Position numbers and translations under genes: made by a program. From Centroscyllium fabricii (Eukaryota), in assembly GCA_051313645.2 (NCBI GenBank), contig JBNRSN020000007.1, positions 182,094,001 through 182,158,000 on the forward strand: a stretch of DNA of 64,000 nt. The letters run 5' to 3'. Under the pieces are notes generated by a model. It had not been told where the DNA came from. It made no database searches and saw nothing but the letters and a program-made list of their open reading frames with translations. The first letter of the stretch is position 1, and each line of letters starts with the position of its first letter. Positions 1 through 64,000 of the stretch are shown piece by piece.

Positions 1-1102
1 CTCACAGGATCTGTTCTGGAACAGCTTCAGCCCTTCAAACATAAGAGCTTGAAAATTTACAAGAGTTTAGTAATAAACCAAGGTCAAACTCTCATGACAG
101 GGAAACACTCTCCCCATTAAACTGGAATAAAATAATGAAGCTCACCTGATTATTAGTTTATCCAGTCAGTAGCTGAACTATAGACATTTGGAATGTCTCA
201 GCTACAATCCCCAGGATCTGACTCGGCTGGGATATGTCCCACAGCCGAATAGTCTGTCAAAGCTCACACATGAATAATGCCCGCTGGAGCTCGGAACGCT
301 AGGTTCGGTAGCACCCATGGAATTGTGCCCCAGCAAGGAGCAAACGCCTTCAGGAGGAGGCAGAGGAAAAAACTGTGGAAAGTCTAAAGCATACCGTTCT
401 TCCTCCCCTCTTCTGAAGGCGCAGACTCTTGATAAAAGGTTCTATGGGTATCAGCGGCCCTCTGGCACCTCATTCAAGCGGCCATTTGTCATGTGCAAGC
501 CCAGGCAGCGAGTATCATAGTATTACATGGTAGTTACAGCACAGAAACAGGCCATTAAGCCCAACAGGTCTATGCCAGTGTTTATGCTCCACACGAGCCT
601 CCTCATACCCCTCTTCATCTAACCCCATCAACATATTCCTCTATTCCTTTCTCCCTCGTGTTTATCCAGCTTCCCTTTAAATCCATCTATGCTATTCACC
701 CTTTCACGCACTTTCTAGCAGGCGTTACTGGATAGCCATAGACAAAAAAAGTCAACTTTTTAAAAAGCAGCTTTTTACAGATCAAAAGCACAATTACAGT
801 GCAGTCTGCTTTTGCATAGAATGAATTTGCAATCTATGTGCCATTAAGTTTGCCTACATTGAGAAATCTCAGTCACTGGTATGGCAATGGGCCAATACAG
901 AGATTGGTTGAAGGGTTCCACCCTAATCACTAAGCTAACTTTCTCTTTCAAATGCCGAGTAACCCAGTATGCATTCTTAGAGTGAGGTGTTTTTATTTCA
1001 CATTTCCAGCATCCGCAGTTCTGATTGCCTCCATCGTCCGGACAAATACTTTGCGATCACGACTACAACAGTGTCACGTGGAAAGGTTAGAGACTGGCTC
1101 AC

Positions 1103-1278
1103 CTTAAAAATACCCGCAATGGATAGGGTCAGGCTGGAGGTTTTAGAGACCAATAGGAATTCAGAGAAACACAGTCCAAATGCCAGAAATCCTCCTGCAG
1201 CCAATACAAACATTATATGCAGCAAAGTCGAGGCCTCATGGTAACGAAACAGTCTCTCCGAGGCAGACAGACTTAGTC
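1103..1278 (-). CDS. SLC35C2: SLC35C2 coding exon 7 (remaining exons lie beyond the window start)
   Basis: ctcaAG|[59 protein letters not shown]|GTGAG; 176 nt. Confidence 0.94.
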
Positions 1279-1384
1279 CTTGAGAAAGGGAAAACGCAAT
1301 GTTAGTCGAGCACAGAGGACCAGCTAAGCTACTAGTGATTTTAATTCTAAATATTTTAAATTGGAATTCACAGTTTTACAGCAC

Positions 1385-2020
1385 AACACAGAATCATGCC
1401 ATTCAGCCCAACAGGTCCATGCCAGTACGACAGCAAAATACAGCGGAGGCTGGAAATCCGAAATAACAACAGAAAACGCTGGAGAAACTCAGCAGGTCAG
1501 GCAGCATCGGTGGAGAGAGAAACAGAGTTAACGTTTCAGGTCGAAGACCTTTCATCAGGTCCATGCCAGTGTTTATACTCCACACGAGCCTCCTCCCACC
1601 ACTTTTCATCTAACCCCATCAACACAACCTTCTATTCCTTTTTCCCTTATGTGTTTATCCAGCTTCTCCTTAAATGCATCCATACTATTCACCTCAACGA
1701 CACCCTGTGGTAGAGAGTTCCACATTCTAACCACTCTCTGGGTAAAGAAGTTTCTCCTGAATTCCCTATTGGATATATTAGTGACGATCTTATATTTATG
1801 GCCCCCGAGTGTTGGTCTCCCCCATAAGTGGAAACATCTCCACATCTACCCTATCAAACCCTCTGATAACCTTGAAAACCTCTAAAGAGTCCCATCCTGT
1901 TCAGTGTTTCCTAACAGGTACAACCTCTGAGTTATGGGATCATTCTTATACATTTCTTTTTGCACTTTTTCCAATGCCTCTCTATCCTTTTTATAATATG
2001 GAGACCAGAACAGTGCACAG
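1385..2020 (-). mobile_element. Degraded CR1 LINE 3' end with a nested Penelope-derived short insert
   Basis: RRNFFTQRVVRMWNSLPQGVVE...DAFKEKLDK C-terminal CR1 motif; insert at ~1431-1556. Confidence 0.75.
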
Positions 2021-2023
2021 TAA

Positions 2024-2824
2024 GGGGGGGATTTTGCCGGAAGCGCAGGAACCTGGCGGGGATTGGTCAGGGTGGGTTCCTGTCCCGCCTGGTCAAGGTC
2101 CTGGGAACCCCACGCAATTTTCATTTAATTGAGCAATTAAATCCCCGCCTGCGGCAGCCGGTGAAAATTGACTCAATCGAGTCGGGCCTCCAGCGGGGAA
2201 GAGCAGCTTGATTGACAGTTCCAGCACTGGTTGTTGACAGTTCCCATGGAAACACTCCACTGTGACATCGCAGTTGAGTGGAACCAATGGGAACATAAGA
2301 ACATAAGAAATAGGAGCAGGAGTAGGCCACTCGGCCCCTAAGGTCAAGTGCTGGTGACTGACAGGTGGGCGGGCTCCGAATCCTTGACAGCTTGGCACTG
2401 GCTGTGAGGGAATGTGCAAAGCTGAGATTTCTCAGTTTCTGCCCACAGCTGGTGCCCCCACCATGGAGTGACTTACTCCTCTAAGGTGCTGAAGGCGAGC
2501 AAAGCATTTTGCAGCATGTCCTTCAATGCCTTGAAGGAGAAAGTAATGAACAGCGCTGTGCTGTGTTTTAGGATGGCGGGGTTAGGGTGGGAATGGGATG
2601 AAAATTCGGAAGGGCCCTTAAAATGGCACTGCACGTGCCAATTAAGGGCCCTTAATGAGGTGAAACCCATCCCCGCCGGCCGCAAGGTTTCGGGGCGGGG
2701 GAAAATGTCAAAGCACCGGGGATCCGGCTGGGGGGGGGGGGGGGGGGTCGCGACCTGCTGGTTCCGCTATTTTGCCGGCCAACCACCAAAAACCCCGCCT
2801 CACAGGGACATGAAAATCCCCCCC
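2024..2824. mobile_element. Harbinger-like MITE inserted in a CR1 fragment
   Basis: TIR GGGGGGGATTTT / AAAATCCCCCCC; flanks TAA/GAA; CR1 RT-like sequence continues on both sides. Confidence 0.65.
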
Positions 2825-4493
2825 GAAGTGTGGTATAACCAAGGTTCTATACACATTTAACATAACTTCTCTAACATACGAAAGGATTTCTTTTGCATTT
2901 CAGTGTCAGCTTGTCTCAGTGGTATTTCTCTCACCTCCGAGTCGAAGATCAGGGGTTTAAGTCATAGTCAAGGCTGACACTTCAGCACAGTACTGAGGCG
3001 GCGCTATATTGCTGGAGGTGCAGTTTCCAGGAAGAGATGTTAAACTGGAACCTCATCTGCCTGGCCAACATTCCTCCTTCAACCAACAGATTAACTGGTG
3101 GTTTAACTCACTTTCTGATGGCGAGACTTTGGGGTGTGCATGTTTGGCTGCCGTATTTGCCTAAATAGCAGGCGACTGCACTTCAAAACGTAAATCATTG
3201 GCAGAAGAGTGTTTTGGGATGTCCCGAGGGGTTGTCTAGCAACAGGGGAAGGAGGGAAAGGGAGAGGAAATTGGGTGGGGGAGGGAGGTGAAGAAATGAG
3301 CAAAGGTGAGAGAAGACAAAAGAAATCGATATACAGTAAGGATGAAGGGAACAAAACACTGATTACAGAGTTTTGGCAAACTGTCCACAAAATTTGCATC
3401 TCAGTGTACCTTTCAACCTGTTGCCCAACAATTTGTACAACTAAAATTACAGGCACAGCAAAAAGTACTGAGCCAAAATTCATTAACAAAAACAACCAAG
3501 GTACCCAAATCATTAATGGGGAACCTTGCTGACGAGGAAGCACACATGAATATCAGGTGAAGACAGGGCTGTGATCTACTCAACAGTTTGCCAAAACTCT
3601 TGTCCAGGTACACATGGAAATGAAACCCATACATAACTACCATTATGACGAAACCTGTGCCATTTGGAGATGTTCACCAAGCATGCCCCACTTCTATCAA
3701 ACCCTGGTACTGCCCGTCCAGTGTCCCCAAACCGCCCCCCCCCCCAAATCTCTCAACTCTTCTCCCAGTTCCTCCACACCCTTCCGTCCTCAAACGCGCT
3801 CGCACGCCATACCGCTACTCCAAATATGCTTGGGCCTGACCTTCCCATGACCTCATGCCCACTACTCTCACATCCAATGGCTCTCCTCCCCAATTCCCCC
3901 AGAACCCAACATTTTTCCATTTTTCGTTGACCCTACCACCCCATTTCTAGAGCTCCCACAGCCCAGGGCCACCAGCGCAAATCAAAACTTGCGAGAGAGG
4001 AAGTAAGGATCTGTAGGGATAACAGTACGCAAGACTTTTAATATATTATCCTCCCAGAGTCCTACAGTCTGGACAAACACCAGAGACCCAAGATCTATTG
4101 AACCCCAAATGATCCTTTTGTTTTACACACCTAACTCTTTAAATATAGGGCAGTCAATCAATCAAGATCAAAACAACAATATTGCTTTGATATGTAGAGA
4201 TTTTTTCTATAAGATTTGTTTTTAAAACATTGGCCTAGAAATTTGGGTCCCCACGGGTGAGTACGCGCTGGGTACTCACCCGTAGGCCCATCCAAAGTGC
4301 CGGTTTCGTGCATGCACAGCGCATGCGCGCGAAACCAGCACTTCCGATCCCCCGACAGTAGGGTGCGTGCGCGGGAGCGGCAGCCCGTGCGCACTGCACT
4401 TCCGCTTTTTTTATAGGATTCTGTGTCCGGGTAAGTCTCAAAAAGTTACGGATGATATTTTCATGTGTAAGGCCTGCTTTTAACAAGGTAAGT

Positions 4494-7306
4494 GGTGAAT
4501 TACCTGCCTGCGCGACCTGTGGTCCTGCACTTGGCTGGGCGTTCCCACTCACAGGGCTTGCCCCTGTGGTCGACCCCTGCGTGCCCGACTTATACCTCTT
4601 ACACTGGTTTATATCTACCCGTTGCCACGTAACCTCTGGCCCGGGGTACCCTGCTCCTGGACCCTCGTGGGCCAATTGGAGAAATTCCCTCCTGTGCTGC
4701 TGCGGCACAACCCACTGTTCCTCCCTGAACAACATTCCTTCCTTAACGGAGAGGGTCGCCCTATTGTATGGGCCCTCTACCTGCTTGTCCTCACTAATAG
4801 CTTTGAGGACAGCTTTTAAAACGGGATCCTGGTTTTGGACCGTTTTGAGATCCAAAGGCAGGGGAACCTCCTTATCCCAGATCGCTGCCACAGGTCCGGA
4901 CCCGTAGGGGTCCCAGAAAGTGCCTTCACGAGCACCCTCCTTGGCCAGCGCATCCGCCCGCTGATTGCCTCCCCCACGTGGTTCCGTGGAAGAGTGAGCC
5001 TTCACCTTGTGGCTGAAGATCTCCCCTTCTTCCCCTACTGCTGCTAGGATCTTCTCCAACAAGGGCTTTACCGTTAATGGCCGCCCGTCCGCGGAAGTGT
5101 ACCCGCGACGTGACCATATGGCCAGATACTCCGTGCACGAGTTGCACGTAAACATACTATCGGAGCAAATTGTGTACGGGGTTGGGAAGGTCTCGGGGTG
5201 GGTTACCACGTACGCCACCGCCGACAGCTCGGCCTGCTGCGCGCTCATGGTGCGGGGAAGCTTAACCGCCAGGGCGATGTCTGCCGTAGGGTCAAAAATC
5301 CCGCAGCCCGTGAGTCGTTCGCCAGCCACCACCGTGCTGGAACCATCAACATAGATCTCGCGGCCCGTGGGATGTATCCCGGCTCGCAGACCTATGTTTA
5401 CCTCCCATAGCCCCTCCACGGAACACCGATGGGTCGTTCCGGGGTACATCAAATTTGCTGCGAGCTTGGGCTCGCACAAACCCTCCACTTTTAAATCCAT
5501 TTGGGACAAAAGAAGAGTCCAGCGCGCAATTCTCGCGCTGCTCACGGTCCCATCCTTTATCCTCCCATCCAGGAGCATCCTGGTGGGTGTGTGGTGGGTG
5601 AGGAGAGTAATGGGAGAGGTTCCCGTGAAGATTAATGATCTCTTCACGGCCCAATGCGTGGCTAAAAGATGCCGTTCGCAGTTGGAGAACCCCCTCTCCA
5701 CCTCCGTGAGTACCCTTGAGGAATACACCACCGGTCGCAGCTTGCCGTGCCGCTCTTGGAGCAGCACCGCGCTCAAGCTGTCCTCGCCGGCTGCTACCTC
5801 CAGGGAAAACTCCTTCCCCCCCTCTATGGCCCCCAGGGCTGGCGCGGTTTGCAAGTCCCTCTTCAACTTTTCAAACGCCGCCTGACAGCCCTCATCCCAT
5901 GACCACCCAACTCCCTTATGTAAGAGTCGGAGCAGCGGAGCTGCTGTGGCTGCATAGTCCTCAATGAAGTCTCTGCAATACCCGGTCAATCCCAAAAAGG
6001 ACCTCACACCCTTTACGGTGGTCGGGATCGGTAGCTCCTGTACCGACTCCCTCCTGGCCTTATCTATGGCCCTTTCCCCCGCGCGGATGGTCAGACCCAG
6101 AAACTTTACTTCTGTCTGGCCAATCCGTGCCTTCTTCGGGTTTATTTTAAAACCCTTCCTAGCCAGTAATTCCAGCAGCTCGCCTAGCAATGGCAAGTGC
6201 TCATCCCTCGTGTCCGTAAACAGGAGTAAGTCGTCCACATACTGCACTATCTGATTGGGCTGACTAAACTCCTTTAAACTCCCTGCCATACACTGGTGGA
6301 AAATACTGGGGCTGTTGTGGAAGCCTTGCGGCAAACAATTCCACGTGTACTGCTGCCCTTTAAACGTAAAGGCAAACTTGTACTGATCCTCCCTCCGCAG
6401 CGGGATGGACCAAAACCCGTTGGAGATATCCAACACCGCAAACACCGTGGCGGAAGCGGGAATACTCCCGATCAGGTCGGCAACTGCTGCCACCGTGGGC
6501 ACGCAGGCGGGGATGTTACTGTTGAGGACCCGATAATCCACCGTGGCTCTCCATGAGTTGTCTGGCTTCCGTACGGGCCACAACGGAGAGTTCACATGGG
6601 TGGCTATCGGCCTCAACACGCCCTGCCGCACCAGTGAAGACATTGCTGTCTCCAGATCGGACTCCGCTTCCTTAGGGAAGTTATACTGTTTCTGGGGTCG
6701 GGACATGGGATCCCCCTGTACGCTAACCTCAAACCCTAAGACCCTCCCGCAATCGTGCTTGTGGGTCGCAAAGGCGTTTATATTACACGTTACGGCCGCC
6801 TGCATGTCGGCCGGAACCCCCTTGGACAAACTTTCGAGGTCGTAACCTCCGGACGGCTTCATGGTGCATAGGGTCCCCTTCTCTTCTTCCTCCCCTATGA
6901 CCACAACTTCACCTCTTCCACTTTCGGCTGCCCATAAACAGTGATTCCTTAGGTCGATCATGATCCCATGTGCTCCCAGAAAATCTGCTCCTACTATACC
7001 TCTGCCACCTCCTTCTTCCCATTTCAGTAGGATGCACTCCCAAGTGGTGTGGAGCGCTCCTAACTGAATGGAGAGTGGCCTAGAGCGCGCGCCCCCCTGT
7101 TCCTTGCCCGTAAACCCTGCTAATGCAAAAGGGACTCCGGTGGACATTGGGGAATTAAACGGCTTCTCTGTATGGATCACGGTGCATGAGGCCCCCGTAT
7201 CCAACAGATAATTCCCCTCCTGTCTCTCCACCTCCATTTCCACCAGAGGTCTCCTCCATGCATCATAACGGAGCGGACACAGGTAAATGGGCAGCGCGGG
7301 TCTTAG
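4494..7306 (-). pseudogene. pol (PR-RT-tether-RNase H-IN with core deletion), in frame with gag
   Basis: YLLDTGAS, LPQGFHNSP/YVDD, YVDGS...AQQAEL...SDS...KVKAH...NQRADALAK, AHEGPGAGYPG then INQCKRYK; no DDE core. Confidence 0.9.
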
Positions 7307-9227
7307 TCATTGGGTTTCCACGTGAGGGGCTGCGGTGCCTGCGGAACCGGTGGCCACCGCTGCCTTCCCCTGGGAAGCCATATACAACTTCATGGCCCCC
7401 AGCGTGGACTCAATCGTCTCGGGACTTAAAGTCGCCCCGGCACCTCCTGTGGGAGCGGGTGCTCGGGTTGGGGCTACCTTCCCCTGGGAAGTCATATAAA
7501 ACTTCATGGCTTCCAGCATGGACTCAATTGTTTCGGGACTTAGAGTGGCGCCGGCACCTCCTGTGGGAGTGGGTGCTCGGGCTGGGGCTGCGGGAGCTCT
7601 TTCCTTGACCTCCCTCCACGGGGCTCTACAGTCTCTGCGCCAGTGGCCTGCCTTCCCGCATCTATGACATGTAGACTGCCCCGGGTTGCCCCCCTCCTGA
7701 TACCACTCTCTCTGCGCTGGGGCGTTTGCGTTAGTCGCATACACCTTCCCCTTATCGCAGTGCATCACCGAACTCCTTGTATTTTTATACCCAACCGTGA
7801 GTCGGTTGAGGACCGTCTCCTCTGTGGTTAGAGCATCGGTGGGGTCAAACCACACCTTCGCCTGCTCTCTAACGGCGGGTAGGCTGTTGGCAACGATACA
7901 CCGGAGCCACTGGGCTCTCCCGGCATCGCGCAAAACAGCCCGTGCAGGTACATCTGGGCAGCTGCGCTGATACACAGGCCACAGCCTCCCGGCGAAAACC
8001 CGTGGGGGTTCTCCCTCCATCTGCACGGTCCTACCCAGCCTTACAAACGGACCTTCATCGTCCATCCCTAATATTTCTAGGACCTCGTCCCGCAGGTCGT
8101 TATAACAATTCTCCCCCCTTTTGCTCTCGTCGGAGAGACACTGAAGGATAGAGCTATCCAAAGAGAAAAGCAACATCCTGGCTTGCTCCCCTTCGTCACA
8201 GCCGTTAATCGCTGCGGCCTGTTCGACCTCTCTAAAATGCAGGGACGGATCGCCTGCTGCGGACAGCTTCCTGAAATGCCCTATCATGCTCCTTATCTGT
8301 TGCGAGCTATGGGGCACTATAACCTCATTCAGGATGGGCCCGGGATCCCCAGCCGCAGTGTCGGGACCCCGCCTCGTCTCTCGAACCGGACACATGGGTG
8401 CCGGGTCTGGATTCCCCATTTTGGGAACCTTTGCCGCCACCTCCTCTCTGTCCCCTTTCTCCCATGCTTGCGTATAGTGGGGTGATCGCGCGGGGAGCGC
8501 GGGGGCTGGTGCCTCCGGCGCCCTCCTCCTTAACTTTGGCTTCGGGGGTTCCTGAGCTACCTTTACCTCACCCACCGATGGGTCGATGAGGCACACCAGA
8601 CCATTTGACCTGTTCAGGGCCTCCCTGAGGTCCTGAATCTCCTTTAAACAAGCGCCATGATCGGCGTCCTCATATCTGGCCTCGAGGGACATTTTGTATG
8701 CTGCCCTCATCCCCAGTAAATCCTCCTCCTGTGCCTTCAATTGGCCACTTAGGCGGACGCACCTTTCCCTGAGCTTCCCTTCACTTGACATGGCCTCTAC
8801 GACTTGTCTTTCTAGGAGCTCAACCCTAGCTTCATGGCGGTTGGTCTTCACCTGGCGCTCATTATTTAGAGCCTCTAGCGCGGTGATTAACCGCTGCCCC
8901 CGAGACCTTTTCCTCCACTTCTAGGACTAACCCTTTTATCTGCGCGGTCTGCGCCGCAATCACCTGGTCCGAAAGCTGGACCTGCTTTTTATAACACATT
9001 AGCCATACGGCTTTTTCTACTGCTTTTTTATGCCCCTTGCTACCCGTCCAACGGATAGCTGCATCCAGTGGGCGTTTGTCTGCCAACAGGTCCCCAATCC
9101 ACTGCTTTGTTAAATTCACTTTGCTGAATACATAATCAGCAATCCTTTCCTCCATTACGCTTCTTTTATTCAAGGCTGAGTCCAATATATCTCTCTCCTG
9201 CTGCCAACATCCTGCCGCGGTCGCCAT
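7307..9227 (-). pseudogene. gag of the retrovirus-like element (one frameshift near 8910)
   Basis: ORFs 8862-9227 and 7307-8851 are offset by 1 nt; coiled-coil N-terminus, CHRCGKAGHWRRDC knuckle, duplicated 38-aa C-terminal repeat. Confidence 0.85.
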
Positions 9228-9229
9228 TC

Positions 9230-10917
9230 TGTAAGGAGCGTGCGCCGTATATTTTATTGTACGACTTGGGGTCCGTTACTGCCTTGCGCTAGCAGTCCGC
9301 TAGGCCTCGCGCAATAACCTCCTCCCCCGCGAGCGGTTCGAATCGCTCACCCTTACGGTTCTAGACGTTGGACTTAGGTGCAGGAGAAGAGAGAGAGACG
9401 AGATGGATGCCGATTGGACTCAGATTTAGACTCGAATAAAAGTTTGTAAAGTTGGAAGATTTTTATTACACCAAGAGATATATTTACAGCAGTAAGGGTA
9501 AAGGTTTATTACACCAAGAGATATATTTACAGCAGTTAGGTTGTATTTCATCAGAATGACACAGTATGATACACCAACAATTGTTTCCCAAACAGATATA
9601 TATATATATATGTACATACACAGATAACTTATGGGATGGGGAACGCACGGCTCAACGTAAATCGGGCAATGACTCTATAAATACACCCCAAATAAACCAC
9701 CCTTCCCTCTATTGCCTAGCTATGTCCAGGTGTGTAGGATCGAGGCACATGCTCACCACTCGGTAATACTCGGGGTCTGCTACGAAGTTCCTCGTTTCCT
9801 CGGCTGCAGCGTCGGTCGTCACGTGGCTGTGGAAGATTCGGGAGTCCACTTGTTGTCTTCTCCCTTGGGGCGGCGGTCGCTCCTGCTCGGGCTGGTCCCG
9901 GACGGGTTCCTCGAGGCTGCTCTATCTCCTCGCACCAACCGCACCGTCTCCCTGGCTGAACCGGACCCTGGGGTATGCCGATCCTGCCCTCTCAAGCCGA
10001 ACTGTAACGGGCTGCTAGCCTAATTGCTCTCCCACTCTTCGAACGCTAGCTTAGTTGTCGTGTTCAACAAGATGCTTTACCAATGGGCCTCCCAACAACC
10101 AACTACCTCACCAGCAATGGTTTTCCGATGCGATACTGCCCTGACCCAACTCTGCTGTCCTGCCAGAGCCTTCACCCTGCTTGCCCTGCACCCAGAAAGC
10201 TGAACTGGAGTCTTCGAAACAGAGAGCCCACCCAAAGTTACTGCTAGACCTCACCGCTTCAAGAGGTCGCCTCCACGAGTCGATTCCAAGAGCCTTCTCC
10301 AAGAGCTCTTTCCTTCAGCTATTTTTCCAAGAGAGATTTTTACCAGAGAGCGAATTCTAGAAATGTCCTGCCAGTTATACCCCAAATGTTGAATGCCTAA
10401 TGTCTTTCCCATTAGGGCCTGTATTGTGTTTAGAAAACGGTTACTGCATTCCTTTGTCCAGCCGAGCCTGCTGGTAATAGTTTTGATGGTGGCTCTAACT
10501 TCTCCGGTTAGAGTCCCATTGTTTTCAAGGGTGCTAATCGCTTTATGCTCGAAGGGTATACAATTTCTGTAGCTGGCTAAACGGGCCAGCTGCTTCGTAT
10601 TTGCAGTTGTTTTGGGTGCTTATTTAACTGGGTGCATTTCTTTGTCGGGCTAATCGGTTTCTAAAGGGCAGGCTACTTATTTACAGGTTTAACAGCGCCT
10701 TTATGTCTGGTTTCTTCGCGGGCTTTTCGAATTGGGTTTTAGTTTCGGTTTTGCACTATGCCATGTGGTCCGGCGGCCATCTTGGAGGCCCCTTTTCTCT
10801 GATCAGGCCGCAGCCTGTCTTGTCTGTCATTGTTCAAATAAAAGAAAATATGTATACTCCATCCTTCGTTTCTGGTCTTTGTGAATCCGTTTTGACAGGG
10901 AATATTGCGACCCTACA
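9230..10917 (-). repeat. 5' LTR (~1.69 kb) of the retrovirus-like element
   Basis: Imperfect inverted termini TGTAGGG/CCTTACA, TATAA ~10375-10379, duplicated AATAAA block (~9462-9493 and ~9505-9536); PBS starts after a 3-nt spacer. No second copy exists to confirm the ends. Confidence 0.7.
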
Positions 10918-11467
10918 CAATGTAATTTAGTTATATTAAAAAATGATATTTAAAAAAAATTATTTGAAGATTTAGTGATGTTTTGGGGCTTGTAGTTTTC
11001 ATACTTTTGACAGCTCTTCCTGTCAAACTTATGAATGGAGCATTCTCTGCTCCAATTGGCTCTCCATGGCCCACGTGTTCCATTGCACTAACTGCGCCGC
11101 TGGGATACGCAAGCACAGCACGCTGGCAGTTGAGGAAGGCCCCGCATCGGAATTCCACGCGGGCCCACAGCTCAATGGCTGGCGCGCCAGGTAAGTGCAG
11201 GTTGGAGGGTTACACACGCGTGAAGCCTCCGACCCAAATTTCTGGGCCATTATAAAAAGATTAGCACAAATATGACAACTTGTGACACTTAGTGTAGAGT
11301 CCCAAAAGCAGACTTATACAAAGTTTGCACTGAAAGCATGCAACACTCATTGCAGACCCATTAAGCAAGCATATGTACAGTGACTATAGTGAACTTTTGG
11401 ACCTTGCTGTTCTTCACTGAAGTCTACAGTGCCACGACCATTATTAAAACAAAACAGCTCAACATAC

Positions 11468-11551
11468 CTTCATTGAATACAAACAGTGGGAAGAGGCCAA
11501 TGAACATCAGTGGCTGGAGGTGGTACATGGTGTCAATGGGATTCTGTAAAC
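11468..11551 (-). CDS. SLC35C2: SLC35C2 coding exon 6
   Basis: ttcAG|[28 protein letters not shown]|GTATG; 84 nt. Confidence 0.94.
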
Positions 11552-12173
11552 CTGAACAACAAGATAGATTAAAGTTTAGCCATTCCTTCGCATCCTGATA
11601 TTCCTTGGAAAACTGAAATAGCGAAAATCTACTTCAATTTAAAAACAAACTTTTTACTTCAAATGGTTGCATAATAGCCAAAATAAAGCTGAAACATGGA
11701 AATATAAAAGAAAATAAAGGTTAACACACACTGGCAAGAACTGCAATTACAAATCATTCAGTACAAGCAGCACCAACATGGGATCATGAAATCTGATTTT
11801 TTTAAAATCAAACAAGATTCACACATCCCTCTGTACCAAGGATACATGAAGAGTACCCAAGTACTTTCAGGCTGCACTGAACAGGTCAGGATATATTTGG
11901 CAGCTTGTGGTACCACAGCACATGTTCAGACCAGGGCTAAAACTCAAGCATCTGGAGTTATGCATAATCAGCACAGGCCTTATCGGATTCCAAACCCAAG
12001 GATCACACAACTGGGCAATTTTTTTTAATTGAATGGTTCTGTAAAGTTGGCTTTGGAGTTAAACTGTCACATTTCCATCCTGCACCCACTGCAAGTCAAG
12101 CAGCATCCAGCAGGTACAAGGGTTAGAGGATGAAGCAAATTTCAGCCTATTCATTCACATAAATAAACACTTA

Positions 12174-12965
12174 GGGCAGGATTTTTATTGGGCCGTGGAG
12201 GCGGGATTAGAGGTGTGTGGGGGGTTAAAATCTCGAAATCGGGGGGGCACGAACCCATCCCGCCCCCACTCCATGCCAATTTCAAAGGAGGCGGATACCC
12301 GACCTGTACTGGGAGCCGCCTCCCCGAGGCGGGAAGGGGATTAGTGCTAATTAACTGCCTGTTAACAGGTAGTTAACAGGCAGTTGTTAGCCTAATCCCT
12401 ATTTTCATAGTTGAAGTGTGGGATTCCCGATGGCTCCAAACCAAGTTAGTGAGGTGGACCGTCGGGCTGAAGCACTGCGAGGGTTCAAGATGTCCAGTGT
12501 TCAGGTGAGTGATGGGTGCATGAGTGCAGAGGTAAGTGTGGTTGGTCTGTGTAAAGTGTTTAAATAAGTTTTACTTACATTTACAGCCTTCCTTCCTTCA
12601 GGTCTCGGGAGTCCCTCATCTCACCGGCACAGAAAGCAGAATGGCCGCGAGTTGTCAAAAGTCGCAGCATTCAGCTTTCTGTTCTGGGGAGATCTCTAAA
12701 TCAGCCTGAGAGGAAGGAATTAACTGAGTGTACAGATTGTCAGTGTTTGACGGCTTCAAAGAACTGTCAAACGCTGATATTTCATCTGTCAAAAGCTTTT
12801 GACAGATGAAATGTCAATCTGTGACGTCACCTGTTGCCGGGTGGGCTCAACAAGGTCAATCAAGGGAAAATCGCGTGGGTTTGCCGCAACTCGATGGAGG
12901 CGGGACTACAACCCCCAAAGTTGTAGTCTCGCCTCCTACACACCTCCAGTATGAAAATCCAGCCC
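12174..12965. mobile_element. Harbinger-like MITE
   Basis: TIR GGGCAGGATTTT / AAAATCCAGCCC, TTA on the left flank. Confidence 0.65.
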
Positions 12966-13589
12966 TTTGTATATTTTGATGGTCCACAGTTTCAATTTGT
13001 AAATGGTTCAATTTTTATCCCCCGAATACATTTGTGCCACTTGGATTCAAAAAGGGGCCCCAAGTCAGTTTAGTGACAAAGCCAGAGTCAGTTAATCACT
13101 CACATCTTAGAAGTAGTGCACTGTTATTCATTCTACCAACAATATGCCAAATCAGAATACATCATTGTTTTCATTATTGCTAGCAGAAAACCAAATTCTG
13201 CTAGTTTGTCAGGACCAAGCAGAATCTAGTTTCAAGTCCCCATCCAGCTGAAACCTGAGCCAGTTTCACCGGCAGCAGCAGACGAGACAGGCACACTAAT
13301 GTGTCTGTCATTCCTGCTACCTCCCGGACACAGAGTTTAGAGGTAGGAGCTACTGGTTTTAAGGGATGAATTGCCGAGTGATCCAAGCGCAACAATTTTT
13401 GTATTCCACACAAAAAATATATAATAAATGGCTAGATAGGAGAGGCAGCCACTGACAGGGAGCAGAACAAGCAATTACTCCCTTGTGTTCCTTGGAGAGA
13501 TTGTCTTTACCATACTCAGTGATGGGGAACTAATTCCCATAACCTCAGCTGATTCCTCAGTTGTCCGCATTTGCACTGAAGTTATGTAT

Positions 13590-13903
13590 AGAATCATAGA
13601 ATCCCTACAGTGCAGATAGAGGCCATTTCGGCCCATCGAGCCTGCCCTGACACATATCCCACCCTATCCCCGTAACCCCACATATTCAATCCCCCTAACA
13701 CTAAGGGTCAATTTATCCTGGCCAATCAACCTAACCCGCACATCTTTGGACTGTGGGAGGAAACCGGAGCACCCGGAGGAAACCCACGCAGACACGGGGA
13801 GAATGTGCAAACTCCACACAGATAGTACCCGAGGCTGGATTTGAACCCGGGTCTCCAGTGCTGTGAGGCAACAGTGCTAACCACTATGCCACCGCGCCGC
13901 CCC
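13590..13903 (-). mobile_element. HE1-like SINE
   Basis: tRNA-like head (GGTTCAAATCC), V-domain core TGTGTGGAGTTTGCACATTCTCCCCGTGTCTGCGTGGGTTTCCTCCGG, CR1-like ATTCTATG tail. Confidence 0.85.
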
Positions 13904-15299
13904 AGGGGAATTACAGACCGGTAAGCCTGACATCGGTAGTGGGGAAAATGCTAGAGTCCATTATAAAAGATGTAATAGCAGAGCACTTGGATCGGACAAA
14001 GTCAACATGGATTTACAAAAGGTAAATCATGGTTGACTAATCTGCTGGAGTTTTTTGAGGATGTAACTGGGGAAATAGATAAGGGAGAACCAGTAGATGT
14101 GGTGTATTTGGACTTTCAAAAGGCTTTCGATAAGGTCCCACATAAGAGATTAGCGTGTAAAGTGAAGGCACATGGGATTGGGGGCAAGGTATTGACTTGG
14201 ATAGAGAACAGGTTGGCGGACAGAAAGCAGAGAGTAGGAATAACGGGTCTTTTTCCAAGTGGCAGGCAGTGACTAGTGGGGTACCACAGGGATCGGTCCT
14301 TGGACCCCAGCTATTCACAATATATATTAATGATCTAGATAAGGGAACTAGATGCAATATCTCCAAGTTTGCAGACGACACAAAGCTGGGTGGGCGTGTG
14401 TGCTGCGAGGAGGATACTGAGAAACTCCAGGATGATTTGGACAGGTTGGGTGATTGGGCAGAAGCGTGGCAGATGCAATATAACATGGATAAATGCGAGG
14501 TTATCCACTTTGGTGTAAAAAACAGAAAGGCAGACTATTATCTGAATGGAAATAGATTGGGAGACGGGGAAGTGCAACGAGACCTGGGTGTTCTTGTGCA
14601 CCAGTCATTGAAGGTAGGCATGCAGGTGCAGCAGGCGGTGAAGAAGGCAAATGGTATGTTGGCCTTCGTAGTGAGAAGGTTTAAGTACAGGACTAAGGAT
14701 GTCCTGCTGCAGTTGTACAGGGCCTTGGTGAGACCACACCTTGAGTACTGTGTGCAGTTTTGGTCACCTTATCGGAGGAAGGATGTTCTTGCCATGGAAG
14801 GAGTTCAGCGAAGGTTCACAAGGCTGATACCTGGGATGGCAGGAATGATGTATGAGGAGAGATTGGGTCAATTGGGCTTATACTCGCTGGAGTTTAGAAG
14901 AATGAGAGGGGATCTCATTGAAACTTATAAAATTCTGACAGGTCTGGACAAACTAGATGCAGGAAGAATGTTCCCGATGGTCGGCAAGTCCAGAACCAGG
15001 GGGCACAGTCTAAGGATAAGGGGTAGGCCATTTAGGACGGAGATGAGGAAGAATTTCTTCACCCAGAGAGTGGTGAACCTGTGGAATTCTCTACCACAGA
15101 ATGTAGTTGAGGCCAAGTCATTAAATATATTCAAGAAGGAGTTAGATATATTTCTTAGAGCTACAGGTATCAAGGGATATAGGGAGAAGGCAGGTACGGG
15201 GTAGAGTTTGGATGATCAGCCATGATCTCATCGAATGGCGGAGCAGGGTCGAGGGGCCGAATGGTCTACTCCTGCCCCTATCTTCTATGTTTCTATGTT
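13904..15299 (+). mobile_element. 5'-truncated CR1 (HER1-like) LINE, RT and C-terminus
   Basis: LDFQKAFDKVPH, GVPQGSVLGP, FADD, RPHLEYCVQFWSP; frameshift ~14250; tail TTCTATGTTTCTATG. Confidence 0.93.
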
Positions 15300-15509
15300 G
15301 AACTTGGGAGCGGTGGTTGGTCTCTATGGGGAGAGAGGCTGTCTGTCTCGTACAATGACTTTGCATACAAATGGAAACGCTATAAAATGCATCACGTGCG
15401 CAATATTACAATAGGCACATATTGCAAATTTCACACAGAATCGCACAGTGTAGATGCCCAGGTATGGACTCTGTCCCACTCCAAAAAAAAACAGAGGTAT
15501 TGAAATTAC

Positions 15510-15678
15510 CTAGCTCTGCCTTCTGAGTAAGAATCTGAGTCAGCGTCCACCGTATCCCCCCGATGAAGGATGCGACCAACACCAGAATGAATCCCTTCAC
15601 GTTAAACTGGGTTGACTTGTACGTAAACATGAAGAGGCCTCCAGCTATTAACAAGATTACCACGATCAGCCATGGTCT
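15510..15678 (-). CDS. SLC35C2: SLC35C2 coding exon 5
   Basis: ttcAG|[56 protein letters not shown]|GTAAT; 169 nt. Confidence 0.95.
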
Positions 15679-15959
15679 CTGAACAAAAAACAGCAACACA
15701 GCCAACAGATTATTCAATAAATAACTGCAAACAACCAAATATATCTTCATTCACCAAGGTAGGCAGGCAATAAATCAAATCTTTCTGGTGAAAGGTTCCC
15801 ACCCAAAACATCACCTTCGGACACCAGCTGATCAGTTTGTCCGTGCCCGGGTGGCCCTGGAGAGGAAGAGTTTGGTGTCTGCCGGTGCTCGAGTCCTTTC
15901 GTGACCAGTGGGCACCTCAACGACTGGTGTATATAGTAGGAACCAGGAATAATATTACA

Positions 15960-16148
15960 CAGGTCCGACACCGTTAATCCGGACACCGTTAATCAGGAAA
16001 CTTCAGTCGTCCGGCACGAATCCGGGCCTCTCCCTGACTGGTCTGTGCAGCGGCCATTTTGAATGGTCTGCGCATGCACGTGCCGCAGCTTCAGTCGTTC
16101 GGAATTTTCACTGGTCCAGACGGTGCCAGATTAACGGTGTCAGACCTG
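15960..16148. mobile_element. Tigger-like MITE
   Basis: TIR CAGGTCCGACACCGTTAATC / GATTAACGGTGTCAGACCTG followed by TA. Confidence 0.75.
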
Positions 16149-17631
16149 TAATTTAGTTTTATAAGTTTTCCTTTGTCTTGTTCAAAGTTATTATTGAGAA
16201 AAAAGATCTGCATCTTTCCAGCACTTTTTGTTTGGATTTCAGGTTTCTCGAATTTGCTTACTAGATCAAATATTCATGAAACTGAAATTAAGGAAGGAAA
16301 ATAATACCAAGCAACATTGAACCAAATATGCCTGGTGGGCAAGCAACATTATTTTTAAAAACTGCCCAAGAAACCTTCCCCCTTGGTATAATCCAGATGA
16401 CCTCTTTTTATGAATGTCATAAACGGTGTCTGTGAAATAGCCAGGTCCGCTGGCACAGCAATCTCCGAGGTCATTCAGCAGTGCAGTCTCCACCTGCTGC
16501 ATCGGCCAGTTAATGGCAGTTATACCCCACAGTACGACAGCACAGCCAGAGCTGCTGCTCTGATTCCATGGCAGTCTGTTCAGAGTTATTGCCCGTCATG
16601 TGGGACCCCACATGATTGCTGTGATTATCTCTCTGCCGAGGTGTGATAAAGGCCAGTTGGAAAGATTACCTGTAATCATCTAGCATTGTTCTCTGACTAT
16701 ATATGCTGTGCCTATATGCATCTCTTCACTTCACCCGACGAAGGAGCAGCGCTCCGAAAGCTTGTGATTTCAAATAAAACTGTTGGACTATAACCTGGTG
16801 TTGTGTGCAAAGTTAGGGGGGGATAGGAGAATGACTGACTAATGACTTCTGGGCTAGGGAGGAGGGTAAATAAAAGCATCAGAGTTCCCACTTCTGATTG
16901 CTATCACGTGACTCCTGCTAGAATGTATTGGGTCTGGTCATCGAGTCAGGAAACGATCAGCCCAATTACGACGCCCTTCATGGTAGAAGAGTATGCCAAC
17001 CCCCTCACCCATGAAAAACAGCGACCTGGCAACGTGCTAGAGGGCTTTCAGCACCCATGGAACCATATGCAGCACTTCAAGGACAGAAGGGGAGAAAGAA
17101 TAATGAAGCCCACATATACAGTGCTTCACTTCCACAATGTCTGTAGGCCACCCTTACTCTTCCACTCAAATCCACATCAACTAGTATCCCCTTGCACATA
17201 AACCACACTTCCAAAACCCTCAATCACATCATCAACAAGGTCATTCACCCCGAAACTCCATCCTCTCCCTCTAGGTCGCAACGTATTTCTCCCCTGCCCC
17301 CATCAATACTATGTGCATCCTCTTCCCTAATTCATCACAGTGTTTAAATCTAGACCATGTCCGACTCTAGCTCATTCTTTCCAAAGATCTCAGAACTGTG
17401 GAACTCTCCACCTCCGAGTCAGTCATCGCTTCCTGCAAGCTTTTAAAACCCAAGGTCTCACCACTACTTCCCGATTTACTTCATCAGGGCTGTTCGGCCT
17501 AGGTAGTCCTGCACAATGGCCTCAGTTTCTCAACTAAAGAGTAACCAACCCACGGATACCTTCTTAGCACATTTGCATTAAGGTTGGTTTCAGTGCTGGT
17601 TTGAACTGGCCACTGAAGCTGCAATGCTTAC

Positions 17632-17704
17632 CAATTTCTCTAGTTTGAATAGGACTGAAAAGAATAAAATAAATAAGACGGCAGTTGATTTTGTCATAGT
17701 GTAC
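17632..17704 (-). CDS. SLC35C2: SLC35C2 coding exon 4
   Basis: ttcAG|YTMTKSTAVLFILFFSVLFKLEKL|GTAAG; 73 nt. Confidence 0.93.
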
Positions 17705-19022
17705 CTGAAATAAAGAGAGAGCCACAATTAGAACAAACGTAAGGAAGCATCGCAACTCAGTTATCAGCAATCAGAATCAGTGCAAGGAAGCATCTCAAAC
17801 ATGTTTTCAGCTGAGAAATTTGTCATCCTTGAAAATGTGGAGACAACAAGGTTCTGGTGAGGTACTGGGACCATATAGATCAGGACGGTTCCAGGTTCAA
17901 TCCTTGGTTTCTGCTACTTATTGCCTGAACTACGTGAGCCATCAGGGAATGTATGTGTCCTTTTGGAGGAAGACCCAGTCTCTATGAGTGGGAGGGACTC
18001 CTCTGAACACTCCATGGAAGACACTAATGCAGAGGTAACTAGGGATGAATTGGAAAACACAAAGGAAGTCCAACATACCAGGTTCAGTACTGGAACTAAT
18101 GAAAATTTGGTTCGTTGTTTGAAACACTTTGCTAAAGGATTTGTGGTTTAGCCAGATAACAGCGATAGGGATGTTCTGCTGCATATTATGGTCTCAGAGG
18201 GTCCTGATTCAGAAATGGCTAGATATAGCAAGACATCAGACCATAACAACAATAACTTGCATTTATGTAGCATCTTTAATGCAGTAAAATATTCCAAAGC
18301 ACTTCACAGGAGCGTAATCAAACTCTGAGCCAAAGAAGGAGACAGCTTGGTCAAAGAGGTAGGTTTTAAGGAGTGTCTTAAAGGAGAAGAAAGAGGTGGA
18401 GAGGTTTAGGGTGAGAATTCTGGAACTTAGGGCCTAGACAGCTAAAGGCACAGTTAGAGATAGTTATCAGTAGTGGTTAGATCATAAAGATGCAAAAAGG
18501 TACCAACAAACCAAGTTATTAAAAGCCCAGCCACATTCCTCCTCCCGTGTGGAGAGGACATGCAGTTAGGTTGAATTGGAGATATTTAAAAAAAAATGCC
18601 CATGAGTATGTGTGTGAGATATAGTTCTTGGAGTTGGGGGTGTCGGGGGATATGGGGAGAGGGTAGGAGGAGGCTGGGTTTGGATGATCAGCCATGATCT
18701 CATCAAAATGGCGGAGCAGGCTCGCAGGGCCTAATGGCCTACTCCTGCTCCTATCTTCTGTGTCTGTGTGTTTGTGTGTGTGGAAAAATAACTCGGGACT
18801 AAAGAATGGTCAACATTGGATGGTTTTTAATGAGAGCCATCAGAGTCTCATAAGTTAGAAATTTTTAGTTGAAAAACACTAACCTTATAACTAAACGCTT
18901 ATAAAAAATCCTTGAACAAAAGCAGTTGATTGAGAACAGTTATTCAAAAGGTCAAAGCATGTCAATAGTTACATAGAATCTCTACGTCACGACCGGTCCC
19001 AGTAAAAGGATGCGTGACTTAC

Positions 19023-19086
19023 AGCGAGACTGTGATAAACAGGAAGCTCCAATTAGACAGTCCGATGTCCAAGGCAGTCGCCAGGG
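19023..19086 (-). CDS. SLC35C2: SLC35C2 coding exon 3
   Basis: ttgcAG|(A)LATALDIGLSNWSFLFITVS(L)|GTAAG; 64 nt; not in the ORF track. Confidence 0.93.
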
Positions 19087-19316
19087 CTGCAATAGCAAAG
19101 TTACAAAAAAGGATTTAGTAGGAAAAGTTAGCACATTGAAGTTAATCACTAGTTGATCTCCATGATGTTGCTAATGGATGAAAACATTGTGTCTCTACCT
19201 GTATTATTTATCGGCTTCCCACTCGAATCCTTTCTGTGCCCCTTTATGTCTTTCTTTTCATCTGCTTGCTTTTCCTACATCTTTTTATCTGTCATTTTCT
19301 AGCACTCTTTCGACAT

Positions 19317-20618
19317 TGCCCAGAAATTAGGATCGGAGGCTTGCTGCGAGTGCAAGCCTCCAAAGTTCACTTGGGGAGCGCACCTGCCGTTCTCAATTTC
19401 CCACACTTGAACTCCCGATCCAGAGGCCTTCTGAAACTCCCCCACGCCGCGCTGGGGCTACTGAACGGTGGAGTTAGTGCGAGGCTTTCCGCGGGATCAC
19501 GTGGTCCGCGGGGAGCCAATCAGAGCAAAGAATGCTCCATTCATAAGTTTGACAGAAAGATCTGTCAAACTTACAAAATACAGGTTGAAGTTCATTAATC
19601 CGGCAGGGTCGGGACCAGCACCCTGCCGGATTGTTGAAAACGGCGAATTATTGAAGTCACGGCATGCGCAGAACATTCAAAATGGCCGACGCAAAATTTT
19701 CAATGCTCTGCGCATGCGCTCGCCAGTACCTGGCAGTTAAGGGTCGGGTGGAACTCGCACTCGATTCTGCTGCGGGTCAAGCCCGGCTCACGTGACGCCA
19801 TCGCACGCCAGCTTCGGAATGCGGTGATGTCATCACACAGCCAGGCAGGGGCCTCCAGCAGCGATGGGCACCGAGCATTGCCTGTACCGTGTCCTGCGAA
19901 AGGCGGCTGGCACAACAGCTCACCTTCTGGGCCTGGGATTCACCATCGGGGTGGTCACTAAGCCGGGATCCAGTGAGTATATGTTAGGTGAAAGTGAAGC
20001 CCAGCCCCGACGGTGGCCATTGTGAATTGTCTGCGCATGCGCCGGGCAGTCGGGAAAATCTGACGACTGAAGTTGCCGGTTTTTCGGGTGCCGGATTAAT
20101 GAACTTCAACCTGTGCTAGTGCGCCAAAACCACACTGAACCTTAAAATAAAATTTTTAAAACCATCACATTTTTTTAAATTACTATCAATAACATAAATT
20201 AGCTATTTTAAACAAAAAATAAAAATTTAGAAAAAATATTTAAAGTTTTTAAACGGGCCTAAAAATCAACTCACCTGTCTTTAAAGTTTAAAAAAATGAA
20301 AAACTTGTGGAAACAAATGCTTAAATTGAATAAAATAAAGACTTACCTGATGAAATCCACTCCTTGCGCTTGAAAAAAGGAGCCGTAAATATTTAAATAC
20401 CTACCCTGATATAAACCTGTACAAAAAAAATCGCAAGTTCACTGCGCAGCTCGTGCTGCGCAGGCCAACGCGCTGAAGCTCCTGACCCCTCCAGGACTTG
20501 CATCGGAAGTGCTGGTTCTGCGCGCATGCGCGGTGTACGCCTGCAACCAGCACTTCGGATGGCCGCACACGCAAGTACCCCGTCCGTACTCGCGCATTGC
20601 GGCCCTAATTTCTGGGCC
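19317..20618. mobile_element. Harbinger-like non-autonomous element (same family), hosting a Tigger-like MITE
   Basis: Ends GCCCAGAAATTAG / CTAATTTCTGGGCC; internal similarity to the 4232-11248 halves in opposite orientation. Confidence 0.7.
19581..20113. mobile_element. Tc1/mariner (Tigger-like) MITE
   Basis: TIR CAGGTTGAAGTTCATTAATCCGGCA / TGCCGGATTAATGAACTTCAACCTG, TA on the left flank. Confidence 0.8.
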
Positions 20619-20937
20619 AATGTTTCTCCTTCCCTCTTGTGGCCTCTCGTTTCCCAATGTCACTGTAAAGCTCTCACACAGCTGTGTTTACCAATATTCA
20701 ATTGTACATTGCTTTCAGTTTCCCTTCTCGTGTCTGATCGGGTATCTACTAAAACTCGCTTCCACACCACATCATCTTCCTCAGCAACCGTCTCCGATTC
20801 CAACTTATTCCACGTGGATTCCAACTGAATTTCCATCCTCCATGTTTCGGATCCACCTATGATTACAGTTCCTAGAACCACTGCTCTCACCGCTTCCCGA
20901 GATCCACACTCAACGTCACAACGACACATGCACACTC

Positions 20938-21298
20938 ATAGAAACACAGAAACATAGAAACTAGGAGCAGGATCATGGCTGATCATCCAAACCCAGCACC
21001 CCTCCCCTGCCCTCTCCCCATATCCCTCGATCCCTATCGAGCCTCCATCGACACATATCCCCACCCTATCCCCGTAACCCCACATATTCAATCCCCCTAA
21101 CACTAAGGGTCAATTTATCATGGCCAATCAACCTAACCCGCACATCTTTGGACTGTGGGAGGAAACCGGAGCACCCGGAGGAAACCCACGCAGACACGGG
21201 GAGAATGTGCAAACTCCACACAGATAGTCACCCGAGGCTGGATTTGAACCCGGGTCTCCAGTGCTGTGAGACAACAGTGCTAACCACTGTGCCACCAC
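20938..21298 (-). mobile_element. HE1-like SINE
   Basis: Same V-domain core and CR1-like tail as 13590-13903. Confidence 0.85.
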
Positions 21299-21504
21299 CT
21301 CTTCAGCAGCACCAATTCACTAGCTCAGAGCTGTCCTGGTCCACAGTTCAATTTCATCTGCGTGGAGTTTGCATGTGCTCCCCGTGTTCGTGTGGGTTTC
21401 CTCCGGGTACTCCGGTTTCCTCCCACCACCCAAAGACATGCAGGTTAGGTGAATTGGAGATACTAAAAATTGCCCATGAGTATGTGTGTGAGATATAGTT
21501 CTTA

Positions 21505-21860
21505 GCTACCGTCAATGGAAAGCATCTACCTCAAACGCTGCCTATGGAGGTCTCTGAACATTATTGAAGACTCCACACACCCCAGCCACAGTCTGTTCGC
21601 CCCCCTGCCCTCCGGGAGACGCTACAGATCAATTCGCACCCGCACGACTAGATTTAAGAACAGCTTCTTCCCCAGGGCTGTCAGCCTCCTGAACTCTAAA
21701 AATAAACTCCGGTACCTGCACACCTGAAAATGTACTTTACTGTATGCAATTTGCATGTAATTTATTTGCACTACTCTCGGGAGCGTCGAGTCTTCGTCTC
21801 GTTGTATTGTACTAGTACTCTGCAATGACAATAAAACTTGAATTGATTGATTGAATTGAT
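21505..21860 (+). mobile_element. Rex1/Babar-like LINE 3' end inserted in a SINE
   Basis: HPSHSLFAPLPSGRRYRSIRTRTTRFKNSFFPRAVSLLN, AATAAA and (TTGA)n tail; SINE resumes at ~21861. Confidence 0.8.
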
Positions 21861-22049
21861 AGAGTTGGGGGTGTTGGGGGATATGGGGAGAGGGTAGGAG
21901 GGGGTTGCTGGGTTCGGATGATCAGCCATGATCTCATCAAAATGGCAGAGCAGGCTCGAAGGGCCGAACAGCCTACTCCTGCTCCTATCTTCTGTGTTTC
22001 TGTATCCTTCGCCTCATCTGGCGCTTTAACAAAAAACTTTTTTTCATCC

Positions 22050-23690
22050 TTTCAGGTGTCAAGGACTGCAAGTTCAACAACTCTTCGATACCAACGCCCC
22101 TCCGTATTCTGCTTCCCGCTGACCCATCGCGTCTTCCAATCTCCCCTTTTGCCCTGCTTTCACTATCCACTCTGACCTTCCCCTCTCTGACCCTGAATGA
22201 TCAGTCCTCAGCAAAGGCCTCAGCTTCATTCCCTTACTCCTCCTAACTAAAAGAATTTCGAGCTCGAAAGATGCTGAACTCTTCTTCCATCATTTTCTCC
22301 TCCACGCCCACGTCTTTGGCCAGGAGTCTACCCCCACACTACCCCCCTTTCTCCAGTCTTCAGCATTCTGTTCCACCTGGGCACCCCCCTCTGGCCTCTT
22401 GCCTTCTCATTGGGCACTGCCGGCACAACATCGCCTGTCTCAACTTCTCTGCTCCCCTCACTCACTCCAACCTACTACTGAACTTGCAGGACTCCGTAGT
22501 CCAATCCCGACATTGGCATTAAACCTGTTGTTTGGGGAACAGGCTTCTAGCTTGCAGAGGCTAAACGCCAACTCTTCAACACCTCCTCCTACCTCCCCCT
22601 GAACCACGACCCCACCACTGAACATCAAGCCATTGTTTCCCAAACTATCACTGGTCTCATATTCTGGAGATCTTCCCTCCAAGGCCTCCAAATACAAGTC
22701 CACCAACCTTGCACAGCCCGCTTCTACCTCCTTCCCAAGCTTGACTCTATTGTTTCTCATATTGTCCAGTCTCTAACAACCTACATCCACGACTTTTCTG
22801 ACATCCTCTACAACTTTAACAGTTTCCAGTTTCCTGGTCCTAACCATCTCCTTTTCACCATGGATGTTCAATCCCTCTATACCTCCATCCCCAAAAGGAC
22901 AGCCTACAGGACCTCTGCTTCTTCCTTGAACGGAGGCCCAACCAGTCCCCATCCACCACCATGCTCTTCCACCTGGCTGAACTTGTTCGCACATTGAACA
23001 ACTTCTCCTTTGACGCCACTCACTTCCTCAAAATAAAAGGTGTTGCTGTGGGAATCCATAAGGGGCCAAGCTAGGCCTGCCTTTTCCATCTCTTCCCTTC
23101 CTCGACTTCTCCCGCTCCATTTTTGGGAACAGTCGGTCAACCAATATCTACTGTAAGCCCATTGACTCCCACAGCTACCTAGTTTGCACCTCCTCCCACC
23201 ACACTTCCTGTAAGGACTCTATTTGTTCTCTCAGTTTCTCGGTCTTGCTGTTCTGACAATGTCATCTTCCAATAGGTCTTACTTTTTCCCTCAACCAAGG
23301 ATTTCCCTCCAACGTGTTCGCCTCATTTTCCACACTTCTGTCTCACCCCTTCCCCTCCCTCCTAGAACTACGATAGGGTTCCCCTTGTCCTCACCTTACA
23401 CCCACCAGCCTCCACATTGAACGGATCATCCTCCACCATTTCCAGTACTATGCCACCACCAAACACATCTTCCCCTCCCCTTTCAGCATTCCAAAGAGAC
23501 CGTTCCATCCGTAACATCCTCATCCACTCTTCAATCACCCCTCAACACCTTCTCCCCTTCCCACGGCACCTTCCCATGCAAGCGCAGGAGATGCAACAGC
23601 CAACACCTGCCCTTTCACCTCCTCCGTTCCCACCATCCAGGGGCTGCAAAGGTGAGAAACAGCGATTTACTGATACTTCTTTCAATTTAG
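22050..23690 (+). mobile_element. Degraded Penelope-like element (RT remnants)
   Basis: Fragments read LSKGLSF, TMDVQSLYTSIP, KGVAVG, YCKPIDSHSYL across many frameshifts. Confidence 0.75.
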
Positions 23691-24017
23691 TACAGGTTGG
23701 GCACCTTCAGTGGTCCGGCATGAATCCCACTGGCCGGCCCACGTGATCCCAGGGACGCTCGCGAACCGTGGGCCTCTCCCCGCGATACGAGACACACACA
23801 CACACAAGCACGTTCGGTGCTACTTTCTAGATGCGTCAGTGTGATCAACGGTCAGCAATAGAACGACAGTCTACCTGCTGAAAGCAGTCCCTGCAGCCTG
23901 GGATTTAGGCCCCACGCATGACTTTGGGGAGCAGACTCCCAACCTGTAAAAATTTCACAGATTGTCAGTGCCTGATGTGTGAGAGAGAGAGATGATCAGA
24001 GTAGGGAATGAAGTTAC

Positions 24018-24168
24018 CTGTGGCAGAAATCCTCTTCAGATACAGTTTCCACGACAGACAGATGCGTGACTTGCCAGTATACCACGAGGTGAGTGTTCGG
24101 CTTACTCCGGAAAACACAAAGATCATCACAAGGTGAACCAAAGTCATGAAGATAGGGTATTGAAAATG
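24018..24168 (-). CDS. SLC35C2: SLC35C2 coding exon 2
   Basis: ttcttAG|HFQYPIFMTLVHLVMIFVFSGVSR...LSWKLYLKRISAT|GTAAC; 151 nt, phases fit neighbouring exons. Confidence 0.92.
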
Positions 24169-25341
24169 CTAAGAAATGGGGGGGGGGGGGGGGGGAGGGG
24201 GATGGGGGAAATATATTGGTTAGCAATCGTAAAAATAAAATTATAACTGTCTGGTGCTGTCAGTAGAATTTTGGATGAGAGGCTGTTTTATAATGAGAGG
24301 AATGTAATACCATGTACTGTACAGTGTTTTATGTAAATATATATACACCTGTATTTAATCAGTTCATACAGTCAAACTGTGTCCCTTTAACGTCACAAAG
24401 TCTAACTACTGTCACGAAAACACACGGTGAGGTCAGAATCCAGAATGAAATACCGAGCTTACTTTCAATTTTTGATTTAAAAAGTATATTTGCTATGGTC
24501 AGAGGCTGAAGGAATTACAAACTGTGACAAGAAGGTACTTGCTGTTGCTGGGAGAGTTTTGTGTGCATTGCAAGCGAGCACCACTTCCTTTTTGAAGCAT
24601 GCCAGACATTTGCATGTAAATAGGTGTGAGGAACAAGGGGGGGGGGGGGGAAGAGCTGATATCTGCACATGCACTTTCCACACTGAGTCAGCAAACAGCA
24701 TCTCGGAGCTCATCAACAGCGATCCGCAAAACCAAATTAATGTACAACCTCCCACCCAAGTCCATACAGAGGACTTCAACCTCTACTTTAGAGGAGAAAA
24801 AAAAGAAGAAAAACAGCAAGATTGAGGGGCCTCTCGCAGCTCTCTCTACCTGTTAGCTTGACTCAGTTGGGAGCCAATCGGAAGCCGTAATTCTGGCCGA
24901 TTTCCCTTCCCTAGCCCATGGACCTTGAAGCCAATTGTATGTAGCATCATTACTGCTGCTCCGACTGAGATCAGCCCACTCAGCACAGACTACAAACTGA
25001 ACCCTGGACCTTCTCGTCTGCGTGGTTTCGTTCTACACCAGCACGAACAACAGATATCAGCAAATGCAAGAAGTCACACAACACTAGGTTATAGTCCAGG
25101 CTGCAGCGCTCCGAAAGCTTGTGATTTCAAATAAAACTGTTGGACTATAACCTGGTGTTGTGTGACTTCTTACATTTGTCCACCCCAGTCCAACACCGGC
25201 ACCTCCACATCACAGATATCAAGGTAGCAATTCTGCCTCTTCATTGCATCAAACCACTCAGGAGATTCTTGTACAATTAAGCAAACTAACAAATAACAAA
25301 TCCATCCGAGATAAATCCTTAGTACAAACATTCAGAATCTA

Positions 25342-25717
25342 AGCACTGTTGCCTTACAGCACTAGAGACCCGGGTTCAAATCCAGCCTCGGGTACTATCT
25401 GTGTGGAGTTTGCACATTCTCCCCGTGTCTGCGTGGGTTTCCTCCGGGTACTCCGGTTTCCTCCCACAGTCCAAAGATGTGCGGGTTAGGTTGATTGGCC
25501 ATGATAAATTGACCCTTGGTGTTAGGGGGATTAAATATGTGGGGTTATGGGGATAGGGTGGGATATGTGTCGGTGCAGGCTCGATAGGGATCGAGGGATA
25601 TGGGGACAAGGCAGGGACAGGGTACTGGGTTTGGATGATCAGCCATGATCTCATTGAATGGCCGAGCAGGCTCGAAGGGCCGAATGGCCTACTCCTGCTC
25701 CTATCTTCTATGTTTCT
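25342..25717 (+). mobile_element. HE1-like SINE
   Basis: B-box GGTTCAAATCC, V-domain core, CR1-like tail. Confidence 0.85.
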
Positions 25718-26679
25718 AACACATTTTAGTCCCAGGTTGGTTATCCTGTATTCACTTTAGGCAGTCCAACCTGTTAGAACAGTGGGGAGTGTCGTTGCTG
25801 ACAAAGGATCAGGAGACAAGCCACAGATAACCGATTATAAGCCCAATAATCACAGCAGTAAGCAACTAAAGTGCTTGTTGAGACAGTAGTCTTGCAATAC
25901 AGGTGCAGATCAACAACTAACAACTAACATGCAATTAAACAAAGTGAGATTTGATACAGACCTTCCAAATCACCTTCACTTCAAAGGCAACACTATAATT
26001 TGTGATGATGATGATGGAGGTGCCGGTGTTGGACTGGGGTGGACAAATGCAAGAAGTTACACAACACCAGGTTATAGTCCAACAGTTTTATTTGAAATCA
26101 CAAGCTTTCAGAGCGCTGCTCCTTCATCAGGTGTAAGAAAAATTCATCTAAACACAGCTGTGTGTGACTTCTTGCATAATTTGTGATCACATACCTTTTT
26201 AACATGTGTGCACTTGTATCATCACAGTTAGCTGGTAGATTCTTATCAAACAGAATAAAGGGGGTTTGTGCACTTGGCCAAACCTCCTTTCCTCCCCCCT
26301 CCCCCTCACTCAGAGTGCTCCTCAGGTCAGAAGATTTGTACATACAACTTAGGGACTCTTAATCACCTCTGCCCACTGCCCTTGCCCAACCCAAGGCCCA
26401 GTCTGCAACTGGCAGCTCCGGTTTTGGTTTTTCTTTATGAAGTGTATTACCTTGCTCTGAAAGAGGTGTCAATGACATCCTTGGCTTGTGAGTCTTTGCC
26501 ATAATCATTGACAACAACACAGCTGCAGGTGCCTATTCTCAGTCTATTTTGCACAGGCGTACCCACTCAGTTGCGTGTTGTCATCAACCTTAATCAGATT
26601 GATCTAATGCTCTACCAAGTTAACATACTGTATCTCATCTATTACCTGCCACAACATACAAGTGGGCTTTTCCTTTGTC

Positions 26680-27340
26680 CAGTGGTAGGTCTCGCACCTC
26701 GGAGTCAGAAGGTTCCACTCCAGAGACTTGAACGCATAATCTAGGCTGACTCTTCAGTGCAGCACTGAGGGAGTGCTGCACGGTCAGAGGTGCCATCTTT
26801 CGGATAAGATGTTAAACCGAGGCCCCATCTGCCCTCTCAGGTGACTGCAACAAGATCCTATGACATTATTTGAAGAGGAGGAGGGGGGCGTTCTCTCCGG
26901 TGTCCTGGCCAATATTTATCCCCCAACCAACATCACTAATACAGATATAACAACAGAAAATGCTGGAAAAACTCAGCAGGCCAGGCAACATCCGTGGAGA
27001 AAGAGTCGACGTTATGGGTTAGGACCCTTTGTCAAGACTTTTTTTAGTCTCGACAAAGGGTCCTAACCTGTAACGTCGACTCTATTTCTCTCCATGGATG
27101 TTGTCTGGCCTGCTGAGTTTGTCCAGCATTTTCTGTTGTTATTTTGGATTGCCAGCATCCGCAGTATTTTGCTATCACTAAAACAGATTATCTGGTCATT
27201 ATCACATTGCTGTTTGTGAGAACTTGCTGCGCACAAAATTGGCTGCAGCATTTCTCACATGACAACAGTGACCAAACTTCAAAAAGTACTTCCCTTGACT
27301 GTAAAGCGCTTTGGGACGTCCCGAGGTGGGAGATACAAGC
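26680..27340 (+). mobile_element. Deu-domain (SacSINE1/AmnSINE-like) SINE interrupted by a Penelope-derived fold-back (~26947-27174)
   Basis: CTAGGCTGAC...GAGGGAGTGCTGCA...GTTAAACCGAGGCCCC...GTGTCCTGGCCAA core; ATCACTAA-ACAGAT duplicated around the insert. Confidence 0.7.
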
Positions 27341-27378
27341 CCTGTTCCTGGGACCAGGGACAGGGTCACTGGCAGGGC

Positions 27379-27451
27379 TTGGAAGCTAAGCAGAGCCAGG
27401 CCTGGTTAGTACTTGGATGGGTGACCACCAGGGAATACCAGGTGCAGAAGG
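27379..27451 (+). pseudogene. 5S rRNA-derived fragment (3' part containing the internal control region)
   Basis: GGAAGCTAAGCAGAGCCAGGCCTGGTTAGTACTTGGATGGGTGACCACCAGGGAATACCAGGTGCAGAAGG follows the 3' part of vertebrate 5S rRNA with substitutions; 5' part and T-run terminator absent. Confidence 0.85.
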
Positions 27452-27718
27452 TCACAAAAGGAGCCCCGGGGAGGGGCGGTTGGCTGAAGATTGTCGGAAT
27501 GATGGAATGGCGGCGCGCACAGACACAGCGGCTTTGCTGGACTCTTGGGAACTTGCAAGATCACATTTCGTTGTTCATGTACTTGTACATTGTATAATGA
27601 CAATAAAGTTGAATTATTATTATTATTATTAAGTCTCGCTTCATTTATATAAATGCAAGTTGTTTTTGTCCAGCGCCTTTACAGCTTCAGGGAGAGTGGA
27701 GGTCTGCGCTGAACTCAC

Positions 27719-27838
27719 CTTCATCACCCACTTGTTGTAGAAGGTGATCCCTATGGAGAAGCAGTAGTAGAAGAGCACCAGGATAACAGTAAGCAGGGTT
27801 TTCCTCAGGAAGGACAGGCACAGGACCAGCTCACTCAT
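27719..27838 (-). CDS. SLC35C2: SLC35C2 coding exon 1 (solute carrier 35 nucleotide-sugar transporter family)
   Basis: ATG at 27838; MSELVLCLSFLRKTLLTVILVLFYYCFSIGITFYNKWVMK resembles the SLC35C2 N-terminus (YYCFSIGITFYNKW); ends at AAG|GTGAGT donor; 120 nt. Confidence 0.93.
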
Positions 27839-27839
27839 G

Positions 27840-28330
27840 GCCCAGCTCCTCCTGCTGCTCTTCCTCTGATGATGATGACTGCCCGGGATCTCCAGTCCGG
27901 CCCACTCAGGGCTCGGCAGCGACCCCGGCCTGGTGCTGGTGCTGGTGCTGGTGCTCCGCCGGCCGGCCTGGTGCTGCTCCTGGTCCGGGTGCCTCGCTCG
28001 CCCGCCGGCCAACCTGGCCCTCCAGGCCGCGGCTGCCAGGAGACGCCGGCTTCCCCGCGCCTGTCACTCACTGACGTGGCCGGCCAGCCCGCCCCGCACA
28101 GTGCCATGGGAGGAGGTACCTTACCATTAACATTAAAATCTCCTCCGATCCAACAATCGGCCCGCTCCTTCTCAGAAAGTTATCTATTGTCGCTTTCAAT
28201 CTTTATTCATGCGAACGGATGGCACTCTTTGGCCCGTTCCTTTTTCATTTAACGAACGAAAACTTGTCCCCGGCAGTCCGCCATGTTGGTGAGGTCAAGC
28301 ATTGCGCCTGCGCTGTCAGGGCAGTGGGAG
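27840..28330 (-). promoter_or_regulatory. CpG-rich SLC35C2 promoter/5' UTR region
   Basis: GC/CpG-rich and non-repetitive, just upstream of the ATG; NRF1-like TGCGCCTGCGC ~28304, YY1-like AACATGGCGG ~28278-28287, TGACGTGG 28072-28079, candidate donor TG|GTAAG at 28125/28124. Confidence 0.65.
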
Positions 28331-28780
28331 GAGGATGGAGATTTACTACAGCACAGAAACAGGCCATTCGGCCCAACTGGTCTATGCCAGCATTTTTGCT
28401 CCATGTGAGCCTCCTCCCATCTCACCCTATCAGCTTATCCTTCTATTCCTTTCTACACCGTGTGTTGATCCGTCTTCTCATTAAATTCATCACTGCTATT
28501 TGCCTCAACTGCACCTTGTGGTAGCAAATTCCAAATTCTAACCGCTCTCTGGGTAAAGAAGTGTCTCCAGAATTACCAAAGGAACAGCCCCTCATCTTTC
28601 GATTAGGCACTTTACAGCCTTCTAAACTCAACATTGAGTTCAACAATTTCAGACTTATAACCTCTGCCCCTATTTTTTCACATGGCAGCTGTTGGTGATT
28701 CTGCCATCCCCATTTGCAATATTTAACTGCTCCTGCCTTCCACCCTAGCACAGATAGTTCCTTTTGTTCTTTCTTCCCCT

Positions 28781-31700
28781 TGTAGGGGTTATCTAACCTC
28801 CTACCTAAAGTTTTTACCAAAGAGACGCAGTGCACGGGTAAAACAGGTCTTTAATCTTGAACTCCATACAACAACTGTTGGAAAAGAGCACGAAGCATTG
28901 TGGGAAAAGAGATGGAAAGTTCCTTAGGCCACTCAGGAACCAGGACAGGGACGCCGGCTGCCCAATAGGGAAATGTAGGTGGGACTGACTGTGAAATGGG
29001 GATTGTGGCTTGAAGGGAAGACCCAGGGACTTCCCCGGATAGCTATGCTACATACGCCCTCCCAGAATCCTCATGAACGTGGTAGGTCAACCTCCGAGCG
29101 GGCTTGACCAGGCGGCCGGAGAGTGTGTGATAGCCCGCGGGTGTGGGTGAGGCGAGGCCGGGTGTGCCACGGCCGGGGCTGAGGGTCTGCCGGGGCGCCG
29201 AAGTGGGGGGCGAAACTGGCGTGGGAACCGGGGGCGGTGCGGGCGACGGGACTCTATTGGTGAGTTCGACTGGGGCTGGGCCCGGTGGAGGCTCATTTGT
29301 GGAGGAAGAGAACTCAACGCGGGGACCCGAAGGACATTGATCAGGCTGAGTGGAATCCAAGTGGGCCGCTTTGAGCCTGTCAATGGAAACGAGGTCCCGT
29401 CTACCACCGACCGCGAGGACGAAAGCTTTGTCGCCCGCTTCCAGGACGCGGAAGGGACCTGTGTACGGCGCCTGTAAGGGTGGCTTGTGTGCGTTGCGGC
29501 AAACGAACAGGAACTGGGCCTGGCGGAGCTCGATGGGCAGGTGGGACGACCGGACCCCATGCGACGCAGTGGGCATGGGGAGAAAATGATGGGCGGCGTC
29601 ATTGTGTCGAGCTAGCTGTTCGCCTGCCGACCAACCCTCATTGACGGAGGGAAGGAACTCCCCGGGGATGCGCAGGGGTTGTCCTAGGACTAGTTCGGCC
29701 AAAGACACGCTGAGGTCATCTTTAGGTGCCGATCACAATCCGAGCAGGACCCAAGGGAGTCTGTCGAGCCAGTTGGCATCGGACAAGTTGGCGCGGAGCG
29801 AGGCCTTGAGGGCGCGGTGGAACCGTTCGCATAAACCGTTGGCCTGGGGGTGGTAGGCCGTAGTGCAGTGCAACTTAGTCCCCAGGCCTACGGCAAAGGC
29901 GCCCCACAGTTGGGAAGTGAACTGCGGGCCCCTGTCAGAGGTTATGTCCGATGGGACCCTGAACCGGGCTACCCAGGCAAAGATGAAGGCGCGTGCCACA
30001 TCGGCCGTGGTAGTGGAGGACAGGGGTACGACCTCCGGCCACCTGGTGCTGCGGTCGACAATGGTGAGGAGGTGCGTGAATCCCTGTGAGGGGTGTAAGG
30101 GGCCGACCAAATCCACATGGACGTGGTCAAACCTGCGCTCGGGGACCGGGAAGTGTTGCAGGGGGGGCCTTGGTGTGTTGGTGCACCTTGGCGCGCTGGC
30201 CATCGGGACAGCTGTTAGTCCAGTCCCTAACGTCCTTGTGCAGGCCGGGCCACACAAATTTAGACGACATCAGCTTCTGGGAAGCTCGCATGCCCGGATG
30301 GGAAAGACTGTGGACCAGGTCGAAAATGCGCCTGCGCCACGAGGTGGGCACTAACGGCCTGCGATAGGCCACGGAAGTGTCACATAAGAGTGTCGTGCCA
30401 GCTGCCTGGAAATGAATGTCCACCAGGGTTAGGCCGGTGGGCGCAGAACAAAGAGACTGCAGTTCAGCATCTGCCCGCTGAGCCTGTGCCATGTCCGCGT
30501 AGTCGACACCGACCTGGGGGAAGGCCGGGAGACGCAGTCGGCTACGACATTGTTCTTGCCGGACGCGTGGCGGATGTCGGTGGTAAATTCTGAAATAAAA
30601 TTTAGGTGGCACTGTTGGCGCCCTGACCAGGGTTCCGTGACCTTGGCCATGCAAAAATGAGGGGTTTATGGTCTACATAGGCAGTGAACGGGCGGCCCTC
30701 CAGCAGGAAATGAAAATGCCGCACCGCGAGAAAAAGAGCCAGCAGCTCCCGATCGAAGGTGCTGTAGGCGAGCTCGTTTTTCCGCAGTTGGCGGCTAAAA
30801 ATTGCGAGGGGCTGCCAGGCACCGTCCACCCACTGTTGCTGCACAGCGCCTATGGCGTGATCCGAGGTGTCGGTGGTGAGTGCCAGGGGAGTGCCTGGGA
30901 TGGGATGGGCCAAAAGGGTGGCTTCCGCCAAGGCTGCCATGGCTAGGCTAAAAGCCTTAGCCATGTCGGCCATCCAGGACAAATTGTCCTTGCTGGTCTT
31001 GCCCCTGGTGGCCTCGTACAAGGGGCGCATGATGGCGGCAGCGTTGGGGAGGAAACGGTAGTTTATCATCCCTAGAAATTCCTCGAGCGCCTTAACCGAG
31101 TTGGGCTGGGGAAAATCCGTGACCGTTTGCACCTTAGCCGGCAACGGAATGGCCCCGGTGGTGGAGATGTGGTGCCCCAAAAAAATCGATCTCAGCTAAG
31201 CCGAGTTGGCACTTCACCAGATTAATAATCAGGCCATGATGGGCAAATCTCTGAAAGAGGGAACGCAAATGCACAACATGTTCTGACTTGTTCGCGCTCG
31301 CAACCAATATATCATCCAGATACACATACAAAAAGTCCAAGTCCTGAAGGACAGAGTCCATTTGGTGTTGGAAAACCTGCGCCGCATTTTTTAACCCGAA
31401 GGGCATGCTGAGGAATTCAAAGAGTCCGAAAGGGGTGATAACCGCCGTCTTCGGCATGTCGTCTGGATGGACCGGAACCTGGTGGTATCCCCTGATGAAG
31501 TCGACCTTGGAAAAGATCGACTTGCCCGCCAGGTGCGCTGAAAAGTCTTGAATATGTGGTACCGGGTATCTGTCCGGCATAGTGGCATCATTGAGGCGTC
31601 TGTAATCCTCGCATGGGCGCCATCCGCCACCGGATTTGGGGACGATGTGGAGCAGGGACGACTATGGGCTGTTGGAGGGGCGGATGATTCCCAGCTCCTG

Positions 31701-33289
31701 CATCACTGAGAACTCTTCCTTGGCCACCGCCATTTTGGTGGGGTCCAGGCGCCTGGCTCGGGCGAAAACCGGTGGGCCCGTAGTGCTGATGTGGTGCTGG
31801 ACGCCGTGCTTGGCCGCCACTGCCGAAAACGTTGGTTGCGTGATGCCGGGGAACTTACCCAGTAGCCTTGCGTATTTGTCGCGGGGCGGAGAAGAGCAGG
31901 AGCTCACGAGGGTCTGGCTGTTGCTCCGTTGGCAGGGCAGGGAGGCGAAAGTTGAAGCATCCATGAAGCGGCTACCTCGGATGTCCACGAGTAGGCCGTG
32001 GGCACACAAAAAATCTGCACCGAGCAGTGGTTGTTCCACTGCGGCTGTGAAAAAGTCCCATGTGAACCTCTGGCCGCCGAGGCATATCTCTGCTCGGCGT
32101 TTACCAAAGGTGGTAATGGCGGCGCCGTTGACCGCGACGAGGGGTAGACCGGTGTGGCCGGCCTGTCGGTCGAGCTGCGTGGCCGGGAGGATGCTGCATT
32201 GGGCTCCGGTGTCGCAGAGTAATCTGTGCCCGGAGAGAGAGTCAGTGACGAAAAGCAGCTTTCCTGCTGCGCCGACAGCGTTTGCAGCGGCTGGGCCTTG
32301 TCGGCAGCGTGGTGCTGCCGCAGCTTGATTGGGCACGAAGGAGGAAGGCGGTCTGGAGTGCTGGGCCTGCGGGCCAAACCGTGCGTGGTAGTAGCAGAGG
32401 CCCGACTGCGGGTGTGGCATAGGCCTGCGCGTGGGCGGAGAGAGCCTCGTGGCTGCGCAATCTGCGGTCACAGAGTTGGATGCGGTCTGCCGCAACAGCC
32501 TACTCTGCGTAGGTTAGGCCTTCTGCATTGGCCAAGGCTGTTTGCACCGGCTGTGGCAGCATGCTGATGAACAGCGCCCAAAATAAGGGGCAGTTTTTGT
32601 GGCCGCCGAGGAGGGCCAGAATACGATTCATAAGGCGCATGGGGGTAGAGTCACCCAGTCCCGAAAGTTCGAGGAGCTGCCGGGCCCGCACATCCTCAGG
32701 CAGGTCGTGGGCCTGTAGCAGGCATTCTTTCAAGGCCCCGTACCTGTTATCACGCGGCGGTAGCCGCAGTAGATCAACAATGTCCGTGGCGACGTGGCTG
32801 GGCAGGGCTGCCACGACGAGGAGGTAGTGGTCGGCATCATTGTTGAGTCGCTGGAGCTCAAATTGGGCCTCCGCCTGGAGGAACCAAGCGGCCGCTTGGT
32901 GTTCTCAGAAGGCTGAGGTTCCACGGCCGTTTGGCGGCTGGGCTCGGGGGGCGGCCGCGGTTTGCGCGTTCGGGTCAGGCAGTTAGCTGTCTGACATTGG
33001 GGTCACCAATTGTAGGGGTTATCCAACCTCCTACCTAAAGTTTTTACCAAAAAGACGCAGTGCACCGGAGCACGGGTAAAACAGGTCTTTAATCTTGAAC
33101 TCCATACAACGACTGTTGGAAAAGAGCGCAAAAGCGCGAAGCATTGTGGGAAAAGAGATGGACAGTTCCTTGGGCCACTCAGGAACCAGGACAGGGACGC
33201 CGGCTGCCCAGTAGGGAAATATAGGCGGGACCGACTGTGAAATGGGGATTGTGGCTTAAAGGGAAGACCCAGGGACTTCCCCGGGTACA
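28781..33289 (-). mobile_element. Gypsy element A, CsRN1/Kabuki-like, degenerate full-length
   Basis: LTRs 28781-29052 and 33011-33289, TSD CCCT, PBS TGGTGACCCC (tRNA-Trp), PPT; gag CYYHARFG motif, CDTGA, YLDD, RNase H and IN, with many frameshifts. Confidence 0.92.
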
Positions 33290-33347
33290 CCCTCCCCCTT
33301 TCCCTGCCTCTGCACCTGCTTAAAACCTGTTCGATCTACCTTTTTCC

Positions 33348-33384
33348 AGTTCTGACGAAGGGTGACAGACCTGAAACGTTAACT
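33348..33384 (+). ncRNA. Minimal type I hammerhead ribozyme motif in a Penelope terminal repeat
   Basis: AGUU-CUGACGA-A-GGGU/ACCU stem-GAAA-CG-UU-AACU; palindromic AACGUU helix III. Confidence 0.65.
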
Positions 33385-34236
33385 CTGTTTCTCTCTCTAC
33401 AGATGCTGCCTGGCCTGCTGAGTGTTTCCAGCATTTTCTGTTATTCCAGAATTCTCTATTGGATTTAGTGACTACCTTATATTTGTGGCCCCAAGTTTTG
33501 GTCTCCCCCCACAAGTGGAAACATCTTCTCTACATCTGCCCTATCAAACCCTTTCATGATCTTAAAGATCTCTATCAGGTCACCCCTCCGCCTTCTCTTT
33601 TTAAATATGATGCAATGGTGCTTTATTATTCAAGGGTGACGCACATTAAAATGGTTCAGATGTTTAAACCTAAATGAGTGCTTGTCACTTGACTCCTAAT
33701 GGGTGATACAAAGCAGGTTTGTTGCAGGGCACTTAATTCATTATTAAATGCAAATTAGCTCCTGTATTTGCCTGCATAACAGTGACCTCACTTCAAAAAA
33801 TAATCCACCACTTGTAAAAAAAACACACACTTTGATGATACCATCAGGTGCTGTATCAAAGCAAAATGCAATGTCTGGTGATGTTCACTGATCGTGATAT
33901 GTGGGTTTTGTTTTTGCAGCTATTACCAGGGTCTCGAAAAGAAAGACCTGCATTTCTACAGCACCTTTCACAACCTCAGGACCTCCCAAAGCACTTTACA
34001 GCCAATGAAGTACTTTTAAAGTTTAGTCACTGTTGTAATGTAGGAAATGTGACAGCTAACTTGTGCACAGCAAGCTCCCACAAACAGCAATGTGCCAGTC
34101 TCTTTTCAGTGATATTATTTAGGGATAAATGTTGGCCATGACACCGGGAAGTACTGCCCTTCTTCAAATAGTGCCACGGGGCCTTTTACATCGACCCGAG
34201 AGGGCGGATAATCTAGGCTGACACTCCATTACAATA

Positions 34237-34570
34237 CAGGTCTGGCACCGTTAATCCGGACACCGGTAATCCGCTAACTTCAGTCGTCCGGAACGAATCC
34301 GGCCGATTGGTCTGCGCATGTGCGAAATGGCCATGCTCGATGCTTCAGCGAGCGCATGCGCAGACAATTCAAAATGGCCACCGGCCTTTGTGGCAGTCAT
34401 TTTCGATGGTCCCAAATGATCGATGCTTCGGCGAGCGCATGCGCAGACCATTCAAAATGGCCACCGGCCTTCTCATGCGCATGCGCTCGCCGAAGCTTCG
34501 ATCGTTCGGAGTTTTCACTTGTCCGGCACTGGCCTGGTCCCGAGGGTGCCGGATTAACGGTACTCAACTG
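34237..34570. mobile_element. Tigger-like MITE inserted in a Deu-type SINE
   Basis: TA-CAGGTCTGGCACCGTTAATCCGG ... CCGGATTAACGGTACTCAACTG-TA; internal GCGCATGCGC repeats. Confidence 0.75.
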
Positions 34571-34807
34571 TACTGAGGGAGTGCTACTTTGTCGGAGGTG
34601 CCATCTTTTGGATGAGATGTTAAACTATTTAACAGCTCATTAGAAAGACAGCACCTCCGACAGTGCAGCACTCCCTCAGTACTGCACTCAAATGCCAGAT
34701 GAGATCATAGGCTTATGTCTCTGGAGAGGGGCTTGAACCCACATGACCTTCTGATTCAGGCGAGGCCAAGGCTGACATTCTAGACTCCTGAGGCATCTCA
34801 AAATCCA

Positions 34808-35053
34808 TGACGTATCGTCAATCAAACACGAAAGACGAGTAGTTACCCAAACTACAGGCTTTTATTCACTTACAATGGAGCTAGTCTCCTGTCGAGTTCA
34901 AGGCGAGAATGAGCGGGGGCAGGGCGGCCCTCACCTATATGCTCCCACCTGAGGGGAGGAGTTAGAGGTGTGGCTGACCTGGCCTTGCACACAATGTACA
35001 GAGCTGAAGGTGAACACATCCATATATATACACTGGTAATTACGGTTACCACA
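34808..35053 (-). mobile_element. Solo LTR related to element D
   Basis: TGACGTATCG...GGTTACCACA, 5-bp TSD ATCCA on both sides. Confidence 0.9.
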
Positions 35054-35590
35054 ATCCATTTCTGAAAACTGCACTTTAGGGCAGGTAAGCCCTGCTCCAG
35101 AATGCACCACACGCAGGAGTTTGAAAAGGTGACCAATTTTGATGTGTGTTCTCCAAAAATAAAGCAACGCCTACACAGTTTTCAAACAGCTGTATAGATT
35201 AAATGGATTTGTGGCCTGTTCACGCTCTTGGCCAGAAATTGCACTCCTAACCTCTCCCAAGTGCTCCTTATTTCACTGGAGGGTTTGATATTTCCAAAAG
35301 CAAAATACTGTGGATGCTGGGAATCTGAAATAAAAACAGAAAACGCAGGAAATACTCAGCAGGTCAGGCAGCATCTGTGAAGAGAGAAACAGAGTTAATG
35401 TTTCAGGTCTGTAGTGAGCAATGCACTTGTTGCTCCTGGTTCATTTCCTGCTAAGCAAATGTTGATGGGGTGGAGCAGACTTTGGCCAGCAATTGGGCAC
35501 ATAATGTAAATTTAGGATAAAACCAGAAATGCTGGAAACCCTCAGCGGGTGGAGAGAGAAAACCGAGTTAACGTTTCAGGTCGTTGACCT

Positions 35591-38500
35591 TGTGACCGAA
35601 ATAACGACCTCGTGGACGAGTAGTTAGATAGAGAAACAATGCGGCTTTTATTCACTAAAGGTGGGACATACACCAGCTAGTCGACTGTCCCCAGGAATGG
35701 CCGGGGGATGGGAGGCTGCCACTTATATACCCCTTCCAGGGAGGGAGGAGTCGTGGGCGGAGCCAACCTGGGCATGTCCCAGTAATCGTATTACTATACA
35801 GGTACAGGTATTGTGTACGATTACATCTATACATGTAGATTAACTATATACATACAATACTATGATAAACAGGTTTATCACATTCACCCCTTCTTTAAAA
35901 CAAAAGTCCGGCGGGGTGAAAGGAAAAGTTCTTAATTCATAAATTAAGTCGCTCCGGCGGTCTGGTGATCCTTGTCGAGTGTCGCACCGCTGGTGGTGTT
36001 CGTGGTCGCGGGGTGGCCGGCCGAGTCGATTGTTGTGGTGGTGCCGGTGCCGGTTGGCGAGCGGTGGTCGTTGGTAGGTTTCTGGGTGGTGGTGCCCTTG
36101 TTCTGACAGCAGGGGGCGCGCTCTCTCCTTCGTCCTCTGACTCTAGGGGGCGTGCGCTGTGGAGCCAAGCTGGGGGCCATGCCGTGCTGCTCGCAGGTGC
36201 CTTGTGGGCGTACTGGGGTACTGGGTCCACGTGCCGGGGAGCGTACCTTGGCGCCGGTGGCTGGGGAGGCGTGACTGGGCATTTTGGGTGCGCGGGCTGC
36301 TGGGCGGGGCTTCTTGGGTGCTTGGGCTGCTGGGCGGGGCTGGGTTTGGGGACTCCCGCTGGTGCCAGGTCCTTTATGGACACGGTGTCCTCCCTCCCGT
36401 CGGGGTACGCCACGTAGGCATACTGTGGATTGGCGTGCAGGAGGTGGACCCTTTCAACCAGGGGATCTGCCTTGTGTCCCCTCACGTGCTTCCGTAGTAG
36501 GACCGGTCCCGGGGATAGCAGCCACGATGGTAGCGAGGTCCCGGAAGCCGACTTCCTGGGGAAGGCAAAAAGTCTTTCGTGAGGGGTGGCATTAGTGGCA
36601 GTACACAGGAGGGACCGGATAGAGTGGAGCGCTTCGGGGAGGGCTTCCTGCCATCGGGAGACTGGGAGGCCTTTGGACCGTAGGGCTAACAGGATGGCCT
36701 TCCAGACAGTGGCGTTCTCCCTCTCTACCTGTCCGTTCCCCCGGGGGTTGTAGCTGGTAGTCCTGCTAGTCGCGATGCCTTTGGCTAGCAGAAACTGACG
36801 CAGCTCATCACTCATAAAGGACGCCCCCCGGTCACTATGGATGTAGTTGGGATAGCCGAACAGGGAGAAGATGCTATTGAGGGCTTTGATGACGGTGGCA
36901 GAGGTCATGTCCGGGCAGGGGATGGCAAAGGGGAAGCGGAAGTACTCATCAATCACGTTGAGGAAGTACACATTCCTGTTGGAGGAGGGAAGGGGCCCTT
37001 TGAAATCGACACTGAGTCGTTCAAAGGGGCGAGTGGCCTTAATCAAATGCGCCCGGTCTGGCCGGTAGAAGTGCGGCTTGCACTCCGCGCAGACCTGGCA
37101 ATTGCTGGTCGGGGTCTTGACCTCTTCGATTGAGTAGGGGAGGTTGCGGGACTTCACAAAGTGAACCAACCTGGTGCCCCCCGGGTGGCAGAGGTCATTG
37201 TGCAGGGTTTGGAGGCGGTCAGCCTGTGCGCTGGCACAGGTACCGCGGGATAGGGCGTCTGGGGGTTCGTTAAATTTCCCGGGCCGGTACAAGATATCAT
37301 AATTGAACGCAGAGAGTTCAATTCTCCACCTCAATATCTTGTTGTTCTTGATTTTACCCCGCTCTTTGTTGTTGAACATAAAAGCGACTGATCGTTGGTC
37401 AGTCAACAGTGTAAAACGCTTGCCGGCCAGGTAGTGCTTCCAGTGACGCACTGCTTCAACGATGGCCTGGGCCTCCTTCTCGACTGAGGAGTGTCGGGTC
37501 TCGGGGCCCTGGAGGGTACGCGAGAAGAAGGCCACGGGTCTGCCCACCTGGTTAAGGGTGGCGGCCAGGGCAAAGTCCGATGCATCGCTCTCAACCTGGA
37601 ACGGGACGGACTCGTCCACAGCGTTCATCGTGGCTTTAGCAATATCGTTCTTAATGCCGCAGAACGCCGAGCTGGCTTCTGCGGACAGGGGAAAAGAGGT
37701 TGATTTAAGCAGTGGGCGAGCTTTGTCCGCGTAATTGGGGACCCACTGGGCATAATAAGCAAAGAATCCCAAGCACCGTTTAAAGGCCTTGGGGGAGGGG
37801 AAGCTCCATGAGGGGGCGCATGCGGTCCGGGTCGGGACCGATGACCCCATTCTCCACAACACTGCCGAGGATGGCCAGGCGGGTGGTACTAAACACGCAC
37901 TTTTCGGTGTTATAAGTCAAATTAAGTGTTTTGGCGGTGTGGAGAAATTTCTGGAGGTTGGCGTCATGGTCCTGCTGGTCGTGGCCGCAGATGGTCACGT
38001 TATCGAGGTACGGGAAAGTGGCTCGCAGCCCGTACCGATCGACCATTCGGTCCATCTCCCTTTGGAAGACCGAGACCCCATTCGTGACGCCAAACGGGAC
38101 CCTAAGAAAGTGATAGAGGCGACCATCCGCCTCGAAGGCTGTATAGAGACGGTCCTCTGGGCGGATGGGAAGCTGGTGATAAGCGGACTTGAGATCGATG
38201 GTGGAGAACACCTTAAACTGTGCGATCTGGTTCACCATGTCCGCTATCCGGGGGAGGGGGTAGGCATCTAATTGGGTGAACCGGTTTATGGTCTGGCTGT
38301 AGTCCACAACCATCCGATTCTTCGCTCCGGTTTTGACCACCACTACCTGCGCCCTCCAGGGGCTATTACTGGCCTCGATGACCCCTTCTTTGAGGAGGCG
38401 CTGCACCACGGACTTTATAAAGTCCATGTCCCCAGCACTGTAGCGCCTGCTCTTGGTGGCGACGGGCTTGCAGTCTGGGGTGAGGTTGGCGAAGAGGGAG

Positions 38501-39207
38501 GGGGGGGGCGACCTTAAGGGTCGAGAGGCCACAGGTAGTGTGTCGGGGGTGCTGCGCGGGGCTGCGGTTCCTGACCGTGAGCGAGGGAAGGGGCCCACCG
38601 AACGCCATGGTAACACTCTGGAGATGGCACTGGAAGTCCAGGCCCAGGAGTAATGGGGCGCAGAGCTGCGGCAGCACGAAAAAACTGAAATTATCGAAAA
38701 GCGCGCCCTGGACAGTTAGTGCTACTGCGCAACGCCCGGAGACGTCCGCAGATTCTGACTTAGAAGCCATCGAAATTCTTTGGCGCGCTGGTATTACTTT
38801 AAGGGAGAGGTGCTGTACTGTATCAGGATTAATGAAACTCACCGTGCTCCCACTGTCGAAAAGGCACACCACTTCTTGACCATTTACTTCAACCGGCATC
38901 ATCGATTTTCCCAGCGATTGGGCCTTGTCCTGATCGAGAGTCACTGATGCCAATATTGGGTCCACCGATTCTTCTTGATCCGAAGAGTAGTCCTCCGGGG
39001 CCGGTCCCCAAGATGGCTGCCGCCATGCGGTGTACTGTGGAGGGGGTGGCTGAGTCCAATATGGCGACTGCTGCCACGAGGGGTGCTGAGTGGGGGATGG
39101 GTGAGCCCAATATGGCTGCTCCCATGTTCCACACGCGGCGCTGCCCGGTTTCGGTTTTGTGGTTGCTTTACAGACCTTAGCATAGTGTCCTTTTTTTCCA
39201 CATTTCG
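35591..39207 (-). mobile_element. Mag-like Gypsy element F (3' LTR, pol, end of gag; 5' part lost)
   Basis: LTR 35591-35882, PPT AAAGAAGGGGTGAA, IN/RNase H ORF 35937-37862, RT YLDN, PR FDSGS, CGKKGHYAKVC. Confidence 0.9.
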
Positions 39208-39505
39208 ACCTCAAAAAGTGGTAGAGGCGGCCATTCGCCTCAAAGGCGGTGAAGTGGCGGTCTCCACGGTGGATGGGGAGCTGGTGGTATGCCGATTTAA
39301 GGTCAATGTCCATTTTCGATTGTGGCAGTTGGTGAGGCCGGGTCTGGTCCAGTGTTATCGATGCGAGCTGCGGGAGCTCCGTCGTCAGGCGTGGTGATGT
39401 CCACTGGTCGCACGCGGCTGAGTAGGCCTCAAGATGGCCGCCCTGTGGGAGAAAACGTGGTGCTGGTCCAAGATGGCTGCCCCCGTATTCACTGTGTGGA
39501 GGGGG

Positions 39506-42500
39506 TGACGTATCGTCAATTAACTCAATAAAGCCAAAGACGAGTAGTGACCTTAACTACAGGCTTTTATTGACTTACATAGGAGCTATACTCCAAACGA
39601 ACAACAGGTACAGAATGGACGGGGTCCGGTCAGTCCTCACCTATAAAGGGCCTCACCTGGGGGAGGAGTTAGAGGTGTGGCTGACCTGGCCCCACGACAG
39701 TGTCGCAACATCTCATGCACCCGACCACTATGTACACTAGTAATATTGGCACCAATATTACGGTGGTAATTTATACATATATGGTTACCACATTCACCCC
39801 TTCTTGAAAATTTAAGTCTGGCGGGGTAAATGGACAGAGCAGTTCATTATTAACTTGTCCGGCGGTCGCGTCTGTCTGGAGGACCGCCGGGGTTCTGGCA
39901 GAAGTTCTGTGTGATCCGTTCCGCTTGGGTCCGGTGGTGGTGACAGCGGCGCTGGTGCCGAAACTTCAGATGCTGGTGGTGGTGGTTGGTCCGAGCCATC
40001 TGAGTGGTGGTCTTGGGCTGGCCACGGCGGGGGCTCTGGATACCTTGGTGGCCACTGTAGGTGCAGGGGGTGGTCGAAATATCGTGGCTGGGCGGGCTGC
40101 TGCCCGACCAGTGGCTCTGCTGTGGTGCTCCCGGCGGGCGCTAGGTCCCTGATGGAGACGGTGTCCTCGTGCCCGTCCGGGAACTGCACGTAGGCGTACT
40201 GTGGGTTGGCGTGCAGGAGCTGCACCTTGTCTACCAGGGGGTCGGTCTTGTGGCCGCGGACGTGTTTCCTAAGGAAGACCGGCCCCGGCGTCGTGAGCCA
40301 CGGTGGAAGAGCTGTCCCCGAAGTCGACTTCCTGGGAAAGGAAAACATTAAATCATGAGGGGTGGCGTTGGTGGCCGTACACAGCAGAGAGCGTATCGAG
40401 TGCAGCGCGTCGGGGAGGACTGCCTGCCAATGAGACACTGGAAGGCCTCTGGACTTCAGAGCCAGGGTGACCGCCTTCCAGATGATCCCATTCTCCCTTT
40501 CTACCTGGCCGTTCCCCCGGGCGTTGTAACTGGTCGTTCTGCTCGAGGCAACCCCTTTCTGGAGCAGAAACTGCCGCAGTTCATCGCTCATGAACGATGA
40601 TCCCCGGTCGCTATGAATGTAGCTGGGGAGACCGAAAATGGCGAACAGTGTGGTGAAGTGCCTTATCACTGTTGCGCTTGTCATATCTGGGCAGGGGAAG
40701 GCGAAGGGGAAGCAGGAGAACTCGTCTACGACCGTGAGGAAGTACGAATTGCGGTCGGTGGAGGGGAGGGGGCCTTTGAAGTCCACGTTTAGACGTTCAA
40801 AGGGGCGGGTGGCCTTAATGAGGTGCACCGTGTCTGGCCTGAAAAATTGGGGTTTCCACTCGGCGCAGACAGGGCACTCTCGGGTCATAGCCTTGATCTC
40901 CGTGATGGAGTAGGGGAGGCTACGGGATCTAATGAAGTGGGCGAGTCTGGTGACACCCGGGTGACAGAGGCAATCGTGGAGGTCCTTCAGCCGTTCTAGC
41001 TGGGCACTGGCGCACGTTCCCCTGGACAGTGCGTCCGGGGGTTCATTGAGTTTGCCTGGTCGGTAAAGAATGTCGTACTCATAAGTCGAGAGCTCGATCC
41101 GCCACCGCAGGATCTTATCATTGTTGATCTTACCCTTTTGTTTATTATTAAACATAAACGCAACCGACCGCTGGTCGGTGAGTAGGGTAAAACGCTTACC
41201 GGCCAGGTAATGACGCCAGTAGCGCACGGCCTCCACGATGGCCTGGGCCTCCTTTTCCACTGCAGAGTGGCGAATTTCGTGTCCCTGTAAGGTGCGGGAG
41301 AAAAACGCTATGGGCCTGCCTGCCTGATTCAGGGTGGCGGCAAGGGCAAAGTCCGAAGCGTCACTCTCCACCTGGAAAGGGATGGATTCATCAACGGCGT
41401 GCATGGTCGCCTTGATGATGTCTTCCTTTATCCGGGCGAATGCCGTTTGGGCTTCTACCGAGAGGGGGAAGGCGGCAGCCTTGAGGAGTGGTCTAGCCTT
41501 GTCCGCGAACTGTGGGACCCATTGTGCGTAATAGGAGAAAAATCCTAGGCATCTCCTCAAGGCTTTGGGGTTGTGAGGAAGGGGCAGTTCCTGCAATGGG
41601 CGCATACGCTGTGGGTCGGGGCCGAGGACCCCGTTCTCCACCACGTATCCGAGGATGGCGAGCCGATCTGTATTAAAGACACATTTGTCCTTGTTATATG
41701 TTAGATCCAGCTGTTTCGCCGTGTCAAGGAATTTGGCCAGATTGGCATCGTGGTCCTGCTGGTCATGGCCGCAGATAGTCACGTTGTCCAGGTAGGGGAA
41801 GGTGGCCTGCAACCCGTTCTGGTCAACCATGCGGTCCATCTCCCGCTGGAATACCGACACTCCGTTGGTCACGCCGAAGGGGACCCGGAGGAAGTGGTAG
41901 AGCAGACCGTTCGCCTCGAAGGCGGTGTACGGGCGGTCGGCTTTCCGGATCGGGAGTTGGTGATACGCCGACATAAGGTCGATTGTTGAGAACACCTTGT
42001 ATTGGGCGATCTGGTTGACCATGTCCGAGATGCGGGGGAGGGGGTAGGCATCGAGCCCGGTGTAGCGGTTAATAGTCTGGCTGTAATCGATAACCAGCCG
42101 CTGTTTCTCGCCAGTCTTCACCACTACAACCTGGGCCCGCCAGGGGCTGGTGCTGGCTTCAATTATCCCCTCCTTCAGCATACGCCCGACCTCCGACCTG
42201 ATAAATGTCCGATCCCCCACACTGTACCGCCGACTCTTGGTAGCAATAGGCTTGCAGTTGGGGTCGAGATTGGCGAACAGTGAGGGGGGGTCGATTTTCA
42301 GGGTGGAGAGGCCGCAGGCCGGGCTCCACTTTGGGAACCATATATGTGTATTAATTACCACCGTAATATTGGTGCCAATATTACAAATATGCATAGTGGT
42401 CGGGTGCATGAGATGTTGCAACACTGTCGTGGGGCCAGGTCAGCCACACCTCTAACTCCTCCCTCAGGTCAGGCCCTTTATAGGTGGGGACTGACCGGAC

Positions 42501-44605
42501 CCCGTCCATTCTGTACCTGTTGTTCGTTCGGAGAATAGCTCCGTTGTAAGTCAATAAAAGCCTGTAGTTAAGGTCACTACTCGTCTTTGGCTTTATTGAG
42601 TTAATTGACGATACGTCACCCGCCGAACTCCATTGTCACGCTCTTAAGGTGGCACTGGAAATCCAGTCCCAGTAAGGTTGGGGCGCACAGTTGCTTGAGG
42701 ATGTACAACTTAAAGTTGCGGTACACGCAACCCTTGACTGTGAGCGTGACGGAGCAGTAGCCGGTGACTTGGTAGCTCGTGGGCAGGATCTGCAGTCCAT
42801 AGCGCCGCGCTGTATCAGGGTGAATGAAGCTCTCTGTGCTTCCAGTGTCGAACAGGCAGTTGGTAGTATGGCCGTTGACTTTAATCGGCATAATTGAGTT
42901 CGATAGGGTGTGCGGCCTAGCCTGATCGACTTTTGGGATGGCTGAGGCCGAAGTGTGTGTTTGTGTGTGGGGGCCCCCTGCTGGTTGGGGCTGAACACAA
43001 GATGGCGGCGCCCGTGGTTCGCAAATGGCGGGCCGCTGGAGGCAAGGTGGCGGCGCCGGGGGTCGCACATGGCGGGCCGCTGGAGACAAGATGGCGGCGC
43101 CGAGGGGTCGCACATGGCGGGCCGCTGGAGGCAAGATGGCGGCGCCCGTGGTTCGCACGCGGCTGACCGCTGTGAGCGCGTTGGCAGCGCCCGTGGTTCG
43201 CACGCAGCGGGCCGCGGTGGCTGGGTTGGTGTTGCCCGTGGTTCGCACGCAGCGAGCCGCGGTGGTTGGGTTGGCGGTGCCCGTGATTCGCACGCAGCGG
43301 GCCGCGCTGGGCGTGATGCCGGCGTTGGGGGGTCGCGCCTGGCCGGCCGTGGCTGAGCTTGGCGTGCCGTGGTTGCAGCCGGCCTTTGCCGCATCAGGGT
43401 GGGAGATGGGGGCGCTTTTTCTCTACCCCCGGACCGTCGCTGGATCGCGCTGCAATTGCAGCTTACCTGAGACCTGGTGGAGCTTTCACAGGCTGCGCTG
43501 TTGTACCTGGAGTTGGGCGCCGGGGCTGATCTGCAGGCCTTTGCATAGTGTCCCTTCTTGGAGCACCTCTCGCAGGTCGCGGTCTTTGCTGGGCATCTCG
43601 CCCATGGATGTAATCCCTGGCCGCAGAAGTAGCACTTTTTGTCCGCCGGCGTCTTCGCGGCTGTCGCTGCCATCGTGGGGGTCTCGGCCCGTTGTGGTGC
43701 TGCCCAGGCCTGGACCCGTTGTGGTGCCGCCCACGCGTCATAGACCTGCGGGCTTGTGCCGCTGTACGCCTGCAGCTTGTGGCGTGCACCTTCCACCGAG
43801 TTCGAGATGGAGATCGCCTCCTCTAGAGTTAGGGAGTCTTTCTCTAGCAGCCGCTGGCGGGCCTCTACGCACCTTAGTCCTGTTACATAGGCATCTCGGA
43901 CGAGGAGATTCGCCTCCTCCTCTGCCGTCCGTGGTTGGCAGCCACAGACCCGTACCAGGGCTTGGAGTGCCTGCTCGAACTGTTCATTAGACTCACCCGG
44001 TAGTTGTGGTCTGGTCGCGAGCACATGTCTGGCATAGACAGAGTGGACCGGGCGCTCGTAGCATTTTCGCAGTTTCTCCACCGCCACTGGGTACGTTTTG
44101 GCGTCCTGGATGAGGGAGAATACTCGGCTGGAGATCCTGGACCGGAGAACCTGTAGCTTGTTCCCGTCGGTTGTAGCCTTGGCGGCGTCCATGTAGGCCT
44201 CCAGGAGACCGAACCAGTGTTCGAAGGTAGTGGCGGCGGCTGGGTCCTGTGGACTGATGTCCAGCTTCTCTGGTTTTACCGCGCCGCTCTCCATTTCGAA
44301 TTTTTAAGGCAATAAAATTGACGTATCGTCAATTAACTCAATAAAGCCAAAGACGAGTAGTGACCTTAACTACAGGCTTTTATTGACTTACATAGGAGCT
44401 ATACTCTGAACGAACAACAGGTACAGAATGGACAGGGTCCGGTCAGTCCTCACCTATAAAGGGCCTCACCTGGGGGAGGAGTTAGAGGTGTGGCTGACCT
44501 GGCCCCACGACAGTGTCGCAACATCTCATGCACCCGACCGCTATGTACACTAGTAATATTGGCACCAATATTACGGTGGTAATTTATACATATATGGTTA
44601 CCACA
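39506..44605 (-). mobile_element. Mag-like Gypsy element D, full length, nested in gag of element C
   Basis: Near-identical LTRs 39506-39792 and 44319-44605, TSD GGGGG, gag 42636-44294 with double Zn knuckle, PR FDTGS, RT-RH-IN 39812-42330. Confidence 0.95.
42332..42618 (+). mobile_element. Inverted lone LTR of element D's own family inside its pol
   Basis: Reverse complement of the 39506-39792 LTR, lying between PR (TMEFGG) and RT (CGLSTLK). Confidence 0.9.
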
Positions 44606-45238
44606 GGGGGGGAGGGTGCAAGATGGTCGTCCGATCCAAGATGGCCGCTGCCACAGTCGCCACGTGGGGGTGAGTGCTGGTTGCCCCAAAATGGCCGCTC
44701 TGATGGAGCCCACGCGGCGCTGCTGGAGGGGGATGGTCTGCTCTTACAGACTGCTGCATAATGTCCCTTCTTCTTGCAGCTGGAGCACAGCGCTTCTTTA
44801 ACAGGGCAGCGCTGCCTGGGGTGTTTTGACTGTCCACAGAAATAGCACTTCTGGGGTCGGGCCGCTGCCGCAGACGTGAGTGGGGGCACAGCGGTGGTCA
44901 TCTCGCCCGCCCACGAGGTCAGCGCTCGCGCACCATGCTGGTCGTAGGACTCTCTTTGCAAGTGCGCAGCCTCCAGCGATTCTGCCAGCGCTTCAGCTGC
45001 TGCCAGGCCTATGTTACTCTGCTCCAGCAGCCGCTGGCGCGTATAGGATGACCTGAGTCCAGCCACTAGCGCATCCCTTAGGATTATGTCCTGGTGCTCG
45101 TTGGCTCTCAGCGGCCTACAATTGCAGGTGCGCACGAGCGTTCGCAACGCTGCCATATAGTTCGTTAAAGACTCACCAGGCTGTTGTTTCCTGTTCAACA
45201 GTAGATGCCTGGTGTAGATCTCGTTCGTCGGTATCGTG

Positions 45239-48200
45239 AATCATAGAATCATAGAATCATAGAAGATAGGAGCAGGAGTAGGCCATTCAGCCCTTCGAGC
45301 CTGCTCCGCCATTCAATGAGATCATGGCTGATCTTTAGCAAGCTAGTACCCCGTCCCCGCCTTTTCTCCATAACCTTTAATCCCTTTAGCTTGAAGAAAT
45401 ATATCCAATTCCCTCTTGAATATGTTTAATGAACTGGCCTCCACCGCCCTCTGTGGCAGGGAATTCCACAGGCCCACCACTCTCTGAGTGAAGAAATTCT
45501 TCCTCATGTCTGTCCTAAATGGTTTACCCCTTATCCTTAGACTGTGGCCCCTGGTTCTGGACTCCCCCGCCATTGGAAATATTCTCTCTGAATCTAACCT
45601 GTCCAGACCTTTCAGAATTTTATATGTCTCAATGAGATCGCCTCTCAATCTTCTAAACTCCAACGAGTACAAGCCCAGACTACACAATCTCTCTTCGTAG
45701 GTCATTCCTGCCATTCCAGGAATCAGCCTGGTGAAACGCCGCTGCACTCCTTCCATGGCAAGAACATCCTTCCTCAGGCGAGGCGACCAGAACTGTACAC
45801 AATACTCGAGGTGTGGTCTCACCAGTGCCTTGTACAGCTGCAGTAAGGTATTGTGGCGGTACACCCACGGGGATATCGAATCCGCCAGCGGGGCTTCGCG
45901 GAGCAGAGCTCCGCTCATCCGGGTGATGCGACTACGTCATCACGTCGGCCGACGCGATGACGTCACCAACCGCGGGACCGTTTGAATATGCCTGTCCTGA
46001 GTGATTCTGCCTCTTTCTTGTTTTTCACTTGTTAGTAAAGCTGTGTTTTCTCTAGCTCTGGCTCACGTGTGGTTTTTGAGACTGCTGGCGCTTCAGTGGT
46101 GACCCCGACAACTGGAACGAATTCCAGGAAAGAAAAAGCTGCCACAGGATCTGGGACCTCCAGCCAAAGACTTTCTTACAGAAACATGGTCAACACAAGG
46201 AACCAAGCTCCACGAACGCAAGGAGCTGGACAGAACGCCGGGCACGGACTTATTTTACCCGAGTTCTGGGAGCAACGGCCAGCGGCCTGGTTTGGCTGCA
46301 TAGAGGCCAGCTGCCGCTCACATGGCATCAACGGGGACGACCGCTACGACTTGGTGTTCACAGCCCTTCCTCGGACGACCATCGATAGGATGTGGTCAAA
46401 GATCCAGCGCATGCCCTCCGCAGGCAGGTATGAAACGCTTAAGGCCGCGCTCATTAAGAAATTTAGCCCCTCCCAGTTTGAACGCGACTGCCAGCTCCTG
46501 GACCTCCCCGAGCTCGGGGACGCAGACCCATCGGACCTCCTAGGTCAGATGCAGGCGCTCACTCCCAATCCCGCCACCCTATTTCGCACCGTCTTCCTCC
46601 TCAAATTGCCCCGCGCCATCAGACCGGCCTTAGCGGCCCTAGGCCATCGCAGCGACGATGAGCTCGGCGAGGAAGCCGACAGGCTGATGGAGGCGCAGTG
46701 CACCCGCTCCACCACGTGCGACCCTAACTCGGCATCGGTAGAGCGCAGCTATTCACCCCCCAGGCACAACTTTATGCCTGAACCTAGGGCCCCGCGCCCG
46801 CCCAAACAACCGCGTCCCTCGAGCACCGGCTGGTGCTACTACCACACGCGGTTCGATCATAAAGCGCACCGCTGCGTCCAGCCATGCGCGTTTAAACCCA
46901 GGCCCACCTCAGCCCCCACCATGTCTGTAGGCCACACAGGAGCACTGCTCTTCGCCACAGACAGCGGTACCGGCCTCAGGTTCCTCTGCGACACAGGCGC
47001 GCAGCACAGCATTGTGCCAGCCTCCCCTGCAGAAACCAAACGAGGCACCCGGGGCCCGCCACTAGCGGCAGCCAACGGGTCCAATATAACAATGTACGGC
47101 ACCCGCAAGCTAACCATAACCCTTGCAAGCCACGTGTACACCTGGGATTTTGTAACGGCCCAGGTCACCTCTCCCCTCCTCGGGGAAGACTTCCTCTGCG
47201 CCTACGGCCTACTGGTCGATGTAACTCGGCGCCGCCTGGTGAATTTAAACACCATGACGACCATCCCATGTTCCACAGGGCCCGCACTCGTGGCCCACGC
47301 GGCAGCCCAATGCCGCTCCGGGGACCCCGATGCCTACGGCACGCTCCTGGCAGAATTCCCCGCCCTCACCAACCCCACGTTCACCGCCCGCAAGGCCAAA
47401 CACGGGGTGGAACATTTAATAACGACCACAGGTCCCCCCGTCCATGCCCACGCCCGCAGGCTCGACCCAGCCAAGCAGGAGAACGCGCTCACCGAGTTCC
47501 GCACTATGGAGCAACTCGGCATAATCCGCCACTCCAACAGCCCCTGGGCCTCACCCCTCCACCTAGCCCCCAAGCCCGACGGAGGCTGGCGCCCCTGCGG
47601 CGACTACCGCCGCCTTAACAACGCCACCACCCCGGATAGGTACCCCGTACCCCACATCCAGGATTTTTCCGCCAGATTGGCAGGGCGTACGATCTTTTCC
47701 AAGATCGACCTGGTGCGTGGCTACCACCAGGTGCCCGTACACCCGGCGGACATTCCCAAAACGGCCGTAATTACCCCCTTCGGGCTCTTCGAATTTCTGA
47801 GGATGCCCTTCGGCCTCAAAAATGCGGCCCAGGCCTTCCAGCGCCTCATGGACTCAGTCCTCAGGGACTTGTAGTTCATATTCGTCTATTTAGACGACAT
47901 CCTCGTGGCCAGCACCTCTCCCCAGGAACACCTCCTGCACCTCAGGACCCTGTTCCAGCGCCTTACCGAGCATGGCCTTATCCTTAGCCCCACCAAATGT
48001 AAGTTCGGCCTCAGGACCATTGACTTCCTCGGCCACCGAATTTCGCCCACAGGGGCCATTCCCCTGCCCTCCAAGGTGCAAGCGGTACAGGAATTTCCCC
48101 GCCCGCATACCATTAAGGGGCTGCAGGAATTTTTGGAGATGGTAACTTCTATAACCGGCTCATCCCCGGAGCAGCCGCTCTCATGGCCGCATTATATCAG

Positions 48201-51200
48201 GCCACCCGCGGGCAGTCCAACAAGGCTGCGGTGGTGTGGACGGCCGACGCCGCCACCGCCTTCACCGCAACTAAAACGGCCTTGGCTAACGCCACCCTCC
48301 TGGCCCACCCTAGGCCCAACGCCAGAGTAGCCCTTACCACCGACGCCTCCGACCACGCGGTCGGGGCCGTATTCGAACAATGGACTGGCGACTCGTGGCA
48401 ACCCCTGGCCTTTTTCAGCCGACAACTCCGGCCCCCAGAGGTAAAATACAGCGCCTTTGATAGGGAGCTACTGGCTCTCCATCTGGCGGTGCGACATTTT
48501 CGCTTCCTCCTGGAGGGCCGACACTTTACAGCCTTCAGCGACCACAAGCCACTCACGTTTGCGATGGCTAAGGTCGCTGAACCCTGGTCGGCCAGGCAGC
48601 AGCGCCAACTCACGGCCGTGTCGGAATTCACAACCGACATTCAGCATATTTCCGGCCGCGGCAACGTGGTCGCTGACTGCCTCTCACGCCCCACCATTAA
48701 CGCCGCCCAAATGGCGGTCGATTACGCCCAGCTGGCCGCTGACCAGCTGACCGACCCTGACCTACTCAACGCAGCAACTAAGCTCCCCGGCCTACATTTG
48801 GCCAATATCGCGCACGGCCCCGCTGCCACCGTCGTATGCTGCGACGTTTCGTTACCGCAACCCAGGCCAGTTGTGCCCCACGCTTGGAGGCAACACATCT
48901 TTAGGACCCTCCACGACCTGTCCCACCCCGGCACCCGCGCGTCCATTAGGCTAGTATCGGCCCGTTTCGTATGGCGTGGCCTGCGCAGGGACGTCCGCGT
49001 CTGGGCCACCTCCTGCATAGCCTGCCAGCGCTCCAAAGTGCACAAGCACATCAGGGCACCGCTGGAAAATTTTAAGGTACCGGCCAGGCGTTTTGACCAC
49101 GTCCATATCGACCCCGTCGGGCCACTACCGCCATCTCGCGGCCACACGCACCTATTGACCATGGTTGACCGTAACACTCGCTGGCCTGAAGCAGTCCCCC
49201 TTACCGCCACCAGCACCACGGACCTGGCCAGGGCGTTTATCGCCACCTGGGTCGCCCGATTCGGCATGCCCACGGACATCACCTCCGACAGAGGAACCCA
49301 GTTTACGTCGACGCTATGGGCGGCCATCGCCCGCGACCTCGGGGTGACACTACACAGAACCACCGCATACCATCCACAGGCGAACGGCCTATGCGAACGG
49401 TTCCACCGCTCGATGAAGGCATCACTACGGGCCACGCTGAAAGACGCATCATGGACCGACCGCCTTCCATGGGTCCACCTCGGGCTGCGCTCGGCAGTCA
49501 AAGAAGACCTCAACGCCTCAGCAGCAGAGCTCGTCTACGGCCAAGCTTTAACGGTGCAGGGCGAATTTCTGGCTGAGGCCAACGCGCCCTGGTCAGCAGA
49601 CCAATATCTGAAAGACTGGGCAAATCCGGCACGAGCCTTCCAGCCACTACCAGTGGCCCGGCATGGAGAGCCGGCAGCTCGGGTGCCAGAGGACATTAAA
49701 AATGCCAAATGGGTGTTCATCCGGCGCGATGGACACCGAGCTCCACTACAGCCACCTTACGATGGCCCATACAGAGTGCTTCGGGCGGGAGCTAAAACTT
49801 TTGAATTACAATGGGGCAACAGAACTGAAACTGTAACGATAGACCGGCTCAAGCTGGCACATGTGACAGCGGGCGAGACCACGGTCCCCGCACAACCACC
49901 TCAACGCGGTCGCCCTCCCGCAACAAAACCCGCCCACACTCCAACGCAGAACCAGAGACTACTAGCAACACGGTCCGGCCGCATTATCCAGCCGCCCCAA
50001 CGACACACATAGACACTTTGCACTATTACTCCCGGACGGATTCTGGGGGGAACTGTGTGGCGGTACACCCACGGGGATATCGAATCCGCCAGCGGGGCTT
50101 CGCGGAGCAGAGCTCCGCTCATCCGGGTGATGCGACTACGTCATCACGTCGGCCGACGCGATGACGTCACCAACCGCGGGACCGTTTGAATATGCCTGTC
50201 CTGAGTGATTCTGCCTCTTTCTTGTTTTTCACTTGTTAGTAAAGCTGTGTTTTCTCTAGCTCTGGCTCACGTGTGGTTTTTGAGACTGCTGGCGCTTCAG
50301 TATCCTTATTCCTATACTCGAACCCTCTTGATATGAAGGCCAACATACCATTTGCCTTCCCAACCGCCTGCTGCACCTGCGTGCTTGCCTTCAGCGACTG
50401 GTGCACAAGAACACCCAGGTCTCTCTGCACCTCCCCATCTCCCAATCTATTGCCATTTAAGTAGTAATCTACCCTCCTGTTTTTGCCCCCAAAGTGGATA
50501 ACCTCACATTTATCCACATTATAGTGCATCTGCCATCTATCTGCCCAGTCCCCCAACTTATCCAAATTGCCCTGTAACTTCCTGACACCCTCTTCAGAGC
50601 CTGCCCCCCCTCCTAGTTTGGTGTCATCCGCGAATTTGGAGATATTACATTCAATTCCCTGATCCAGATCATTAATATATATTGTAAACAGCTGAGGTCC
50701 CAGGACAGACCCCTGCGGTACTCCACTAGTCACCGGCTGCCACTCAGAAAACGAGCCGTTAATTCCAACTCTCTGTTTTTTGTCTGCCAACCAGTTCTCT
50801 ATCCACATCAAAACTTTGCCCCCAATCCCATGAGCCTTAATTTTACATGCTAATCTTTTATGTGGAACCTTATCGAAGGCTTTCTGGAAGTCAAGGTACA
50901 CCACATCTACTGGCTCTCCCCCATCTATTTTCCGAGTTACTTCCTCAAAGAATTCCAATAGATTAGTTAAACATGATTTACCTTTTGTAAACCCGTGTTG
51001 ACTCTGTCCGATCTCATCCCTAATTGTCAAATGCTCCGAGATTACATCCTTGATAATGGACTCGAGCATTTTGCCCACTACTGATGTAAGGCTTACTGGT
51101 CTATAATTCCCTGCTTTCTCTCTGCCCCCCTTTTTAAATAGTGGGGTAACATTAGCCACCCTCCAATCCGTGGGTACTGATCCAGAGTCTATCGAGTTCT

Positions 51201-52547
51201 GGAAAATGATCCTTAAAGCACCCTCTATTTCCAGGGCTACCTCTTTAAGTACCCTAGGATGTAGATTATCAGGCCCTGGGGATTTGTCGGCCTTCAATCC
51301 CTTCAACTTCCCCAAAACCATCTCCCTAGAAATACTGATATCTGTCAGCTCCTCCCTTGCATTAGACCCTATGTTCGCTGCTATCCCTGGGAGGTTGCTT
51401 GTGTCCTCCTTTGTGAAGACAGTACCAAAATATGAATTTAGTTGGTCTGCCATTTCTTTATTCCCCATTATATATTCCCCTGAATCGGACTGCAAGGGAC
51501 CGACTTGGGATTTTACCAATCTTTTCCTCTTGATGTACCTATAAAAGCTTTTGCAGTCAGTTTTTATGTTTGCCGCCAGCTTACATTCGTAATCTATCTT
51601 CCCCCTCCTGATTAATCCCTTTGTCTTCCTTTGCTGTATCCTGAACTGCTCCCAATCTTCCGGCCTAGTACTTTTTTTGGCCAATTGATATGCCCATTTT
51701 TTGGATTTAATGTTGTCCCTTATTTCCCTTGTTATCCATGGTTGAGTCACCTTTCTAGGTTTATTCTTATGCCAAACCGGTATGAACGAGTTCTGTATTT
51801 CTTCCATCCTATACTTGAATGCTTGCCATTGTCTATCCACATTCAATCCCCCCAGGAACACTGCCCAATCTATCTTGCTTAATTCCCTTCTCATACCTTC
51901 ATAATTCCCTTTATTTAAATTCAGGACCTTAGTCTCTGAGTTGATCTTTTCACTTTCCATCTCAACTGAGAATTCGATCATATTATGATCGCTCCGACCC
52001 AAGGGGCCTCGTACAACTAGATTGCTAATTAGTCCCTTCTCATTGCACAATACCCAGTCTAAGATGGCCTGATCCCAAGTTGGTTCCTCGACATATTGGT
52101 CCAGATACCCGTCCCGTAGACATTCTAGGAATTCCTCCTCCTCAGTATTTTTACTAACTTGGCTAGTCCAATCAATATGTAGATTAAAGTCGCCCATGAC
52201 GACAGCTGTGCCCTTATTGCAAGCTTCTCTAATTTCCCTTTTTATGCCGTCCCCCACCTCCATATTACTATTTGGAGGCCTGTATATAACTCCCACTAAT
52301 GTTTTCCGCCCTTTACTATTTCTTAGTTCTACCCATATAGATTCCGTATCATCTGAGTTAATATCCTTCCTTTCAATTGCATTTATCTCCTCTTTCACCA
52401 GCAATGCCACCCCACCTCCCTTTCTTTTGTGCCGATCCTTTCTGAATGTTGTATACCCCGGGATGTTGAGTTCCCAGCCTTGCCCCCCCTGCAGCCATGT
52501 TTCCGTAATTCCAATCAACTCATATTTGCTTACCTCTATTTCCACAG
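45239..52547 (-). mobile_element. CR1 (HER1-like) LINE, 5'-truncated, ORF2 otherwise open, split by element B
   Basis: EN (GITETW, MGDFN, SDH) and RT open over 50300-52547; C-terminus 45343-45851; (ATTCTATG)n tail at 45239-45262. Confidence 0.95.
45852..50299 (+). mobile_element. Gypsy element B, CsRN1/Kabuki-like, young full-length
   Basis: 244-bp LTRs 45852-46095 and 50056-50299 identical by eye, TSD GTAT, PBS TGGTGACCCCGAC (tRNA-Trp) 46097-46109, PPT; gag-pol from ATG 46186 with TAG at 47872 and frameshift ~48150. Confidence 0.97.
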
Positions 52548-53057
52548 CTTTGAGGGCGTCCAGGGCGCTCTTGTAGGTCGTTTCGCCCTCGATTAAGCTG
52601 AAGAGCTTAGGGCTGACCTGGATCGCAGGACGTTGAGCTTCCACTGGTTTGTGTCCACGGTCAGGCAGGATTCTGCGAGGAAGGCTTCGAAGCAGGAGAC
52701 CCAGTGTGTAAAAGCCTGCTCAGCGCCTGCTGATTGCGGGACGAGGTTGAGTCTATCGGGCCTCAGGAACTTCTCCATCCTCTTTGTAAAACAAACTATG
52801 TGAATAAAATTGATGCACAATCAATTACGCCAGTCGATGATTAGATGTAATCGAGGCTTTTATTCACATAGAACAGGACACAGGTCCGACGATCTTCCAA
52901 GCCAAAGTGAGAGCACTCAGGTGTGCTCTCACTTTTATACCCAGTGGGCGGAGCCTGGGGCGAAGCCGAGGAGCGGAGTCCTCCCAGGTGAGTCCTCCCT
53001 GGCAGGGAGACGTTACGTGCAGTTACAGGCAGGGGACACAAGGGGGAGACATATATA

Positions 53058-53983
53058 ATTCAAATTCAAATTCAAATTCAAATAGCTTTATTGGCATGAA
53101 TGGTATCAACCGTTGTTGCCAAAGCATTGCAACATACATTAAAAAAAATAGTATATTAATAGACATAATAACAACATTACAAACAGAATATATATAACAG
53201 CATCCGTAATTATATCAATAGGTATATAGTTTAAACGCAGTTTGTCACAGTGGTTTAACTGCGATCTGATTGGGACTGGGATGTCCAATGTTCAAGTGTT
53301 CTCTTGTGTCATGGCATGCTGTCACGTATTCTGCAGCTAACTCGAGAAGTTCTGGTGTTTCTCCCAGACATATGCGTATTTTTTCGTCACATGTTTTGCT
53401 GTCATATGATGGGATATTGTTTCTAACTTGATTCAGGAAAGCCCCTCTGAGGGAATCATATGCTGGGCATGAGAGGAGAAAATGGAATTCCGTTTCTATC
53501 TCTCCTGAATCACAATTTTTACATATCCTCTTTTCTCTTGGTGTCCATTGTTTCCTATGGCGTCCCTTTTCTATTTCTAGTTTGTGGTTACTCAGTCTGT
53601 ACATTGTTAATGTCCGTCTTTGTTTGAGGTTTTTTATATTAACAAGGTACTGTGCTAATGTGTAATTTTTATTTAATGATCGATAGCATTCTAATTTGTT
53701 TATATAGTTGATTTCGTGTAGCCAATTTCCGATGTATTCTGATTTATTTTTGTTGTCTATTGTTTTTAGATCTTTGTTTGAAAGATTGTGAAGGGCCTCA
53801 TTTTGGAGATTATGTGTTTCCTTGATATGTTGCAGGCGGTCTGTCTCTGAGCAGAGGGAGTTGCTCATGAATGCTCTGTGTTGGTAGGACTCGGGGTTCG
53901 ACTGGGCTAAGTGGGCCTGAAATTTAATGGCCCTTTTTTCCATGTTGACGGACAGAGGGAACTGACCCAGCTCTGCTCTGCAA
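53058..53983 (-). mobile_element. 3' fragment of a LINE (CR1-group-like, clade undetermined) inside the element C LTR
   Basis: CRAELGQFPL...RLSNHKLEIEKGRH...CKNCDSGEIETEFHFLLSCP zinc finger; AATAAA and (TTTGAA)n tail. Confidence 0.85.
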
Positions 53984-54331
53984 CATACAGTGGTTTACCA
54001 CATTAAGTGGTTCGGAGTTTTCAGTAATCCGGTACCGGCCTGGTCCAGAGGGTGCCGGATTACCGGTGCTCAACCTGTATCACATTTTTTTTTGTTGAAA
54101 ATTCTATGGTTTTTAGACAAGAGGAATAGTCTTCATGAAAGAATGCTTTTTTTGTTTGGAAAGGGAGAAGAGCCACAGGAGCAGAGTTTCATTTTGATCA
54201 TGATGGAGTGATGTGTTGGTGATCCCATATATATTCCAGTGGGATTTATGCCATTATGTTAAGCGTTGCAAAAAAAATATTTTCCCATATATTTTTCACA
54301 AAGCCCGTCAAAATATGTAAATAACTAAATA

Positions 54332-54661
54332 CAAGTTGAGCATCCCAAATCCGGAGTTCCAGAATCCGGACTCTGGGACGATTGGTGGCAGGAGGCCAAA
54401 ATCCGTAAAATGTTCCGGAATCCGGACACCCTGAGGGAGGCTTAACAAAAACCGAAATATGGGCCCAGGCATTTCCATACTTGGCCCCAGGCATTTCCGT
54501 ACTTGGCCCATGTTTTTGACGTCCGAAGTCCGGAAATATCGAAACCTGGGCTCAGGCGTTTCCGGACTTCGGACATCAGAAACACGTTCCGACGTCCGGA
54601 AAAACCTGTAAACCGGCTCGGCCTCGGTCCCGAGGTTGCTGGATTTGGGAGGTTCTACCTG
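54332..54661. mobile_element. Tigger-like MITE
   Basis: TA-CAAGTTGAGCATCCCAAATCC ... GGATTTGGGAGGTTCTACCTG-TA; many TCCGGA repeats. Confidence 0.65.
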
Positions 54662-54869
54662 TATACTGGAATGTTCTGACCACTGTGAGGAGAAACCATT
54701 CAACATCTTCAACCTTCTGTAAACTTGACCTCATCCAAAACTCTGCTGCTCATATCCTAATGCACACCAAATCCTGTTCACCCCTGTGCTCATCAACCTA
54801 TATTGATATAGTCCAGCAATACCATAAATTAAAAAATCTCATCCTTGTTTTCAAATCCATCCATGGCCT

Positions 54870-57800
54870 TGTGGTAAACCACTGTATTGTATTATAGTTC
54901 ACTGCACTGTATTATAGTTCACTGTATTGTATTATAGTTCACTGCACTGTATTATAGTTCACTGTATTGTATTATAGTTCACTGTACTGTATGTATGTAA
55001 CCTGCCTGGACATGCCCCTGCTGACTCCGCCTGTGGCTCCTCCCTCAGACCAAGGTATAAAGGTGACTGTCTCCCAACCCCCCTTCAGTCTGGGACCAGT
55101 CGAATCAGCAGAGGTGTGCTCCTGTTCTTTAGCTAATAAAAGCCTATCTTTTAGTTGCATTACTTCTAGTCTTTTGAGGTTATTGATAGTGCATCAATTT
55201 TATTAGCTAATTTTTTTTACCATGGAGCAAATACTGAAACCTGCAACGCTAGAACTGGATCCTCAATCGCCAGATGCTGCAAACACTTTTGAGCACTGGC
55301 TGAGCTGCTTTGAAGCGTTCCTTCAAGCCTCCAACATTACCGTCCGGACCGACGCTGACAAGCTGCTGGTCCTCAACTCCCGGGTGAGCCCCCGAGTGTA
55401 TTCAATAATCAGAGACGCTACGTCGTATAACGAGGCGATCAGACTCTTAAAAAGTCAATATACTAAGAAGGGCAATGCAGTCTACGCCAGACACCTCCTG
55501 GCTACCCGCAAACAGCAACCCAGGGAATCGAGTGACAAATATCTGCGGGCGCTGAGAGTCCTCGGTCGGGCCGGTAACTGCAAAGCGGTGACGGCCATAG
55601 TAAACACAGAGGAATTGATCAGAGATGCCTATGTCGCCAGCATCAGGTCCAGCTACACCCAGCAAAGACTTCTGGAACAGGGTGGGCTCGACCTACAGAA
55701 AATGATAGAACTCGCTGACTCGCTAGACGTGGCCCTCCGGAACATGGCCGCCTACTCCCCTGACCACGCAGCCGCCTCGTGGATGTCGCGGGCACCGCCA
55801 TCTTGGGACTCGGGAAGGCTGCAAGCCTGCGCCATGCTGCCTCCACCGCGACCCACCAGCGGCCCGACCACTGCTGCGATATCGAGAGGCCCGAAGTGCA
55901 ACTTCTGCAGCCAGGCCAAGCACCCCAGGCAACGCTGCCCGGCGAAGGATGCGATCTGCTCCGGTTGCGGTAAGAAGGGGCACTACCCTAAGGTGTGCAA
56001 GGCCAAACCGGCCTCCAAATCCAGCAGCGCCGCATGGGGGCCGCCATCTTGGACGTTGCCGGCCGCGTGTGAGCCGGGCAGGCCGCCATCTTGGGACCAG
56101 GCCCCCGACTGCCCCACCGCCTCAACGGAGTACGACAGCGACTCATCGAACCCAACGCTGGCCTCCATCACCCTGGATCAATCCAGGCCCCACCAACTCG
56201 CCAGGCCAATGATGAACATTAAGGTAAACGGCCGCGCTACGAACTGTCTGTTTGACTGCGGAGAGCTTCATCCACCCCGATACGGTGCGGCGCTACACTC
56301 TGTCGGTATCGCCAGCAAGCCAAAAGATATCCATGGCTTCCAAGTCCCATACAGCGGACGTCTGAAGCTACTGCGTGGTGACCCTGACTGTGCAGGGCAC
56401 GGAATATAAAAACTTTAAGCTCCTCGTGCTGCCACAGCTCTGTGCTGCCGTGCTATTGGGGATCGACTTCCAATGCCACCTTAAGAGCGTGACAATGGAG
56501 TACGATGGGCCCCTTCTCCCCCTCACTGTCTGCAGCCAGCAGTTTTTAAATTGCCCACAGCGCGCCATCCACAGCCCCACGGCCCCATCTCCCGCTGCCT
56601 ACAGCCAGCAGCCTTTAAATCGCCCACCACGCACCATCTGCAGCCTCTCGACCCTGAAAGTCACCCCTCCTCCGCTGTTCACTCACCTCACCCCAGACTG
56701 TAAGATAGTTGCCACCAAGAGTAGGCGGTACAGTATCAGGGACAGAAACTTTATCAAGTTAGAGGTGCAGCGGCTCCTGAAGGAGGGGATCATTGAGGCT
56801 AGCACCAGCCCCTGGAGAGCCCAAGTGGTGGTCGTAAAGACTGGCGAGAAGCACCGCATGGTCATCGATTATAGTCAGACCATCAATCGATATATGCAGC
56901 TGGACGCGTACCCCTTCCCCGCATATCTGACATGGTCAATCAGATTGCACAATATCAGGTATTCTCCACCATTGATTTAAAGTCTGCATACCACCAGCTC
57001 CCTATCCGCCCGGAGGACCGCCAATATACTGCCTTCGAGGCTGATGGCTGCCTCTACCACTTCCTTACGGTCCCCTTCGGCGTATCCAATGGGGTCTCGG
57101 TCTTCCAGCGGGAGATGGACCGAATGGTTGACCAGAACGGGTACGGGCCACATTCCCATATCTGGATAATGTCACCATCTGCGGCCATGTCCAGCAGGAC
57201 CACGACGCCAACCTCCAGAAATTTCTCCACACCACCAAACTCCTAAACCTGACCTACAACAAGGGGAAATGTGTATTCCGCACAACCCGCCTCGCCATCC
57301 TTAGCTGTGTCGTGGAGAATGGGGTCATCGGTCCCGACCCCGACCGCATGCGCCCCCTCCTGGAACTTCCCCTCCCCCACTGCCTCAAGGCCCTGAAGAG
57401 ATGCCTGGGCTTCTTCTCATATTATGCCCAGTGGGTCCCTAATTAGAGCAGACAAGGCCCGCCGCCTCATCAAATCCACCTCTTTTCCCCTGACGGCAGA
57501 GGCCCGCCTGGCTTTCAACGGTATCAAGGCAGACATTGCCAAGGCCGCAATGCACGCTGTGGACGAATCCACCCCGTTCCAGGTGGAGAGCGATGCATCG
57601 GATTTTGCCCTTATCGCTACCCTTAACCAGGCGGGCAGACCCGTGACCTTCTTCTCACGAACCCTCCAGGGTCCTGAAATTAGACACTCCTCTGTCGAAA
57701 AGGAGGCCCAGGCCATTGTGGAAGCTGTACGGCACTGGAGGCATTACCTGGCTGGTAAACAATCCACCCTGCTGACTGACCAATGTTCAGTTGCCTTCAT

Positions 57801-59394
57801 GTTTAATAATAAGTAGCGGGGCAAAATCAAAAATGACAAGATATTGAGGTGGGGAATCGAACTCTCCACCTACAATTATATCCTGTACCGGCCTGGGAAG
57901 CTCAACGAGCCCCCAGATGCCCTATCCCGCGGTACATGTGCCTGCAGTCCCTCCACAACGACCTCTGCCACCCGGGAGTCACCAGGTTCTTCCACTTCGT
58001 CAAGGTCCGCAACCTAGCTTACTCCATCGAGGAGGTCAGGACCATGACCAGGAACTGCCAGGTCTGCGCGGAGTGCAAACCGCACTTTTATCGGCCGGAC
58101 AGAGCACACCTGATAAAGGCCACCCGCCCTTTCGAGCACCTGAGCGTCGACTTCAAAGGGCCCCTCCCCTCCTCCGACCGCAACGTGTACTTTCTCAATA
58201 TCATTGATGAGTACTCACGTTTGCCTTTTGCCATCCCCTGCCTGGACATGACCTCTGCCACGGTCATTAAGGCCCTGCACAACCTCTTCACCCTGTTCGG
58301 GTACCCCAGCTATATCCATAGTGACCGGGGCCCCTCCTTTATGAGTGATGAGCTGCGTCAGTACCTGCTCGCCAGAGGCATCACCACGAGCAGGACTACC
58401 AGCTACAACCCCCGGGGGAACGGACAGGTAGAGAGGGAGAACGTGACTGTCTGGAAGGCCGCCATACTAGCCCTAAAGTCTAGAGGCCTTCCAGTCTCCC
58501 GCTGGCAGGACATCCTCCCCGACGCATTCCACTCTATCAGATCGCTCCTTTGTACTGCAACCAATGCTACTCCTCAAGAAAAAATGTTGGTCTTCCCTAG
58601 GAAGTCCACCTCAGGGACCTCGCTGCCGTCAAGGCTGACGTCCCCAGGGCCTGTCCTACTCCGGAAGCACGTGAGGGGCCATAAGTCGGACTCCCTGGTC
58701 GAAAGGGTCCATCTCCTCCACGCCAACCCCCAATATGCCTATGTGGCGTTCCCTGACGGGCGGGAGGACACGGTCTCCATTAGAGACCTGGCACCCTCAG
58801 GAGTCCCTGAGACCACCACTACCCACCACCCCGCACCTTCAACCCCCACCGCTACCCACGATGCACCACTGCCATGGCATGTTCTTCCAGCCCCTGTAGA
58901 TAGCACGCCGACGCCCCAGGATCCGTCGCCACGTACCCGCCAACTCGACGCAGCTGAGGACGACACTCCGGTGCTCCAGACTGCCCAGGACTCAACACCG
59001 GAACCTGCACCGCGGCCGGCACTACGACGGTCGCAGCGGCGGACCAGACCCCCCGAAAGACTTAATCTATGGTCAATGTTAATCCGCTTCACCCCGCCGG
59101 AGTCTTTTTTTTAAACAGGGGGTGAATGTGGTAAACCACTGTATTGTATTATAGTTCACTCTGTACTGTATTATAGTTCACTCTACCTGTTGCATGTAAC
59201 CTAGCTGGACATGCCCCTGCCGACTCCGCCTGTGGCTCCTCCCCCAGACCCAGGTATAAAGGTGACCGTCTCCCAACCCCCCTTCAGTCCTGGACCAGTC
59301 GATCAGCAGAGGTATGCTCCTGTTCTTTAGCGAATAAAAGCCTATCTATTACTTGCGTTACTTCTAGTCTTTTGGAGTTATTGATAGTGCATCA
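54870..59394 (+). mobile_element. Mag-like Gypsy element E, degenerate
   Basis: LTRs 54870-55196 and 59127-59394, PPT, gag from 55222, frameshifted PR-RT-RH-IN to 59114; no TSD. Confidence 0.93.
54881..54990 (+). repeat. 20-bp tandem repeat in the element E 5' LTR
   Basis: ACTGTATTGTATTATAGTTC alternating with ACTGCACTGTATTATAGTTC, ~5.5 units; about 2 units in the 3' LTR. Confidence 0.9.
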
Positions 59395-60046
59395 ATGCAC
59401 ACCAAGGTCCCTCTGATCCTCTGTCTTTCCTCGGGTCTTACCATTCATTGTGTATTCCCTTGCCTTGTTAGTCCTTCCAAAATGCATCACCTCACACTTT
59501 TCAGGGTTAAATTCCATTTGCCCATCTGACCAACCCATCTATATCATCCTGCAGGCCAAGGCTTTCCTCCTCGCTATTTACCACCCCACCAATTTTCGTG
59601 TCATCTGTGAACTTTCTGATCATACCTTTTACATTCCTGTCGAAATCATTAATGTAGACTACAAACAGCAAGGGACCCAGCACCGATCCCTGCGGTACCC
59701 CATTGGACACAGGCTTCCAGTCACAAAAACAACCTTCGACCATCACCCTCTGCCTTCTGCCATTAAGCATGTTTTTGTGCCAAGGTGCCCTGGATCCCAT
59801 GGGCTTTTACCTTCTTGACCAGTCTCCTATGCGGGACTTTATCAAAAGCCTCACTGAAATCCATGTATACCACATCCACTGCATTACCCTCATCCACACG
59901 CCTAGTCACCCCCTCGAAAAATTCAATCAAGTTGGTCAGACATGATCTTCCCTTGACAAAGCCATGCTGAGTATCCGTGATTAATCCTTGCCTCTCCAAG
60001 TGGAGACTAATCCTGTCCCTCGGAATTTTTTCCAATAATTTCCCTA
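59395..60046 (-). mobile_element. CR1 LINE RT fragment
   Basis: QHGFVKGRSCLTNLIEFFE, DFSEAFDKVPH, GVPQGSVLGPLLF, FTDD. Confidence 0.9.
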
Positions 60047-61662
60047 TTGTTACTTGTCCTAATATCTCCTTGTATGATTCAGTGTCAAATTTTGTTTGAT
60101 AATGCTCCAGTGAAGCACCTTGAGATGTTTTACTACATTAAAGGCGCTATATAAATGTAAGTTATTGTTGGTGTGAGTATGTTTATAAACTCTATGGCAG
60201 CTCACCCGGTAACCTGGTGGCTCAAGTGGTGACTGAACCGCTTATCATGGCACTGAGCCATATGGACCTGGTTTGTGCTCCGTTGATTCAAGGCGGCTTT
60301 CAGGCAGTCAGCTCCCTAGGGAGCTCTTTATTAAGCAACTCTATCCTTGGCCATCCACTGCGATCCTTTGCCCTTTCTCCCCCAATCTGCTCTCTTCCAC
60401 TCCTTAAGTTCCCCTGGCTCTAATAGTGGTTGCATTTTAGTCCCAACAACAAGTTAACGGCTAGTTTAAGCCGCCACTGCCCCCCCCTGCCTCCCCCCAC
60501 CCCCCACCACCCCCCCCCCCCACCCCCCCCCCCCGCCCCCCCACCAACCCTGCTCTTTATTTTCTTCAGTGAGCACTGGATCTTTTCTCAAATTTGGCTT
60601 CCAAATTCCTGAATTCTCTGGACATCAAGACTACGCTTCTACACTGGACTACACTGCAAGACTCAGATGCTGTGTCTCTGATATACTGCTCAGTTGCTTA
60701 AATTTTAAAGTAACTTTGATCAGGTTTCGACACTCCCCCTCCACATCCCCACCCGCACCCCAGTCTGCTGTTGCCTGCTGAGCCTGTGACTGTTCAACTG
60801 TTTCTACTGGTTTTTCAGCTTCAGCTGCAGTCTGGTTCCAGGCCACAGTTTCATGCTCCTGGGCCAAGGGCCAAAGTACATTTCTTCGCCGCTTCTGGAT
60901 CTTATGACGACCTCAAACGTCGCCACCGTTTTTTCTCTGCTACGCAACCGATTCTGCACACCTCCTGGCTATTCATTCCCACAGAAATACCTCCATCACT
61001 GCGTCCTCCGATATTCTACCCTTCAAATAGCTTCTGGACTTCACTTGCCCATCACACTGTCTCTGAACTTGGACAACAGCTCATGGATGCTCCATGCAGA
61101 CTCCACCCTACCGACGTCAACTTTATCCCACCACAGGACCTCTGACTGCCTCCTATTGTCTCCTTTCTAATCCCCATTTACTACCAGGATATATGTGTCC
61201 TTGTGACAGAGACCACATAGGGACAGTAACACAATTCACTATGTATAGCCAATGTTGTTATTGCTCCATATTATGTACCGAACTTGGTTGGGTTATCGGG
61301 GCAGGGTCCCTTTAAGAGTCGTTCGGCAGAGTCCCTTTAAGAGTCATCGATGGGTGATGACATCATCAGTCCTGCGACGGGACCTGGTCCCTCAGTCCAT
61401 GTGGGGAGTGAATAAAGCTAACACCTATTTTGTGTTGTTGCTACAAAAGTCTTGCAGTCTGTTTATTTCCATCGACTCCTACATCCTAATAATTGTTACA
61501 TAACTAGGCCTATGTAACTTGAGTTTTCCCTGTGTCCATTCACGTGCGCATTTTGGCCGCCGCTCCAGACCCGAGCACTTCACCTCTATTTTCACTTTTT
61601 TTCTCCCCCTTTTTTACTTCTTTTCGCTTTACCCCTCTTAGAACCCTCTCTCCTGTCATCAT

Positions 61663-64000
61663 TGTGACCGAAATAACGACCTCGTGGACGAGTAGTTAGA
61701 AGGGTGAAACAATACGGCTTTTATTCGCTAAATGGTGGACATGCACCAGCCAGTCGACCGTCCCCAGGAATGGCCGGGGGATGGGAGACGGCCGCTTATG
61801 TACCTCCTCCCGGGAGGGAGGAGTCGCAGGCGGAGCCAGCATGGGCATGTCCAGGTAATCGCACACAATAGGCTATGGTTGTAATGGTTCGGTTACGAAC
61901 CCAATAGCAGAACACTGGAGACAGTCTATAGTAAATGGGTGCTTTAATCCTAATTATAACAACAGTGCATCTAAAGATATCAAAACACATAGAGTATAAT
62001 CCACAATGCACAATAAAGCAACAGTAGTCCAAGATACCGATAGCCGGTAAGCCAGAGTTCAAATGTCCAAACCCCAATCCTTGGTGGTTGAAAAAGCAAG
62101 GCCCAAAAGTCCGGTGCTGCAGTACTTCCAATAATCACAGTTCAGGAAAGGACACTCCTTGATCGGTGTACCAGGTAATCTCACACGGCAGGAACCAGGA
62201 ATCCAAAAACGATTGGAAATGAATACAAATATAACTCCAGAAATAACAGGTAACAGGAAATAACAGAACTCTTAAACCAGCAGCATAGAAATAACACTCC
62301 GACAAAGTCCTAGGGCTAACAGGTGGCTTATATCTAGAATATGGACCAATCAGATGTGTTACATTACAATAGGTGATGATCCAATAATGAACTGCAGCCT
62401 AGACATTTAAAGTGACAGTCCACCCATGACAATGGTACAACATGGAGAATAGTACGATTACAGTAATACAGATATATACATAACAGGGTGGATATATACA
62501 GGAAAGAGTGGTTTACCACATTCACCCCTTCTTTAAAACAAAAGTCCGGCGGGGTGAACGCGACAGTTCTTTTAAATTACAAATTAAGTCGCTCAGGCAG
62601 CCTGGTGATCCTGGTTGATCGGCGCACCGCTGGTGGTGTCAGCGGTCGTGGAGTGGCCGGTCGGGTTGGTTGCACCGTTGGTGATGATGCCGGTTGACGA
62701 GCGATGGTCGGTTGCGTCGGTTGATTTCTCGTTGGTGCCCTTGCCGTGACAGTAGGTGGCGCACTCTCTCCCTCGTCGTCTGACTCTAGGGGGCGTGTAC
62801 TGTGGAGCCATGCTGGAGGCCATGCCGTGCTGCCTACAGGTGCCGGGTGGACGTACCGGGGTGCTGGATTCACGTGCCGGGGAGCGTACCTTGGCGCCGG
62901 TGGCCCGGGTGGAGTGGCTGGCCATCTTGGGGGCGCGGGCTGCTGGGCGGGGCTGGTTTTGGGGGCTCCCGCTGGCGCCAGGTCCTTGATGGACATGGTG
63001 TCCTCCCTCCCGTCGGGGTACGCCACGTAGGCGTACTGGGGATTGGCGTGCAGGAGGTGGACCCATTCGACCAGGGGGTCTGCCTTGTGGCCCCTCACGT
63101 GCTTCCGGAGTAGGACTGGTCCCGGGGATAGTAGCCACGATGGTAGCGAGGTCCCGGAAGCCGACTTCCTAGGGAAGGCAAAAAGTCGCTCGTGAGGGGT
63201 GGCATTAGTGGCCGTGCAAAGGAGGGACCGGATGGAGTGGAGTGCTTCGGGGAGGACGTCCTGCCAGCGGGAGACTGGGAGGCCTTTAGACCGTAGGGCT
63301 AACAGGATGGCCTTCCAGACAGTGGCGTTCTCCCTCTCTACCTGTCCGTTTCCCCGGGGGTTATAGCTGGTAGTCCTGCTAGTGGCGATGCCTTTGGCTA
63401 GCAGGAACTGACGCAGCTCGTCACTCATAAAGGAGGCCCCCCGGTCGCTATGGATGTAGCTGGGGTAGCCGAACAGAGAGAAGATGCTGTGGAGGGCTTT
63501 GATCACGGTGGCGGAGGTCATGTCCGGGCAGGGGATGGCAAAGGGGAAGCGGGAGTACTCGTCAATGACGTTAAGGAAGTACACGTTCCTGTTGGTGGAG
63601 GGAAGGGGCCCTTTGAAATCGACGCTGAGTCGTTCAAAGGGGCGGGTGGCCTTGATCAGATGCGCCCGGTCTGGCCGATAGAAGTGCGGCTTGCACTCCG
63701 CACAGACCTGGCAGTTGCTGGTCATGGTCTTGACCTCCTCGATGGAGTAGGGGAGGTTGCGGGACTTCACAAAGTGAACCAACCTGGTGACCCCCGGGTG
63801 GCAGAGGTCATTGTGCAGGGTTTGGAGACGGTCTGTCTGTGTGCTGGCACATGTACCGCGGGATAGGGTGTTTGGTGGCTAGAATGTGTCTGGCGTGGAC
63901 GATATTGGGTGCCCGGTTGTACTCCGCTTTGAGGATCCTGATAGCATCCAAGAATGATGATGCGTCCACGATCATGGAGTACACCTGAGGGCACACCTGG
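61663..64000 (-). mobile_element. Mag-like Gypsy element G (same family as F), internally deleted, continues past the window end
   Basis: 3' LTR 61663-62520, PPT, IN ORF 62577-63782 closely similar to F, joined to gag N-terminal sequence at ~63868. Confidence 0.9.
61880..62442. mobile_element. Solo LTR of another family nested in the element G LTR
   Basis: TGTAATGG...GTACAACA, flanks TGGT/TGGA; absent from the homologous F LTR. Confidence 0.7.

What the first reader, a model, noticed from the sequence alone, without database searches (positions are those of the whole stretch)
4494..10917. Lokiretrovirus-like element with two RNase H domains in an apparent shark genome
Seen: pol has a Gypsy-like RNase H with degenerate catalytic motifs (LEVAAGEDSLSAVLLQ, CERHLLA, LLTHHTP), followed by a retroviral-type RNase H (YVDGS, AQQAEL, SDS, KVKAH, NQRAD). 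Gag has a long coiled-coil N-terminus. Established: tether + RNase H is a retroviral hallmark shared by lokiretroviruses. From my recollection these were reported mainly from lampreys, bony fishes, amphibians and reptiles. Inference: a chondrichthyan member would inform retrovirus origins; the long open pol suggests intact relatives may exist.
Basis: partly seen in the sequence, partly recalled or inferred. Interest (0 to 1): 0.7.

Follow-up and report, generated by a model that had tools for sequence, protein, structure and literature searches.

The report
Young envelope-less retrovirus family, not Loki
This is a broken copy of a young, many-copy endogenous retrovirus with no envelope gene in any copy examined, in what is likely a shark or ray genome; our trees place it with ordinary retroviruses rather than lokiretroviruses, and it likely spreads by copying itself inside germ-line cells.

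Summary
The two RNase H domains are real, but this is not a lokiretrovirus. Its RT falls inside canonical retroviruses (98/99; 99 with RT+tether), and nesting in Loki is rejected (p≤3e-6). A sister position to Loki is disfavoured but not firmly rejected (p 0.015–0.34). It groups with a proxy for elephant-shark CmiERV lineage I (snakehead-retrovirus-like, 2015), which has the same CERHLLA tether motif and an env. The window copy is defective: gag frameshift, in-frame loss of the integrase core, no 3' LTR. The family is young and abundant: 40 of 40 scored hits ≥99% identical, LTR pairs 99.5–100%, 4-bp target duplications, dN/dS about 0.03–0.11, and no room for env in any copy examined. It likely retrotransposes in the germ line. 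Points of real interest: the tether and integrase remain Loki-like; gag ends in an alphavirus-type UGA-CUA readthrough context; the first gag ATG overlaps the tRNA-Arg primer site. It is a new variant of a known kind.

The parts
9230..10917 (-). 5' LTR (1688 bp, TGT...ACA)
   Evidence: matches both LTRs of other copies at 80-94%; ends read
9209..9226 (-). primer binding site for tRNA-Arg(TCG), 3 nt after the LTR; overlaps the first in-frame gag ATG (9225-9227), which has A at -3 and G at +4
   Evidence: complement found at 66 genomic sites; of 6 such loci run through ARAGORN, 2 were called tRNA-Arg(tcg), 1 undetermined (tcgg), 1 tRNA-Ser(act), 2 none; same layout in 10 of 10 young copies and a 72%-identical subfamily
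7310..9227 (-). gag: helical N-terminal part, capsid-like middle, one CCHC knuckle (7625-7672), 114-bp tandem duplication (7359-7586); broken in this copy by a frameshift near 8865-8920
   Evidence: one open 625-656-codon frame in 10 of 10 other copies; Atlas feature leads to retrotransposon/Ty3 capsid clusters, lead only
7301..7309 (-). in-frame gag-pol stop, context TGA-CTA (readthrough inferred)
   Evidence: window and 10 of 10 copies; 9 of 12 further loci TGA-CTA, 1 TGA-CAA, 2 with other stops nearer or further
6974..7258 (-). aspartic protease (LLDTGA)
   Evidence: Pfam RVP E 0.001 and gag-asp_proteas E 0.012, both below cut-off
6086..6574 (-). reverse transcriptase core (YVDD)
   Evidence: Pfam RVT_1 E 7e-35
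5501..5899 (-). tether: degenerate Ty3/Gypsy-type RNase H without catalytic acids
4931..5359 (-). second, catalytically complete RNase H
   Evidence: Pfam RNase_H E 1e-18; motifs
4615..4708 (-). N-terminal remnant of the integrase zinc-binding domain; core removed by a 933-bp in-frame deletion at 4614 that 3 of 10 other copies share
4500..4614 (-). short piece of the integrase C-terminal region; the element breaks off at 4500 (rest of pol, 3' UTR and 3' LTR absent)
   Evidence: run X8 shows loose ends at 4500 and 4614/4617
4231..4491 (.). left part of a ~750-bp host repeat with terminal inverted repeats into which the provirus inserted
   Evidence: 69% match to an uninterrupted copy in L018
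10928..11250 (.). right part of the same host repeat; about 0.14 kb of the repeat is missing together with the provirus's 3' end

Best explanation
The window holds a defective copy of a young, many-copy endogenous retrovirus family that our trees place among basal canonical retroviruses, near a proxy for elephant-shark CmiERV lineage I; no examined copy has an env gene, so the family likely spreads by retrotransposition in the germ line. Inferred steps: RNA from the 5' LTR is likely translated from an ATG overlapping the primer site. Gag ends at UGA-CUA, and occasional readthrough would give Gag-Pol. tRNA-Arg(TCG) would prime RT, the second RNase H would degrade the RNA while the first acts as tether, and integrase inserts the DNA with a 4-bp duplication (duplication shown). 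Copies lacking the integrase core, like this one, were likely mobilised in trans by complete copies. This copy later lost its 3' end together with part of the flanking host repeat. Env loss is likely secondary, because CmiERV-I has an env.
For: RT tree, 68 rows: canonical clade 98/99 holds the query, Loki clade 100/99 excludes it, and the query sits in a 14-row clade (83/94) with amphibian and coelacanth ERVs and P0129. RT+tether tree, 51 rows: Odin-like rows sister to Loki (99), query in the canonical clade (99). RT identity is 47% to SnRV, 52-54% to two nearest relatives and 35-40% to six Loki rows, whereas Loki rows share 55-77%. P0129 matches CmiERV scaffold 2 by eye; that element also has CERHLLA, a TGA-C junction and a gamma-type TM env. 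Youth: 40 of 40 scored hits 99-100% (312 candidates); 40 of 40 at 100% in the 3' UTR (628 candidates); LTR pairs 99.5-100% in 9 of 9 copies that have both LTRs; 4-bp TSD in 7 of 7 copies with both ends readable. pN/pS 0.03-0.11 in 9 of 9 pairwise comparisons against one copy. No env: pol stop to 3' LTR is 828-890 bp with no frame over 132 codons in 9 of 9 copies; 30 of 30 further loci are collinear with one such copy (one is that copy itself); 2 older copies (84-93%) are also collinear. Two integrase-deleted copies have clean TSDs and 99.5-99.9% LTRs.
Against: A sister-to-Loki position is not firmly rejected: p-AU 0.037 (34 rows), 0.34 (68 rows), 0.051 (RT+tether), 0.015 (whole 9-row lineage). 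SnRV itself joins the query's group only in the quick tree (89) and is unresolved in the careful tree, whose bootstrap had not settled. Tether and integrase score higher to Loki than to SnRV. The link to CmiERV-I rests on reading by eye through a proxy. No class II retrovirus was in the trees. Fetched copies were the best hits, so they are biased to young subfamilies, and an env-bearing member could exist unseen. Readthrough, start-codon use and expression are untested.
Confidence: 0.84

Rival explanations
1. The lineage is the sister group of Loki+Odin, or branches before the Loki/canonical split, rather than being a basal canonical retrovirus.
For: AU tests do not reject it in the full RT set (p 0.34) and only marginally with RT+tether (0.051). 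Tether 90-98 bits and integrase 218-233 bits to Loki versus 54 and 138 to SnRV. The quick IN tree joins them at 96.
Against: All three ML trees put it in the canonical clade at 85-99; moving the whole lineage is rejected (p 0.015). In the careful IN tree the Loki link dissolves into a basal polytomy, as expected for shared ancestral, slowly evolving sequence.
Confidence: 0.08
2. The lineage is a mosaic: canonical RT with a tether/integrase exchanged with lokiretroviruses (either as donor of Loki's integrase or as recipient).
For: Wang and Han report repeated RH/IN replacement and an unexplained source for Loki IN (PMC7947760). In the quick IN tree, Loki nests within this grade. Relatives are named 'NYNRIN-like' by NCBI, and Loki IN is reported close to CGIN1/NYNRIN.
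Against: The nesting is unsupported in the careful IN tree, only 3 Loki and no Odin IN rows were included, and plain retention of the ancestral domain explains the same scores.
Confidence: 0.06
3. A true lokiretrovirus of a cartilaginous fish.
For: Dual RNase H, helical Gag N-terminus, Loki-like integrase scores.
Against: Nesting in Loki rejected (p 3e-6 and 5e-8); Loki RT motifs absent; no env. A Loki RT query finds at best 39-43% identity among 150 scored hits in this genome, and 12 of 12 fetched loci are this family or its subfamilies.
Confidence: 0.01
4. An ordinary Ty3/Gypsy retrotransposon that gained an extra RNase H independently.
For: No env; Atlas feature leads for Gag point to retrotransposon capsids.
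Against: The branch separating it from all Gypsy rows has 100/99 support; best solved-structure matches are foamy and MLV RTs ahead of Ty3.
Confidence: 0.01

Closest known systems
CmiERV lineage I of the elephant shark (Han 2015, PMC4422223), SnRV-like / clade Huo (PMC6001957)
   Same: Read by eye from the supplement: closely similar RT motifs, the same CERHLLA and LEVA tether motifs, an in-frame TGA-C gag-pol junction, a repeat-rich helical Gag N-terminus and a similar purine tract. Its proxy P0129 falls in the query's RT clade.
   Different: CmiERV-I has a gamma-type env, a different primer site followed by a long leader, a shorter LTR and an old insertion (LTR divergence 3.3%). This family has no env, no leader, ~1.7-1.9-kb LTRs, a ~320-residue low-complexity Pol tail and a recent burst of copies.
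Snakehead retrovirus (SnRV)
   Same: RT 47% identical; gag-pol joined by an in-frame stop (PMC13517186).
   Different: SnRV is exogenous, has env and accessory genes, and uses UAG-GGC; its tether and integrase are distant from this family's.
Lokiretroviruses and Odin retrotransposons (PMC7947760, PMC9040795)
   Same: Dual RNase H with a recognisably Gypsy-like tether; similar integrase; Odin also lacks env.
   Different: Separate RT clade; Loki has an F-like env; no Loki reported from cartilaginous fish (supplement row Orectolobiformes 3 and 0, which I read as 3 genomes screened and none positive).
Env-less amplifying ERVs such as ERV-L/MuERV-L
   Same: Works alike: env-less, high copy number, selection on pol. 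That env loss goes with copy-number bursts is recalled, not from a call; retrotransposition in cis and complementation in trans are described in PMC10435555.
   Different: ERV-L is a separate RT clade (100/100), with 5-bp TSD, no zinc finger and no GPF/Y motif (PMC4299795 Table 1); this family has a 4-bp TSD, a CCHC knuckle and GPY.

Membership tests
Lokiretroviruses | RT inside the Loki clade | tested here: not met
   6-10 Loki/Odin rows labelled by motifs read in the PMC9040795 supplement
Lokiretroviruses | tether plus second RNase H | tested here: met
   not diagnostic, shared with all Retroviridae and Odin
Lokiretroviruses | env related to paramyxo/pneumovirus F (PF00523) | tested here: not met
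   no env-sized frame after pol in 9 of 9 copies, 30 of 30 further loci and 2 older copies collinear; the genome-wide PF00523 search was blank but insensitive
Lokiretroviruses | integrase of the Loki/CGIN1 type | tested here: inconclusive
   higher scores to Loki than to SnRV, class I or foamy; 96 in the quick tree, polytomy in the careful tree; no CGIN1 row available
Lokiretroviruses | smc-like extra gene (only in some members) | tested here: not met
   no further long sense ORF inside the ten copies
Canonical Retroviridae | RT inside the canonical clade | tested here: met
   98/99, 99; AU tests against a sister-to-Loki position gave p 0.015-0.34
SnRV-like / CmiERV lineage I (clade Huo) | RT outside class I, ERV-L and foamy clades, with CmiERV-I-like rows | tested here: met
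   (14-row clade 83/94 including P0129); P0129 to CmiERV-I link by eye
SnRV-like / CmiERV lineage I (clade Huo) | monophyly with SnRV itself | tested here: inconclusive
   joined at 89, unresolved, apart
SnRV-like / CmiERV lineage I (clade Huo) | env downstream of pol (Han's criterion for calling CmiERVs) | tested here: not met
   read as secondary loss
Class I (gamma/epsilon) ERVs | RT in class I clade | tested here: not met
   class I 100/99 excludes the query, although the 4-bp TSD, CCHC knuckle and GPY motif are class I-like
ERV3/ERV-L and crocodilian ERV4 | 5-bp TSD, no zinc finger, no GPF/Y | tested here: not met
   against Table 1 of PMC4299795
ERV4 | RT in the ERV4 clade | not testable with these tools
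   no identified ERV4 sequence was at hand
Ty3/Gypsy (Metaviridae) | RT within Gypsy, single active RNase H | tested here: not met

The most novel reading that the evidence does not exclude
This lineage is among the earliest branches of canonical retroviruses and still carries the ancestral tether and integrase shared with Loki and Odin, so Loki did not replace its integrase; the other retroviruses diverged or swapped theirs. Its elasmobranch branch has turned back into a currently jumping, leaderless retrotransposon, with its primer site encoding Gag's first codons and with alphavirus-type UGA-CUA readthrough, a context not listed for any retrovirus in the review section read.
Probability: 0.3. 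Interest if true: 0.65.

Novelty: new variant of a known kind. Interest (0 to 1): 0.38.

Why it matters
It removes the claimed first cartilaginous-fish lokiretrovirus: SnRV-like ERVs of cartilaginous fish have been in print since 2015, and clade III ERVs are known to be numerous there (PMC11089739). What remains useful is a young, well-preserved family from a poorly sampled basal retrovirus lineage that published Loki/Odin trees represent only by SnRV (in the alignment parts read). Its Loki-like integrase makes the 'Loki replaced its integrase' model testable. Its UGA-CUA junction and primer-site-overlapping start codon are unusual for retroviral gene expression. Its recent burst may add to a 7.2-Gb genome.

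Tried and rejected
Genome-wide PF00523 search: nothing, but the tool used a stricter first look and no control rang, so this is no evidence of absence. PF00429 env search: 78 hits. None of 12 fetched loci shares more than one 35-bp match with this family. Of 8 env loci extended towards pol, those with a retroviral integrase are only 40-46% identical to this family's, so they are other lineages. Viral-contig scan: no relative. Sequencing runs: no RNA holder listed. A contig joint 4501-11043 in one run (31 letters on the short side) may come from other copies of the host repeat and was not taken as an empty site. Downstream RNA stimulator of readthrough: z -1.17 over 183 nt; z near 0 for 60-150 nt and -1.4 to -3.6 for 200 nt, with four lengths tried; covariation term only -1.1 kcal/mol and the stem base is often broken in the two most divergent rows: inconclusive. 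Single-sequence Gag model too poor for a fold search. My first pol-stop motif matched only 1 of 30 loci and was replaced by a blastn collinearity check. My provisional 'SnRVlike' label is not one clade, and P0249, labelled foamy, fell among Gypsy rows. Earlier-findings look-ups returned nothing. Paper searches: no paper held all of UGA CUA/readthrough/retrotransposon/gag-pol; two listed for primer binding site/overlaps/gag start codon/endogenous retrovirus, neither read; three mention CmiERV. The library lacks most subscription papers and Repbase/Dfam, so this family may already be catalogued there.
Full report
Observation. The element lies on the minus strand: 5' LTR 10917-9230, primer site 9226-9209, gag to a TGA at 7309-7307, then pol in the same frame. 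Pfam finds RT, a Gypsy-type RNase H-like domain and a second retroviral RNase H, each far beyond chance, plus weak protease and integrase-zinc-finger hits. The first RNase H has lost its catalytic acids when aligned to Gypsy domains; the second keeps them. This copy is defective. gag is frameshifted near 8865-8920, a 933-bp in-frame deletion at 4614 removes the integrase core, and similarity ends at 4500 with no 3' LTR in the window. It inserted into a ~750-bp host repeat with terminal inverted repeats, and about 0.14 kb of that repeat is missing along with the provirus's 3' end, which points to a later deletion.

The family. The 7.2-Gb genome holds many copies: 40 of 40 scored hits at 99-100% for an RNase H stretch (312 candidates) and 40 of 40 at 100% for a 3' UTR stretch (628 candidates); both are lower bounds. 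I fetched 10 of the first 40 hits. All 10 have one open gag frame of 625-656 codons and an open pol frame through RNase H. Nine have both LTRs, 99.5-100% identical (0-7 substitutions in 1.5-1.9 kb). Seven of 7 with both ends readable show a 4-bp target duplication. By t = d/2u this is 0-0.9 My at the mammalian rate or 0-9 My at the shark rate assumed in PMC4422223; the copies were chosen as best hits, so this dates the young end only. A copy with the full integrase scores for the zinc-binding, core and SH3-like domains and has a GPY motif, followed by a ~320-residue low-complexity tail. pN/pS over 800 pol codons is 0.03-0.11 in 9 of 9 comparisons with one copy, so copies diverged under selection for a working Pol. 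Three of the 10 share the window's integrase deletion; two of these have clean target duplications and 99.5-99.9% LTRs, which implies mobilisation in trans (inference). Between the pol stop and the 3' LTR lie 828-890 bp with no frame over 132 codons in 9 of 9 copies. Thirty of 30 further loci, picked for identity to one copy's 3' UTR and including that copy, are collinear with it, as are 2 older copies among 8 fetched; the other 6 are truncated or rearranged. Env-bearing ERVs exist in this genome (78 PF00429 hits) but belong to other lineages in the loci examined. Sixteen public runs under six coded organism labels, two unlabelled runs and a fish gut metagenome among them, hold half or more of the sampled words. 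The four runs laid cover 26-30 of 30 bins, so the family is not confined to one labelled organism.

Placement. I did not enter published sequences into tools, so I fetched relatives and labelled them by short motifs read in the RT alignment of PMC9040795. P0018 matches SnRV and P0174 matches Loki-Lca by eye; P0236 and P0179 are named feline foamy virus and WEHV-1. From 248 RT-bearing rows I chose 68 by hand; no class II virus was among them. The careful tree separates Gypsy (100/99), Loki (100/99) and canonical retroviruses (98/99) and puts the window in the last, outside class I, ERV-L and foamy clades, in a 14-row group (83/94) of amphibian, coelacanth and unnamed ERVs; its bootstrap had not fully settled. 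A 51-row RT+tether quick tree recovers two Odin-like rows as sister to Loki (99), as published, and keeps the window's lineage (9 rows, 96) in the canonical clade (99), outside a group (92) that holds ERV-L, SnRV, foamy and class I rows. Nesting in Loki is rejected (p 3e-6 and 5e-8). A sister position to Loki gave p 0.037, 0.34, 0.051 and 0.015: disfavoured, not excluded. A Loki RT query scores at best 39-43% in this genome, against 55-77% among Loki rows, and 12 of 12 fetched hits are this family or its subfamilies. Only 150 candidates were scored, so this is not proof that the genome has no Loki. None of the named Loki hits comes from a cartilaginous fish.

Closest known element. Han (PMC4422223) described CmiERV lineage I in the elephant shark as clustering with SnRV. 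Read by eye, its scaffold-2 sequence closely resembles P0129 across RT, and P0129 lies in the window's RT group. The lineage is therefore known, and env loss here is likely secondary. Clade Huo is reported from all major vertebrate groups (PMC6001957), and clade III RT loci are abundant in cartilaginous fish (PMC11089739). The host is probably an elasmobranch: the only Gag relative found is from a skate (60%) and a 66% RT piece is from a sevengill shark. No host gene was tested for this.

What is unusual. (a) Tether and integrase score higher against Loki (90-98 bits for three near-complete tethers, 48-67 for three partial ones; 218-233 for three full integrases) than against SnRV (54; 138), class I or foamy rows. 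The quick integrase tree groups this grade with Loki (96); the careful tree shows a basal polytomy outside a clade (86/82) of class I, ERV-L, foamy and SnRV rows (57 rows, only 3 Loki). Retention of ancestral domains is the simplest reading, and it bears on the proposal that Loki replaced its integrase (PMC7947760). (b) The gag stop is TGA-CTA in the window, 10 of 10 young copies and 9 of 12 further loci. This is the type II context of alphaviruses; section 4.1.2 of PMC13517186 lists only UAG contexts and UGA-AGA/CGA/AGU for fish and frog retroviruses. A downstream stimulator is not established. (c) The first in-frame gag ATG overlaps the primer site in the window, 10 of 10 young copies and a 72%-identical subfamily. 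The skate Gag's first residues back-translate to the complement of another tRNA-Arg(TCG) 3' end found once in this genome. A second conserved Met lies about 25 codons on, so which start is used is open. That retroviruses normally have a leader of several hundred bases here is recalled; CmiERV-I has one.

Mechanism. Shown: architecture, catalytic motifs, absence of env in the copies examined, 4-bp duplications, youth and purifying selection. Inferred: LTR-driven transcription, the start codon, readthrough to Gag-Pol, tRNA-Arg priming, intracellular retrotransposition, and trans-mobilisation of integrase-deleted copies.

Papers seen. PMC7947760: parts 1-3 of 4 and one supplement search (the file was cut when stored). 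PMC9040795: parts 1-2 of 4, supplement 2 parts 1-2 of 3, one supplement search. PMC4422223: part 1 of 2 and supplement 1 part 1 of 3. PMC8278194: part 1 of 8. PMC13517186: passages and section 4.1.2. Passages only: PMC6001957, PMC10435555, PMC12193657, PMC4299795, PMC9447858, PMC12440569, PMC10699275, PMC11089739, PMC4977317 and bioRxiv 2024.03.25.586437. Figures were not visible, and unread supplements (for example the ERV lists of PMC6001957 and PMC11089739) may already include this family.

Verdict. The feature is real and the headline is wrong. This is a new, env-less, recently amplifying variant of a known basal retrovirus lineage, with three side features worth a specialist's look. Interest 0.38.

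Noticed in passing
window 1103-1213, 11457-11552, 15514-15702 (minus strand): Exons of a nucleotide-sugar-transporter-like host gene (the name SLC35C2 is recalled; Pfam TPT only E 0.032, below cut-off). The provirus lies in one of its introns in the same orientation.
   Followed up: partly
window 9230-10917 and LTRs in L015-L029: LTRs differ 4-15% between copies, with an indel-rich middle, while internal regions are about 97-99% identical: several LTR subtypes on one coding backbone, possibly from recombination.
   Followed up: partly
L026:3050-4076: Pol carries a ~320-residue acidic, repetitive tail after the integrase with no Pfam match; function unexplained.
   Followed up: no
window 7359-7586: 114-bp tandem duplication (89%) at the Gag C-terminus; the skate homolog has one unit.
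   Followed up: partly
L093:1775-9623 and L032:4800-9500: Copies followed directly by another gag after an LTR, i.e. tandem elements that appear to share an LTR.
   Followed up: no
L099-L106: Other ERV lineages with PF00429-type env; several have integrases 40-46% identical to this family's, scoring best against it among the queries tried: likely env-bearing members of the same basal grade.
   Followed up: partly
L033-L036, L108, L109: Dense clusters of tRNA-Arg-like sequences on two contigs; ARAGORN calls some 90-92-nt tRNA-Arg, one tRNA-Ser(act) and two nothing: possibly arrays or tRNA-derived repeats.
   Followed up: partly
window 29000-50000, 55200-64000; 14161-15204; 50236-52719: Several nested Gypsy-like LTR elements of at least two families with long ORFs, and CR1-like LINE ORF2 pieces (labels from reading the translations).
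   Followed up: no
window 4231-4491 and 10928-11250; 19315-20625; L018:8797-9549: A ~750-bp repeat with terminal inverted repeats, probably a non-autonomous DNA transposon, with further partial copies in the window.
   Followed up: partly
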